Assembly: GCA_950097015.1 (NCBI GenBank)
Contig: CATNEN010000039.1
Location: forward strand, 11,098,001 to 11,162,000
Source of the DNA: Macrostomum hystrix
Lineage: Eukaryota; Animalia; Platyhelminthes
Direction: 5' to 3'
Length of the DNA: 64,000 bases
The notes beneath the pieces were generated by a model that saw only the letters and a program-made list of their open reading frames with translations, was not told the DNA's origin and made no database searches. Position 1 is the first letter of the stretch. Each line of letters begins with the position of its first letter. This document shows, in pieces, positions 1-64,000 of the stretch. Both the position numbers and the translations under genes were made by a program.

Positions 1-290
1 TTCCAGTTCACCGAGCTTGTTGTTGATGCCGTCAGCGTTCCACTGCAAAATTTTTAGGGATCCTTGGTTCAGCAGCCACTCCAAACTCCTGCCGGGGTTG
101 GGTCAGCCTCGGGTGAAGAGTGATTGGATCGGCTAGAAGCGGTAGTACAGGGCTGGCGGCACCAAAGACCCTGGCGAACGTCATTCCTTTGCGAATATGC
201 CTTCGCGCGATTCCATGGTGACAATTCCATGCATTTCCAGTCAGGTTTGTCCGCGGCATAACGGCTGAGGCCGTTAAGCGTTGCAGCACA
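1..290 (-). pseudogene. Start of a non-LTR retrotransposon ORF2 (APE endonuclease N-terminus), running off the window edge
   Basis: The minus strand at ~69-1 reads NQGSLKILQWNADGINNKLGELE, the typical APE 'ILQWN' start. Upstream sequence is frameshifted. Confidence 0.65.
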
Positions 291-668
291 GGAATTTATG
301 CTAGAGCGCCTGCCGCCAGTGACATAGCCAGGGTTTTGTCTGGGGTTGGGGGGCAGCGCCTTTTGGGGGTGCCACTACTGGGGAATGAGCCACTACTGCC
401 ACAGGATGGTGACCAAAAGGATTGATGACACACTCAGGCAGTCCTGGTGTTCGTGTTATGGTGCTATTCAACCTCGCTCTGCTTGTGTAATCGACGTTAA
501 CCTCCGCGACAGAAACGCGGCATTAAAGAGGACACACCGCGGGGCGATGTACCGTTCGTTGAGACCGCGGGATATTGATGTTCTTGCTGCTATTGTTGCC
601 ATTGTTAGTCTTGTTTTGAAAACTGTGCTTTGTTCTCAGCTACGTTGTTGTAATGTTGTTGTATCACG

Positions 669-1735
669 GTGACAGTGTGTGTGCATCAGTGTCATTACAG
701 TGTGGATCAGTTTCATCACAGTGTGCATCAGTGTCATCACAGTGTGTGTGCATCAGTGTCATCACAGTGTGTGTGCATCAGTGTCATTACAGTGTGGATC
801 AGTTTCATCAGTGTGCATCAGTGTCATCACAGTGTGTGTGCATCAGTGTCATCACAGTGTGCATCAGTGTCATCACAGTGTGTGTGCATCAGTGTCATCA
901 CAGTGTGCATCAGTGTCATCACAGTGTGTGTGCATCAGTGTCATTACAGTGTGGATCAGTTTCATCAGTGTGCATCAGTGTCATCACAGTGTGTGTGCAT
1001 CAGTGTCATCACAGTGTGCATCAGTGTCATCACAGTGTGTGTGCATCAGTGTCATCACAGTGTGCATCAGTGTCATCACAGTGTGTGTGCATCAGTGTCA
1101 TCACAGTGTGCATCAGTGTCATCACAGTGTGTGTGCATCAGTGTCATCACAGTGTGTGTGCATCAGTGTCATCACAGTGTGTGTGCATCAGTGTCATTAC
1201 AGTGTGGATCAGTTTCATCACAGTGTGCATCAGTGTCATCACAGTGTGTGTGCATCAGTGTCATTACAGTGTGGATCAGTTTCATCAGTGTGCATCAGTG
1301 TCATCACAGTGTGTGTGCATCAGTGTCATCACAGTGTGCATCAGTGTCATCACAGTGTGCATCAGTTTCATCACAGTGTGCATCAGTGTCATCACAGTGT
1401 GCATCAGTGTCATCACAGTGTGTGTGCATCAGTGTCATCACAGTGTGCATCAGTGTCATCACAGTGTGTGTGCATCAGTGTCATCACAGTGTGTGTGCAT
1501 CAGTGTCATCACAGTGTGCATCAGTGTCATCACAGTGTGTGTGCATCAGTGTCATCACAGTGTGTGTGCATCAGTGTCATCACAGTGTGTGTGCATCAGT
1601 GTCATCACAGTGTGTGTGCATCAGTGTCATGACAGTGTGAATCAGTGTCCTCATAGTGTTCCAGTGTGTGTGCATCAGTGTCATGACAGTGTGAATCAGT
1701 GTCCTCATAGTGTTCCAGTGTGTGTGCATCAGTAT
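669..1735. repeat. Minisatellite, 21/25-bp units (cagtgt[gtgt]gcatcagtgtcatca)
   Basis: Direct tandem array. It explains the three overlapping repetitive ORFs here. Confidence 0.95.
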
Positions 1736-2816
1736 AAGCTGAACATCAGTGGTACATCATACGACACACTTCCAGTGGATATGTTTTTCTTAGAACTGGG
1801 TCCTTGTCGCAATGTCGGGTTCGGGCTATTAATAACTATAAATGTCATCATTTATGAAGTCCCACAGCTCAATAAGATGTCAAGCACTACTTTAAAAGGC
1901 CTAGATAGAGTACGCGCTTCTACATCCCAATCGTCTTTACTTGGGGGGGGGTAGAATGAAAATGAAATCTGCTCGTGACATTCGTTTTTACTGCCGCAGC
2001 TCAAGTACTAGGGCTTAGGAGTCCTGACGACATAGGTGTGAATTATAAAACTGCCCCACACAGACATCTCAGCACAGCCACTGATAATTATCAATCTTAT
2101 CAATCCTGATATCCTGATATCCTGATATCAATCAATCTGCTTATCAGTCTTAGCAGACAAACACTTGTGTTATTATAGCTGATGCTAGCACAAAGCTGAG
2201 ATTTAATCAATTTTTGCTTGTCTCAGAGCTCTTTTTTTGACAACGAAAATGAAATCAGGAGCGGAAGCCGCGGCGCAGACTATGGGAAGATCTGGGGGGA
2301 AAACTGGGAAATCGACACTGCCCCCTGAGCTGCTGCGGAAGGCGATTCGAAAGGAAAATTCCAGAGACCGAAGAACTGACGATAAACACGCAGCAGGGAA
2401 ATACAAAACAATTCTCCGGCTTTGCTGGCAGCAGCCGAGGGGCCTCAGCCTCAGCTGCGTGGCCAGCCTCCAGGGCGACCACCCCTCCTCCTTCCGCTTG
2501 TCTAATTTGCTTCGCACTGCACAGGAAGTGAGGCGACACGGCCGAATGGCACCCCCGCTCAGACGAGCCCGCCTGCAGCCCTGCGCTCTGTTTTTGAAGG
2601 CCGAGGCTTGAAAATGCCTTCCTGTTTAGCGGCCTGAAGTGCAGCCTGGCTGCAGCTGCTGCTACATGGAGAGGCTGAATGGAATATCTGTTGGCCTGAC
2701 CATCTTTGGACACTCTGGAATTATTCTAAATAGGAAGCCATCAATTATTTCCTATTGAATATTTGCAGCAAACAATTTAATGAGCAATACGTTTATATGC
2801 TTAGTGACCGTCCTAA

Positions 2817-3530
2817 CACTAGCCTCAATCTGAGCAGTATGGCCTCAATCTGAGCAGTATGGCCTGAATCTGAGCAGTATGGCCTCAATCTAAGCAGTAT
2901 AAGCCTCAATCTGAGCACTATAGCCTCAATCTGAGCAGTATAAGCCTCAATCTGAGCAGTATTGCCTGAATCTGAGCAGTATTGCCTCAATCTGAGCAGT
3001 ATAAGCCTCAATCTGAGCAGTATGGCCTCAATCTGAGCACTATAGCCTCAATCTGAGCAGTATAAGCCTCAATCTGAGCAGTATAAGCCTCAATCTGAGC
3101 AGTATAAGCCTCAATCTGAGCAGTATAAGCCTCAATCTGAGCAGTATAAGCCTCAATCTGAGCAGTATTGCCTGAATCTGAGCAGTATTGCCTCAATCTG
3201 AGCAGTATTGCCTCAATCTGAGCAGTATGGCCTCAATCTGAGCAGTATTGCCTCAATCTGAGCAGTATGGCCTCAATCTAAGCAGTATAAGCCTCAATCT
3301 GAGCAGTATTGCCTCAATCTGAGCACTATAGCCTCAATCTGAGCAGTATAAGCCTCAATCTGAGCAGTATGGCCTCAATCTGAGCAGTATTGCCTCAATC
3401 TGAGCACTATAGCCTCAATCTGAGCACTATAGCCTCAATCTGAGCAGTATACGATGCTCGTAAGCCTCAATCTGAGCAGTATGGCCTGAATCTGAGCAGT
3501 ATGGCCTCAATCTGAGCACTAGCCTCAATC
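2817..3530. repeat. Minisatellite, 20/21-bp unit gcctcaatctgagcagtat(g/aa)
   Basis: About 35 tandem copies. Each unit contains the small inverted motif CTCA-atc-TGAG. Confidence 0.95.
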
Positions 3531-4049
3531 TGTAAGCAGCCCTCAAAAGCTGTGCAGTGTCCAGCCCCTAGGCAAAGTCAGAATCTACAAAAGAAACACG
3601 AATGGCGCAAAAGCCGATCCAGCTTCTGATTAAACCCGCAGCTTTTGTCAAACTAACAAAGGACTGTTTTTACTTTCGAGTGCCGAAGTCCGCGGACAAA
3701 TGGCCTATGATGCATGATTCATTATTCGGAGGATGAAAGCACGAAGTCTTACTCGAGACCCGCATGTACTCTAACTAGCCACTGGTCTCCTACCTGCTAA
3801 TTTGAGTGATGGCTGCGACTTTTAAACTGGCTAAAAATGGCCCGGCCAGCGTCACCACCGCTGGAAACCCGATGAGGAATGGAGGAGGCTGGGACTGCTC
3901 TTGGATTGGATTGGACCAGATCGCCCGGGTAGGGGCCCGAGCCGAAAGCATGTAAGCCCGGGCAGCTCTCATCACACAGAATCCGCCCACCGTGAGACTC
4001 ATGTGACTGCAGCCTGCCCTGCCCCAGCCAGACAACTGCTGTGTAAGTG

Positions 4050-4506
4050 ATCCATCTATCTATCTATTTATCTATCCATCTATCTATCTATCTAACCATC
4101 TATCTATCTATTTATCTATCCATCTATCTATCTATCTATCTAACCATCTATCTATCTATCTTTCTATCTATCTATATCTATCTATCTATTTATCTATCCA
4201 TCTATCTATCTATTTATCTATCCATCTATCTATCTATTTATCTATCCATCTATCTATCTATTTATCAATCCATCTATCTATCTATTTATCAATCCATCTA
4301 TCTATCTATTTATCAATCCATCTATCTATCTATCTAACCATCTATCTATCTATTTATCTATCCATCTATCTATCTATCTAACCATCTATCTATCTATATT
4401 TCTATCTATCTATATCTATCTATCTATTTATCTATCCATCTATCTATCTATTTATCTATCCATCTATCTATCTATTTATCTATCCATCTATCTATCTATC
4501 TATCTA

Positions 4507-4553
<47 letters not shown>

Positions 4554-4667
4554 TTATCTATCCATCTATCTATCTATTTATCTATCCATCTATCTATCTA
4601 TTTATCTATCCATCTATCTATCTATCTAACCATCCATCTATCTATTTATCTATCATCTATCCATCTA
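4050..4667. repeat. (TATC)n / GATA microsatellite
   Basis: Imperfect tetranucleotide repeat of ~620 bp. Confidence 0.97.
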
Positions 4668-5120
4668 TAGTCAAGTTTTTCACTCACCTTTTTGAGCAGT
4701 GAATGGCCATTGTTGCCTGCAAATAGCCAGTGAATAGCCAACGGGTTGGATTGTTTCAGCAGGTTTTTTAACCTCCTGTTTGGGGATAAGATGTGAGAAA
4801 AAAAGAAAGTTTTCGGTCGATACAGCGGGTAAAAGTGCGCTATACGAAGCAGCAGAGCTAAAAACAAATTATTTTCCGCGAGCGCGAGAGACTCATGGGA
4901 AAGTTGCCTATTCTAGTACAATAGGTAACCAATTTAGTTAAAGATATTCTTCATCTGCTGCAGCAAGCTGAAAATTTTCTCCGCAAGGCATCAATAGATA
5001 ATGACTGCTCCACAAATGACTGATTGGGCTAGGAGCCTTCGGTAACAAAGAGGGCCGCCCCTACCTATTTTACTGCAAATCATCAAAGGCCTCTTATAAC
5101 CTGGCCACTGCAGATTCAGC

Positions 5121-6482
5121 ATGCAGAGCCACCTTGAAGCCCCGATGCCGGCCAACCAGTCGCAGCTGGACCTGCTGGCAAGCGGCCTGAACCGCTGCCT
5201 GATCGACGGTGCAGCGGCGGAGGAGTCCGACTCGTGCAGAAAGATTTTCTACGAATTCTTCGAGAATCAAGACATGAGCTTCAAGCTGAGCATGAGCTCG
5301 GCACTCGGCCTGCTGTTCGCGGTCGGCGTCGTTGGCAATGTGCTGGTCATCTCCAGCATTGTGCTCTTCCCTTCGATGCGCTCTCGCACCAACATCTTCC
5401 TGCTGAATCTGGCCGTCAGCGACCTCCTCGTGTTCCTGTTCTGCCTGCCGGTCACGGCTTACAAGGTGATGCGAACCCACTGGAACCTCGGCCTGATCGT
5501 CTGTAAACTGTCGCCATTTCTGCAAGGTGTCTCAGTGTGCGTCAGCATCGGGTCCCTGGCGTCCATGTCCATCAAGCGCTACCTTGTCATCCGCTACCCC
5601 CTGACCGCCAAGGAGCGGCTGTCCAACCGGGCCATGTGCGTCTGGGTGGCGAGCATCTGGAGCCTGGCGGTGCTCATCAGCAGTCCCATCGCCTCTGTGC
5701 ACCGGATCACCGAGAATCAGTTCCTGTGGAATGCGTCATTCCTGTCCTGCCTCGAAGAGTGGTCGTCACCTGCCAGCAAGCTGTCCTACACAATGTTCAT
5801 TTTCATGACACTGTACCTGATACCGTTGGTTGCCATGGCAATTTTCTACTCAATGCTGGGCCGAGCTCTGATCTCGACGGTAAAGTTCACGCGCCAGGTG
5901 ACCAACGAGACGCACCAGAACAGCCTAAGGGCCGTGAGTCGGGGTCGCGTCAAGGTCAGCAAAATGATGATCGCGCTGCTGGTCGCTTTTGCCGCTTGCT
6001 GGCTGCCGCATCACGTTGTCATGATATTCCTTGACCTGACTCAGCTGAGCGGCAGCGAACAGCTGACTGCCACGAACAGCTCGAAGCTGCTTGCGAACAG
6101 CAGCCAGACTAGACTAGTCAATAACGCTCTGAAAACTGCGATGCCGATCGCACTGCTGATGAGCTACGTCAACAGCGCCATCAACCCGCTTTGCCTGCTG
6201 CTGATCAGCTCCAAGTTCAAGAAGTACTTCAAGCTCATCCTGACCCTGAAGTGCAACTCGGAGACGCGCGCCGCTCGGTCCAGATCTGAGCAACTGCATA
6301 TGCACTCGCTGTGCTCACGCCAGCAGCAGCAGCAGCAGCAGCTCCAACACCAGCACAATCAGCTCCTGCAGCATCGACGAGATGAAGCGCCTAGCAACCA
6401 TGAAGCCTCTGTAATTGCTGACGTCAGCCGCGTCTCGGCTGTTCAAGAGCCCATTGCGGCGCCACTGCTGCTTAGCAACTAG
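5121..6482 (+). CDS. Intronless class A (rhodopsin-like) GPCR, neuropeptide-receptor type, with polyQ C-tail
   Basis: Seven hydrophobic segments with GN (TM1), NLAVSD (TM2), WxLGxxVCK, SIKRY at the DRY position, CxExW (ECL2), CWLP (TM6) and NSAINP (TM7). Confidence 0.92.
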   Translation: MQSHLEAPMPANQSQLDLLASGLNRCLIDGAAAEESDSCRKIFYEFFENQDMSFKLSMSSALGLLFAVGVVGNVLVISSIVLFPSMRSRTNIFLLNLAVSDLLVFLFCLPVTAYKVMRTHWNLGLIVCKLSPFLQGVSVCVSIGSLASMSIKRYLVIRYPLTAKERLSNRAMCVWVASIWSLAVLISSPIASVHRITENQFLWNASFLSCLEEWSSPASKLSYTMFIFMTLYLIPLVAMAIFYSMLGRALISTVKFTRQVTNETHQNSLRAVSRGRVKVSKMMIALLVAFAACWLPHHVVMIFLDLTQLSGSEQLTATNSSKLLANSSQTRLVNNALKTAMPIALLMSYVNSAINPLCLLLISSKFKKYFKLILTLKCNSETRAARSRSEQLHMHSLCSRQQQQQQQLQHQHNQLLQHRRDEAPSNHEASVIADVSRVSAVQEPIAAPLLLSN

Positions 6483-6960
6483 CAGGAAGCGAGTGACATC
6501 CGGCTGCTGCCGCCATTCACTCGCGCTCCAATCATTATTTTTCTTGGACCAAGACTTGACGCATTGAAATCGAATCCACAGCTTAAAAGTACATAAAAGT
6601 AAAGATGTACTTTGGAATTTTGCATAAAAAGATAGAAAAGCATCGTCAACTATTCGTTTTAGTCACAGTCTCAGATACTATGCTAGAAGTTCTTACACGT
6701 GTCCACATGTTAATCCATACAGATTTTGGGACGCGTGAAGTTTTCTCGTCTGCTATGCTATTTAACTCAAACAAGAAAGCTAAAAATTTAATTACGAGCG
6801 TAGAATTAAAATAAAAAAATGGATGAATTAAAATCTAAACTAAAGCATCAAAATATTTAATTAATTTATTAAGTAAGATTAAGTAAGCTGGCGTGACATT
6901 GAGCCACCTTAGATGTCACAATTTATTAGCAATTTTGTTAAGAATATATAATTCCTTTTC

Positions 6961-9070
6961 CCACTTGCAAACTATCTACAGCACTCATTCCTGTCTGTAT
7001 TGCTGACTCCCTACCACTTGCAAACTATCTACAGCACTCATTCCTGTCTGTATTGCTGACTCCCTACCACTTGCAAACTATCTACAGCACTCATTCCTGT
7101 CTGTATTGCTGACTCCCTCCCACTTGCAAACTATCTACAGCACTCATTCCTGTCTGTATTGCTGACTCCCTCCCACTTGCAAACTATCTACAGCACTCAT
7201 TCCTGTCTGTATTGCTGACTCCCTGCCACTTGCAAACTATCTACAGCACTCATTCCTGTCTGTATTGCTGACTCCCTGCCACTTGCAAACTATCTACAGC
7301 ACTCATTCCTGTCTGTATTGCTGACTCCCTGCCACTTGCAAACTATCTACAGCACTCATTCCTGTCTGTATTGCTGACTCCCTCCCACTTGCAAACTATC
7401 TACAGCACTCATTCCCGTCTGTATTGCTGACTCCCTGCCACTTGCAAACTATCTACAGCACTCATTCCCGCCTGTTTTGCTGACTCCCTCCCACTTGCAA
7501 ACTATCTACAGCACTCATTCCCGCCTGTATTGCTGACTCCCTCCCACTTGCAAACTATCTACAGCACTCATTCCCGTCTGTATTGCTGACTCCCTGCCAC
7601 TTGCAAACTATCTACAGCACTCATTCCCGTCTGTATTGCTGACTCCCTGCCACTTGCAAACTATCTACAGCACTCATTCCCGTCTGTATTGCTGACTCCC
7701 TGCCACTTGCAAACTATCTACAGCACTCATTCCCGTCTGTATTGCTGACTCCCTCCCACTTGCAAACTATCTACAGCACTCATTCCCGTCTGTATTGCTG
7801 ACTCCCTGCCACTTGCAAACTATCTACAGCACTCATTCCCGTCTGTATTGCTGACTCCCTCCCACTTGCAAACTATCTACAGCACTCATACCCGTCTGTA
7901 TTGCTGACTCCCTGCCACTTGCAAACTATCTACAGCACTCATTCCTGTCTGTATTGCTGACTCCCTCCCACTTGCAAACTATCTACAGCACTCATTCCTG
8001 TCTGTATTGCTGACTCCCTCCCACTTGCAAACTATCTGCAGCACTCATTCCCGTCTGTATTGCTGACTCCCTCCCACTTGCAAACTATCTACAGCACTCA
8101 TTCCGTCTGTATTGCTGACTCCCTGCCACTTGCAAACTATCTGCAGCACTCATTCCTGTCTGTATTGCTGACTCCCTCCCACTTGCAAACTATCTACAGC
8201 ACTCATTCCCGTCTGTATTGCTGACTCCTCCCACTTGCAAACTATCTACAGCACTCATTCCCGTCTGTATTGCTGACTCCTCCCACTTGCAAACTATCTA
8301 CAGCACTCATTCCCGTCTGTATTGCTGACTCCTCCCACTTGCAAACTATCTACAGCACTCATTCCCGTCTGTATTGCTGACTCCCTCCCACTTGCAAACT
8401 ATCTACAGCACTCATTCCCGTCTGTATTGCTGACTCCTCCCACTTGCAAACTATCTACAGCACTCATTCCCGTCTGTATTGCTGACTCCCTCCCACTTGC
8501 AAACTATCTACAGCACTCATTCCCGTCTGTATTGCTGACTCCCTCCCACTTGCAAACTATCTACAGCACTCATTCCCGTCTGTATTGCTGACTCCCTACC
8601 ACTTGCAAACTATCTACAGCACTCATTCCTGTCTGTATTGCTGACTCCCTGCCACTTGCAAACTATCTACAGCACTCATTCCTGTCTGTATTGCTGACTC
8701 CCTGCCACTTGCAAACTATCTACAGCACTCATTCCTGTCTGTATTGCTGACTCCCTGCCACTTGCAAACTATCTACAGCACTCATTCCGTCTGTATTGCT
8801 GACTCCCTCCCACTTGCAAACTATCTACAGCACCCATTCCCGTCTGTATTGCTGACTCCCTGCCACTTGCAAACTATCTACAGCACTCATTCCCGTCTGT
8901 ATTGCTGACTCCCTGCCACTTGCAAACTATCTACAGCACTCATTCCCGTCTGTATTGCTGACTCCCTGCCACTTGCAAACTATCTACAGCACTCATTCCC
9001 GTCTGTATTGCTGACTCCCTGCCACTTGCAAACTATCTACAGCACTCATTCCCGTCTGTTTTGCTGACTC
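6961..9070. repeat. Minisatellite, 53-bp unit (~40 copies)
   Basis: ccacttgcaaactatctacagcactcattcc(t/c)gtctgtattgctgactccct(a/g/c) repeated in tandem. Confidence 0.97.
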
Positions 9071-9722
9071 AGTTCGCTGTACACAGAACACACTGAACAC
9101 AGTTCGCTGTATAGCATGTATTTTTCACTCTGCAAAAGCAAAAATTCACTGCATAAAAGTTCGAATCAGCCCAATTGGTTTGAGCCTCGTGGCTTAAAGA
9201 ACCAAATAAACAAATCCTCAGCAAATTTAACCTACAGGAAACATTTCCCAGTGTACAGGATGCGAGTTTTTTGAGTTTTGCTTGTTCACATGCGACCGGA
9301 ACAGAACTAGTAGCCGCATGTGCCTGCTATGTGAACAGCTATGCGTGGTGTCTGCACAGAGACAAACAGCGGAAATAGAGCAGGCTGTCAACCCGACCAC
9401 TCCGAACCCGTCCCTGCATCATCACTGGTTACTGGGGGAACACACGGCTAGTGCTGCCTGTTTGCCCTGCCGTAAATTTTATGCTAAGCTATTGTACTGG
9501 CAGCAGGTACATGCAGTGAGCTGAACAACTTCCAGAATCACAAAACATCGACATCGTCAAGATATTCAACTCATCGGCGCGGTAAATTTTGATCCATGTG
9601 GTAGACTTCCATGAAAATCTGTCATTCGGTTTGGGAGCTGTCGTGAAGTAGGCAGCGGGTATTTGAAATAGCCCTGTGGTCTTCCCCCCACGGTGCAAGT
9701 ATTTGGTGTGAATGTTCGATAG

Positions 9723-10384
<662 letters not shown>

Positions 10385-11309
10385 TTCTATAGATTTAGAA
10401 ATTCCTTTTTAGGATATTTTAGGATACTCGTATTTTCGAGGCCACGCTTCACAATACTCACAGGTGAACTCAGTAGCTTCTGATTCGCAATGTTCACAAT
10501 ATTTTTGTCTGAAAGCCCCTGAAAATGAGTTTGTGAAATGTAGCAAAATTTAGCAACAGCCGATGAAATAGCATCTATAACATCACATTATATAGTACCA
10601 GTACTAGCACAGCTGTTTAAAATCGATAAAACTACTACTATCTCACCTAATTAAATTGGGCTTAAAGTCTGTCTTAAGCGATAGTTCAAAAGGAATTAAG
10701 AGCCTAGTGTCATTGTAATTTATTAGTCCTTGCAATGCCCAGGTGATGCAGTGCCACATACGATAATAAGCGAAGGATCAAATAATTCAGACTGTACACT
10801 ATGCAGCAGTAGTGAAGGCTTGATACTTGATCTTGCCCGAGTCTGTCAATTAAGCAGTGATTGGTCATCTCACAGATGCAAAGCCTCTCATTAATGAGGC
10901 GTGTTTGAAATACAACTGAAGCAACTGAAGAGTTAATTATATACCAGTGGTGTCAATAACGCATGCACTATTCTAGACTAGTGCAAGATCACAATAGCGG
11001 AACACAACTGCCAATTGTGTCAGGCTACGACATTTTCGTTTATAAAAGCCATCTGTCTGATATGTAAAATGTCAAAATGACAAATTGCTAATTGGCTGAT
11101 GAAGCTAATCAATTTAAAGGCTTCAGTTAAAAGCATGTCTATGACTGGATAAGCATGGAGAACAGGCGTCATGGGCTGGAAAGCTGGATAGATATCTCAA
11201 ATATCTTGATTATCTTAAACTTAAAAATTCTTCTGTGACTGTCGAACTCGTCTGTGAATTCTGTGAGTTCACTGTGAATTACCCTTGTGAGTTCTTTGGT
11301 TTTGCTTTG

Positions 11310-11935
11310 AAATATTCACAGGTGAACTCAGTAGTATTTGATTCACAATATTCACATGTGAACTCAGTAGTATTTGATTCACAATATTCACATGTGAACT
11401 CAGTAGTATTTGATTCACAATATTCACATGTGAACTCAGTAGAATTTGATTCACAATATTCACATGTGAACTCAGTAGTATTTGATTCACAATATTCACA
11501 TGTGAACTCAGTAGTATTTGATTCACAATATTCACATGTGAACTCAGTAGTATTTGATTCACAATATTCACATGTGAACTCAGTAGAATTTGATTCACAA
11601 TATTCACATGTGAACTCAGTTGTATTTGATTCACAATATTCACATGTGAACTCAGTAGTATTTGATTCACAATATTCACATGTGAACCCAGTAGTATTTG
11701 ATTCACAATATTCACATGTGAACTCAGTAGTATTTGATTCACAATATTCACATGTGAACTCAGTAGTATTTGATTCACAATATTCACATGTGAACTCAGT
11801 AGTATTTGATTCACAATATTCACATGTGAACTCAGTAGTATTTGATTCACAATATTCACATGTGAACTCAGTAGTATTTGATTCACAATATTCACAGGTG
11901 AACTCAGTAGTATTTGATTCAAAATATTCACAGGT
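11310..11935. repeat. 36-bp minisatellite (~17 copies)
   Basis: Unit aatattcacatgtgaactcagtagtatttgattcac, containing the palindrome ttcacatgtgaa. No spacers. Confidence 0.96.
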
Positions 11936-12057
11936 AATCTTAGCTTCCGCCCTCAAAATAATTTTTTTGCATAATTCTTTTTTAGCTAAGACCATAGAGT
12001 ACTATTAACTACTCGTAGTAGTATGTTAACTTATGGTTTCTTAAAGTAGGTTTTGTA

Positions 12058-13333
12058 TTAGGGTGAGCCAAAAGTTTCCGGAATTTCATTGCATCAACAT
12101 AGTCAACTTTCGCATTCAAAGTCAACAGATTAAAACGATGTAACATAGTTGCCATTCAAGACCTTGACTCTCTCCCATCTCATAGGCAGTGCCTCAATCC
12201 CCTCCATCCAGAAGCTCCTTGGCCTAGAGTCGATCCATTCCTGCACTGCTAACTCCACATGCTGCTTGTTCGCAAACCGCCGACCATCACAGAAGTTCTG
12301 GAGGGATCTGAACACATGGTAGTCACATGGCGAGAGGTCCGGCGAGTAAGGTGGGTGAGGCAAAACGCTGAAGCCGAGGCTCGCGAGTTTGGCTTGGGTG
12401 ATTCTAGCCTTGTGTGGTCGGGCATTGTCAAACAGAAGAACTTTGTCCCGGTGCCCTGGGCACACGGATCGCAGCCGGTGGGCAACTTGCTCCAGTTCTT
12501 CGCAGATGACAGCAGCAGTGACAGCCACACCATGCGGGATGAGCTCCCAGAAGATGGGGCCCGATGAGCAGAACCAGAAGGACAAGAGCTCCTTCCCACA
12601 GTGGGGGTCTCGCCTGGAGCAGATTGGTGGCTCTTCATCAGCATTCACCCAGACCGCCGATGCGATAGGATTTTCATATGAGACCCACTTCTCATCCTGC
12701 GCAATGATGGACTTTAGGAAATATGGCGAGTGGGCCTGGAGGAGGTTCGAAGTTGCCATCTCGACCCGAGTGCCCATCTGCTGGGGAGTCAGCTCGTGGG
12801 GTACCAGAGTCGGCTTCTTCGGATCCTTGCCTGCATCATGCAGGCTCCGTCGAACTGTGCTGTAGGGCACTCCAGTTGTGGCCGACAACTTGCGCACACT
12901 GTACTCCGGGTTGTCCTCTAGGGCATGGAGAACGGCACCTTGATCGGCAGTGGGGGGTCGACCTGACCTTGGTTTGTCGGACAGGTTCCAGTCCTCCTCT
13001 ACAAAGCGAGCGAACCATTCGTACACCGTAGACTTAGAGGGTGCATGATGACCCATCAGACTTGATAGCTCGCGATGTGCCTCGGCTGCATTTCTTCCAG
13101 CGTGAAAGTGGTTGAGCAGAATTGCTCGCCATTCGTTTTTAGGCATGTCCATTATTATTACTATAGCGGCTATTCAAAAAGAGCTGAAGAGATGCGCTGA
13201 TTCTGAGTAAAAGAGATAGAAGCATGCATGCAAGTATGCTAGTGGATGACTGCCACTTTTGAGATTTACCATAAACAAAATTTGTACGAAGATCTAGCTG
13301 AAAAAAATTCCGGAAACTTTTGGTTCACCCTTA
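12058..13333 (-). mobile_element. Full-length mariner (Tc1/mariner, DD34D) transposon
   Basis: ~29-bp TIRs t(t/a)agggtga(g/a)ccaaaagtttccggaattt. TA TSDs at 12056-12057 and 13334-13335. Length 1276 bp. Confidence 0.95.
12130..13152 (-). CDS. Mariner transposase, 340 aa, intact
   Basis: N-terminal HTH region, LVPHEL, QDEKW, FDNARPH and HPPYSPDLSPCDY motifs. Confidence 0.95.
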   Translation of the reverse strand: MDMPKNEWRAILLNHFHAGRNAAEAHRELSSLMGHHAPSKSTVYEWFARFVEEDWNLSDKPRSGRPPTADQGAVLHALEDNPEYSVRKLSATTGVPYSTVRRSLHDAGKDPKKPTLVPHELTPQQMGTRVEMATSNLLQAHSPYFLKSIIAQDEKWVSYENPIASAVWVNADEEPPICSRRDPHCGKELLSFWFCSSGPIFWELIPHGVAVTAAVICEELEQVAHRLRSVCPGHRDKVLLFDNARPHKARITQAKLASLGFSVLPHPPYSPDLSPCDYHVFRSLQNFCDGRRFANKQHVELAVQEWIDSRPRSFWMEGIEALPMRWERVKVLNGNYVTSF

Positions 13334-13957
13334 TAAAAACGGCACTGTCTGTGGTTTTTTAATTTATTATTTTTTTTCTGTGCACACAAACACATTTTAG
13401 ATTTTCAGGCGTCCGAAGGATAGATAATTTTGGTGTTTCTGTCGAATGCAGTTTAAAATGGATGGTATTCTCGTATTCAGATTATTTTTCAACACAGTTG
13501 ATGATTTACGGGATTTCAGGGAAGTTTGTGAGGCTTGCATTTGCGAATGAGGCAGATAATTTATTAAGACACGCGACAATTTTCTACGAAAGAAACATTT
13601 TACTGCGAAAGAAACATTTTACTGTGGAATTAAGCAACCTCTGAATAGCAGGGATAATATAGAATCGTTAGAACGTTAGAAGGTGAACTTACCTTTGTCC
13701 ACAATAACCATGATAGCTTGTAATACCAGTTGTCTGGGCTCTGGTGCATCATTTCGGCGACAATCGACCCACAGCCAGCAAAGAGGCAATTTTGCCTATC
13801 GCGCTGAGAAGCACAGACACGCGCACAAATACGTACACAGGTGCACACTTCATCAGGTGTGTACATCTGCCATAGACTTGTTCACGATCAGGCTGTGTAC
13901 AGCCTTGATAGCTGCCCTAAAAGCCCTCGCGACTTCAAAGAGAATGAAATCGAATGT

Positions 13958-14030
13958 GGCCGGCCTCAACGCGGATTCGAGTCCAGGGTCTTTCGTGCGA
14001 GAGGCAGACGCGCCATCGCACCACTACATA
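13958..14030 (-). pseudogene. Degenerate tRNA-like sequence (possible tRNA-derived SINE head)
   Basis: Minus strand gtagtggtgcgatgg...gcctctcgcacgaaagaccctggactcgaatcc has A-box- and B-box-like motifs and resembles tRNA-Val. The stems pair poorly. Confidence 0.3.
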
Positions 14031-14417
14031 ACTCCCTGGGTTCGACTCTCATTCCTCATAGCGCAGGAACTTCCGCTTTCTCTCCTGCAAACTAGGAGAA
14101 GCTGCAGCAAGCGCTGTCTCTGAAGAATATGCGCTGCTGCGACATTCGCAGGTGAAAATTAGCCAGAAACTGCACATTAGAAAACACACGACATATTCAA
14201 CTTCACCTTTTAAATAAAACTTAGACCATCCAATCCAATTACGCAGTAATTTGGCGCAGTCGTTTTAGCTTTAGCTCAGAATGCGTTTGTTATAATGTTG
14301 GAGATGCATTCTGAAAGGATGTTCAGAATGGACAACAACGGGAGTTCAATTGTATTCGATACTACAGATTTGCTCAGAAACGTTGCAAATCATAATCTTC
14401 AGCTGTAAGCAAAAATC

Positions 14418-14857
14418 CTCTTCTAGGTCACCAACAGGACCTCTTCTAGATAAGCAACAGGACCTCTTCTAGGTCACGAACAGGACCTCTTCTAGATAAG
14501 CAACAGGACCTCTTCTAGGTCACGAACAGGACCTCTTCTAGATAAGCAACAGGACCTCTTCTAGATAAGCAACAGGACCTCTTCTAGACAAGCAACAGGA
14601 CCTCTTCTAGATAAGCAACAGGACCTCTTCTAGATAAGCAACAGGGCCTCTTCTAGACAAGCAACAGGGCCTCTTCTAGACAAGCAACAGGACCTCTTCT
14701 AGATAAGCAACAGGACCTCTTCTAGATAAGCAACAGGACCTCTTCTAGATAAGCAACAGGGCCTCTTCTAGACAAGCAACAGGACCTCTTCTAGATAAGC
14801 AACAGGACCTCTTCTAGGTCACCAACAGGACGTCTTCTAGGTCAACAACAGGACCTC
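14418..14857. repeat. 23-bp minisatellite aacaggacctcttctagataagc
   Basis: About 19 tandem copies. Confidence 0.95.
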
Positions 14858-16605
14858 TGCTCGGGTGGGCTCGTGGGCAGTTGCTTCTGGCACGCACCCC
14901 GTAGCCCTCAAGCACTTCAAATTCTACATTTGAAGTCCTTGAATAGGGCTTTTCAACTGGTCCCTCTGATAAATGTCTTGTGGAGACAGCCCTGAGTTTG
15001 CCGACTCCTGCGTCCACGTCTAGGTTTTGTACCCAGGACGCTCCGCCTGTCGTAGCCGAGTCCTCTCATGGTCGGGCAGCACCTGGTAAACGTAGGACGG
15101 TGGCATGCTCCGTCAGCATGAGAGGTCCACTGGAATTTCGAACTCAATATTCAGAGTTGATACTGACGAATCAAACTGGCGCTGGGATCTCAACTCGTGT
15201 CTTTGTTGTGTGACTTGTGTCAACAAAACAAAGCATGTCGTGTCAAGAAAATCGAAGCTTTTTGGTCTAATAAATGCACCTGTTTTCGATCACTATAATG
15301 ATTAGAATGATCGCATGCTATAATAATACATGAGTGCATCTACAGAGCTGAAGGAAATACTCCACCGCACATTGGCTGTACAGTTGTTCCTGCTTCGCTT
15401 CTATTCAGGGCTTCCTAATGCTATCTCGCGAATGATCAAGGCCCAGCTGTTGGCGGTTACGTCGGCAGAGGCAAGCAGACACAGAACTACAGATACGGAC
15501 GGGTGGAATCTGCCAATAGCTAAATGGGTTGCCGGTCATTCAATCCTGTCCCAAAATTGCCTCTCAGCCTTTCGTTTTTCCTCCCCTTACCGAGCCGGTT
15601 CGCTCCCTCCGGTCCGTTCGGTCCTTTAAGCCACCGCCCTGTAGCGGCAGTAACGAGCACAATTTTGAAAGCTCGTGGAAGTAGGGAATTAGCGGCCCTT
15701 CTAGGCCCGAACTGTTGCCCTCCGCTTCACTCTCAACATTGGCGGGGCGGAAATGGGAAGCCAGTTTTCTGGTCGGTGGTCATCGGCCAGTAATGGCCCT
15801 ATCAGATAGCCTCAGCTGGGCCCCTAAATCCTGGCCTCTCTATGCCGCATCGCTCATTGCACAGTGCGCGCAGTGGCCGCTGCAGCCTTCCTTCTTCCGC
15901 TCGTCCGAATGCCCTCTTGTTTTCCTTCCCCGCAGTTCTGTCTGGTGCCAGCGCCTACGAACAGATCTCTGGATCTCGCGATGGCGCTGGCACAATAGTT
16001 CAAGCGCTACTACGAGTAAATAGTGGCCCCACAGCCAGTCTGCGGCGGTGCAGAAGTGCAGAGGACGTGGCGATCGCGCGAGGCCCGCATCTGCAGGTGA
16101 GTGTCCGTTTGTCATATCCACCAGGACTGACTGTGCATTCCATGGATTCTCATGAAACATCCGGCTGTTTGAAATGGCCAAATCACTTATTTAGCTATTT
16201 TAGCAGTGTGGCTTCTTACTGTGTGTTTGGGTGAATGATTAAATTTAACAACTGGCTATAAAAGCGGACAAAATTATATCAGTGGTGAAATTACCCGAAT
16301 TATCAGCGGTGAAATCGACTCTCGTAAAATAATGTGCTGGAAAATTTTTCAGACTCTGCTTTCGCTGTTAGCAACAAGACACGGACCGGAAGACTAGACC
16401 AGAGCATGCATTTTCAATGTTGTCTTCTTTCTCAAATTTACAACAAGAATAGAATTCTTCCAATTATTTTCGAAAATGATTTATTCTTCTGGTTAAGCAA
16501 TATTCGAGTCGCTGATTCTTATCGGCAGTGCACTTCTGACTTAACTAAAATATTCCTAACCAATCACAGAACACAAGGATAAATCTCTAGTCTGGCCTAG
16601 TCACA

Positions 16606-17445
16606 ATGGATTACGAGCTTCTAAACGTAGCCTGGGTGACCGCCGCAGTTGTGGCCATCACTGGAGCAACGATGATGGCCTTGGCGCTCACTTGCAAGGT
16701 CCTGCAGAGATGCTACCTTCGTTGCCGACGTCAGCGTACTCAGCTGCAGATGCGTCAGCAACAGACGGTCATCTCCAATGCCACCACGGCTTCTGCTTCA
16801 GTCGCAGCCACCGCTGCTTCAGGTACGGCAGCGGTTCCAAATAACGATAGCTTCGACACATTCCTGCAGCTTTCCTTCAACAGCCAGCAGGCGACACCGG
16901 TTGCTGCAGCTGACAACGGACCAAGCCGAAGTCCTCGTGGTCGATCAGTTGCCGCACTCAGATCACCAGACGAAGCTGGTGGACGCTACAAAAAAGCCAG
17001 CACTGGGCTGTCAGCCATGCAAAAGCAGCCACAGAATTTCCTGGACTTTGGACGGTCGATGACGTTCGAGATTCGGGCATCGGAGGACAGTGAAGATGAC
17101 GTCGAAGCTGACGCTGACAGCTGCGACGAAGCAAAACACACCCAGCTATCAGCAAGCGGCAGACAAGCAGAGACTGCCAGGACGAGCGGCAGAACAGCCA
17201 GTGGCCAGTCAGCTGCTGGAGGAGCGTCCGGAGTCCCCACTGGCTTCTACGATCCCGGAGGCTACGACATGGAGTGGCCGCCAACAAGCAGTGGCCGTCC
17301 TGCTGCGCACGCAGGCGCTGGTGAAAGCTGGCATTCCAGACACCACCAGCAGCAGCAGCAGCAACAACAACAGGGTCGCAGAGGGCACATCTTCTTTGGT
17401 CGTGGTGCCCATCATGGTAGCGGCAGATACGCAGGAAACCTTTGA
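16606..17445 (+). CDS. Orphan 279-aa protein with N-terminal transmembrane anchor and disordered, polyQ-containing tail
   Basis: ATG-started GC-rich ORF in AT-rich flanks. A hydrophobic stretch (aa ~9-30) is followed by the basic, Cys-rich CYLRCRRQR. No family recognised. Confidence 0.55.
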   Translation: MDYELLNVAWVTAAVVAITGATMMALALTCKVLQRCYLRCRRQRTQLQMRQQQTVISNATTASASVAATAASGTAAVPNNDSFDTFLQLSFNSQQATPVAAADNGPSRSPRGRSVAALRSPDEAGGRYKKASTGLSAMQKQPQNFLDFGRSMTFEIRASEDSEDDVEADADSCDEAKHTQLSASGRQAETARTSGRTASGQSAAGGASGVPTGFYDPGGYDMEWPPTSSGRPAAHAGAGESWHSRHHQQQQQQQQQGRRGHIFFGRGAHHGSGRYAGNL

Positions 17446-18131
17446 AACTAAACTAATATTTGGTTATTGGCCTTGAAAATGTTTTTTGGGCAAAAAATTC
17501 TGCGCAATTTCGGCAAGCACTTTTTCTGACTAAAACCATGTTTTCAGGATTCACCTGCCCATATGTTGTAAATTCCATAAAATTAATATATTAAGACTAA
17601 AAAAAGGTAGCAGTCTGCAGTTAGTTGCAGTTGCTGTGTGATTTCTGCCGTTAAACTGTTTTCTCGCCAAGTTACGTAGCCTCAAAATGCTATAATAGCA
17701 GATTTCATAAAGTATAGCAGAAAATCAAAATTCTACTTCTACTTAGCATAATTTTTGGTTCAGACTAACAGAGACGAAATGGAATGCATGAAAGTTGCGT
17801 CAACACCCGAAAAAATCAATTCGACTGTCTACCTCAGAAAACAACCCTTACTCAAAAAGCAATTTTGGTGCCAGTAGAGAAAAAGAAGCATGAAAAAGGA
17901 GAATTGGGCCGGCTCAGCAGCTACCTTGCAGCAAGCTGGCCACATCTTTGCCTTAGAGCGCTTGGCCTCCGTTGGGGTTGTTTTATCGTCCGGCTCTTGT
18001 CTTTCGCCAGAGCGGGCATAGTGGTTGCGCCGCAAGACGAGGGTAAAGCCCTCGAAGGGGTGGAAGCAGATGCGGAACGACAATCCGGTTTTTATTTTTC
18101 ATTTATAATTTTTCTGTCATTCCAGCGACCT

Positions 18132-19633
18132 ATGGAGTCCAACCTTAGCTCCAGCACGTCCCAGGACCCTGCTGAAACGCTGACCCCGGCCGGCGACGCA
18201 GATCCTCAGGACCAGCGCCAGGGCGACACCGGTTCCACCGGCGCCCAAAACCCATCCTGCTCCTCCGCCACTAAGGAAAACACCAGAGCAGCTGGATCTA
18301 AAAGCAAACGCTCCCCTGCCACGCAGGCCCGCAGCTTCGCCCGCTTCCAGGAATTCCAGTGGCGCAAACAGGAAGCACGGTTGGCTACGAAATCCGCGCC
18401 AACCACCGCCTCCGAGGAGGGGGCCGGCAACTCTGCGAACATCGCGGAGGAACCGGCACCTAACAAGGAGGCGGACTCCTCGTGTCGTCAGGGAAACCCG
18501 GAAGCGCGGAAAAGTGCCGCCCAGGCCTCTGGGGCGTCCGGTTCCTCTCGTGGCGGAACGTCTCACAGTCATCCGGAAACTCCGACGACTGCTGGGGGGT
18601 CCGTTGCGGGAGGCGCCGGCCAAACCACAAAGACAAAGCGCACTTACGCTGCTATGGCAATGAGGCAGCCGGCCTTGGTTATCCGAGGCCAGGAGACGCC
18701 CCTCTCGACAGCGCAACTCGACCAGATTTGGCGCGGATTGGACTCCCATCTGTCAAACTGGCACTGAGCGGCACTGTGCTGCACGTCCTGAAGACCGACA
18801 TCCAGGACCAAGCCTTCATTGTCCAGCCTGCCGACAACCAGTCCGGACAGCAACTCCTCGAAATGCTGAAAACCTTCGACTGGGGCACGGAAATGGGCAA
18901 CCTGTTTATCTACAGGGAGGACGAGCGCCCCAAGACACACCGTCATCGTGTTTGGATCCCAGCTCGCAGCGCCATCACCAACGCCGGAGAACTGCGCCGC
19001 CTGCTGTTGGCAATCCACCCGCCAGCAAACGGTGTCGTGGTTCATGAAACCATCACCAGACCTGGTGGAGATGGTTTCACGGCCATCCTAGGACTGTCGG
19101 ACAGCTGGATGCTCCGCTGCCCAGACATGTCCTACATCAGTGCAGGTCTGATGTAGATTTTCAGCTTCGAATCCATCGAATGCAGATTTTAAGCTTCGAG
19201 TCCGACACCACTCGCCCGCCGCCCTGGGAAAGCGGAAACGGACGAATCAGAGCTCTGCCGGGCCCTGCGCCCTGGAACACAGACTCCTGACCGTCACGAC
19301 CACTCCGAGGATGCGGACCCTTTCAGGGGCAAAGCCGCGCGAGCCACAGTGACAGGCGGACGTGGTAAGGGCCGGAAACCCGCCCGCAACACTATCCGCA
19401 CTGGCCTGACTCAGCGCGCCAGACAGCTGTCGGACCCCAACAGTGGACGCCACCGCAGCACCACCCGGCCCAATGTCTCATCGGAACCCGCGGCGGAAAA
19501 CCGGGCTGAGGATACGGACGCCGCTGTTGCGGCAGCCCCGGCCTCAGCTCTGGATCCGATTCAGGAGGAACCGATGGAGCTCGGGCAAAACACCGGCGAG
19601 GACGAGGAATCTCTCCTGAACAACTCGCTGTAG
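18132..19633 (+). pseudogene. LINE ORF1 (frameshift near 18750, stop near 19155)
   Basis: Disordered N-terminus followed by an RVWIP...LLLAIHP...GFTAILGL segment resembling DUF4780-type ORF1s. Lies directly upstream of the APE domain. Confidence 0.6.
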
Positions 19634-19667
19634 GCCAGCAGGTAGCCGCACGGACCCCCCTCCTGGG

Positions 19668-20493
19668 GTGAGCTTCCTGCAGCTGAACCTGCACCACTGC
19701 ATCGCGGCCTCGACCAACCTGGCGCGTGTGGTGGACTTCAAAAACCCGGGCATCATCCTCCTTTAAGAGCCCTGGACGAAGAAAGGTAAGATTCCGAATA
19801 TTCCTGCAGGTTTTGACTGTTTTTTCATGCCCCAAAACCCCAGGGCTGCTGTGTTCGCGACTACCGATCTCAAAGCTTGGTATAGACCAGACCTCTCTGA
19901 CAAAGACCTCTGTGTCATCCAAACCAACCACATTCTCCCGAACCGCACCGTCATCATCGCCTCTATCTACATTCCTGGTGGCGGTCCTGCAGTTCCGCCC
20001 AGTCTCACTTACCTCGTGGACTACTGCTCAGACCGCGACTTTGAGCTGCTGGTGGCAGGCGACATAAATGCCCACCACACCCACCGGGGCAGTGTTACTT
20101 CAAACTGCAGAGGCGAGGATCTCCTTGCCTACATCTGCACCACCAATATTGAGTTCTGCAACTCGGGTGTCACACCCACCTTTGACAATGGGCGATGGAC
20201 GGAGGTCCTTGACGCCACCCTCGCCTCTCAGGGCCTGATCCCTCTGATCAGGAACTGGCAGGTGTGGGACGAAGAGGAATCTCTGTCTGACCATCGCTTC
20301 ATTCGCTTCCGGTTGCAAAGCTCCTACTCCAAGCCTGGTATTCTGTGGAAAAGGAACGCCCGGAATACTGACTGGACGGTCCTTGCGGAATCCGTGAAGC
20401 GCCAGACCAACCAGTTAGAATCCGTTGTTCCTGCCACCTGTCAAGAAGTGGACGATCTGGCTGATCTACTCAGCACGACCATCTTGACAGCTC
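19668..20493 (+). pseudogene. LINE ORF2, APE endonuclease part
   Basis: VSFLQLNLHHC...ILL*EPW (in-frame stop), ASIYIP, GDINAHH, PTF, LSDHRFI. Confidence 0.88.
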
Positions 20494-22694
20494 CAGGGAC
20501 AACTAAAACCCTCGGGACGCGAAACGAGCCAATTCATGGCAAAGAATCTGAGGGGCTCGAATAAAAGTATTGTTCTATGGCTTTTTCAAGTCTTCTCTGC
20601 TATCAGGCATTAACGGTTAGATTAAATAGTAAAGCGAGGCAATGTCGAGTAATTAATTTAAAGAATAGGAACCATCGATATAATTAAAATGTATTTACAA
20701 TAAAGTAACCGCCATATCAACAAAAAACTCCAACGGCAAGAAGATAAAGGATGAAAGCGAATAATTTCATTCGTCGGAGTCGAGCACTGAGCAGCACTTG
20801 CTCCACAGATACATAGTAGTTGCCGCCGCTCATTTAGCGATACACGCCAAACTCAGCCTCAAGTGGATCACTGTGAAAGTCAGCCAGCAGAACGTAGCTG
20901 ATTCGTGGGTCGGACAAAAGAACCTCACACATCTCACAGGCTCCGCGCAGTGAGTTTACTAGGGCTGACTTGGTCTCGGGCGTCAATGAATGATGGCGAG
21001 CTCGGCCTTTTCCACAATGTGTCGAATCAAACGAATCCGCGAGCGCGCTAAGAAATTGTATGCTTTCATCTTGAACGGAATAGACTGGTCGCCTGTCCGG
21101 ATCCCATGCGTGTGTGTAGATCAGGATTTTTACAATTGACAATTTTCCAGAATCTCACTATGGTTTTGATAAATTCCGCAGTGTCTGAGTATCCATCACA
21201 CTCAATGCAGCGGCAACCCTTTCATCGAGAACTTGGAGAGCGAGACTGACTTTAGTTTTCTGAATGCTTGTGGGATAACAGGCCTCATGAGTTAGACATG
21301 TGCGCTTGACTACGTGGTCTTTCTCCATTTGGTACAGGCGTACCACGTCTGACCATTTAGCGGATATCTGTCTGTCAGCGCCAGAAGGTTGAATGCTTAG
21401 AATTCCATTCGCTTCCATTTGCCAATTGTTGCGAATGCATTTGATAATGTGAACGAAATCGAACAGCCTGAAGAATTCTGACTCCTGTGCAGCATCCGTT
21501 CCAATCCATGGCTTCTCTCTTCCATCGCTAAATAAACCAAAACACTTGCGGTTGGTAGGGTGATTGTCGCTGACGAGAGCAACGACACGGCCACCGTTGT
21601 TGTTAATTGCTTTAATACATTGGCTGACGCATTTTCGCAGAAACTCCGCAGACAAAATGTATGTCGGCAATAGTCGGACTACAAACGGTTTTCCACAAGT
21701 AATGGCTTTACCATTATGGCCAAAATTGTCCTAGCAACCTGGTCCGGATCGTCGACGGCTCAACCCAGAAGGTGACGGCATCGATATCAAACGGACGGTT
21801 GAATGTACATTTCGTTAAACATAATTATGCAGTTTCGCTGAGCTCCTGATAGACTAGCAAAAACTGACTGGATCACATCGGCTGCGTCGGTTTCTGTGCC
21901 AAATTCTCCTGTACCTGCTAGTTGCAGCTGCAGCGTTCGGGGATGAGGCAATGGCAATAATCAAAAACTGAAGCGACGGATCCAAATCAGAGTCAGAAAC
22001 ACCGCGCTTTTCGGCCTGTCAGTCCTGGTCTAAAATAAGAGTAAAAATAAAAGTAAGATAATTGTGAGCGGCAAAATCGATATAGACGCTAAGTGTTGAG
22101 CAATCTTTAAGCTACGTACCTTGGTTCTGAACAAAACACGAGCTAGGAACTCCATTAAAAACAGAAGGAGGATTAATTGGCCTTCCGGTAGAGTTTTTCT
22201 TGACCATTGGAGCATCGCTTGGCCAATGCTTTACGCACATGCCCATGCTGTCAGTCACTCTCTAAAATAATAAATTTTGGGTTTCAAGTTGTTTGGACGA
22301 GACTGGCATGCAGAATTGAAGCGGAATTATGCAGCAGTAATGACAGCAAATGATCTGGTTTCTTACCTGGAGAATATTTGGCAGCGCCTTTCTCTACTGC
22401 TCTCGCTCCTGTGGATCTCTGGGAAACGCAAATATCCGTGTTCGAACGGCTTCAGAGTTGTAATTTGACGAGCACGGAAATACGCTGCACTTTCTTGGCA
22501 TTTCATCAAGTGAAAAATGCTTCTCTTGATATAGTTCAGCTTAGCTTCACTGCTGGCCGCAGCTAAAGCAATTTAAATTTGCTTGATAGCAGAGAAGACT
22601 TGAAAAAGCCATAGAACAATACTTTTAAGCGAGCCCCTCACATTTTTGCCATGAATTGGCTCGTTTCGCGTCCCGAGGGTTTTAGTTGTCCCTG
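20494..22694 (-). mobile_element. P-superfamily (THAP9-like) DNA transposon, degenerate, with ~115-bp TIRs
   Basis: TIRs begin cagggacaactaaaaccctcgggacgcg. Perfect 8-bp TSD gacagctc at 20486-20493 and 22695-22702. Transposase motifs VSDNHPTN, FDFVHIIKCIRNNW and SDPLEAEFGVYR. Confidence 0.88.
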
Positions 22695-22702
22695 GACAGC
22701 TC

Positions 22703-24400
22703 ATGAAACCTCTTGCCCCCTAAAAGCCCACAAAGGCAAAAAATCCGCTCCCTGGTGGAACCCAGCGCTTGGAAACCTCCGGCGCAAGGCCAAATCCCTC
22801 CAGCGGATTGCGCGGAAAAGCAAGGACCCAGCTGACCTGACCGCCTACCAGAATGCGATTCGTGACTTTAAGCGTGACACCAGGAAAGCGAAGTCCGAAA
22901 AGTGGCGCCAATACTGCTCCGAGCTGGAGGGCGCCCGCCCAACTTCTCGTGTTGTAAAAGCGCTCACTCTTGACAAAATGTCGAAGCTCTCAGTGATCAA
23001 AAGACCGGACGGCCGGCTTGCTGAGAATCCTGGCGAATCGCTGGACATCATGCTCGCCAGCGCTTTCCCCGGACCGCGTCGCTTCAGGACCCGCCGGACC
23101 ACACTCCGGGTGGACACATCCTTGCGACCACCATTATCACTAGAGAACGGACAGCTCGCGCTGCTTATTCCTTCTCGCCTTTTAAGTCGCCTGGACCTGA
23201 CAACATTAACCCCGCCTTCGTACATGAAGCGGTGAAAAATGACAGGTTCCTTGGCCTCCTTTGCAACCTGCTCAAGGCCTGTATCACCCTCGGGTACGTA
23301 CCCAGGTCTTGGCAGGAAGCCACTATCGTCTTCATCCCCAAACCTGGGAAGGGAGACTACCACTCCGCCAAAGCCTTCCGCCCCATCAGCTTAACATCTT
23401 TCTTTCTTAAGCTGATTGAAAGGCTTGTTCTTTGGCGCCTCCTTCACGTTGAGCTGAGGAACTCCCCGCTCTCCGCCAACCAGCACACCTTTCGATCCGG
23501 ACGTTTCATCGAAAGTGCTCTGCATGCCATTGTCGACAAGCTGGAGCGCGCCGTGCTTGGCACCGGTTTTGCTCTCTCGCTTTTCCTCGACATTGATGGT
23601 GCTTTCGACAATGTGCTTTTCGGAGCCTATAGGCGAGCCCTGGAGCGCCGGGCTACGCACGAGCACCTCACCCGCTGGATCATGTATATGATCTCTCACC
23701 AAACTGTCACCTCGCACCTGCTTGGCCACTCCCGTTCTGTGAATGTCCAGAAGGGAGGCCCGCAGGGTGGCGTTCTCAGTCCGATCCTATGGATCCTTTG
23801 CTCTGCAGCCCTGACCCGGACTCGGTCCAAAAAATCGGCTATGCTGACGACGTCACAGCCACCGTGGCCGGACCGTCTCCCCCGGTCCTTTGAGACCTTT
23901 TGCAAGCTTTCATCCACCGTGCCGAGCGCTGGGCCCATAGCTGCGGCCTCAAACTCTCTGAGTCCAAGACCGTCGCCATTATGTTCACCAGCAAGCAAAC
24001 GAAACTGGAGGATTGAGCCTCTCCTTCTCTATGACAAACCCATCGCCATGGAGAAGCAAACCAGATGCTTAGGTGTCATCCTCGACCACAGGTTGAGCTG
24101 GACACCTCACGTCAAATTCAAAACTCAGAAAGCTCTTGCGACGCTCGCGCAGATCCGCAGAGCCTTCGGTGCCACCTGGGGCCTCACCCCCCGCCGTCTC
24201 TGGTGGATTTACACTACCATTGTAAGACCGGCCATTTCTTTTGCCGGCTTCATCTGGAATAGTGCCCTGGAGACCAAAGGGGTCTTGGAGGCCCTAAACA
24301 AGGTGCAGTGCCGTGCTTGTCGAGCCATCATGAGTGCGGCACCCTCCCCTCCCTTCGCTGGCATGAATGCATTCCTGGACCTTCCCCCTTTAGATATTTT
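22703..24400 (+). pseudogene. LINE ORF2, reverse transcriptase part (frameshifted)
   Basis: APWWN, FRPISLTS, FLDIDGAFD, PQGGVLSP, GYADD in a shifted frame, LGVILD. Confidence 0.9.
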
Positions 24401-24650
24401 TATAATAATCTACTAGCTTTTTTTGCCGTTGTTTTTGGGGCAGAAATTTAAAGCAAAGCAGTAAGCAATTCACGTCTCTGTATTAACTTTATAGTGAAGG
24501 TCACCATTTATTTATTTACTGCATTAATGAAAAGTGAAGAGTTTGTTTAAGGGCGTTTTAAGTAAAAAATAAGTGAAAAGTTTGTCCAAAGTTTGCCCCC
24601 TCTTGATTACTTCTTTAGAAACATGTCTCTTAGCCACTCCTCTATACAGT

Positions 24651-24922
24651 CAGTGGCAGATCCAGGAATTTTGTTTTGGGGCGGTCTGTCAGGGGAGCGC
24701 CATGAGAATCACAGAGGGGGTGCCAGCGGCCGAAAAAGGGCGCCAGGAGCCAAGAAAGGGCGCCAGCGGCTGAAAAACGGGAGCCAGCGGCTGAAAAAGG
24801 GGCGCCAGTGGCCGAAAAGGGGCGCCAGTGCTGCGACTGGCGCCCCTGGTGGGGGCATCTTATTCCCATGATTAAAATTTAGGGGGGCGACTGCCCCCCC
24901 GCCCCCCCTAAATCTGCCTCTG
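24651..24922. mobile_element. hAT-type MITE nested in the Helitron
   Basis: TIRs cagtggcagat / atctgcctctg. Perfect 8-bp TSD tatacagt at 24643-24650 and 24923-24930. Confidence 0.85.
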
Positions 24923-25074
24923 TATACAGTATGCATGTACACGCGTATACATAAGGAAAATAGCCATGGCATAACAATAACAATGTCAAAGAAACAAAAT
25001 TAAACTGTTTCAGAGTTCAGAGTTAGACAGGTCAAGGTCAATTCGTGACTACTTTTCTATTAATTGCTTGCGAG

Positions 25075-25690
25075 TCACCTCAAGGCCTGGGGATACACCA
25101 CATTCTTCGTTCTTCCCCTTGGTGCGAAAATGAATAGGCCAGCTGGAGTTCCAACACGGGAGCAGGCGACATAAAGCTGCCCATGCGAGAAGCAAGGAGT
25201 CTCCAGGTTGATGCCAGCCACCTTCAGCGACTGTCCCTGAGCCTTGTTAATAGTCATCGCAAAGCACACTCTCACAGGGAACTGCAGTCGCTTGAACTGA
25301 AATGGCAGGTCCGTGGGGATAATTGGAATCCGGGGAACGAACACAGACTCTCCTCTGCCAGATCCAGTCATTATCGTGGCCTCAATCACGTGTGGGAAGA
25401 GCCGCCTGACTATCAGTCTGGTGCCGTTACACAGCCTTGGCGCATTCAGGTTGCGGAGGAGCATAATTGGTGCCCCAACTTTCAGCTGCAAGTTGTGCGA
25501 TGGAGTTCCAGGAGGATCTAGAGAGTTCAGAAACTCAACAGGATACTCCACAGCGGTGTCATCAGTCAACGTTGTATCAATTGACTTGTAGGTGAAAACT
25601 GCACCTGGCAACTCCTGAAGCAGTTGGTAGTTAATTTCGTTGGCGGCATCATTTCTAGGACACAGAATTGCCTTCTCTGACAGCCAGTCA
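25075..25690 (-). pseudogene. Helitron RepHel C-terminal PIF1-like helicase fragment
   Basis: AILCPRN, LKVGAPIMLLRNL, LCNGTRL, FAMTINKAQGQSL, FSHGQLYVACSRV, TKNVVY. Confidence 0.92.
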
Positions 25691-26392
25691 ACGCCAGCCT
25701 CTCTCTTTCTTCTATCCCAGGCTGGCTGGAGAGAAATATCGACCGGAGAGCCCTGCGCACTGGGACGCCACCGCACTCACCGCACTCAGTCTCAGTGCTG
25801 CTTGGGGGCCAGTAGACAGTCTAGGGGTTTGGGCTGTGTACATTCACGGCTTGAAATACAATGTACAGTCTGGGGCTTCGGCGCTCGGGGAAGGGAGGGG
25901 GTGGCTGTAATAAAATTTGGCCCGCAGAGTGGCGGAGGGGAGTTGGGGTGGCTGTCCTCGGAAAACAAAAAGTGACTCACTTTGAGATGATGCAGCTTTG
26001 CTCTGGATTGAGTAGAGATGTTCAAAATTGACAGCATTGTTGGAAAACATGTAAAGTGTAAGTGGATCAAATTTGGAGAAAATCTGACAAAGTGGGGCGA
26101 CGATATGTCGAATTGAGTGATTTTTTGACGATTTTTGAGCAGTTTTTTGCACTTTTGAGCAGGAAGGAAATGATTTTTCGGGAATTTGAGTAGCCTATTG
26201 CACTCAGCGTAGGTGGTTTTAGGTATGTGCAAAGTTTGGTGCGATTTGGTTGAGCGGTTTCGGCGTCTATAAAGACAAAAGGTTGCACACACACACACAG
26301 ACACACACACAGACAGAGTTTTCACTTTTATATATATAGATTATAAAAAAAAAAATAAAAATAAAATAAAAAAAATAAATTAATATTTCTTA

Positions 26393-27548
26393 TTAGCGAT
26401 GAAGACGGCTCGTCCTCTTCTGGACGCGGGCATCGGCGACCACCTTCCGGAAGCAACTTGCCTTCAGCAAGCGGAACCTCCAGTCGCATGGCGACCTCAG
26501 CCTACGGGACCTGGACGCAGCAGGAGGTCTCAAAATTCTCTCAGACGGAATCCCGTCGACGCTGTGCCCACCGCAAAAATTCAAAACAAGCATTCCGCCT
26601 CGCCAGTAAGTACGTGACCATGGCCAAACCCGAGAAATTCACTGCTTCACCGACGGTTCGCAAATCAAACTGGTCTCTGGTTTCAGCTACTGCATTATGT
26701 CCGGAGGGAAAACTGTGGCGACCTTCTCCCAGCACACCGGCATAAACTCTACCGTTTTCTAGAACGAATTTCTCGCCATCAGCTCCTGCGCCCTGGAACT
26801 GATCAACCAAAATGTCCACGGAGCAGAAATCTTCCTCCACTCGGACAGTCAGACGGCGATCCATGGACGCACGCACACCTGCTCGCGCACAGTCCTCGAC
26901 TGCGTCGCGCAACTCAACCGCTTAGCGACCCACAACAAGGTGTCCCTAAGGTGGATTCCAGGGCACTCTGGCCACCCTGGTAACGAATTGGCCGACAGCC
27001 TCGCCAAGGCCGTTTCGACGGGTTCACTTTTTGGCCCCGTGCCTGCGGTCTCCACCCCTACCGCCGTCGTCAACACTCGGATCAACCAGTGGGTGGCCTC
27101 AAAGCACAAGGACAGATGGGTCAATACCGCCGATTGTCGGCAGTCTCGCGCTGCTGTCCCTTGTCCCTCCACTGCCCTTTGCTAAGCCTTGCTTGGATTA
27201 ACCGCAGGGACATCAGGGCAGTTACCATGGCCCTCTCTGGCCATGGCTGTTTCGCCAGGCACCGTTTCCTGCAAGGAAAAATCCGCAGTGAGGAGTGTCC
27301 CTTCTGCCTCTCCTACGTTGAGGATGCAGAGCATTTTATTTGCGACTGCCCCGCCTTCACTCAGGCTCACCTATCTCGGCCCAAACCCGGATCTCTCAAA
27401 CGTTTTCAGGCCTGAGAACATCTGCCAGCTCGTCCGTTACCGAAGGGCCACCGGGCGAGCGACTCTCCACCTCCTGGACTCTCCAGAGGAGGACCGCGCT
27501 GTGGACGCCGGCATCACCGGGTCCCCCTGCGCGACACTGCAGCTTTAG
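26393..27548 (+). pseudogene. LINE ORF2, RNase H and C-terminal zinc-motif part
   Basis: [55 protein letters not shown]. Confidence 0.85.
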
Positions 27549-27640
27549 TTGCCCTTGGTCGCCAGGGGCTAGCGAATGGCCGGAAACGCCTCCCCGCTGC
27601 ATCCGAGGGATGCCTCCTGCAGCTAAGTCAAGTAAGTCAA

Positions 27641-28430
27641 TACCAAGGCGTCCTTCGCCTCGAATCTCGAGCAGTGGCGGCGCTTCTGTGACCTAGAGGG
27701 TGTCCGCCCACTAGCGGCATCGCCAGTCCAGCTGGCCGAGTACGTGCGGCGCCTAGCTCAGCGCGGCGTGGCACCCGGCAGCCTCGGCGGCCACTTGACG
27801 GCCATCAGCTGGAGCTTCAAGCTCGCATAACTGCCCAAAATCACCAAGTCTGCCCTGATCGACCTAGCGGTTAAGGGCGCGAAGCAAACGAGCAGCCACT
27901 CGGTCAGGCAGCGAGACCCAATCACACCAGCAATGCTGATCTCGCTCGCGAACCAGGTCAACCTAGAAGATTCTGCAGACGCCGCCTTTTGGGTTGCCGT
28001 GCTGTGCTGCTTCTGGGCGCCGCCAGTAGAGCGAATGCGTGCGGGCGTCACGCTATCCTAGCCAGCGACGCTCGCCCCGATAGTCGGTGCTGGAGACTCC
28101 GGGTACGACAGTCCAAGACATACCAGAGCGGCAAAGACTACCAAGAGGCTGTCCTGCCGATGCTCGGAGACCACCCGCTTTTGTCCTGTACGGGCCCTGC
28201 AATGGCACCTTAAGATTAACAAGCTGAGGTCAGCGCCGGAGCGTACCCGGCTGTTCTGCGTCAGCTGTTCTGCGAACCTCTGGTTCATGGCGCCCGCTGA
28301 CAGGACGTCAATTCGATCGTCGCCTCGCTCGAGCCTTGGCGGATGCGGACTGGTCGGCGACCACCTTCTCAGGTCACTCTCTACGGCGGGGCGGCGCCTG
28401 CCTAGCTTTCGACAGCGGCCTCGACACGGC
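27641..28430 (+). pseudogene. DIRS-order (Ngaro/PAT-like) tyrosine recombinase remnant
   Basis: QWRRFC...LAEYV...RDPITPAML...FWVAVLCCFW, RQSKTYQ and FSGHSLRRGGA (HxxR motif). Contains a stop, frameshifts and deletions. Confidence 0.8.
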
Positions 28431-28600
28431 TCGGCGGCTCGCACAGCTGCGCGGTTTCGCGCAACCTGCCCCGATCAAGCGGTTGCCTGCCCCTCCTGTG
28501 GCCAATGGTCAACCGGGTTTTGTCAGTCGCGCCACGCTAGCCGCCCAGAAGCACATCTGACCTTACCTCTATTTGTTTTTCTTATTTCTTTTGTATTTTG

Positions 28601-28999
28601 GGATAAGTTTTCGTTCGCTGCACCCGCTGTGTTCCGCCTTTTTCCTCTCTCCGGCCAACCCGCTAAGCGTAGATTTGCTGGCCAATCGCTGTTAGCGGGG
28701 GCCAGGGGTTGTTTGTGCTCTGGCTGTGGGGTGGGCGAGCTGCGGCTTTGGTCGGGGGTGGGTGGCTGTGTGTGGCCCCTTTTAGCCCTGCGCGCTGTGC
28801 TGCCCTCGCCTTCCTTGTCGCCTCGCTTGTCTTGAGTTTTTTCCGGTTTTAGCCCCCGCAAGAATAAAAATCGCGTCATATTCGGTAATTTTTTAATATA
28901 AATATACTCCCTTCGTTGCCCACCTCTAAGGCAGTAGGATGAGTTTTCTTTCACTGCACCCGCTGTGTCCCGCCTTTTCATCTCTCCGGCCGACCCGCT
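28601..28999 (+). repeat. Split direct repeats (~63 bp at 28601-28664 and 28937-28999) downstream of the recombinase
   Basis: ggat(a/g)agtttt...ctgcacccgctgtgt...ctctccggcc.acccgct occurs twice, consistent with a B1-A2-B2 3' end. Confidence 0.6.
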
Positions 29000-29283
29000 T
29001 TCACATTGACACATTTTCAGAATTAAATTTTTAAATTAAAAGCACTAAGAATTAGTACGCCAGGGACAGTGGAGACAGATTTACACAAGTTACTACGCAA
29101 GGATTTCGATCAAAGTCCCTCAGCAGGTAACGAAGGTCCCTCAGCAGGTAACGAAGGGTCCCTCAGTATTCCACATATTCGGCATATTTTAGTGAAGGTA
29201 TGGTGAAAATCAGTTGAGCCGTTCGGGAGAAAATCAATTTCTCCAATATATAGAAATATAGTTAAGAATTTTAGTATATTGGA

Positions 29284-29740
29284 CTAGCACACTAAGCCCC
29301 CCTTGGGGGGCACTACTGTTCAGACAAAAAAATATTGTGTAATTCAGAAGGACAAAACACACCTGAAAGCAAACAAAAACAAAAACTAATTTCGTCAGTA
29401 TTAATTTCCCTGATTGCGAATATATGCGATTGCGATTCAAGAGAATTTGAATTCTCACTAAATACAAAAATAGTCTGTCGTAGCTTGAATACATTCTGGG
29501 ACATCCGTTCTGTACACCAAGAGCCCCATTGAGGCAAAATTACACAAGTAACTTTACGTTTGATACAACTCAGCTTAATGCTACTAAGGTACATGTGAAT
29601 ACTATCCCCCAGCAGTAAAAAACCAGTGTCTCCCCAGCTGCAGAAAACTAATATCCCCCAAACAGCAGAGAACTAATGTCCCCTCAGTAGCAAATAACCA
29701 ATGTCCCCCCAGCAGCAGAGAACTAATTACCCCCAGTAGC
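29284..29740 (-). mobile_element. 3' end of a non-autonomous Helitron-like element with degenerate ~24-25-bp internal repeats
   Basis: Minus strand hairpin gcccccc-aa-ggggggc followed by ttagtgtgCTAG|T. Related to the copy at 43925-44583. Confidence 0.65.
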
Positions 29741-30341
29741 AGTGTTGTGCGTCAGGCACTTTTTTCATTCCACTTAGTTTCAGCCGCCCACCATAGTGTT
29801 CCATTTGTTGATGTGTGCCCTTGTTCTCATCCTCAGTCGAAAACGCTGTCTCTGTTCCATCCCACCGGGCATTTGTTTTGCGGACCCCTCTTGCGATTGT
29901 CGCGAAAACGTGAGTTATTATTAACCAATCCTGTTCTCTGTACACCCTTGTGGTAATCTATTTTCTTACCCCTGTTATCTGCCAGCTCCGCCCTTCTCTA
30001 TCTATTATCGATTTTGTCGCTGTCCCTTTCCGCTAACCCCCCTCCAGTCTAGCGTCTGCCCCCACCTTGTTTTGCTCTCCCTCTGCACGCGTTATCTATC
30101 GTCTGTTAACCCCCCCAATGTACATTCACCCCAGGGTTTTCATACCCTCATTTGTCTCTCCTCGCTGTCGACCCCCTTTCTGTCCTAGCATATCAAAATT
30201 TATATTATACCGTTTCAGGCCCGAGGTAGAGTGGAGTGCTGTCTGCTGGTGCATCGGCGCAAATTATTGCAATTTGACTCATAACTCTAACATAGCGAAA
30301 GTTCAAATTAAATCAATTTATTTACATCGATTTAATGAGTA

Positions 30342-30453
30342 AATAAACAGCGGCCCCAGTGCGTGACAACGACTGTTTTGCGAGCGCCTACCGCCTAGCG
30401 CCTACCGGCGCTCGCAAAACAATCGTTGTCACGCACCGGGGCCGCTGTTTATT
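30342..30453. repeat. 47-bp near-perfect inverted repeat (hairpin) upstream of the Crypton-like ORF
   Basis: aataaacagcggcccc...gcgagcgcc / 18-nt loop / ggcgctcgc...ggggccgctgtttatt. Mirror copy at 63597-63708. Confidence 0.85.
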
Positions 30454-30570
30454 GATTGAGGCAAGCAGGGGAGAAGAGCACATGAAGAGAAATATTAACA
30501 AACCTGGAAGCTTAGACATGGATGCTAGAAGTGTCCATCTTCTAAATTTTAATAATCTTCCTGTCGATAG

Positions 30571-31285
30571 TGTTGTGTCTTGGCCTAATGGCCGACGGAG
30601 GGAGATGGGGGTTGGGTCCACCTGCCCGAGAAACCCAGGTCCCAGACCAACCCTGCCTACGCCTAACAGACCTGATTGGTTCAGCGAGAGTTCACTGAGC
30701 CAACCGCCCTGAGACTAGCGAGAGTTCACTCGTCTCAGGTCCCTAACGGAGCGAGAGTTCACTCAGTACGCCCCACCGGCCCGACGCGGTAATCCCCGGA
30801 ATGAGGAAGACACGAGCTCACCTTGAACGTCTCCACGCAAGCTGATCGGCTCTACTCGTTTATTGCCGGCACTTGAATAACAACTATGATTGGTAGATAG
30901 GCAATGCACAGACTTGCAGAAGGGCAGGTAGGAAGTCGAGGCGGACGGGGTTACAGATAGGGCGGGGCGACTACTTATATAACTTACTATACAGGGCAGA
31001 GAAGAGGGAGAGAGAGAAAAATTAGACACAAAGCCTGGGTCACTGGCGGCTTATCCGGCCGCCAGCCAATGCGAGTGGCCCAGGTGGGGGGAGGGGTAGA
31101 GAGAGGCGGGGCTAGCGCAACGCTGGGGCATGGGCAGGTGGGCGCAGAGAAGAAAAAAAGGGGGGCTAGGCCGGGGTTGAGGCGTAAGCCTCTTACAAAC
31201 CCTGACCTAGGCTGGCACGGGTGTAGGAAGGGGTGGGGCAGACAAACAACGCAGAGGGCACAAAGTGCATTTGCACGGCACAACA
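30571..31285 (-). repeat. 3' LTR, preceded on the minus strand by the PPT ggagggggagga (31286-31297)
   Basis: Direct repeat of 38440-39154 with TG...CA ends. Confidence 0.95.
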
Positions 31286-31508
31286 TCCTCCCCCTCCAAG
31301 AAAAAGAAGAGTAGAAGGGGATACAAAAGCATCGCATGCGAAAAAAAACAACACAGAAAGAAAAATAAAAGGCTCACTACCCGAACGATATAAAAATAGG
31401 GTTTGGACCATAGACTACGAAGCACCTAAACCAGCATGAAAAACAATAGGACAAATTAACCAAGCTAAATAAATTGTCAGCAACAAAGTTACGCAAGAGC
31501 ACGCAAAA

Positions 31509-33227
31509 TTAGTCAAAGAGTCGCCCGAAAAATCGGCTCGCGTTTGTAGCAAAAAGTCGAGTCCAATACTCACGCCCGCAATCACTGTCAGCTAGAGCAT
31601 CTGGCACCAAATTTACGGCGGTCGGGTCCTTGGGGTCTCCACCGAACGGTGAGGCAGATGTCACTAGAAGACGATGTCGCGGAAGTCGCCTAGCCCGTTG
31701 CACTGCTCGCGGGGATCCTCGGCACCGGACTGATGCCTCGAAGAATACACCGTGGCACACGTCCACGAGCACAGTCTCGACGGCTGCCGGCATGTCCAGG
31801 TCCTCAGCCAGCATGATGTACATAGCGTGGAACTCGGGCTGCTGGAGGAATCCTAGGGCGACCGCCCAGGCAGGTTCACCACCGATAACTCGGAACAGGA
31901 CCGGTAGACCGAACTCCTTGGCTAGGAGAAACTGCTCCATTGCTGCCGTCAGCTGATCTTGACGTTGCGAGCCCGCGACGTCCCAATTGAGCTCGACTTC
32001 GCCGACAGCAACGGCACGCGGCCAGCCACCCGTTAGAAATTGTCGCAACTCGTCTCGCAGCGACGGCCACCATGTTGCAGAACTCCCGTTCAGGCCCAGG
32101 GCGAACACGATCCGACTATCTTGCAGCAATGGTTGCACCACGGGACAATCCCGACGTAGGCAGTAAGGTGAGTTCACAATCGCCAAGCATCGACGCACAC
32201 CACGAAGATATTCGGGTTGAATTGGTCGGCCCAGTCTAGTTAGGTACGCCTTGGCATCGACCAGACGTTCCGCAGAGCCGACACCGTGCTGACCGGGGCT
32301 GCTGTCGCGACGCAGCTCCTGGCTGCCAACGACATCGCTGCTGCGACCGACCTCCTGGCTCGCGACGGCTGTTCCCTGCTGTGCAGAGTTTTCGCTGATT
32401 GACGTTGCGGTCGACGACGAATCGCGCAGTCTTGCTGTCGGGGCCTGAGAAAGGTGCGGCCCGTGACCTCGCCCTCCCGGGGACCGCGCAGGGCCGGGAC
32501 CCACTAAGAGAGACAGGGACCGGAGCTTCCTAAGCAAGGGACCCCCCAACTCACGCAACTCAAAGCAACGCACCGCTAGCACAACACACTCAAACGCTGC
32601 CTGCAACACCGAAGGCGGAATCCGCCGACACCTCCCCGACCCAACACCGCGACCACGCTTCCTCCCATACTGATTACACAAAAACGAAGCAGAGACGGCT
32701 AAAAGCCTGGAAAATTGCACCGGCACACTCACACCAATCCCTTCAAGAAACTTTGCCCCCTCGCGCACGACTAGGCAAGCTCCATCACTGTCGCCAACCC
32801 TAAAGCAAGACAAAAGCGCACCTCTCAGCCGCCTACACTCAACAACTGCAGCTGGAGTGGACAACTCGGTTGGGATCTCCACGTGAATTGGAACTTCCTC
32901 AGCGTCATCTTTAAGGCTGGTCAGAGCTAACTTGACATGCTCCGGCAAAGCAACATCCGGTGGAGGATTGAAAAAGTAGGCGTACTTTAACACCCCTTGG
33001 CACGCAGCTTCTCCAACCCGATTGTACACTTCTCGGAACACTGGATCAGTCAAGACACAAAATGCCATCACGTCTCGCTGAGACTCCGGAGACTCTGTCT
33101 CGGCCGATACGACGACGGGCCGTTGAGAGTACATTCGACTACACACTGCCTCAATTTCTGCAGAACTAGCCGTCCGACCCACGCCTATAATGCCATACAA
33201 GTCAGTCGGTGTCTCCTGCGATGACAT
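31509..33227 (-). CDS. Extra Gypsy ORF: DnaJ-like N-terminal domain (no HPD), linker and TatD-like DNase fold (likely inactive)
   Basis: DLYGIIGVGRTASSAEI...AFCVLTDPVFREVYNRVG resembles a J domain. LVDAKAYL, AVGEVELNW, QFLLAKEFGLPVLF, LPRHRLLVTSASPF and TNASRFF follow the TatD motif order. Confidence 0.8.
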   Translation of the reverse strand: MSSQETPTDLYGIIGVGRTASSAEIEAVCSRMYSQRPVVVSAETESPESQRDVMAFCVLTDPVFREVYNRVGEAACQGVLKYAYFFNPPPDVALPEHVKLALTSLKDDAEEVPIHVEIPTELSTPAAVVECRRLRGALLSCFRVGDSDGACLVVREGAKFLEGIGVSVPVQFSRLLAVSASFLCNQYGRKRGRGVGSGRCRRIPPSVLQAAFECVVLAVRCFELRELGGPLLRKLRSLSLLVGPGPARSPGGRGHGPHLSQAPTARLRDSSSTATSISENSAQQGTAVASQEVGRSSDVVGSQELRRDSSPGQHGVGSAERLVDAKAYLTRLGRPIQPEYLRGVRRCLAIVNSPYCLRRDCPVVQPLLQDSRIVFALGLNGSSATWWPSLRDELRQFLTGGWPRAVAVGEVELNWDVAGSQRQDQLTAAMEQFLLAKEFGLPVLFRVIGGEPAWAVALGFLQQPEFHAMYIMLAEDLDMPAAVETVLVDVCHGVFFEASVRCRGSPRAVQRARRLPRHRLLVTSASPFGGDPKDPTAVNLVPDALADSDCGREYWTRLFATNASRFFGRLFD

Positions 33228-33472
33228 GTTGACCCTGCAATTTGTTTTTTTGACGTTAAAAGATTCAATTTACTACCGGTGTCTACCCGATCACCAAAAG
33301 CCATCCCGGATTGCCCGCCCCTAATGCTGAACAATGAAATGTAATGGAATACCGTACGAACGATGACGCAACCTGTCAATGTTATTTTTTTCTTTTATTT
33401 TTTAGTGCATTTTATGAATTTTTTTGTTCTTTTTTTATCTTCTTTTGTGTGGTGTATGTGGGTTTTTTTCGT

Positions 33473-34800
33473 TTAATACAGTATTGGATTACCATATCGT
33501 ATTGGCCGATGACCTCTTTGGGGTCGCAAGCGGCGCGGTGACACTGGAGGTGCGTCGACGGCAGGCGAGTGACGCACAGGTGCCGGTCCCTGGTTACGGT
33601 TTATTAGAGGTACAAAGACGAACTCGTCCGGGTCCCCATCTTCAAAATCGGGCTCCGACTCCTGAGGGGTTCTCTCAGCACCCTCACTCCGCCTCTTTTG
33701 CGCGTTAGACTTCCGTTTCACTTTTCGTAAGCTTTGCAGTCCTGGAGGTCGCTCCGGAACTTTGCGAAGGTTGTTGTAATGCACAGTTTTTGTCTTTTTC
33801 TTATTTTCCAAACGAATTCTGAAATTAACGTCAGAAATTTTTTCAACGACTTTGGCCGGTCCCTTCCAATAGTTGTGGAACTTTGCAGCTTCATTCGGCT
33901 GCAGGGCAGGTGAGTATTCGAGTACGGTATCACCTACTTCAATTGACGGGCCTCTGACTCTAGAATCGTACATAATCTTTTGCTTTCTCTGATATTGCTG
34001 CAGATTTTCCCTTATTCGGAGTGCGCTTCGGCTAGCCTACTCCCTAGGAGCTGCAGGTACTCAGTCACCCGGCATTGACTCTGGTAAATTGCCTATATCA
34101 ACCGGCAGACGCATTTCTTTTGCATAGAGCATGTAGTACGGGGTGTACCCCGTGCCACGATGTACACTACTACGATAGGCAAGAAGTGATGGCGCGATTA
34201 ACTCCTCCCAATCACCCTGAGCTTCGCTTTGACGGCATTTGATCATATACTTTAGAGTTTTGTTAAAACTCTCCGCCTGACCATCGGCCATGGGATGGTA
34301 GGATGTTGTTCGGCATTTCTTTACCGACATCAACTGACACAACTGTTTCACCAACAAAGACTCGAAATTAGTGCCCTTGTCTGTTACAAGAAACTCTGGG
34401 CACCCAAATTGCGCAATCCAGTGATCGAAAATAGCTTTTGCTACAGTGTGCGCCCGCTGATTGGGTAGGGGAACCGCCACAGGCCATTTCGTGAACGAAT
34501 CCTGGATCGTTAGCACGAATCTAGACCCGTTCCGTGATCGGGGCAATGGTCCCACAATGTCAGACATGATTCTCTGGAACGGAGCTTCAGAAACAATTGG
34601 CTTCAAAGGAGCTCGATTGGCCTGTCTTGGCTTAGCTCTAGCACAGTGGATGCAGCTCTTACAGTATTCTTCCACTCTACGCGATAGCCCGGGCCACCAG
34701 AACCTACCTTTTCCTGGGTTTTCTTTACGCCTAGGTGACCTCCTGCTACTCCATCATGCAACTCCCTGGAACACTTTAGAAAATAACGTTGGAGGTAAGA
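33473..34800 (-). pseudogene. Gypsy integrase (zinc finger, DD35E core, GPY/F region), split by frameshifts
   Basis: GGHLG...CKSCIHC, MSDIVGP, TDKGTNF, YHPMADGQAES and WKGPAKV are spread over several frames. Confidence 0.88.
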
Positions 34801-37800
34801 CAATTTTTTTACTCCTCGGTTTCCCGGGCTTCGAAAGTACAGCAACTGAGATTCTTCATGCAGCAGTTGACGATGAGCCCAAAGACCTCGCTCTTCAGTC
34901 GACATCACTACTGGCGGTTGTCCAAATCCCTCAGGATCACTAATGAATGCCTTTACACTGGACAGCTTACTTTCTGCTTCCTGAGCTTGCTGAATTTCCT
35001 TCTTGTCAAGGCTACTACCTAGCACGACGTTTACCACAGGACTGTTAGGCTCGAAAGAGCAGCTAGGACAGCTCTCATGCCCAGAGTGCTTGCGGTATTT
35101 CCTGGATAACGAATCTGCGTTCGAATGGTCTCGGCCAGGTCGATGGATAATTTCGAACTCGTAGTTCTGAAGGGACTCCAACCACCTAGCACACTGTCCC
35201 TCCACATCTCTCAGACTAGTCAGCCATTGCAACGCTTTGTGGTCGCACCTGATAATAAATTTGCGGCCTAAAAGATAATAACGGTATTTCTTCACAAAGT
35301 GCACGATCGCTAGCAGCTCGAGACGGGTAGTGCAGTAATTCTGCTCCGCAGAAGTTATACTTCGTGACCCGTAAGCGATCACCTTCTCCTTTCCATCAAC
35401 CTGTCTTTGAGACAGCACAGCACCAAGGCCTACTCTGGAACTCGCATCCGTGTCCAAAATGAACTCACCGGCCGTAGGGGCGAAGTCCGGAAATGCCATC
35501 ACCTGGAGTGAGCAAAGCGCTGCCTTCAGCTTACAAAATGCACCCTCTTCGTCACCTCCCCATCTAAACTCTGTACCTGCGGCAGTCAAGAGATACAACG
35601 GAGCTGCGATCACAGAGAAGTTTTGAATGAATGTTTGGTAATACGCACAGACGCCGAGAAATGTTTGAACCTTTTTTACACTGCATGGCCTCGGCCAGTT
35701 TTGAATTTCCATGCACTTGTCCGAGTCTGTACCTATCCCACGGGCCGAGATCCTGTGACCTAGAAACTTAATTTCGCTGGCCAGGAAAACACATTTGCTA
35801 GGTTTCAACTTAACATTTGCGGCGCGCAGATGCTGGAATACATGCTCCAGACGCTCGAGGTGTTGTTCCACACTCCTAGCGAAAACGACAATGTCATCGA
35901 AGTAGACCAGACATTCCTTCCAATTTAGGTCTGATAAGGCCATCGACATTAACCGAGTAAATGTCGCTGGTGCATTTCGGAGACCAAAGCTCATGCACTT
36001 CCAAGCGAACTGGCCTCTGTTCGGCACGATAAAAGCAGATTTTAGCTGATCTTTCACCGCTAATGGACACTGATGATATCCGGACGCCAAATCCATCGTC
36101 GAAAAGATGTTGTTGCCTCCCAATGCAACCATTGTCTCATCCATTCTAGGTGGTGGATATGGGTCCGGAACTGTTACCTTATTTAGTCGCCTGTAATCAA
36201 GACACAAACGCAAGCTGCCATCCGGCTTTTTTACCGGAACAATGGGGCTAGCCCAAGGCGAATAGCACGGATAAATTCGATCGGCAGTCAATAACTCATC
36301 TACCTGCTTGTCTACCTCGCCCTTCCAATGAGGCGGAAGCCTCCTAGGAGCCAGATGGATCGGCTTGGCATCACCTGTATCGATTTCGTGCGACAAAAGA
36401 TGACTACATCCTAATTCGGAGTTGTCTTTTGTGAAAGCATCGCGATTCCGAGAGATCAGCTCGATGAACTGGTTCTTTTCACTCTCAGCAAGCCCACATT
36501 TGCCCCACTCCTTGACATCATCCAACGGACTCCAATCCCCGTCTGCTGCGATTGCAGCGTTGACTTGCAATCCGGCTGGTTGTTGGGCTGCGATAGGCGA
36601 GAACCATCCTACTCTCGTTCCTTTTCTCAGGGAGAGATGACAGTCTGAAGTGTTAAGAATTCTCACTGGCATGAATCCTTCATCTCCAGGCTTCTGAACC
36701 GATCTAGCAACCAGGCGCTCATGACTGAATCGCTTTTCAGACTCTACCATTCCTAGAAACTGGACTCCAGCGACTCCGTACCGCTGAACCCTGACCTGGA
36801 CAATCCTTTCTTGCCCTGCACTAAACTGCTCGGATCTACTCAGAATCAGACGGCACAGCCGCGGCTTTTCCGCTGTCAGACGGAACGGATAAACATACGC
36901 GCCTGCCTGCAAGCAAGTTCGAGCAAAATCGATTGACATGCCGTTCTTTAAGAAAAAATCTACACCCAGAATGCACTCAGCAGACAGGTGATCAACAATA
37001 GCAAACTCTTGCTCAAACTCAGTTTCACCAACCTGGAAAGTTAACTTCGCTGTCCCACACACAGGAATGGCCTCACCATTAGCAGCAAAGATTGACCATT
37101 GATTCGGATTCTGGACGACTTGAATTTTCAACTTGTTTTGATTCACAACTTTACGATTAAGAATTGACACGGTAGCACCACTATCCAACAGACACGCTAA
37201 CGAGGGCCCAGAGCCAAACTTGGCATCAAGATAGCCTAACCCAGTTCTACTCAGCACACTCTGGGTCAAGGCTGGAGCCCTCGGAGCACTCGGACTCAAT
37301 GGCGCGGGGGCCCGGGACGCTGACCCAACCGGGCCCCGCTCCCATTTTCCCTGATTACCGCGATTCCAACGCTGATAGCAGCCGTTCCGCAAATGGCCCG
37401 GCTGACCACACTCAAGACAGACGACTGGATTTCTGCACTGGGACGCCACATGTCCCATCTGCAGGCATCGACCACAAGACCTTGGCTGGTGGGGCACCGC
37501 AGATCCCCCCTGCTGAAGGCCCTTCGACTGCTGGACCACTTTTGGCTGTACCATCGGCTTCGAGTTCGCCACGGAAGCTGTACTAGCCTTCAGCTGTGCT
37601 ATTTCGGCTTTTAAAGCTGCAATCTCAGCTACCTCCTCGCTCCGTTGAGCTACGGGCTGGCTCTCTATCATGTGGACTCCTCGACTAGACCCTCCTCTGT
37701 CTTCCAGTAACTTCATGTAGGCCATGGTTTGGCGAACTCTCTGGAATGCCTCTTGCAGAGTCTCTGGGTTGTGCATTAGCACACCCTCTAGCACTCGAGT

Positions 37801-38277
37801 CGGTACTTTAATACCTTTTAAGAAACGATCCTTAGCCAGTTCATCCCGCTGGGCTGCTGTTAAGTTAGGATAAGCTTTTCTCATGAGCTCCCTAAGCGAG
37901 TCAGCGAAGTCTTCAATCGCCTCTCCCTCTTTCTGGTTTCGGCCTTGAAATTCTAATTTGTAGTCTTGAGCAGTCCTATTCTGACAGAAACGAGCCTCTA
38001 ATCGCTCGATAAACTCCTCATACGTTAAGTCGTCATCCAGCTCCATGTTCGCTACGGCCTTAAATGCAGTCCCAAAGTCAAGAAGGCTTATCAAAGTCTG
38101 TCGACGCTGATCCTGCGCAATCTGCGCTGCATCACAGTATACTGTGAACTGTTGCAACCACAGAGTGAAATCCTGCGATGTTACGTACTTATTTGGCCGT
38201 GGTACGCGTTGAGCTACATTTAACTGATTTTGAATGCGCACTGTCAGGGCGTCGATTAGATCATCCAAATTAGCCAT
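34603..38277 (-). CDS. Gypsy gag-pol polyprotein (gag with 2 CCHC knuckles, protease, RT, RNase H); goes out of frame near 34800
   Basis: CGRCLQMGHVASQC, CLECGQPGHLRNGC, LLDSGA, YFDDIVV, LDTDAS, CDHKAL. Likely start MANLDD at 38277. Confidence 0.93.
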   Translation of the reverse strand: MANLDDLIDALTVRIQNQLNVAQRVPRPNKYVTSQDFTLWLQQFTVYCDAAQIAQDQRRQTLISLLDFGTAFKAVANMELDDDLTYEEFIERLEARFCQNRTAQDYKLEFQGRNQKEGEAIEDFADSLRELMRKAYPNLTAAQRDELAKDRFLKGIKVPTRVLEGVLMHNPETLQEAFQRVRQTMAYMKLLEDRGGSSRGVHMIESQPVAQRSEEVAEIAALKAEIAQLKASTASVANSKPMVQPKVVQQSKGLQQGGSAVPHQPRSCGRCLQMGHVASQCRNPVVCLECGQPGHLRNGCYQRWNRGNQGKWERGPVGSASRAPAPLSPSAPRAPALTQSVLSRTGLGYLDAKFGSGPSLACLLDSGATVSILNRKVVNQNKLKIQVVQNPNQWSIFAANGEAIPVCGTAKLTFQVGETEFEQEFAIVDHLSAECILGVDFFLKNGMSIDFARTCLQAGAYVYPFRLTAEKPRLCRLILSRSEQFSAGQERIVQVRVQRYGVAGVQFLGMVESEKRFSHERLVARSVQKPGDEGFMPVRILNTSDCHLSLRKGTRVGWFSPIAAQQPAGLQVNAAIAADGDWSPLDDVKEWGKCGLAESEKNQFIELISRNRDAFTKDNSELGCSHLLSHEIDTGDAKPIHLAPRRLPPHWKGEVDKQVDELLTADRIYPCYSPWASPIVPVKKPDGSLRLCLDYRRLNKVTVPDPYPPPRMDETMVALGGNNIFSTMDLASGYHQCPLAVKDQLKSAFIVPNRGQFAWKCMSFGLRNAPATFTRLMSMALSDLNWKECLVYFDDIVVFARSVEQHLERLEHVFQHLRAANVKLKPSKCVFLASEIKFLGHRISARGIGTDSDKCMEIQNWPRPCSVKKVQTFLGVCAYYQTFIQNFSVIAAPLYLLTAAGTEFRWGGDEEGAFCKLKAALCSLQVMAFPDFAPTAGEFILDTDASSRVGLGAVLSQRQVDGKEKVIAYGSRSITSAEQNYCTTRLELLAIVHFVKKYRYYLLGRKFIIRCDHKALQWLTSLRDVEGQCARWLESLQNYEFEIIHRPGRDHSNADSLSRKYRKHSGHESCPSCSFEPNSPVVNVVLGSSLDKKEIQQAQEAESKLSSVKAFISDPEGFGQPPVVMSTEERGLWAHRQLLHEESQLLYFRSPGNRGVKKLSYLQRYFLKCSRELHDGVAGGHLGVKKTQEKVGSGGPGYRVEWKNTVRAASTVLELSQDRPIELL

Positions 38278-38418
38278 GGCTACAAAAGCAAACACAATGC
38301 TCCAGCACAGCGACACGGACACCGAGACAGACAAAATACACTGAGACCACAGACTAATTACCTACCGAGCCAATCCACGCCCCCACAAACACATACGCTA
38401 GGACACGGGAAGACTGGA

Positions 38419-38436
38419 ATCCTGGTCACGGCACCA
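38419..38436 (-). promoter_or_regulatory. Primer binding site complementary to tRNA-His
   Basis: TGGTGCCGTGACCAGGAT lies 3 nt inside the 5' LTR boundary and matches the tRNA-His 3' end pattern. Confidence 0.85.
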
Positions 38437-38439
38437 CTT

Positions 38440-39154
38440 TGTTGTGTCTTGGCCTAATGGCCGACGGAGGGAGATGGGGGTTGGGTCCACCTGCCCGAGA
38501 AACCCAGGTCCCAGACCAACCCTGCCTACGCCTAACAGACCTGATTGGTTCAGCGAGAGTTCACTGAGCCAACCGCCCTGAGACTAGCGAGAGTTCACTC
38601 GTCTCAGGTCCCTAACGGAGCGAGAGTTCACTCAGTACGCCCCACCGGCCCGAGGCGGTAATCCCCGGAATGAGGAAGACACGAGCTCACCTTGAACGTC
38701 TCCACGCAAGCTGATCGGCTCTACTCGTTTATTGCCGGCACTTGAATAACAACTATGATTGGTAGATAGGCAATGCACAGACTTGCAGAAGGGCAGGTAG
38801 GAAGTCGAGGCTGACGGGGTTACAGATAGGGCGGGGCGACTACTTATATAACTTACTATACAGGGCAGAGAAGAGGGAGAGAGAGAAAAATTAGACACAA
38901 AGCCTGGGTCACTGGCGGCTTATCCGGCCGCCAGCCAATGCGAGTGGCCCAGGTGGGGGGAGGGGTAGAGAGAGGCGGGGCTAGCGCAACGCTGGGGCAT
39001 GGGCAGGTGGGCGCAGAGAAGAAAAAAAGGGGGGCTAGGCCGGGGTTGAGGCGTAAGCCTCTTACAAACCCTGACCTAGGCTGGCACGGGTGTAGGAAGG
39101 GGTGGGGCAGACAAACAACGCAGAGGGCACAAAGTGCATTTGCACGGCACAACA
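38440..39154 (-). repeat. 5' LTR
   Basis: Direct repeat of 30571-31285, followed by the TSD atag. Confidence 0.95.
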
Positions 39155-39158
39155 ATAG

Positions 39159-40728
39159 CTTAAATGCTTTGTCCCAGTCCGAGTTGGATCTCGTGGCCGA
39201 ACTGTCGCGCAACGACTGCCGTCGTGACGAGCTAGTGACCCAGTTCTTGTTGTTTTGTGAGAACTCCATCGGCGACAAAGCGAACTCATCTGATCTGCCT
39301 GCTGATATTCGTGAAAAACTTACCAGCATCGATGAAGCTGAGATGGAAAGTCTACCTCAAAGCAGTCGGAAACTGATGGAGAATCATGGGCGCAAGTTTG
39401 TCGAATTTCTGAATTCATGGTCGCGGTCTGAACTCCGATTTGGATATTTGAATATCATTGTGAAGAGACAGAAAAATCTGGTTGCTACTGGGACCGTGTT
39501 TGATGGCTGAAACAGGATGCTCGAATTCAAGGTCCGTGAATTTATCAAGTCTGGCAAGACAGTTCAAAGCTACGATCCAATCGAGGAGGGAGACATGGTT
39601 AAATTGCGCGACTACTTTGATCGTAGTGACGGAGAACGACTCCAAGATGAATTGCTATTCAATCTCATGTATCAGCTTGGAGAGCGTGGACGGGAGCACA
39701 TGAAGACGTTTCTGAATCGGAACTTTCTGGTGCGAGGTGTCGACTCGGATGGACGGCAGTATGCCTGTTTGCCGACGCTACCATCGAAGAATCGATTAGC
39801 AACACTGGGCGCTGGTCAGGTCACCGATTGGAAGCACGCTAGAATATATGATCTTGAGCTGCTAGAACTGTACGAGTCGGTGATTCCGGATTCCGGCGAC
39901 CACTTTCTACCTCGTCCTATGGAGAGCACCATAAGGAAGAAGTTTATCTTCTCTGATAAGACACACCGTGGTCTGCGTTATTTACAAGAGTTCATGAAGA
40001 ACCTATGAATAAGCAATTATGAGTGTGAGACTCACATCTCAAAGCTTCAGTGCAGGAGCATATCTACGAAGCAGTGTATTTTATATTCAAGCGATAAGGC
40101 ACAGTGTTTAGCAGTAGGGGGGTCAGAGAGAGAGATATAACAGATAACACACAAGCAGTTATCTCTCTGCCCCGCGTTGCCATGGTCCCCAACCCAACAC
40201 ACCAGCCGCGAGAATTCTAGGCACGAGTTCGCAGGCTGATAGGGTGCATAGGTTCTCGGTCTCTGCGTCATTGCTTTCCAGGCCGTCAGGTCAGCCGGTC
40301 TGGCTCGCTCAGGTCTATTTTGAGCGCTGGGTGGGTCGAAATGCAGATGAAGGTCGCTGATTGAAAGGAGCACCGATGTAAGCGCTTTTCAAACGCTTAC
40401 AAAAAGTAAAAGCATAATTGTTTGTTCAGCTTTCTGAACAAGACACCATTGCATCTTTAGAGTCACGCGCATTTGCGACTTGGAAAGCGAAGGGCATGCT
40501 GTCCACGACATCATGCTTGTGACGGGTCCCAAGTCGGAGGCGACCGTTCGGCGATATCTGCATAAGAGGCGTGATCGCAGTTTGTACAAGTCCTCTGTGA
40601 ACGTGCATACCGCCATGAAGAAGTATTTGGATTGTATGGATCGTACTGAGGCTGCGCCGTCCATTAGTGGAGATGAGGAGTTTCATCGGGTCCAAGGCCC
40701 ACCAGAAAAAAAATCCGAATCCAAGTGA
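39159..40728 (+). pseudogene. Crypton-like (DUF3504/KCTD1-type) tyrosine recombinase remnant; its first codons lie at 30518-30570, before the Gypsy insertion
   Basis: PIEEGDMVKLRDYF...LQDELLFNLMYQLGERGRE...DSDGRQY and IMLVTGPKSEATVRRY. Removing the Gypsy restores the reading LPVDSLNALSQ. Confidence 0.75.
40005..40429. mobile_element. Small TIR element inserted in the Crypton-like ORF
   Basis: Ends tgaataagcaattatg / cataattgtttgttca with a possible 2-bp CT duplication. Removal restores KNLSEQ. Confidence 0.55.
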
Positions 40729-40892
40729 ACGGCAGTTCGAACATCATTGATTTATTTTTTGAATAGCTTTAATGACTGCATTGACTGAAAGTTAACTTTT
40801 GTTGGTGTTCATTTGAGGCATTCATCACATAGGTTTCGTCTATGTTCGTTATTCGTCTAGGTTCAATGCCGAATGGCAAACAAACAATGAAT

Positions 40893-43800
40893 TGTAACGC
40901 ATAAAAACTACAAACAATGATCGTCAAATTGCAATACAATCGAAAGGATCGCGCGCAGAATAAAACATGAGTGGAGCCCCCTCTCCTAGCAATTTGTGCA
41001 TATCACTTTAAGACGATCTGAAACCTCAACGAGTGGTCTTCAATACATAACAATGGTGTCGCAACGTCTTAGAGAACTATCGCTCGAGGAACCCGAGCGC
41101 GCCCAAACGTGGCTAATGGCTTTTCGGGAACTGGCTCGTGTGAAGGAGTGGTCCGACGTCGAGGACAAGAAACGTGTCGCGGACAACTTCCTGGCAACCT
41201 GCGGACTCCGCACGCTGGAGAAACTGCAGGACCTCGTTTCGCCCCGGTGCATTGACGAGTTAACGTTTGCTCAAATTGAGGCAGCCATCATCGGCTACTT
41301 GCGCCCAAAGGAAAAACTCACCATCGCCGAACGCACTCGATTCTTCAACGTTCGCCAAGCGGCGGACGAATCCATCTATAACTTCGTTGGCAGGCCCCGG
41401 CACGCCGTCACCGATTGTAAGTTCGATTCTCTCCGCAGCTGCGAGAGCCCATCGGAGGAAATGATACGGATGGCACTCATCGCTGGCCTGCGAAACCCAC
41501 GCGAACAGCAAAGGGTTCTGGAGGCCATGCAGGCCAAGGATCTACCAATCCCCGAGATAATTGATTTGGTTCGCAACATGGAGCAGGCGACAGCGTTCGT
41601 CACCAAATCGACGGGGGTTGCCGCCGGCACCATGGTCGGTTTGGGTGTGCCGCAGACCATGGCAATCCATTCTGACGAGGCCACGTTGCACTACACGAAG
41701 CCGCGGTCGTCGGAGCACCAGCGTGTGTCGCGCCGGCGTCGCCCCCTCGAGGTCTGTACACCATGCCGGCGTCCCTGAGGGTGCCACCGCTGTGCAGGCC
41801 CCGGAAGCTTTACTTTATCTCTCCGATTCCGCATCCATCCACACCATTTACACGGTCACGGAGCCCGTCTTCGTGCTCGACAAGAAACTTCTGATGCAAG
41901 TCGACACTGGGGCAGCCGTGTCCGTGCTGTCGAGTGTTCAGTGGGACGCCTTGGGCGCCCCCAATTGCTGAGATGCTCCAAGCGGTTGGAGGCCTTTGAC
42001 GGCCACGTCATGCAGACACTGGGCAAACTGTCGACGACCGTGGAGCTACGCGGGTGCATCCATCCAGCGGAGCTGACCTTCGTCGCCTCTAACAAGTCCT
42101 ACGGATTACTAGGTCGAGACCTCCTCAGCTCGGATGGCCTCTTCCATACGACTCCGTGTGCGGTGGGCAATCCCATTGCTGTGGATCCGCTACCGGCGAT
42201 CAAAAGCGTTAAGGCTCAAATGGAGCTGGTGGATGGGGCAAGGAACCAGTTCTGCCGCGCTCGACCCGTTGGAGAAGCAAATCAACGCGGAGCTCGATCG
42301 TCTATATCAGCTCGGTGTCATCGAGCCAATTGAGGGACCCGTCAACAACGCGTCACTCGTCGTTTGGGTAAAGAAGAAGGATTGCACGCTGCGGATGTGC
42401 GCTGACTATAGCGTGCACGTGAACGCCAAAATCAAATCGGACTCTTACTTGATTCCCAACGTGGAAAGCATCTTCGCTCGCTTGAAGAACGCATCGAAAT
42501 TCGCCACCGTCGACCTGCGCTCTGCCTACTGGCAAATTGAGCTCGATGATGCCGCAAAGGATCTTTCCGTCATAAACACTTCACGCGGGCTGTTCCGCGT
42601 GAATCGGTTGCAAATGGGGATGAAGAACGCCTTATTTATATTCCAGCGGACTATGGAAGCAATGCTCGGCGACATCAAGGGACTCTTGATTTACCAAGAC
42701 GACATTCTCGTATTTGCGCCCGATCAGGCCACCCTGGAGAAGCGTCTGGGCGCTGTGCGAAAGCGCCTCGCCGAAAAGCATGTTACGATCAACGAGTCTA
42801 AATGCATGTCATTGCGACTCAGTTTCCTTTTTCGGTTTCCGCATCTCGGCTGCCGGCATCCAGCCGGACGATCGCCTGGTAGACAAGATTCGGCATGTCT
42901 GCGCACCCACCAACAAAACAGAATTGGCCAGCTTTCTGGGCCTGATTAACTTTTTTGGACGCCTCATCCCCAATTTCGCTGGGAAGACAGTGCCTCTCAA
43001 TTGACTACGGAAGGCCGACGTTCCGTTTGAATGGTCTGACAAATGTTCTGCTGCTTTCGACAACATGAAGCGCGAGCTCGCGCTCACACCAATCGTGTAA
43101 CCGAACAGTCTGACAAAAGAATTGACTTTGACCACGGACGCATCGAAAGGTGCCCTCGCCGCCGTAGCTATGCAGGACGGCCACCCCGTCATCTACGTGT
43201 CTCGCACTCTCTCACTTGCCGAATCCAGCTATTCCAACATAGAGCGGGTAGCCCTTGCAATATTCTGGGGCGTCATACGTCTAAGGCATTTTCTTCATTG
43301 CAGGCGATTCACGATCCAAACAGATCACCAGCCTCTGCTGCGGCTATTTGGATCCGGCATCCCACTAAACACGTCAGTTGGAATCGGCCACTGGGTCAAA
43401 TCTCTGATGCAGTTCGACTTCGACATGCGATACATCCCCGGATCCGCCATCCCCCACGTAGATGCACTGCGCCGTCTGCGCTTCGACAACGCGACGACCG
43501 ACACCGAAGACATCTTCGAGGCCATAATCGCAGTTGCGTTCGAAACACCCCAGATCGCCGCCAGGAGGGTTGCCTCCGAGATGGAACTCGATGGTTTCAC
43601 TCGGAAAATCATTACTCGTGTTCGCTCCGGCAATTGCAAGCAGTGCACCCAGGCTGAGTTGCCCTTCATGAACTTTGCCGAGAAGTTAACGCTCGAAAAT
43701 GGTTTTCCTTTCATGCACCGCCGGGTTTACATCCCAACCCGCCTACGCCGGGCTGCTTTCAACGCGATTCACGACACGCACTCTGGCGTACATGCCTCGT

Positions 43801-43905
43801 ACAATCTGTTATCCGCATCCTGCTGGTGGCCGGGAATACAGCAAGATGTCGATCATTTTGTCCGTCGCTTTCGACAACATGAAGCGCGAGCTCGCGCTCA
43901 CACCA
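40893..43905 (+). mobile_element. Second, decayed and 3'-truncated Gypsy (Mag-like): putative short LTR, gag, PR, RT, RNase H and integrase start
   Basis: VDTGAAVS, LRMCADYS, YQDDIL, TTDAS, IQTDHQPL, IHDTHSG..WWPG, with stops and frameshifts. The TG..CA segment 40893-41052 followed by aTGG is a tentative LTR/PBS. Confidence 0.85.
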
Positions 43906-43924
43906 AGAGCACCGAGCTCTGTTC

Positions 43925-44583
43925 TGAGGGGACATTGGTTCTCTGCTTCTGAGGGAATATCGGTTCTCTGCTGTTTGGGGGACATTGATTATTTGCTGTT
44001 TGGGGGACACTGGTTCTTTACTGCCGGGGGGACATTAGTTATTTGCTGCCGGAGGATGGCATTGGTTATTTGCTGCCGGGGGATGGCATTGGTTATTTGC
44101 TGCCGGGGGATGGCATAGGTTATTTACTGCCGGGGGATGGCATTGGTTATTTGCTGCCGGGGGATGGCATTGGTTATTTACTGCCGGGGGATGGCATAGG
44201 TTATTTACTGCCGGGGGATGGCATTGGTTATTTACTGCCGGGGGATGGCATTGGTTATTTGCTGCCGGGGGATGGCATTGGTTATTTGCTGCCGGGGGAT
44301 GGCATAGGTTATTTACTGCCGAGGGATGGCATTGGTTATTTGCTGCCGGGGGATGGCATTGGTTATTTGCTGCCGGGGGATGGCATTCAGACTAACTATT
44401 TATAAATTCAGTGAGAATTATAATTCTTGTTGAATCGCAATCACGTATATTCGCAATCAGGGAAAATCATACTGACGAAATGAGTTTTTGATTCTTTTAC
44501 TTTCAGGTGTGTTTTGTTCTTCTGCAATACACAAGATTTTTTGTCTGAACAGTAGTGCCCCCAAGGGGGGCTAAGTGTGCTAG
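43925..44583 (+). mobile_element. 3' end of a Helitron-like element with a 27-bp minisatellite (ggggatggcattggttatttgctgccg)
   Basis: Hairpin gccccc-aa-ggggggc followed by taagtgtgCTAG|T. Tandem array at ~44030-44387. Confidence 0.7.
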
Positions 44584-45767
44584 TTTCACGTTTATAAATC
44601 AAAACCTTTTCTTTAAATTTTAATGCATCTTTTCAAACGTTTATTACTTTGCAAATGTTTCTGCTCTTCTATTGCAAAGTTGTGAGAAATAGAAGACAAG
44701 ACGTAAAGTAGCCTAGCGCACTTAAATCCTTGCTAATTTTATGCTCGTATGTCAATGCATAGTACCCAGTTTATCCTTGGCTGCTGTCGCAAATACTCCA
44801 GAGGCAGCTCTCAGGACCAATGCACCATGATTTATTCCAGCAAAGACATTCAGGTGCACAAGGTGCGGCGAGCACGGTAGCCATCACTGAAAGAAGGCTG
44901 AGAAGCAGAATTAGCAGTTGCATATTTCCGATTGTCCTGGATCTTTCGGTCGAGGTCGAAGCTGATTTGTAAAGATGTGATTCTTTTTACAGCTTTTATT
45001 GTCTGCAAAGCTCATAAATCAGGAACCAGGGCGTCACGCGTACCATTTAAGCAATGCGATTCCTATATTAGAGCACTAAATTAAATTCAAAAAGTACTCA
45101 GTTTTCCTTCTCCAATGCGAAAACTTGCAAGGACTTTCAGGATTTGTCCAGAACTGCAGGAGTATTCAAGATCCAGATTGGCAGTAAACATCGTGTAGAG
45201 TGCAACACCAGGAAAGTATAGTCGTTCCAGTCCGACAACTGGAAACAAAACTATGAGTAAATGATTACTGCTCCTAAAACAACAACCTGTGCTTGAAAAA
45301 CTGGCGATTCAAGCGATTGCTACCAAGGCGTGGCTAAGCACAAGACAGAAATAATGACTCGGAAATCAATCAGACCGCTGGTCACAGAGATTTTAGACGC
45401 AATCGAGCGCAACCAACCAGGGCGTGGCACAAGTTAATTAAATTCAGTAGAAACTATCTCGAGCTCTGAATTTTTGCCTACCTGTATTATCTTTGTAAAA
45501 AAAATCCCGTATCGATTTGCTTGCCTGAACCAAACGCCTGCTCGAAATAGAATCGAAAACGAGGCGTTGACAAGCTCGCCCTTACTTGTGACATGCAAAA
45601 TGTAAATGCGTTATCAATGCAGATTTCTTTCGGTTTCTGGTCAATTATTGAAAAAATATTGGCAACTACAATGGAGCTCCATACCCAGGCCCTTAATATT
45701 TGACACGCTTCTCTGCAGAAACGCAGCCAAAGCTAACTGTTCATAGGCATTAATTGTGCGTCACTCG

Positions 45768-45810
45768 TATATATACACTGGCTATTTCTACCGTTCTACT
45801 CAGCTCAGTA
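45768..45810 (+). promoter_or_regulatory. Putative TATA box and initiator for the spliced GPCR
   Basis: tatatata followed ~30-38 nt later by tcagct/tcagt, then a CAG|GTAAGT donor at 45839 and a TTTGCAG| acceptor at 45948. Confidence 0.4.
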
Positions 45811-45965
45811 CTGCACATTCTTCTAAACTTGACTGCAGGTAAGTGCGCGTAATCACTGCTAAAGTCCATCTGCGTATTTCTGCCTGTTTTTTATGTTTAT
45901 ACTGCGGTTCCTGTCATAGAACTAAGATATAGTTAATGCAATTTGCAGGTACATTATTTGACGTA

Positions 45966-47192
45966 ATGGATTTTTTTCGAGCTTTTGAAGAAGCTACAAA
46001 TCGAGACAGGGCGGTGGGACTATTTTTCCTAGTATTTTACTCTGCGAACAATTTTATGACAATCCTGTCTCTGGTCTACCTGCTGGTGAAGAAGCCCTAC
46101 AGCAAGAAAGTTCTTAATTGGATGCTGCTGGTGTGCTTTGCCGACTCCATCTGCTGCATCAATTGGGTCTACGATCTTTTCCAGTCACGCAGCGGTTCAA
46201 TGCCGCAGCAGAAGGAAATCAGCGCGTTTTTAAATATTTTCAATTACGAGTCGGGCAGCCCATTGCACTACAGCTTGATGCAATTCAAGTGCAAGTTTAC
46301 CTTTGGAATAATATATTTTCCAGTATTCTTTTCCACCATCAGCCTGGCATTCTCGTGTGTATGCAGGTGGTTCACAGTGGCTTTCCCGTTGAAGGCAAAG
46401 TCTGTGCTGACCAACAAAAGAAACAACGCATTGATTCTGATCGCCTTCCTGTTGTCGTTTGTTCTAACCATTGCCGATGCGTACAGCTACCATCTTGTTT
46501 CAGATAGAGTCCTGATAAATGGAACCAATGGAGTTATCGCCCTTTGCTGCAAGGCGTTTTCATTAGAAGGATGTGTACCTGACGGCAACGCTCCTGTCTG
46601 GATGTGGGACATTCTGCGATTCGTGAAGCCCGTCACAATGTTCACTGTGTACTTCACCTGCCTGCTGACCTCTGTCGGACTGGCTCTGAACCTGTTCCGG
46701 GCTCGAAAGAACAGGAATGAAATGACAGGAACAGCCAGTCAGGCGGGCAGCTCAAAGAAGACTGGAGAGCTGAGAATCACCGCCATTCTGGCTGCCATGA
46801 GCTGCATGCAGTTCCTTCTTGGCGTACCTGGAGAAATTCTAAAACTCGGAGTATATAAGCCCAAAATTAACATTCTCGACACGGCTTCAATAGTTACTTT
46901 TTTTAATGGTGAGCCAGTGTAGGGCTATAAATACTTATTCTTCTAACTCTTCTGGTATATATTGTTCTAGCATTCAATCTAGAGTCTGAAAATTTCTTTT
47001 GAAACCCAAATTTCAGCCTTCATAATTAACAATACGTTTTGGGACCTTACAAAGGCAAACGCACTGCTGAACTGGATATTCCACACCGGATCTCATAAAG
47101 TTTTCTACACATTCTACCTTCCATGTCTGGCCAGAGCTAACCCGGCTGCTGTACCGGTGACTCAAAGCGTCTCCATGACAACGGTTAAATAA
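45966..47192 (+). CDS. Divergent rhodopsin-like GPCR (chemoreceptor/Srw-like); coding exons 45966-46908 and 47017-47192
   Basis: TM1-6 lie in the ORF (CFADS, CK, CRWFTVAFPLKAK). A GTGAGC...TTTCAG intron joins an in-frame exon encoding TM7 (LTKANALLNWIFH) and a tail ending in TAA. Confidence 0.82.
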
Positions 47193-47779
47193 TTGCGAAA
47201 GCTCCCAGTGCAACTTTCAATAACAGTGAAATGGAAATGTTGATTATCAAACTAGACCGCTTATCCCCATCTAATTATAGTGCAATAGAAATAATTGAAT
47301 TATTAGTTCCCTGTGGATATTCGGACTAAATCATGCAACTTTAGTCGGATTGTTGGAATTAAGCGGACTTTTCCTGATGTGACCTGACTTCGCTTGTTTC
47401 TGTTTTTATGTTTTTGAAGACTTTATGTTTTGCGTCGATATTATATTTTTCAGAATTGGAATGTTTGTGTACATGTAACGCTAGTTTTTGCACTCTTTCT
47501 AACCCTGATAGGCTGGTCGTCCCTGGCCCCCTCCCCCTCTCTCTCTGCCCCACCCCAATCAGCTTTATAAGCAACATGCATCGTTTTTATTAAAGTTTTG
47601 AAGCGTATGCTTCTGTCTGAACAAGATAATAAATTGAGTTGACGGCAATTTCATGACAGCCAACAAACGACAAATCAGAGTTGACATGTCTTGACACTCC
47701 TATCTTGTGCATGCTTGTCTTGAGAGTCCGAGGCAACAGTTTTTTCTTAGAAACTAAATAATACATTTTAGCCCTCTCC

Positions 47780-48245
47780 GGGTTGCGAAATCTGAATTTT
47801 GGGATCTATATAATCCCGTGGTGCAGTGCCCGTGGGGCGGCAGCAGCGTTCCTGCGTGCAATCGCCTCGAGCTTCCGCAGCCTTCTCACATCGGACCCGA
47901 GGCGCTGGTTCCAACAGCTTCGCTTGGTGGCCGAGGACACCCTCCGCAGGCCGGCCACGGCGCTCGTAATTTTCACTGACGGCTCTGCAGGCGGCGGCGT
48001 TAGCAATAGTGAAGCAGCCTACGTTGTCACCCAAGTCGACCTTGGCGACCCAGTGGTTTTGGAAGTCCTCTAAAGTAAAGTTGCGGCGACGACCTGTAGT
48101 GTAGATGGGCGGCCCGTCAACGGCCCTATCCTCATCTGCACCGACAGCCGGGCGCTCTTACCTGCCCTGTCCAACGTCAGGCCGTCCTGCGGCCTTCCCG
48201 AGATACCTGCCGGCCTGGTGATCGGGCTGCAGTGGGTTCGCGCTC
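47780..48245 (+). pseudogene. LINE RNase H fragment
   Basis: LVIFTDGSA, ILICTDSRA, LQWV. Confidence 0.7.
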
Positions 48246-48612
48246 GAAGATGAGGTGAGATGAGATGAGATGAGAAGATCCCTCCGTTTTCCCGGAGCAT
48301 CTCACGGTATCAGATCACTGACTGATATTTAGGTGCAGGTAGAAAGCAACATTGTTGCCCACTGACATTGTAATTCTGCTGAAACCAACTCCAGCAACAC
48401 TTTGCTTCATTGATGGTGACGAAATTCCGACTGCAATGTGTTAGCACAAAGTCCGCGATGAGCGAACTCAACTTACCTGACCTTGAAATCAGCTGAACTC
48501 AACGCATTCACTTTGAGGATAGTGATTCTTCAAGCCAGCATTATTTGTAAGCACATTACTTAAGCACATGAATTTTAGCACCTCTGCCTGTACTAATAGG
48601 TTCTTGATAAAA

Positions 48613-49991
48613 TGCTTAGATATTATTGTTAAACTGCTTAGATATTATTGTTAAACTGCTTAGATATTATTGTTAAACTGCTTAGATATTATTGTTAAAC
48701 TGCTTAGATGTTATTGTTAAACTGCTTAGATGTTATTGTTAAACTGCTTAGATGTTATTGTTAAACTGCTTAGATGTTATTGTTAAACTGCTTAGATGTT
48801 ATTGTTAAACTGTTTAGATGTTATTGTTAAACTGCTTAGATATTATTGTAAACTGCTTAGATGTTATTGTTAAACTGTTTAGATGTTATTGTTAAACTGC
48901 TTAGATGTTATTGTTAAACTGTTTAGATGTTATTGTTAAACTGCTTAGATATTATTGTAAACTGCTTAGATGTTATTGTTAAACTGCTTAGATATTATTG
49001 TTAAACTGCTTAGATGTTATTGTTAAACTGTTTAGATGTTATTGTTAAACTGCTTAGATGTTATTGTTAAACTGCTTAGATATTATTGTTAAACTGCTTA
49101 GATGTTATTGTTAAACTGTTTAGATGTTATTGTTAAACTGCTTAGATGTTATTGTTAAACTGCTTAGATATTATTGTAAACTGCTTAGATATTATTGTTA
49201 AACTGTTTAGATGTTATTGTTAAACTGCTTAGATGTTATTGTTAAACTGTTTAGATGTTATTGTTAAACTGCTTAGATGTTATTGTTAAACTGCTTAGAT
49301 GTTATTGTTAAACTGTTTAGATGTTATTGTTAAACTGCTTAGATGTTATTGTTAAACTGCTTAGATATTATTGTTAAACTGCTTAGATGTTATTGTTAAA
49401 CTGTTTAGATGTTATTGTAAACTGTTTAGATATTATTGTTAAACTGCTTAGATGTTATTGTTAAACTGTTTAGATGTTATTGTAAACTGCTTAGATGTTA
49501 TTGTTAAACTGCTTAGATGTTATTGTTAAACTGCTTAGATGTTATTGTTAAACTGTTTAGATGTTATTGTTAAACTGCTTAGATGTTATTGTTAAACTGT
49601 TTAGATGTTATTGTTTAACTGCTTAGATGTTATTGTTAAACTGTTTAGATGTTATTGTAAACTGCTTAGATGTTATTGTTAAACTGCTTAGATGTTATTG
49701 TTAAACTGTTTAGATGTTATTGTTAAACTGCTTAGATATTATTGTTAAACTGCTTAGATGTTATTGTTAAACTGCTTAGATATTATTGTTAAACTGCTTA
49801 GATGTTATTGTTAAACTGTTTAGATGTTATTGTAAACTGTTTAGATATTATTGTTAAACTGCTTAGATGTTATTGTTAAACTGTTTAGATGTTATTGTAA
49901 ACTGTTTAGATGTTATTGTTAAACTGCTTAGATATTATTGTAAACTGCTTAGATATTATTGTAAACTGCTTAGATATTATTGTAAACTGCT
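48613..49991. repeat. 22-bp AT-rich satellite ttattgttaaactgcttagat(g/a), ~63 copies
   Basis: Tandem array. Inverted counterpart at 52494-53306. Confidence 0.96.
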
Positions 49992-50454
49992 AAGAGTTTG
50001 TCGAGTTTTCGGGTGTTCTGACGCCGCAGATTTTTGACGAAGTATGATCAGGCTCCGTGTTTTCCCGCAGTCTTTCAATCAAAATCTTGCGATTTCTGTT
50101 TTTTTAGCACAGGTGAGCCGCAGCTAAACGGACGGCAGGGCTTAAAAAGGCCACCTGCCCACCAGAACAGAGTGGGGAGGGGACAGACAGCGAGTGATGA
50201 GCAGCGAGTAAGGCCCCGAGAGGCACAAGGTCTCAGGCATTAACGTACACTATCGAACGCATGCACACATGCGCCAATAGTGGAGACCGAATAGTAATAC
50301 GAAAACACACTAGTAAAAGCTAACTTGACTGTCCATTTATCTACGATTGCGTATTTTAGCTCGTATGTTGCCTGTTGTGTATGCGCTACTTTACTGTAGA
50401 AAAAAGTCAACAGGGACAGTTAAGTGTTCGGAAAAGACCGTGCGAGTAAGGTTT

Positions 50455-51366
50455 TTTAAGCACAGGTTGTTGCTTTAGGAGCAGTAATCAATTACTCATA
50501 GTTTTGTTTCCAGTTGTCGGACTGGAACGACTATACTTTCCTGGTGTTGCACTCTACACGATGTTTACTGCCAATCTGGATCTTGAATACTCCTGCAGTT
50601 CTGGACAAATCCTGAAAGTCCTTGCAAGTTTTCGCATTGGAGGAGGAAAACTGAGTACTTTTTGAATTTAATTTAGTGCTCTAATATAGGAATCGCATTG
50701 CTTAAATGGTACACGTGACGCCCTGGTTCCTGATTTATGAGCTTTGCAGATAATAAAAGCTGTGAAAAGAATCACATCTTTACAAATCAGCTTCGACCTC
50801 GACCGAAAGATCCAGGACAATCGGAAATATGCAACTGCTAATTCTGCTTCTCAGCCTTCTTTCAGTGATGGCTACCGTGCTCGCCGCACCTTGTGCACCT
50901 GAATGTCTTTGCTGGAATAAATCATGGTGCGTTGGTCCTGAGAGCTGCCTCTGGAGCATTTGCGACAGCAGCCAATGATAAACTGGGTACTATGCATTGA
51001 CATACGAGCATAAAATTAGCAAGGATTTAAGTGCGCTAGGCTACTTTACGTCTTGTCTTCTATTTCTCACAACTTTGCAATAGAAGAGCAGAAACATTTG
51101 CAAAGTAATAAACGTTTGAAAAGATGCATTAAAATTTAAAGAAAAGGTTTTGATTTATAAACGTGAAACTAGCACACTTAGCCCCCCTTGGGGGCACTAC
51201 TGTTCAGACAAAAAAACTTGTGTATTGCAGAAGAACAAAACACACCTGAAAGTAAAAGAATCAAAAACTCATTTCGTCAGTATGATTTTCCCTGATTGCG
51301 AATATACGTGATTGCGATTCAACAAGAATTATAATTCTCACTGAATTTATAAATAGTTAGTCTGAA
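50455..51366 (-). repeat. Third, slightly diverged copy of segment ~44386-45299 (includes the Helitron end at 51169) in the palindrome spacer
   Basis: Matches ~56620-57533 with roughly ten substitutions. Confidence 0.9.
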
Positions 51367-51429
51367 CTTGAATACAGTCATATGAGATCCTTTTTTTGGC
51401 TTGTTCAGTGTTCACTTCTCCCTCAGCTA

Positions 51430-52050
51430 GCCAAGGTTGCCGAGCCTCTGCGGTGCCTGACAAAGGACACTGCATGGAGCTGAACTGACGTCGAGGAGAC
51501 CGCATCCGGATCACGGATGCTGAAGCCCTCAGTTTTTTTATCAGAAGCTGCAAACAGAACTTTTTGTAGACGCAGGAACCGGAGGGCTCGGAGCAATTTT
51601 ATCTCAACGACGCTCCGATGGGACCTCGAGGCCAGTAGCCTATGCCAGCCGGACACTCTCGGATGTTGAGTCAAGATACTCCCAGACTGAGAAGGAAGCG
51701 CTAGCGGTGAAATTGTGATGTCTGCACTTCCAATACTACGTACATGGTGCGCTTAAGTTCGACGTAATTACGGACCACAGACCGCTGGTCAACGTGCTGG
51801 CGCCTGGATCGAGACTGTCCGGAGAGTCGAGCGCATGGCATTACAGAACCAGCACATAACTTTCCGAATGATTTATCGACCAGGATCACAAAAAACAGCG
51901 GACATCCTCAGCCGCCAGCCTCTGGCAGCGGCGCAACCAGACCAAGGCGCATCAATCGACTCCGCATGGATCAACGCAGTACTTCGGGCAGCGGTGCCTC
52001 GAACACTCAAGCAGCAATCAAAGGACGACCCGCTCATCAAAGCTGCCATC
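51430..52050 (+). pseudogene. Gypsy RNase H fragment
   Basis: LGAILSQ...PVAYASRTLSDVESRYSQTEKEALAV, ITDHRPL, YRPGSQKTADILSR. Confidence 0.82.
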
Positions 52051-52127
52051 TGATGCGCCTTGGTCTGGTTGCGCCGCTGCCAGAGGCTGGCGGCTGAGGA
52101 TGTCCGCTGTGTTTTGTGATCCTGGTC
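51878..52127. repeat. 77-bp foldback inverted repeat (51878-51954 / 52051-52127) at the junction with the right arm
   Basis: One mismatch between the arms. Ends 5 nt before the right palindrome arm begins. Confidence 0.9.
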
Positions 52128-52493
52128 AATCGTACGCAATCGTAGATAAATGGACAGTCAAGTTAGCTTTTACTAGTGTGTTTTCGTATTACTATTCGGT
52201 CTCCACTATTGGCGCATGTGTGCATGCGTTCGATAGTGTACGTTAATGCCTGAGACCTTGTGCCTCTCGGGGCCTTACTCGCTGCTCATCACTCGCTGTC
52301 TGTCCCCTCCCCACTCTGTTCTGGTGGGCAGGTGGCCTTTTTAAGCCCTGCCGTCCGTTTAGCTGCGGCTCACCTGCGCTAAAAAACAGAAATCGCAAGA
52401 TTTTGATTGAAAGACTGCGGGAAAACACGGAGCCTGATCATACTTCGTCAAAAATCTGCGGCGTCAGAACACCCGAAAACTCGACAAACTCTT

Positions 52494-53306
52494 AGCAGTT
52501 TACAATAATATCTAAGCAGTTTACAATAATATCTAAGCAGTTTACAATAATATCTAAGAAGTTTAACAATAATATCTAAGCAGCTTAACAATAACATCTA
52601 AGCAGTTTAACAATAACATCTAAGCAGTTTAACAATAACATCTAAGCAGTTTAACAATAACATCTAAGCAGTTTAACAATAACATCTAAGCAGTTTAACA
52701 ATAACATCTAAACAGTTTAACAATAACATCTAAGCAGTTTAACAATAACATCTAAGCAGTTTAACAATAACATCTAAGCAGTTTAACAATAATATCTAAG
52801 CAGTTTAACAATAACATCTAAGCAGTTTAACAATAATATCTAAGCAGTTTAACAATAACATCTAACCAGTTTAACAATAACATCTAAGCAGTTTAACAAT
52901 AATATCTAAGCAGTTTAACAATAACATCTAAGCAGTTTAACAATAACATCTAAGCAGTTTAACAATAACATCTAAGCAGTTTAACAATAATATCTAAGCA
53001 GTTTAACAATAACATCTAAGCAGTTTACAATAATATCTAAGCAGTTTAACAATAACATCTAAACAGTTTAACAATAACATCTAAGCAGTTTAACAATAAC
53101 ATCTAAACAGTTTAACAATAACATCTAAGCAGTTTACAATAATATCTAAGCAGTTTAACAATAATATCTAAGCAGTTCAACAATAACATCTAAGCAGTTT
53201 AACAATAACATCTAAGCAGTTTAACAATAACATCTAAGCAGTTTAACAATAATATCTAAGCAGTTTAACAATAATATCTAAGCAGTTTAACAATAATATC
53301 TAAGCA
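52494..53306. repeat. 22-bp satellite, inverted copy, ~37 units
   Basis: Reverse complement of 48613-49991, ~567 bp shorter. Confidence 0.96.
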
Positions 53307-53673
53307 TTTTATCAAGAACCTATTAGTACAGGCAGAGGTGCTAAAATTCATGTGCTTAAGTAATGTGCTTACAAATAATGCTGGCTTGAAGAATCACTAT
53401 CCTCAAAGTGAATGCGTTGAGTTCAGCTGATTTCAAGGTCAGGTAAGTTGAGTTCGCTCATCGCGGACTTTGTGCTAACACATTGCAGTCGGAATTTCGT
53501 CACCATCAATGAAGCAAAGTGTTGCTGGAGTTGGTTTCAGCAGAATTACAATGTCAGTGGGCAACAATGTTGCTTTCTACCTGCACCTAAATATCAGTCA
53601 GTGATCTGATACCGTGAGATGCTCCGGGAAAACGGAGGGATCTTCTCATCTCATCTCATCTCACCTCATCTTC

Positions 53674-54139
53674 GAGCGCGAACCCACTGCAGCCCGATCA
53701 CCAGGCCGGCAGGTATCTCGGGAAGGCCGCAGGACGGCCTGACGTTGGACAGGGCAGGTAAGAGCGCCCGGCTGTCGGTGCAGATGAGGATAGGGCCGTT
53801 GACGGGCCGCCCATCTACACTACAGGTCGTCGCCGCAACTTTACTTTAGAGGACTTCCAAAACCACTGGGTCGCCAAGGTCGACTTGGGTGACAACGTAG
53901 GCTGCTTCACTATTGCTAACGCCGCCGCCTGCAGAGCCGTCAGTGAAAATTACGAGCGCCGTGGCCGGCCTGCGGAGGGTGTCCTCGGCCACCAAGCGAA
54001 GCTGTTGGAACCAGCGCCTCGGGTCCGATGTGAGAAGGCTGCGGAAGCTCGAGGCGATTGCACGCAGGAACGCTGCTGCCGCCCCACGGGCACTGCACCA
54101 CGGGATTATATAGATCCCAAAATTCAGATTTCGCAACCC
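53674..54139 (-). pseudogene. LINE RNase H fragment (mirror copy)
   Basis: Mirror of 47780-48245. Confidence 0.7.
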
Positions 54140-54726
54140 GGAGAGGGCTAAAATGTATTATTTAGTTTCTAAGAAAAAACTGTTGCCTCGGACTCTCAAG
54201 ACAAGCATGCACAAGATAGGAGTGTCAAGACATGTCAACTCTGATTTGTCGTTTGTTGGCTGTCATGAAATTGCCGTCAACTCAATTTATTATCTTGTTC
54301 AGACAGAAGCATACGCTTCAAAACTTTAATAAAAACGATGCATGTTGCTTATAAAGCTGATTGGGGTGGGGCAGAGAGAGAGGGGGAGGGGGCCAGGGAC
54401 GACCAGCCTATCAGGGTTAGAAAGAGTGCAAAAACTAGCGTTACATGTACACAAACATTCCAATTCTGAAAAATATAATATCGACGCAAAACATAAAGTC
54501 TTCAAAAACATAAAAACAGAAACAAGCGAAGTCAGGTCACATCAGGAAAAGTCCGCTTAATTCCAACAATCCGACTAAAGTTGCATGATTTAGTCCGAAT
54601 ATCCACAGGGAACTAATAATTCAATTATTTCTATTGCACTATAATTAGATGGGGATAAGCGGTCTAGTTTGATAATCAACATTTCCATTTCACTGTTATT
54701 GAAAGTTGCACTGGGAGCTTTCGCAA

Positions 54727-55953
54727 TTATTTAACCGTTGTCATGGAGACGCTTTGAGTCACCGGTACAGCAGCCGGGTTAGCTCTGGCCAGACATGGAA
54801 GGTAGAATGTGTAGAAAACTTTATGAGATCCGGTGTGGAATATCCAGTTCAGCAGTGCGTTTGCCTTTGTAAGGTCCCAAAACGTATTGTTAATTATGAA
54901 GGCTGAAATTTGGGTTTCAAAAGAAATTTTCAGACTCTAGATTGAATGCTAGAACAATATATACCAGAAGAGTTAGAAGAATAAGTATTTATAGCCCTAC
55001 ACTGGCTCACCATTAAAAAAAGTAACTATTGAAGCCGTGTCGAGAATGTTAATTTTGGGCTTATATACTCCGAGTTTTAGAATTTCTCCAGGTACGCCAA
55101 GAAGGAACTGCATGCAGCTCATGGCAGCCAGAATGGCGGTGATTCTCAGCTCTCCAGTCTTCTTTGAGCTGCCCGCCTGACTGGCTGTTCCTGTCATTTC
55201 ATTCCTGTTCTTTCGAGCCCGGAACAGGTTCAGAGCCAGTCCGACAGAGGTCAGCAGGCAGGTGAAGTACACAGTGAACATTGTGACGGGCTTCACGAAT
55301 CGCAGAATGTCCCACATCCAGACAGGAGCGTTGCCGTCAGGTACACATCCTTCTAATGAAAACGCCTTGCAGCAAAGGGCGATAACTCCATTGGTTCCAT
55401 TTATCAGGACTCTATCTGAAACAAGATGGTAGCTGTACGCATCGGCAATGGTTAGAACAAACGACAACAGGAAGGCGATCAGAATCAATGCGTTGTTTCT
55501 TTTGTTGGTCAGCACAGACTTTGCCTTCAACGGGAAAGCCACTGTGAACCACCTGCATACACACGAGAATGCCAGGCTGATGGTGGAAAAGAATACTGGA
55601 AAATATATTATTCCAAAGGTAAACTTGCACTTGAATTGCATCAAGCTGTAGTGCAATGGGCTGCCCGACTCGTAATTGAAAATATTTAAAAACGCGCTGA
55701 TTTCCTTCTGCTGCGGCATTGAACCGCTGCGTGACTGGAAAAGATCGTAGACCCAATTGATGCAGCAGATGGAGTCGGCAAAGCACACCAGCAGCATCCA
55801 ATTAAGAACTTTCTTGCTGTAGGGCTTCTTCACCAGCAGGTAGATCAGAGACAGGATTGTCATAAAATTGTTCGCAGAGTAAAATACTAGGAAAAATAGT
55901 CCCACCGCCCTGTCTCGATTTGTAGCTTCTTCAAAAGCTCGAAAAAAATCCAT
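54727..55953 (-). CDS. Second copy of the divergent GPCR; coding exons 55953-55011 and 54902-54727
   Basis: Mirror of 45966-47192 with one V/I change in TM1 (46074 vs 55845). Confidence 0.82.
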
Positions 55954-57335
55954 TACGTCAAATAATGTACCTGCAAATTGCATTAACTATATCTTAGTTC
56001 TATGACAGGAACCGCAGTATAAACATAAAAAACAGGCAGAAATACGCAGATGGACTTTAGCAGTGATTACGCGCACTTACCTGCAGTCAAGTTTAGAAGA
56101 ATGTGCAGTACTGAGCTGAGTAGAACGGTAGAAATAGCCAGTGTATATATACGAGTGACGCACAATTAATGCCTATGAACAGTTAGCTTTGGCTGCGTTT
56201 CTGCAGAGAAGCGTGTCAAATATTAAGGGCCTGGGTATGGAGCTCCATTGTAGTTGCCAATATTTTTTCAATAATTGACCAGAAACCGAAAGAAATCTGC
56301 ATTGATAACGCATTTACATTTTGCATGTCACAAGTAAGGGCGAGCTTGTCAACGCCTCGTTTTCGATTCTATTTCGAGCAGGCGTTTGGTTCAGGCAAGC
56401 AAATCGATACGGGATTTTTTTTACAAAGATAATACAGGTAGGCAAAAATTCAGAGCTCGAGATAGTTTCTACTGAATTTAATTAACTTGTGCCACGCCCT
56501 GGTTGGTTGCGCTCGATTGCGTCTAAAATCTCTGTGACCAGCGGTCTGATTGATTTCCGAGTCATTATTTCTGTCTTGTGCTTAGCCACGCCTTGGTAGC
56601 AATCGCTTGAATCGCCAGTTTTTCAAGCACAGGTTGTTGTTTTAGGAGCAGTAATCATTTACTCATAGTTTTGTTTCCAGTTGTCGGACTGGAACGACTA
56701 TACTTTCCTGGTGTTGCACTCTACACGATGTTTACTGCCAATCTGGATCTTGAATACTCCTGCAGTTCTGGACAAATCCTGAAAGTCCTTGCAAGTTTTC
56801 GCATTGGAGAAGGAAAACTGAGTACTTTTTGAATTTAATTTAGTGCTCTAATATAGGAATCGCATTGCTTAAATGGTACGCGTGACGCCCTGGTTCCTGA
56901 TTTATGAGCTTTGCAGACAATAAAAGCTGTAAAAAGAATCACATCTTTACAAATCAGCTTCGACCTCGACCGAAAGATCCAGGACAATCGGAAATATGCA
57001 ACTGCTAATTCTGCTTCTCAGCCTTCTTTCAGTGATGGCTACCGTGCTCGCCGCACCTTGTGCACCTGAATGTCTTTGCTGGAATAAATCATGGTGCATT
57101 GGTCCTGAGAGCTGCCTCTGGAGTATTTGCGACAGCAGCCAAGGATAAACTGGGTACTATGCATTGACATACGAGCATAAAATTAGCAAGGATTTAAGTG
57201 CGCTAGGCTACTTTACGTCTTGTCTTCTATTTCTCACAACTTTGCAATAGAAGAGCAGAAACATTTGCAAAGTAATAAACGTTTGAAAAGATGCATTAAA
57301 ATTTAAAGAAAAGGTTTTGATTTATAAACGTGAAA

Positions 57336-57994
57336 CTAGCACACTTAGCCCCCCTTGGGGGCACTACTGTTCAGACAAAAAATATTGTGTATTGCAGAAG
57401 AACAAAACACACCTGAAAGTAAAAGAATCAAAAACTCATTTCGTCAGTATGATTTTCCCTGATTGCGAATATACGTGATTGCGATTCAACAAGAATTATA
57501 ATTCTCACTGAATTTATAAATAGTTAGTCTGAATGCCATCCCCCGGCAGCAAATAACCAATGCCATCCCCCGGCAGCAAATAACCAATGCCATCCCTCGG
57601 CAGTAAATAACCTATGCCATCCCCCGGCAGCAAATAACCAATGCCATCCCCCGGCAGCAAATAACCAATGCCATCCCCCGGCAGTAAATAACCAATGCCA
57701 TCCCCCGGCAGTAAATAACCTATGCCATCCCCCGGCAGTAAATAACCAATGCCATCCCCCGGCAGCAAATAACCAATGCCATCCCCCGGCAGTAAATAAC
57801 CTATGCCATCCCCCGGCAGCAAATAACCAATGCCATCCCCCGGCAGCAAATAACCAATGCCATCCTCCGGCAGCAAATAACTAATGTCCCCCCGGCAGTA
57901 AAGAACCAGTGTCCCCCAAACAGCAAATAATCAATGTCCCCCAAACAGCAGAGAACCGATATTCCCTCAGAAGCAGAGAACCAATGTCCCCTCA
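57336..57994 (-). mobile_element. Helitron-like 3' end with 27-bp minisatellite (mirror copy)
   Basis: Mirror of 43925-44583. Confidence 0.7.
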
Positions 57995-58013
57995 GAACAG
58001 AGCTCGGTGCTCT

Positions 58014-61000
58014 TGGTGTGAGCGCGAGCTCGCGCTTCATGTTGTCGAAAGCGACGGACAAAATGATCGACATCTTGCTGTATTCCCGGCCACCAGCAGG
58101 ATGCGGATAACAGATTGTACGAGGCATGTACGCCAGAGTGCGTGTCGTGAATCGCGTTGAAAGCAGCCCGGCGTAGGCGGGTTGGGATGTAAACCCGGCG
58201 GTGCATGAAAGGAAAACCATTTTCGAGCGTTAACTTCTCGGCAAAGTTCATGAAGGGCAACTCAGCCTGGGTGCACTGCTTGCAATTGCCGGAGCGAACA
58301 CGAGTAATGATTTTCCGAGTGAAACCATCGAGTTCCATCTCGGAGGCAACCCTCCTGGCGGCGATCTGGGGTGTTTCGAACGCAACTGCGATTATGGCCT
58401 CGAAGATGTCTTCGGTGTCGGTCGTCGCGTTGTCGAAGCGCAGACGGCGCAGTGCATCTACGTGGGGGATGGCGGATCCGGGGATGTATCGCATGTCGAA
58501 GTCGAACTGCATCAGAGATTTGACCCAGTGGCCGATTCCAACTGACGTGTTTAGTGGGATGCCGGATCCAAATAGCCGCAGCAGAGGCTGGTGATCTGTT
58601 TGGATCGTGAATCGCCTGCAATGAAGAAAATGCCTTAGACGTATGACGCCCCAGAATATTGCAAGGGCTACCCGCTCTATGTTGGAATAGCTGGATTCGG
58701 CAAGTGAGAGAGTGCGAGACACGTAGATGACGGGGTGGCCGTCCTGCATAGCTACGGCGGCGAGGGCACCTTTCGATGCGTCCGTGGTCAAAGTCAATTC
58801 TTTTGTCAGACTGTTCGGTTACACGATTGGTGTGAGCGCGAGCTCGCGCTTCATGTTGTCGAAAGCAGCAGAACATTTGTCAGACCATTCAAACGGAACG
58901 TCGGCCTTCCGTAGTCAATTGAGAGGCACTGTCTTCCCAGCGAAATTGGGGATGAGGCGTCCAAAAAAGTTAATCAGGCCCAGAAAGCTGGCCAATTCTG
59001 TTTTGTTGGTGGGTGCGCAGACATGCCGAATCTTGTCTACCAGGCGATCGTCCGGCTGGATGCCGGCAGCCGAGATGCGGAAACCGAAAAAGGAAACTGA
59101 GTCGCAATGACATGCATTTAGACTCGTTGATCGTAACATGCTTTTCGGCGAGGCGCTTTCGCACAGCGCCCAGACGCTTCTCCAGGGTGGCCTGATCGGG
59201 CGCAAATACGAGAATGTCGTCTTGGTAAATCAAGAGTCCCTTGATGTCGCCGAGCATTGCTTCCATAGTCCGCTGGAATATAAATAAGGCGTTCTTCATC
59301 CCCATTTGCAACCGATTCACGCGGAACAGCCCGCGTGAAGTGTTTATGACGGAAAGATCCTTTGCGGCATCATCGAGCTCAATTTGCCAGTAGGCAGAGC
59401 GCAGGTCGACGGTGGCGAATTTCGATGCGTTCTTCAAGCGAGCGAAGATGCTTTCCACGTTGGGAATCAAGTAAGAGTCCGATTTGATTTTGGCGTTCAC
59501 GTGCACGCTATAGTCAGCGCACATCCGCAGCGTGCAATCCTTCTTCTTTACCCAAACGACGAGTGACGCGTTGTTGACGGGTCCCTCAATTGGCTCGATG
59601 ACACCGAGCTGATATAGACGATCGAGCTCCGCGTTGATTTGCTTCTCCAACGGGTCGAGCGCGGCAGAACTGGTTCCTTGCCCCATCCACCAGCTCCATT
59701 TGAGCCTTAACGCTTTTGATCGCCGGTAGCGGATCCACAGCAATGGGATTGCCCACCGCACACGGAGTCGTATGGAAGAGGCCATCCGAGCTGAGGAGGT
59801 CTCGACCTAGTAATCCGTAGGACTTGTTAGAGGCGACGAAGGTCAGCTCCGCTGGATGGATGCACCCGCGTAGCTCCACGGTCGTCGACAGTTTGCCCAG
59901 TGTCTGCATGACGTGGCCGTCAAAGGCCTCCAACCGCTTGGAGCATCTCAGCAATTGGGGGCGCCCAAGGCGTCCCACTGAACACTCGACAGCACGGACA
60001 CGGCTGCCCCAGTGTCGACTTGCATCAGAAGTTTCTTGTCGAGCACGAAGACGGGCTCCGTGACCGTGTAAATGGTGTGGATGGATGCGGAATCGGAGAG
60101 ATAAAGTAAAGCTTCCGGGGCCTGCACAGCGGTGGCACCCTCAGGGACGCCGGCATGGTGTACAGACCTCGAGGGGGCGACGCCGGCGCGACACACGCTG
60201 GTGCTCCGACGACCGCGGCTTCGTGTAGTGCAACGTGGCCTCGTCAGAATGGATTGCCATGGTCTGCGGCACACCCAAACCGACCATGGTGCCGGCGGCA
60301 ACCCCCGTCGATTTGGTGACGAACGCTGTCGCCTGCTCCATGTTGCGAACCAAATCAATTATCTCGGGGATTGGTAGATCCTTGGCCTGCATGGCCTCCA
60401 GAACCCTTTGCTGTTCGCGTGGGTTTCGCAGGCCAGCGATGAGTGCCATCCGTATCATTTCCTCCGATGGGCTCTCGCAGCTGCGGAGAGAATCGAACTT
60501 ACAATCGGTGACGGCGTGCCGGGGCCTGCCAACGAAGTTATAGATGGATTCGTCCGCCGCTTGGCGAACGTTGAAGAATCGAGTGCGTTCGGCGATGGTG
60601 AGTTTTTCCTTTGGGCGCAAGTAGCCGATGATGGCTGCCTCAATTTGAGCAAACGTTAACTCGTCAATGCACCGGGGCGAAACGAGGTCCTGCAGTTTCT
60701 CCAGCGTGCGGAGTCCGCAGGTTGCCAGGAAGTTGTCCGCGACACGTTTCTTGTCCTCGACGTCGGACCACTCCTTCACACGAGCCAGTTCCCGAAAAGC
60801 CATTAGCCACGTTTGGGCGCGCTCGGGTTCCTCGAGCGATAGTTCTCTAAGACGTTGCGACACCATTGTTATGTATTGAAGACCACTCGTTGAGGTTTCA
60901 GATCGTCTTAAAGTGATATGCACAAATTGCTAGGAGAGGGGGCTCCACTCATGTTTTATTCTGCGCGCGATCCTTTCGATTGTATTGCAATTTGACGATC

Positions 61001-61026
61001 ATTGTTTGTAGTTTTTATGCGTTACA
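58014..61026 (-). mobile_element. Decayed Gypsy (mirror copy)
   Basis: Mirror of 40893-43905 with the same broken ORFs. Confidence 0.85.
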
Positions 61027-61190
61027 ATTCATTGTTTGTTTGCCATTCGGCATTGAACCTAGACGAATAACGAACATAGACGAAACCTATGTGATGAATG
61101 CCTCAAATGAACACCAACAAAAGTTAACTTTCAGTCAATGCAGTCATTAAAGCTATTCAAAAAATAAATCAATGATGTTCGAACTGCCGT

Positions 61191-62760
61191 TCACTTGGAT
61201 TCGGATTTTTTTTCTGGTGGGCCTTGGACCCGATGAAACTCCTCATCTCCACTAATGGACGGCGCAGCCTCAGTACGATCCATACAATCCAAATACTTCT
61301 TCATGGCGGTATGCACGTTCACAGAGGACTTGTACAAACTGCGATCACGCCTCTTATGCAGATATCGCCGAACGGTCGCCTCCGACTTGGGACCCGTCAC
61401 AAGCATGATGTCGTGGACAGCATGCCCTTCGCTTTCCAAGTCGCAAATGCGCGTGACTCTAAAGATGCAATGGTGTCTTGTTCAGAAAGCTGAACAAACA
61501 ATTATGCTTTTACTTTTTGTAAGCGTTTGAAAAGCGCTTACATCGGTGCTCCTTTCAATCAGCGACCTTCATCTGCATTTCGACCCACCCAGCGCTCAAA
61601 ATAGACCTGAGCGAGCCAGACCGGCTGACCTGACGGCCTGGAAAGCAATGACGCAGAGACCGAGAACCTATGCACCCTATCAGCCTGCGAACTCGTGCCT
61701 AGAATTCTCGCGGCTGGTGTGTTGGGTTGGGGACCATGGCAACGCGGGGCAGAGAGATAACTGCTTGTGTGTTATCTGTTATATCTCTCTCTCTGACCCC
61801 CCTACTGCTAAACACTGTGCCTTATCGCTTGAATATAAAATACACTGCTTCGTAGATATGCTCCTGCACTGAAGCTTTGAGATGTGAGTCTCACACTCAT
61901 AATTGCTTATTCATAGGTTCTTCATGAACTCTTGTAAATAACGCAGACCACGGTGTGTCTTATCAGAGAAGATAAACTTCTTCCTTATGGTGCTCTCCAT
62001 AGGACGAGGTAGAAAGTGGTCGCCGGAATCCGGAATCACCGACTCGTACAGTTCTAGCAGCTCAAGATCATATATTCTAGCGTGCTTCCAATCGGTGACC
62101 TGACCAGCGCCCAGTGTTGCTAATCGATTCTTCGATGGTAGCGTCGGCAAACAGGCATACTGCCGTCCATCCGAGTCGACACCTCGCACCAGAAAGTTCC
62201 GATTCAGAAACGTCTTCATGTGCTCCCGTCCACGCTCTCCAAGCTGATACATGAGATTGAATAGCAATTCATCTTGGAGTCGTTCTCCGTCACTACGATC
62301 AAAGTAGTCGCGCAATTTAACCATGTCTCCCTCCTCGATTGGATCGTAGCTTTGAACTGTCTTGCCAGACTTGATAAATTCACGGACCTTGAATTCGAGC
62401 ATCCTGTTTCAGCCATCAAACACGGTCCCAGTAGCAACCAGATTTTTCTGTCTCTTCACAATGATATTCAAATATCCAAATCGGAGTTCAGACCGCGACC
62501 ATGAATTCAGAAATTCGACAAACTTGCGCCCATGATTCTCCATCAGTTTCCGACTGCTTTGAGGTAGACTTTCCATCTCAGCTTCATCGATGCTGGTAAG
62601 TTTTTCACGAATATCAGCAGGCAGATCAGATGAGTTCGCTTTGTCGCCGATGGAGTTCTCACAAAACAACAAGAACTGGGTCACTAGCTCGTCACGACGG
62701 CAGTCGTTGCGCGACAGTTCGGCCACGAGATCCAACTCGGACTGGGACAAAGCATTTAAG
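61191..62760 (-). pseudogene. Crypton-like recombinase remnant with TIR insert (mirror copy)
   Basis: Mirror of 39159-40728. Its N-terminal codons are at 63484-63532. Confidence 0.75.
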
Positions 62761-62764
62761 CTAT

Positions 62765-63479
62765 TGTTGTGCCGTGCAAATGCACTTTGTGCCCTCTGCG
62801 TTGTTTGTCTGCCCCACCCCTTCCTACACCCGTGCCAGCCTAGGTCAGGGTTTGTAAGAGGCTTACGCCTCAACCCCGGCCTAGCCCCCCTTTTTTTCTT
62901 CTCTGCGCCCACCTGCCCATGCCCCAGCGTTGCGCTAGCCCCGCCTCTCTCTACCCCTCCCCCCACCTGGGCCACTCGCATTGGCTGGCGGCCGGATAAG
63001 CCGCCAGTGACCCAGGCTTTGTGTCTAATTTTTCTCTCTCTCCCTCTTCTCTGCCCTGTATAGTAAGTTATATAAGTAGTCGCCCCGCCCTATCTGTAAC
63101 CCCGTCCGCCTCGACTTCCTACCTGCCCTTCTGCAAGTCTGTGCATTGCCTATCTACCAATCATAGTTGTTATTCAAGTGCCGGCAATAAACGAGTAGAG
63201 CCGATCAGCTTGCGTGGAGACGTTCAAGGTGAGCTCGTGTCTTCCTCATTCCGGGGATTACCGCGTCGGGCCGGTGGGGCGTACTGAGTGAACTCTCGCT
63301 CCGTTAGGGACCTGAGACGAGTGAACTCTCGCTAGTCTCAGGGCGGTTGGCTCAGTGAACTCTCGCTGAACCAATCAGGTCTGTTAGGCGTAGGCAGGGT
63401 TGGTCTGGGACCTGGGTGTCTCGGGCAGGTGGACCCAACCCCCATCTCCCTCCGTCGGCCATTAGGCCAAGACACAACA
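62765..63479 (+). mobile_element. Solo LTR of the J-like/TatD-like Gypsy element
   Basis: Single 715-bp LTR flanked by the TSD ctat on both sides (62761-62764, 63480-63483), at the mirrored insertion site. Confidence 0.95.
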
Positions 63480-64000
63480 CTATCGACAGGAAGATTATTA
63501 AAATTTAGAAGATGGACACTTCTAGCATCCATGTCTAAGCTTCCAGGTTTGTTAATATTTCTCTTCATGTGCTCTTCTCCCCTGCTTGCCTCAATCAATA
63601 AACAGCGGCCCCAGTGCGTGACAACGATTGTTTTGCGAGCGCCGGTAGGCGCTAGGCGGTAGGCGCTCGCAAAACAGTCGTTGTCACGCACTGGGGCCGC
63701 TGTTTATTTACTCATTAAATCGATGTAAATAAATTGATTTAATTTGAACTTTCGCTATGTTAGAGTTATGAGTCAAATTGCAATAATTTGCGCCGATGCA
63801 CCAGCAGACAGCACTCCACTCTACCTCGGGCCTCAAACGGTATAATATAAATTTTGATATGCTAGGACAGAAAGGGGGTCGACAGCGAGGAGAGACAAAT
63901 GAGGGTATGAAAACCCTGGGGTGAATGTACATTGGGGGGGTTAACAGACGATAGATAACGCGTGCAGAGGGAGAGCAAAACAAGGTGGGGGCAGACGCTA

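Follow-up and report, generated by a model that had tools for sequence, protein, structure and literature searches.

A conserved J-like/TatD-like gene in the env position of a Macrostomum Gypsy retrotransposon, predicted to encode a non-catalytic adaptor

Results

The window, the whole 64-kb stretch of Macrostomum hystrix DNA that we analyzed, carries at 30571..39154 on the minus strand a Ty3/Gypsy LTR retrotransposon with a TG...CA-ended LTR pair, target site duplication (TSD), primer binding site (PBS) and polypurine tract all present (Table 1). A sequence-only reading had described near-identical LTRs and an ATAG TSD and called the element young. The two LTRs of 715 nt are indeed identical at 713 of 715 positions (30571-31285 versus 38440-39154) and ATAG stands on both sides; "young" holds for the insertion, but not for the gene that it carries. 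The 5' LTR contains a TATA-like box (LTR nt 305-311) and an AATAAA signal (LTR nt 422-427), and no canonical heat-shock element was found in the LTR or elsewhere in the element. We take the PBS, TGGTGCCGTGACC, to be that of tRNA-His; no tRNA genes are present within the window.

Table 1. Features of the element and its surroundings
Feature	Position	Strand	Remarks
TSD ATAG, left	30567..30570	.	
3' LTR	30571..31285	-	2 differences from the 5' LTR
Polypurine tract	31286..31297	-	adjoins 3' LTR
ORF3 (P0001)	31509..33227	-	572 codons open, element's sense strand
TatD-fold TIM barrel, aa ~320-570	31518..32270	-	1/7 active-site residues kept (E410)
Ser/Gly/Pro-rich linker, aa 262-316	32280..32444	-	
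Candidate phase-0 intron, GTGAGT...TTTCTCAG	32445..32732	-	288 nt, stop-free, codons 166-261; putative
Conserved middle region, aa 79-165	32733..32993	-	no family match; 71% identity with M. lignano models
J-like domain, aa 8-78	32994..33206	-	HPD replaced, R36-P37-V38 at that loop
Candidate splice acceptor TTGCAG	33235..33240	-	7 nt ahead of ORF3 ATG
Integrase (H2C2, rve, C-terminal SH3-like)	33473..34830	-	broken into several frames
gag-pro-RT-RNase H open frame	34606..38277	-	Pfam and frame reading
Candidate splice donor in leader, TAG/GTAATT	38356..38361	-	consensus only, no spliced read
PBS TGGTGCCGTGACC	38419..38436	-	starts 3 nt inside 5' LTR; tRNA-His-like
5' LTR	38440..39154	-	715 nt, TG...CA
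TSD ATAG, right	39155..39158	.	
Solo LTR of same element, same site	62765..63479	+	inside inverted duplicate of the region

Pfam searches of the three pol frames gave the domain order gag-PR-RT-RH-IN. The long gag-pol frame encodes a PNMA/Ty3 capsid-like gag, two CCHC knuckles, a protease, RT (YFDD) and RNase H, and departs from the true frame within the integrase zinc-binding domain. The integrase is frameshifted over several frames, leaving this copy without an intact integrase. An assembly error as the cause of these breaks is not supported, since a contig of sequencing run X2 carries identical letters across the region without gaps; X2 may itself be the source of the sequence. A second Gypsy element within the window is only 30-33% identical to this one.

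As the sequence-only reading had it, a separate sense ORF of 572 codons (ORF3) lies between the integrase stop and the polypurine tract, in the slot usual for env, 245 nt past that stop and 223 nt short of the LTR. When the region was resampled 2000 times at first order, no frame of equal length arose (longest 354 versus 586), and ORF3 is uninterrupted whereas the integrase of the same copy is broken. The suggestion that it is not an env gene was also confirmed: ORF3 has no signal peptide, transmembrane anchor or other hydrophobic segment (best 19-residue Kyte-Doolittle mean 1.49), its N-terminus is polar and it matches no env family in Pfam. Residues 70-176 matched no Pfam family, and their only PDB match, to Pml1, was taken as chance (E at least 0.067).

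Profile searches agree with the DnaJ pattern proposed earlier for the N-terminus and point to a J-like domain. The NCBIfam DnaJ model PRK14299 matched with an E-value of 8.9e-6, and 20 of 26 PDB matches, including all of the first 16, were J-proteins. As a single sequence the region matched Pfam DnaJ weakly (model positions 1-62 of 63, E 0.09), with a score of 13.3 below the curated cut-off of 27.8. The HPD motif is absent, being RPV in ORF3 and RPR in the Macrostomum lignano models described below. According to the available text of PMC13254874, HPD is required for Hsp70 stimulation, and pseudo-J-domain proteins, Pam16 among them, bind their partners in its absence.

The TatD motif order noted before in the C-terminal ~250 residues proved to reflect fold and homology in profile, Atlas and Foldseek searches. 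A profile built from ORF3-type sequences only found TatD in 11 of its 12 PDB matches (best E 6.8e-5), and all 30 Atlas matches of the barrel were TatD at 0.93. The single sequence aligned to positions 26-251 of 253 of the Pfam TatD model (E 3e-4), scoring 20.7 against a curated cut-off of 27. A structure model of the barrel, whose input alignment included three true TatDs, reached a pLDDT of 83.7 and a Foldseek E of 2.8e-11; it superposed on 6l25 with Z 28.2 and an rmsd of 2.2 over 238 residues, and its ten best matches were all TatD-type. The single-sequence model (pLDDT 46.5) was uninformative and had no Foldseek match at E <= 0.001.

Set against intact TatDs, one of the seven active-site residues survives, E410 (E90 of the family); H5, H7, H58 and H126 are replaced by K, Y, N and R, H152 and D203 are lost, and neither an HxH nor a (G/A)xN motif is present. 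Basic residues occupy two metal-ligand positions (K326 and R446). R446 and E410 recur in the relatives P0002 and P0004, and E410 is kept in every ORF3-type sequence that covers the position. Near the lost His, the window ORF3, P0002 and P0004 share an "EDL" motif.

These relatives are three M. lignano gene models (P0002, P0003 and P0005; 71-82% identical) and a Logan fragment (P0004; 50% identical). Identity to P0002 and P0003 is 80% over residues 1-75, 71% over 76-166 and 81-82% over 317-550, and both the motif losses and the domain order recur in relatives that are about 81% and 50% identical. In UniRef, the name "J domain-containing" is given to two of these three gene models. Residues 11-70 of P0005 match the LTR of the present element (49%, E 5e-7); P0002 and P0003 match neither LTR nor gag-pol, so that the LTR link is seen in one of the three models only. 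Judged by these sequences, the earlier proposal of an accessory module appears sound at the level of a retrotransposon lineage. A search of 1.84 billion proteins gave six matches, four of them ORF3-type, and neither this search nor that of Logan yielded a close, catalytically intact donor. A word-index search with the full ORF3 confirmed none of 7996 candidates, long gene models lying outside its length range; none of 250 pattern matches in viral contigs and none of 70 in metagenome contigs were confirmed, and the full-length protein had no usable match in the Atlas.

Comparison with the M. lignano models suggests how ORF3 may be expressed. The three models differ upstream and converge just ahead of the matching Met. 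Because homology is interrupted precisely where an in-frame GT-AG pair stands (32732-32445), ending at the donor codon and restarting past the acceptor, the product is likely a spliced protein of ~476 residues, not 572; the "intact 572-aa" ORF of the sequence-only reading stands as an open frame, but as a protein length it probably includes a 96-codon intron. The P0003 linker aligns with ORF3 residues 262-316 at a score bettered by 1 of 1000 shuffles; the alignment of the P0002 linker was not significant (101 of 1000 shuffles reach its score). Counting against the intron, only 363 of 5000 resamples left a stretch of 96 codons free of stops by chance. Neither candidate intron showed a spliced joint in the contigs of all four runs, whose kinds were guessed or unknown, and contigs run unspliced across both candidate acceptors. 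ORF3s are typically expressed via spliced messages (PMC5408684, available text).

Branch points in the X2 contigs, at 32943 and 31501, hint that there may be a form which has the barrel but not the present J-like part. We rejected a splice or spliced-leader junction at 32943 by eye for its poor acceptor context, and three loose-end motifs of X2 contigs are absent from the window. Run X12, guessed to be RNA, gave a single contig of 185 nt, which we do not count as evidence of expression. Runs X5 and X8, of unknown kind, cover ORF3 and not gag-pol, a gap that proves nothing.

Discussion

We propose, with a probability of about 45%, that ORF3 belongs to a Macrostomum Gypsy lineage as an accessory gene that is spliced and has long been under selection, and that its product is a non-catalytic adaptor that shields or escorts RNA or cDNA. 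That the gene is a conserved accessory one and that both its folds are disarmed is very probable; that the protein acts as a non-catalytic adaptor is a prediction we moderately favor, and the shielding role as worded here is tentative. A binding rather than an enzymatic role is suggested because both folds are kept in relatives despite the loss of their working residues, and roles that need a nuclease or canonical Hsp70 activation are not supported, since HPD is absent and six of seven TatD active-site residues are replaced.

In the proposed mechanism, transcription from the 5' LTR would give an RNA in which, as with env, the leader is joined to ORF3 through the donor at 38361 and the acceptor 7 nt ahead of the start codon, and removal of the second intron (32732-32445) would yield the ~476-residue protein. 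Its barrel would no longer bind two metals. Because K326 and R446 occupy metal-ligand positions next to the kept E410, the pocket may instead hold a nucleic-acid end or a nucleotide without cleavage. The J-like hairpin would dock on a chaperone or J-protein of the host and leave the Hsp70 ATPase unstimulated, by analogy with pseudo-J proteins of the Pam16 type. The net effect would likely be that element RNA or cDNA is shielded or escorted against host processing or silencing. A bolder version, which we regard as rather doubtful, sees a multiply spliced double pseudo-enzyme in the style of complex retroviruses, with the dead barrel holding RNA or cDNA ends, the HPD-less J-like part jamming or redirecting the Hsp70/J-protein system, and modules swapped between elements.

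PIWI/Argonaute loading depends on chaperones. The J-like domain could be a decoy that ties up Hsp70 or J-proteins of the host and weakens this loading; the barrel would then be a passenger or scaffold open to exchange. Its conservation equals that of the barrel (80% versus 81%), and the viral J mimic ICP22 of HSV-1 also lacks HPD (PMC13254874, available text); yet a barrel conserved down to 50% identity would not be needed in a passenger, the LTR lacks a canonical heat-shock element and the X2 branches hint at a barrel form without the present J-like part, which leaves the decoy unlikely.

Residual activity of the barrel is conceivable, because the sole kept residue corresponds to Glu112 of TATDN1, whose loss alone cripples that enzyme while single His or Asp losses are mild (PMC10085689, available text). 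A site rebuilt from E410 and nearby acids (e.g., E412, E475 and D476) might then trim 3' ends of cDNA, primers or small RNAs, tethered by the J-like part. The constancy of E410, the shared EDL motif and known nuclease ORF3s such as the bdelloid DEDDy type would fit; the joint replacement of five His and the C-terminal Asp, the missing motifs and an Arg at a metal-ligand position do not, and the bdelloid enzymatic ORF3s retain their invariant residues (PMC5408684, available text). We consider an active nuclease quite improbable.

There is also little probability, in our view, that ORF3 is a regulator like Rev or CERV, made from spliced RNA, whose dead barrel binds unspliced genomic RNA for export or packaging. 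TatD folds do bind RNA or ssDNA ends, the candidate donor, acceptor and second intron would leave introns in genomic RNA, and Caenorhabditis elegans Cer1 handles unspliced RNA through the spliced CERV protein (PMC10309623, available text); but the most basic stretch of ORF3 (residues 167-240) falls within the candidate intron, splicing here is a candidate only and we saw no sequence link to CERV. A recently captured, functionless host pseudogene or chance chimera in this copy would suit the small number of relatives, but is highly improbable given domain order and motif losses unchanged at 20% and 50% divergence, the related LTR in P0005, a frame open beside a broken integrase and the failure to find a close, intact donor among 1.84 billion proteins or in Logan.

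The non-catalytic adaptor that we favor has partial counterparts in known systems. With the TatD/YcfH/TATDN nucleases (PF01026; available texts of PMC10085689 and, for QatD, PMC13434339) ORF3 shares the whole (beta/alpha)8 barrel, the motif order and the GE glutamate, and its nearest structures are Group II YcfH/YjjV-type; unlike them it lacks HxH/(G/A)xN and four other His/Asp ligands, falls under the Pfam cut-off and is fused to a J-like domain inside a retroelement. A recognizable J pattern with HPD replaced is common to ORF3 and type IV pseudo-J proteins (Pam16, DNAJB13), and SV40 T antigen and ICP22 are precedents for J modules on mobile genomes; ORF3 differs in being encoded by an LTR retrotransposon and in having no G/F region or client-binding domains, and T antigen keeps its J domain functional (PMC13254874, available text).

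Closest in kind are the family-specific, non-env ORF3s of the bdelloid rotifer elements Juno and Vesta, in which Gypsy-type elements of an invertebrate likewise carry a captured cellular enzyme fold as a separate ORF where env would sit. They comprise a DEDDy exonuclease, one type having a 3'-5' exonuclease fold, and a GDSL esterase, and both domains can be fused; catalytic residues are kept there and lost in both domains here, where the folds are J-like and TatD TIM barrel. Neither "TatD" nor "DnaJ" occurs in the available text of that study (PMC5408684). CERV is also a Gypsy-type accessory protein from a spliced mRNA, as splicing would make ORF3; its function is demonstrated, that of ORF3 predicted, and no shared domain is shown (PMC10309623, available text).

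The M. lignano LTR retrotransposon catalogue (PMC12801592) lists 137 families (Mag, CsRN1, Gmr1/Osvaldo and Mdg3/Micropia), which may include the present element or its relatives; set beside it, the present LTR has no heat-shock element. Its text contains no "orf", "dnaj" or "tatd", and its supplements no "tatd" or "orf3" and 13 instances of "dnaj", which are transcript annotations. The sequence-only reading knew of no description of this architecture, and we found none of a J-like/TatD ORF3 in the literature searched, Repbase lying outside that search; non-env ORF3 cargo as such is already a known class.

For annotation, the finding is a caution: a gene model of M. lignano labeled "J domain-containing" can turn out to be the ORF3 of a retrotransposon. 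For the elements, it adds two folds that the literature searched does not record as retrotransposon cargo, kept after catalysis was lost and so pointing to binding roles, in a field that knows few host-acting proteins other than Gag, Pol and Env, most of them uncharacterized. RNAi and transgenesis are established in Macrostomum, which makes a self-encoded counter-defence, chaperone-directed or end-protecting, testable there. If the bolder version above is true, LTR retrotransposons would have here their first example of a chaperone-targeting counter-defence protein.

Domains of the ORF3 protein

ORF3 occupies the env slot of the Ty3/Gypsy element, 245 nt past the integrase stop and 223 nt ahead of the LTR. 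The sequence-only reading had described it as an intact sense-strand frame of 572 codons with a DnaJ-like N-terminus, a TatD-like C-terminus and no membrane anchor, and our searches bore out this description. No frame of this length arose when the region was resampled 2000 times, and hydrophobic segments are absent from the product. The DnaJ model of NCBIfam matches residues 8-78 (E 8.9e-6), and J-proteins make up 20 of the 26 PDB matches of this domain; its Pfam match is weak (E 0.09). Residues ~320-570 are TatD by profile, Atlas and structure matches. For a profile made only of three ORF3-type sequences, 11 of 12 PDB matches fell in the TatD family, and an Atlas search with the barrel returned TatD 30 times out of 30 at 0.93. 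The barrel model (pLDDT 83.7) matched S. aureus YcfH (Foldseek E 2.8e-11; Z 28.2, rmsd 2.2, 238 aligned), but its alignment included three true TatDs and the model is therefore not independent support; a single-sequence model was uninformative.

Compared with intact TatDs, the barrel keeps one of seven active-site residues, E410. The HxH motif has become KxY, Asn replaces the His of GxHP, Arg446 stands in place of the next His, and the final active-site His and Asp are both lost. The HPD loop of the J-like domain reads RPV in the window and RPR in the relatives, and all ORF3-type relatives share the motif losses at the sites that they cover. According to the accessible text of PMC13254874, Hsp70 stimulation is lost when HPD is altered, pseudo-J domains such as Pam16 work through binding, and HSV-1 ICP22, which has no HPD, still recruits Hsc70. 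ORF3 is both TatD-derived and J-derived, yet it has neither HPD nor most of the TatD active-site residues.

Relatives of ORF3 and a candidate intron

A HMMER search of 1.84 billion proteins (E <= 0.001) gave six matches, namely the M. lignano gene models P0002, P0003 and P0005, the Logan fragment P0004 and two ordinary TatDs. ORF3 is 80% identical to P0002 and P0003 over residues 1-75, 71% over 76-166 and 81-82% over 317-550, and 50% identical to P0004 across the second half of the barrel. From these matches, the host is probably a flatworm of the genus Macrostomum. Scans of viral contigs and metagenome contigs found no relatives. The first 60 residues of P0005 match the element LTR in frame (49%, E 5e-7), indicating that a diverged ORF3 is likewise tied to a related LTR; P0002 and P0003 match neither the LTR nor gag-pol. 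In UniRef, P0002 (A0A1I8I457) and P0005 (A0A1I8HEH7) are named 'J domain-containing protein', and both are chimeric M. lignano models holding ORF3.

An acceptor-like TTGCAG lies 7 nt upstream of the ORF3 ATG, and a donor-like TAG/GTAATT is present in the element leader. Upstream of ORF3 the three M. lignano models differ from one another and converge just ahead of the matching Met, consistent with a shared acceptor. Within the frame, similarity to the M. lignano models extends to codon 165, breaks off precisely where a phase-0 GTGAGT begins, and restarts past a phase-0 TTTCTCAG. The alignment of the P0003 linker with residues 262-316 beats 999 of 1000 shuffles; the score of the P0002 linker was reached by 101 of 1000 and is not significant. 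Three observations count against an intron: the 288-nt stretch is stop-free by chance in only 363 of 5000 resamples, contigs of all four runs contain no spliced joints and cross both acceptors unspliced, and the M. lignano models are chimeric. From the comparison with the M. lignano models, ORF3 likely holds an intron of 288 nt. The length of 572 aa stands for the open frame, whereas the product would likely be ~476 aa if the candidate intron is spliced.

The carrier element and its surroundings

The structure of the element is that of Ty3/Gypsy (see table). As the sequence-only reading had it, the LTRs (715 nt each, TG...CA ends) are nearly identical, agreeing at 713 of 715 positions, and ATAG flanks both. 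PBS and PPT are at their expected places; we take the PBS to be of the tRNA-His type, and the 64-kb window contains no tRNA genes. A single frame encodes a capsid-like gag, two CCHC knuckles, protease, RT and RNase H. The integrase downstream is split over several frames, with at least three frame changes (five by eye), in a copy with only two differences between its LTRs and with gag-RT-RH and ORF3 open. In run X2, which may be the source of the window DNA, a 5.5-kb contig without gaps has the same letters across the broken integrase. The lesions are probably older than the insertion, and the copy was therefore likely integrated by the integrase of another element. A broken integrase beside open gag-RT-RH and ORF3 is consistent with movement in trans; a local cause is possible.

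X2 contigs identical to part of ORF3 branch at both ends, the other sequence beginning 8 nt past the ORF3 stop. Depth over this part is ~126 versus 24 elsewhere in the element (~5x), which is not a copy number. The branching may represent a second locus or element with the barrel and without the J-like part of the window.

The element lies in an 11-kb inverted duplication (99.6% identical). At the place of the full element in the first arm, the second arm carries a solo LTR flanked by ATAG on each side. This reflects either solo-LTR formation that followed a recent duplication, or an artefact of assembly. Run X5 contains the empty-site junction, so that the insertion looks polymorphic. The interrupted plus-strand frame is decayed and had no Pfam match; the motif of its last piece presumably recalls Crypton-type tyrosine recombinases. 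A second, frameshifted Gypsy element (RT/RH 30-33% identical to the ORF3 carrier) contains no ORF3-like match.

Features of the window (presumed assignments rest on motifs that we recognized)
Feature	Position	Strand
Element	30571-39154	-
5' LTR	38440-39154	-
3' LTR	30571-31285	-
gag-protease-RT-RNase H frame	starts 38277	-
Integrase, broken	33473-34830	-
ORF3	33227-31509	-
Candidate intron donor	32732	-
Candidate intron acceptor	32445	-
Part of ORF3 in branching X2 contigs	31501-32943	
Inverted duplication	38440-49430 vs 52490-63479; 30050-31285 vs 62765-64000	
Solo LTR, second arm	62765-63479	+
Decayed frame holding the element	30347-30570, 39157-40728	+
Second Gypsy element	40990-43952; 57967-60929	-; +
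Presumed mariner transposase-like frame, open, 347 aa	12130-13173	-
Presumed non-LTR retrotransposon-like (endonuclease, RT) and Helitron-kind PIF1-type helicase pieces	18464-24416; 25075-25776	+; -
Presumed G-protein-coupled receptor-like frame, single exon	5100-6482	+
Presumed receptor-like frame, single exon, duplicated in the inverted arm	45933-46922; 54997-55986	-; +
Many minisatellite arrays (units 8, 16, 20-27, 36, 53 nt)	600-15000, 43900-44400, 48560-53400, 57450-58000	

Discussion

We propose that ORF3 encodes a spliced accessory factor that would bind rather than catalyse. Lys326 and Arg446 sit at metal-ligand positions beside Glu410, which would suit a pocket for holding a phosphate or a strand end without metal, and the J-like part would act by binding, as Pam16-type pseudo-J domains do. 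The protein may be an adaptor for the RNA or cDNA of the element, shielding or escorting it, a tentative reading to which we assign a probability of about 0.45.

Small RNAs are loaded through a chaperone-dependent pathway, and from this premise ORF3 could be a chaperone decoy that blunts the loading; ICP22 offers a precedent for recruitment without HPD. We regard a decoy as unlikely. Nuclease activity of the barrel is unlikely from its residues, yet possible, because E410 is the equivalent of TATDN1 Glu112, the one residue whose loss lowers both activities, and losing one His or Asp has a mild effect (accessible text of PMC10085689). An active nuclease with a rebuilt site would have to work with six of seven residues replaced, and we consider it improbable. 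More doubtful is a CERV-like export factor (compare the accessible part of PMC10309623), and that ORF3 is a passenger, in a copy where it stays open beside a broken integrase, we hardly credit. The LTR contains no canonical heat-shock element and therefore offers no direct link to the heat response for which some M. lignano families are known.

The closest system is found in bdelloid rotifers, where non-env ORF3 cargo encodes enzymes that, in the accessible text of PMC5408684, keep their active sites. A full-text literature search found no TatD or J domains described as retrotransposon ORF3s; a prior mention could exist beyond its scope, in Repbase or Dfam, in the 2020 paper on M. lignano classification, in subscription journals or in bioRxiv supplements. 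The text of an M. lignano LTR paper (PMC12801592; picture figures outside scope) is without 'orf', 'tatd' and 'dnaj' and its five supplements without 'tatd' and 'orf3', and the accessible text of an env survey (PMC13524379) has no 'tatd', 'dnaj' or 'macrostomum'. ORF3 is a real and apparently unpublished retrotransposon cargo, to which this window adds a candidate intron that would shorten the protein, the context of a dead integrase and a hint of module exchange.

Follow-up and report, generated by a model that had tools for sequence, protein, structure and literature searches.

Few extra genes other than env are known from LTR retrotransposons, and they are poorly understood; those that have been described mostly retain their catalytic residues. 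The closest described systems are the bdelloid rotifer elements Juno and Vesta, whose non-env ORF3 encodes a DEDDy exonuclease or a GDSL esterase (Rodriguez, Kenefick & Arkhipova 2017, PMC5408684); an auxiliary role of ORF3 in replication is suggested there but unproven. In flatworms, the LTR retrotransposons of Macrostomum lignano have been placed in the Mag, CsRN1, and Gmr1/Osvaldo clades of Ty3/Mdg4 (PMC12801592). Our literature searches returned no paper pairing an additional retrotransposon ORF with a J domain and none pairing TatD with the term pseudoenzyme. The words TatD and DnaJ are absent from PMC5408684 and from PMC6338049, and a search for TatD in the LTR retrotransposon literature led to PMC5408686, which mentions a TATDN2 retrocopy only. 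None of the terms ORF, DnaJ, J domain, Hsp40, and TatD occurs in the main text of PMC12801592, the supplementary tables of which may list the gene unnamed.

Here we describe a third ORF in an LTR retrotransposon from Macrostomum hystrix, located in a stretch of 64,000 nucleotides referred to as the window (assembly GCA_950097015.1, contig CATNEN010000039.1, positions 11,098,001 to 11,162,000). This ORF resembles ORF3 of Juno and Vesta (PMC5408684) in that it follows pol in an animal LTR retrotransposon, has its origin in a family of cellular hydrolases, and shows none of the transmembrane or coiled-coil features of env. The rotifer proteins have other folds than the TatD TIM barrel and J-like domain found here, and their invariant catalytic residues are intact, whereas nearly all of these residues are lost from the M. 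hystrix protein and the loss is conserved. One derivative described in the same paper, the Athena-L GDSL, likewise has no catalytic residues.

Results

The ORF lies in a Ty3/gypsy-type LTR retrotransposon at window positions 30571 to 39154, which has paired LTRs with TG...CA ends, a target site duplication, a primer binding site region, and a polypurine tract, with domains in the order gag-PR-RT-RH-IN on the minus strand. The 5' LTR (38440 to 39154; 715 bp) contains AATAAA at LTR position 422 and a candidate 5' splice site, CAAG/GTGAGC, with the exon end at 38691, and is adjoined by the primer binding site region (38420 to 38439; TGGTGCCGTGACCAGG), whose position directly after the LTR suggests its role. 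The 3' LTR (30571 to 31285; 715 bp) is 99.72% identical to the 5' LTR, with the two mismatches located at 30785 and 30943. The target site duplication ATAG is found at 30567 to 30570, where the flank ends in CGATAG and is followed by the LTR start TGTTG, and at 39155 to 39158, adjoining the 5' LTR; the retrotransposon is a young insertion. A frame of 1,243 amino acids (34603 to 38334) encodes gag, protease, RT, and RNase H as well as the beginning of the zinc-binding domain of integrase, within which the frame changes once, near 34700; the integrase core and C-terminal domains (rve and Integrase_p58_C; 33473 to 34675) share a single frame with two in-frame stops between them. Since its integrase is broken, this copy cannot be autonomous. 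An A-rich spacer (33228 to 33472) separates the integrase stop from the start of the ORF, and the polypurine tract (31286 to 31300; GGAGGGGGAGGA on the element strand, as read directly) abuts the 3' LTR. The spacer contains a candidate 3' splice site, TTGCAG/G, with its AG at 33235 and 33236, 7 nucleotides before the ORF ATG. The element belongs to the same superfamily as the M. lignano LTR retrotransposons in PMC12801592, but unlike the heat-shock-tied elements described there, its LTRs contain no canonical heat-shock element, and none was found elsewhere in the window.

The third ORF (31509 to 33227, minus strand; 572 codons) is the sole long frame between the integrase and the polypurine tract. 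Its third-position GC content of 0.57 compares with 0.50 for pol and 0.79 for the one host gene in the window. The original prediction had stressed that this ORF is intact while the integrase is frameshifted. Both features are present, but with LTRs that differ at only 2 of 715 bases, a 1.7-kb frame is expected to be open by youth alone, and the contrast therefore says little on its own. A search for homologous proteins with the whole ORF as the query gave no match, and the ESM Atlas gave no usable match to the whole protein. Among 1.84 billion representatives, the only relatives were four family members, referred to as P0001 to P0004, and two bacterial TatD proteins, and no cellular protein combining a J domain and TatD with intact motifs was found. 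A protein search with an N-terminal profile identified P0004 as the sole relative among nine candidates, and the viral fold library BFVD contained a single match at an E value of ≤0.001, an uncharacterised Yasminevirus protein. A full-length AlphaFold2 model built with five alignment rows had a pLDDT of 49.6 and does not allow interpretation of the linker or of the J-like and helical parts.

The C-terminal part of the protein (residues 318 to 572; 31512 to 32276) is related to TatD nucleases. Pfam TatD_DNase (PF01026) matched the M. hystrix protein with an E value of 0.0032 and 17.3 bits, below the gathering cutoff of 27, and matched P0001 with 20.2 bits, while in a search of the PDB with a profile made from the family only, 11 of 12 matches were TatD-type chains (best E value, 1.3e-4). 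The two bacterial proteins mentioned above are true TatD proteins (E values, 5.4e-6 and 1.6e-4). A separate search, whose query alignment included one TatD row, also returned bacterial TatD proteins and served for alignment building, not as evidence of homology. An AlphaFold2 model of this part had a pLDDT of 87.6 and a pTM of 0.87, and Foldseek placed TatD-type names on 14 of its 16 top chains, with E values down to 2.9e-9, TM scores of 0.69 to 0.77, and matches that included TatD, YcfH, YjjV, and TATDN1/3. A model from five family rows, with no TatD sequence in the alignment, likewise ranked TatD-type chains first in VIA-align (Z scores of 17.2 to 14.8), with other amidohydrolases at 13.6 or less. 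Judged by these models, this part of the protein is a TIM barrel of the TatD type.

The residues that define the TatD family are nearly all gone from this barrel. In agreement with the original prediction, the DxHxH motif reads DAKAY (D324-A-K326-A-Y328), LPVxxH reads LPVLFR, with R446 as the final residue, and ETDxP is represented by T523-S524 and, after a six-residue gap, ASP; the glutamate of the GE motif, E410, is retained. In addition, the HPH motif is N380-G-S382, and the histidine of the fourth motif is E475. Thus, all six conserved histidine columns are replaced (by K, Y, N, S, R, and E), and the aspartate of ETD is deleted, while 20 of the 52 columns with a conservation of 90% or more among 119 rows of bacterial TatD are kept. 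E410, which corresponds to the bridging glutamate of GE(I/V)GLD, is also present in P0001 and P0003, and the conserved acids near the former metal site are D324, E410, E475, and D476. When full-length sequences were aligned with TatD rows in MAFFT, the first TatD motif was placed wrongly, and these alignments were set aside. Taken together, the TIM-barrel fold and the GE glutamate are common to the ORF protein and to TatD nucleases (PF01026; E. coli TatD, YcfH, and YjjV and human TATDN1 and TATDN3); unlike these nucleases, it lacks the conserved histidines and the ETD aspartate, is joined to a J-like domain, and is encoded by a retrotransposon.

The N terminus contains a J-like domain (residues 8 to 79; 32991 to 33206). 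In a phmmer search against the PDB, the top 16 chains were DnaJ, Hsp40, or Sis1 (best E value, 1.3e-3, over residues 8 to 73), and with a two-row profile of the M. hystrix protein and its M. lignano relative, the E value reached 5.1e-6, with 26 of 30 matches bearing these names. Pfam DnaJ (PF00226) was not reported for the M. hystrix protein at E values of up to 1 and gave 16.8 bits for P0001 against a cutoff of 27.8, and the structural model of this part, with a pLDDT of 40 to 62, is unusable. The HPD tripeptide was said to be replaced within a stretch reading MYSQRP, and this is indeed where it aligns, to R36-P37-V38; the corresponding residues are RPR in M. lignano and RRV in a related sequence from organism C. 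Helix II, ASSAEIEAVCSRMYSQ, is acidic or neutral, with one arginine only, and residues 1 to 79 contain no lysine and have a net charge of −5, so that the basic face of this helix, which in the DnaJ-DnaK literature is the Hsp70 contact surface, is missing. A recognizable J-domain pattern with a degenerate HPD motif is also a feature of other J-like proteins, for example, Pam16/Tim16, a J-like protein without HPD, and DNAJB13 (chain 8j07_U), the best PDB match of the two-row profile, which has HPL at this position. In contrast to these proteins, the ORF protein lacks both the histidine and the aspartate and, in organism C, the proline as well, its helix II is not basic, and its gene is part of a transposon.

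The two domains are connected by a conserved helical region (residues 80 to 171; 32715 to 32990) and by a variable Arg/Ser/Gly-rich linker (residues 172 to 317; 32277 to 32714). The helical region aligns with M. lignano P0001, to which residues 1 to 171 are 73% identical, and is predicted to form helices in a low-confidence model; residues 1 to 172 gave a sub-threshold lead in the ESM Atlas, with a score of 0.83, to ARM-repeat/DnaJ clusters. The linker, modeled with a pLDDT of <50, is mostly missing from the M. lignano relatives, carries an in-frame replacement of 62 by 26 nucleotides in organism C, and coincides with a 352-nucleotide skip in one divergent copy. It also contains the RKRGRG stretch (residues 188 to 193) that had been proposed as a nuclear localization signal; a conserved signal is not supported, as the M. 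lignano relatives have no counterpart of the linker residues from about 172 to 280.

Among proteins, the ORF has its closest relatives in M. lignano, with about 75% identity, and P0003 is a 51%-identical fragment that covers the ORF from residue 405. The M. lignano proteins P0001, P0002, and P0004 have the same substituted residue states as the M. hystrix protein, as does P0003, which over the part covered has R446 and E475 and no ETD aspartate. It had been conceded that relatives with intact catalytic residues would mark this copy as merely decayed. As these states are shared at about 75% and 51% identity, the copy is not merely decayed, and the description of both domains as pseudo-enzymes, lacking the residues that define their catalytic families, holds for the relatives as well.

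A contig from organism C spans positions 31508 to 33387 with about 91% identity, and its sole length change in the ORF is the −36-nucleotide replacement, which is in frame. In this comparison, for which 60 of about 160 contig differences were visible, 27 of the 40 differences listed for codons 445 to 562 fall at third positions, and 23 codons have synonymous changes versus 12 with non-synonymous changes. The resulting dN/dS for the TatD-like part, over codons 445 to 562, is 0.16; this sampled part of the barrel is under purifying selection, and R446, T523, S524, and A525 carry synonymous changes only. For the J-like part, the comparison of organisms A and C (Sd of 4, Nd of 11) gave a dN/dS of 0.91 and no purifying selection, and codons 28 to 37, encoding the former HPD loop, have seven non-synonymous and no synonymous changes relative to organism C. 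Synonymous divergence is 0.07 to 0.10 in the N-terminal part versus 0.36 in the TatD-like part, an about fivefold difference. In run X2, one divergent copy of low depth shows length changes not divisible by three. Runs X11 and X12 gave nothing over the J-like region, and several parts lacked coverage, which speaks neither for nor against these findings. Of three gene models in M. lignano, one (P0004) has LTR-like sequence beside the ORF, with sequence matching 39080 to 38895 joined to the ORF start; P0001 and P0002 embed the ORF in unrelated sequence. Contigs spanning the ORF had a greater word depth than those spanning the integrase (28.3 versus 4.08 in run X1 and 125.9 versus 24.1 in X2); although contig depth cannot rank genes, these values could mean that the ORF is also present outside the 30571 to 39154 element.

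Discussion

The data are best read as describing a lineage-specific, non-catalytic accessory protein. Since the defining residues are missing in every relative found and the DNase-like half is kept by selection, the protein likely binds something rather than catalyzes a reaction. We give about an even chance to the fuller proposal that the ORF is a third gene in the env position and that its product is a binding or adaptor protein serving the element. A transposon in which selection preserves a protein made of two cellular folds without their chemistry bears the signature of a binding or regulatory function, possibly one directed at the host.

It is conceivable, but unlikely, that the ORF is cargo without a role for the element, that is, a multicopy macrostomid host gene or a domesticated gene that was picked up by an element lineage and on which selection acts for the host. 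In M. lignano, two of three gene models have no retroelement context beside the ORF, contig depth over the ORF exceeds that over the integrase, and the difference in synonymous divergence between its parts points to a mosaic history. However, the ORF is placed exactly between integrase and polypurine tract in an element with intact ends, the M. lignano model P0004 ties the start of the ORF to LTR-like sequence, the third-position GC content is like that of pol and unlike that of the one available host gene, and the search of 1.84 billion representatives gave no cellular protein that combines J and TatD parts with intact motifs. That the ORF is instead a relic, a once-active J-TatD cargo gene now drifting and open here only through the youth of the insertion, is highly improbable. 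With LTRs this nearly identical, stops have had little time to build up, the integrase is broken already, the J-like part evolves with a dN/dS of about 0.9, and the divergent copy in run X2 has length changes not divisible by three; yet the low dN/dS of the barrel, the synonymous-only changes at its substituted sites, the in-frame nature of the only length change in organism C, and the retention of the same residue states at 51% identity all speak against drift.

The strong purifying selection on the barrel would also be expected if it were still a hydrolase, with a carboxylate-based metal site formed by D324, E410, E475, and D476 or with a metal-free mechanism. Some amidohydrolase-fold enzymes function without a metal, E410 is retained, and in all family members the histidine of the fourth motif has become a glutamate followed by an aspartate (AEDLD, AEDLD, and SEDLH). 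Against this, every one of the six conserved histidine columns has been lost, the ETD aspartate has been deleted together with its loop, and K326 and R446 occupy two former ligand positions, as is usual when such a site is filled and metal-free; we consider a rewired enzyme rather improbable. The original prediction favored a decoy or a nucleic acid-binding scaffold, possibly antagonizing host defenses. In the decoy version, Hsp70 or a J protein would be bound by the J-like domain but not activated, and the dead TatD domain would be a competitor or blocker of a host nuclease directed against element cDNA. Both domains retain their folds without the catalytic or activating residues, the non-synonymous changes cluster at the HPD loop, where they affect 7 of 10 codons, as might be seen at an arms race interface, and certain LTR elements of M. 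lignano are coupled to the heat-shock response by sequence elements within their LTRs (PMC12801592). Nevertheless, antagonism of Hsp70 or J proteins is made less likely by the absence of the basic helix II face and of purifying selection on the J-like part, the clustered changes fit relaxed constraint equally well and the domain has only 15 changes in all, and the window contains no heat-shock elements. A decoy of this kind is thus decidedly unlikely. For the TatD-like barrel, a binding or decoy role may be supposed.

If the protein is a non-catalytic accessory factor, the barrel would be its working part and might hold a ligand where TatD enzymes hold the 3' end of a nucleic acid, the most plausible ligands being single-stranded nucleic acid or a host protein, and the J-like domain would be a fast-evolving helical module that is unable to drive Hsp70. 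A bolder proposal, to which we attach only a small probability, is that the double pseudo-enzyme is an arms race effector, in which the metal-free barrel either holds the 3' ends of the element's own cDNA or acts as a block to a host nuclease of the TatD type, the former HPD loop diversifies to grip a protein of the host chaperone system, and the gene moves from one element lineage to another as an exchangeable module. Such swapping would explain why synonymous divergence differs fivefold between the two halves.

RNAi works in M. lignano. Transgenesis is also established in this species, in which an LTR promoter reporter was demonstrated in vivo (PMC12801592). The role of the homologous gene could therefore be tested directly in a regenerating animal, which would provide a rare experimental handle on what non-env accessory genes do for retroelements. 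From the splice site sequences, expression of the ORF may involve a subgenomic mRNA that is spliced from a donor in the 5' LTR to an acceptor just ahead of the ATG. It is of note that a contig of run X2, which is possibly from the same source as the window, joins the N-terminal part of the ORF to the integrase without differences.

The host element and its extra ORF

The minus strand carries a complete-looking Ty3/gypsy-type LTR retrotransposon between two 715-bp LTRs (30571-31285 and 38440-39154) that differ at 2 positions (99.72% alike). It ends in TG..CA, is flanked by a 4-bp target duplication, ATAG, and has a polypurine tract directly adjoining the 3' LTR. Gag, protease, reverse transcriptase (RT) and RNase H form one frame of 1,243 amino acids, and the integrase is broken, as noted in the original prediction, by a frame shift near 34700 within its zinc-binding domain, with two in-frame stops separating the core from the C-terminal domain. 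The extra ORF (31509-33227, 572 amino acids) occupies the gap from the integrase stop to the polypurine tract, the slot that is taken by env in retroviruses. The original prediction set its intactness against the frameshifted integrase; with LTRs so alike, youth alone would be expected to leave a 1.7-kb frame open, and the contrast is of little weight.

The 5' LTR contains AATAAA at position 422, with a consensus donor (CAAG/GTGAGC) 37 nt further on, and a candidate acceptor (TTGCAG/G) lies 7 nt ahead of the ATG of the extra ORF. The gene model of P0004, a Macrostomum lignano relative, comprises LTR-like sequence (matching 39080-38895) up to the AATAAA region, approximately 13 codons and the ORF start. 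This spacing fits a splice from the LTR donor to the acceptor before the ATG, by which the extra ORF is probably expressed.

A TatD-type barrel with lost catalytic residues

Residues 318-572 are TatD-like. The Pfam TatD match (E 0.0032) is under the Pfam cut-off; 11 of the 12 PDB matches to a family-only profile were TatD-type chains, and two genuine bacterial TatD proteins were among just six matches in 1.84 billion representatives. An AlphaFold2 model of the barrel (pLDDT 87.6), with 119 bacterial TatD rows in its input alignment, retrieved TatD, YcfH, YjjV and TATDN1/3 in Foldseek at an E value of ~3e-9. As the TatD rows might bias the predicted fold, the search was repeated with a full-length model from five family rows only. 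For its C-terminal part, TatD-type chains ranked first (Z 17.2-14.8, rmsd 3.1-3.5, 214-221 residues aligned), with other amidohydrolases at a Z of 13.6 or less; the structural matches included 4pe8, a TatD with trinucleotide DNA.

In the motif-mapping alignment, 20 of the 52 columns that are highly conserved in TatD rows (at least 90%, in a sample of close kin of one bacterial protein) are retained. All six His columns are replaced (K326, Y328, N380, S382, R446 and E475) and the ETD aspartate falls within a six-residue deletion, with E410 retained. Three M. lignano entries (P0001, P0002 and P0004), named J domain-containing protein or ribonuclease H in UniRef, are ~73% identical to the extra ORF over residues 1-171 and ~84% over the barrel; the two longer ones are long and probably chimeric gene models. 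They have the same states, reading YSKRPR, DAKAY, LPVLFR and TSAAP, and the catalytic residues are also lost in P0003, a protein from a 1,208-nt contig with 51% identity over the final 165 residues (LPALLR, LASGAV). As far as relatives exist, the substitutions are fixed.

Selection on the two halves of the gene

A run X9 contig from another organism (organism C) spans 31508-33387 at ~91% nucleotide identity, and its sole length change within the ORF, a 62-to-26-nt replacement in the linker, keeps the frame. In this comparison, which rests on 60 of ~160 differences, third positions account for 27 of 40 listed differences in codons 445-562, where 23 codons change synonymously and 12 non-synonymously (dN/dS 0.16). 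R446, T523, S524 and A525 each have one synonymous change and nothing else. The original observation holds, and with its state fixed in relatives and under selection, the barrel bears out the original pseudo-enzyme reading.

Residues 8-79 are J-like. The top 16 PDB matches of a single-sequence search were DnaJ/Hsp40/Sis1 chains (best E 1.3e-3), as were 26 of 30 matches to a two-row profile (E 5.1e-6), and R36-P37-V38 stands at the position of the HPD tripeptide; the Pfam DnaJ model did not report the protein. Of 15 changes in this domain against organism C, 11 are non-synonymous and 4 synonymous (dN/dS 0.91). Codons 28-37, surrounding the lost HPD, hold seven of the 11, and a second sample of organism C has a compensated +1/-1 pair in this loop. 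Synonymous divergence reaches 0.36 over codons 445-562, against ~0.07-0.10 over codons 1-116, suggesting that the two halves of the gene do not share one history and pointing to recombination or module exchange inside it.

The RKRGRG stretch, previously considered a possible nuclear localisation signal, sits in an Arg/Ser/Gly-rich, disordered linker missing from the M. lignano relatives, and a localisation role is unsupported. The linker is prone to length change (at 32323-32386 and 32449-32802): the 62-nt replacement by 26 other letters is found in runs X2 and X9, and a low-depth divergent copy in X2 has an additional 352-nt skip, the total change not being a multiple of three. Contigs break at 31491 and 33414. 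Word depth for the ORF contig (31491-33414) and the integrase contig (33385-34100) was 28.3 versus 4.08 in run X1 and 125.9 versus 24.1 in X2; the extra ORF may be present in more copies or contexts than the element's pol, although contig depth cannot rank genes.

Proposed role and alternatives

The product would act as an accessory protein without catalysis, under constraint in its metal-free TatD barrel, with the J-like module as a probable fast-changing helical appendage. TatD enzymes hold nucleic-acid 3' ends, and 4pe8 is among the matches; by analogy, the most plausible ligand of the barrel would be single-stranded nucleic acid or a host protein. A drifting relic is highly improbable given the selection on the barrel. 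D324, E410, E475 and D476 could form a rewired carboxylate site, but this is unlikely, and cargo serving the host is only slightly less doubtful. The decoy against a chaperone or nuclease, originally proposed, remains unsupported and is a little less probable than the rewired site. Helix II of J-domains is usually basic; here it has one Arg and two Glu, in a domain that lacks Lys altogether and is net negative (-5), and this non-basic helix disfavours antagonism of Hsp70.

We classify the extra ORF as a probable accessory ORF3 of an LTR retrotransposon. Bdelloid rotifer LTR elements carry non-env ORF3 genes that encode an exonuclease (DEDDy) or an esterase (GDSL) (PMC5408684); these are the nearest described, but their catalytic residues are mostly kept. 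Full-text literature searches found no description of a TatD or J-domain gene in an LTR retrotransposon, and the main text of an M. lignano LTR element survey (PMC12801592) does not mention such an ORF.

Neighbourhood of the element

The DNA of the window is animal-like. It holds an intronless rhodopsin-family receptor ORF (5121-6482; 7tm_1, E 4e-51), a mariner-type transposase (12130-13152), non-LTR endonuclease and RT fragments (19827-24416) and a Pif1 helicase 2B-domain fragment (25075-25776). Third-position GC is 0.79 in the receptor versus 0.50-0.57 in the element's genes. An 11-kb inverted duplication, 99.6% identical (38440-49430 and 52490-63479), begins at the element's 5' LTR. In its mirrored arm, the insertion site is unchanged, down to the ATAG and the flanks (30050-30570 matches 63480-64000), but holds only a solo LTR (62765-63479); either LTR-LTR recombination deleted the element there or the assembly joined two haplotypes head to head. 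Inside the duplication lies a second, degenerate Ty3/gypsy-type element (40996-43952, mirrored at 57967-60923), with RT, RNase H and the integrase zinc-binding domain each in separate frames. Long tandem-repeat arrays, with periods of ~53, 22, 36, 20, 23 and 27 nt from self-match offsets, occupy 6959-9070, 48600-49998 and 52487-53319, 11311-11935, 2820-3539, 14417-14858 and 43919-44387.
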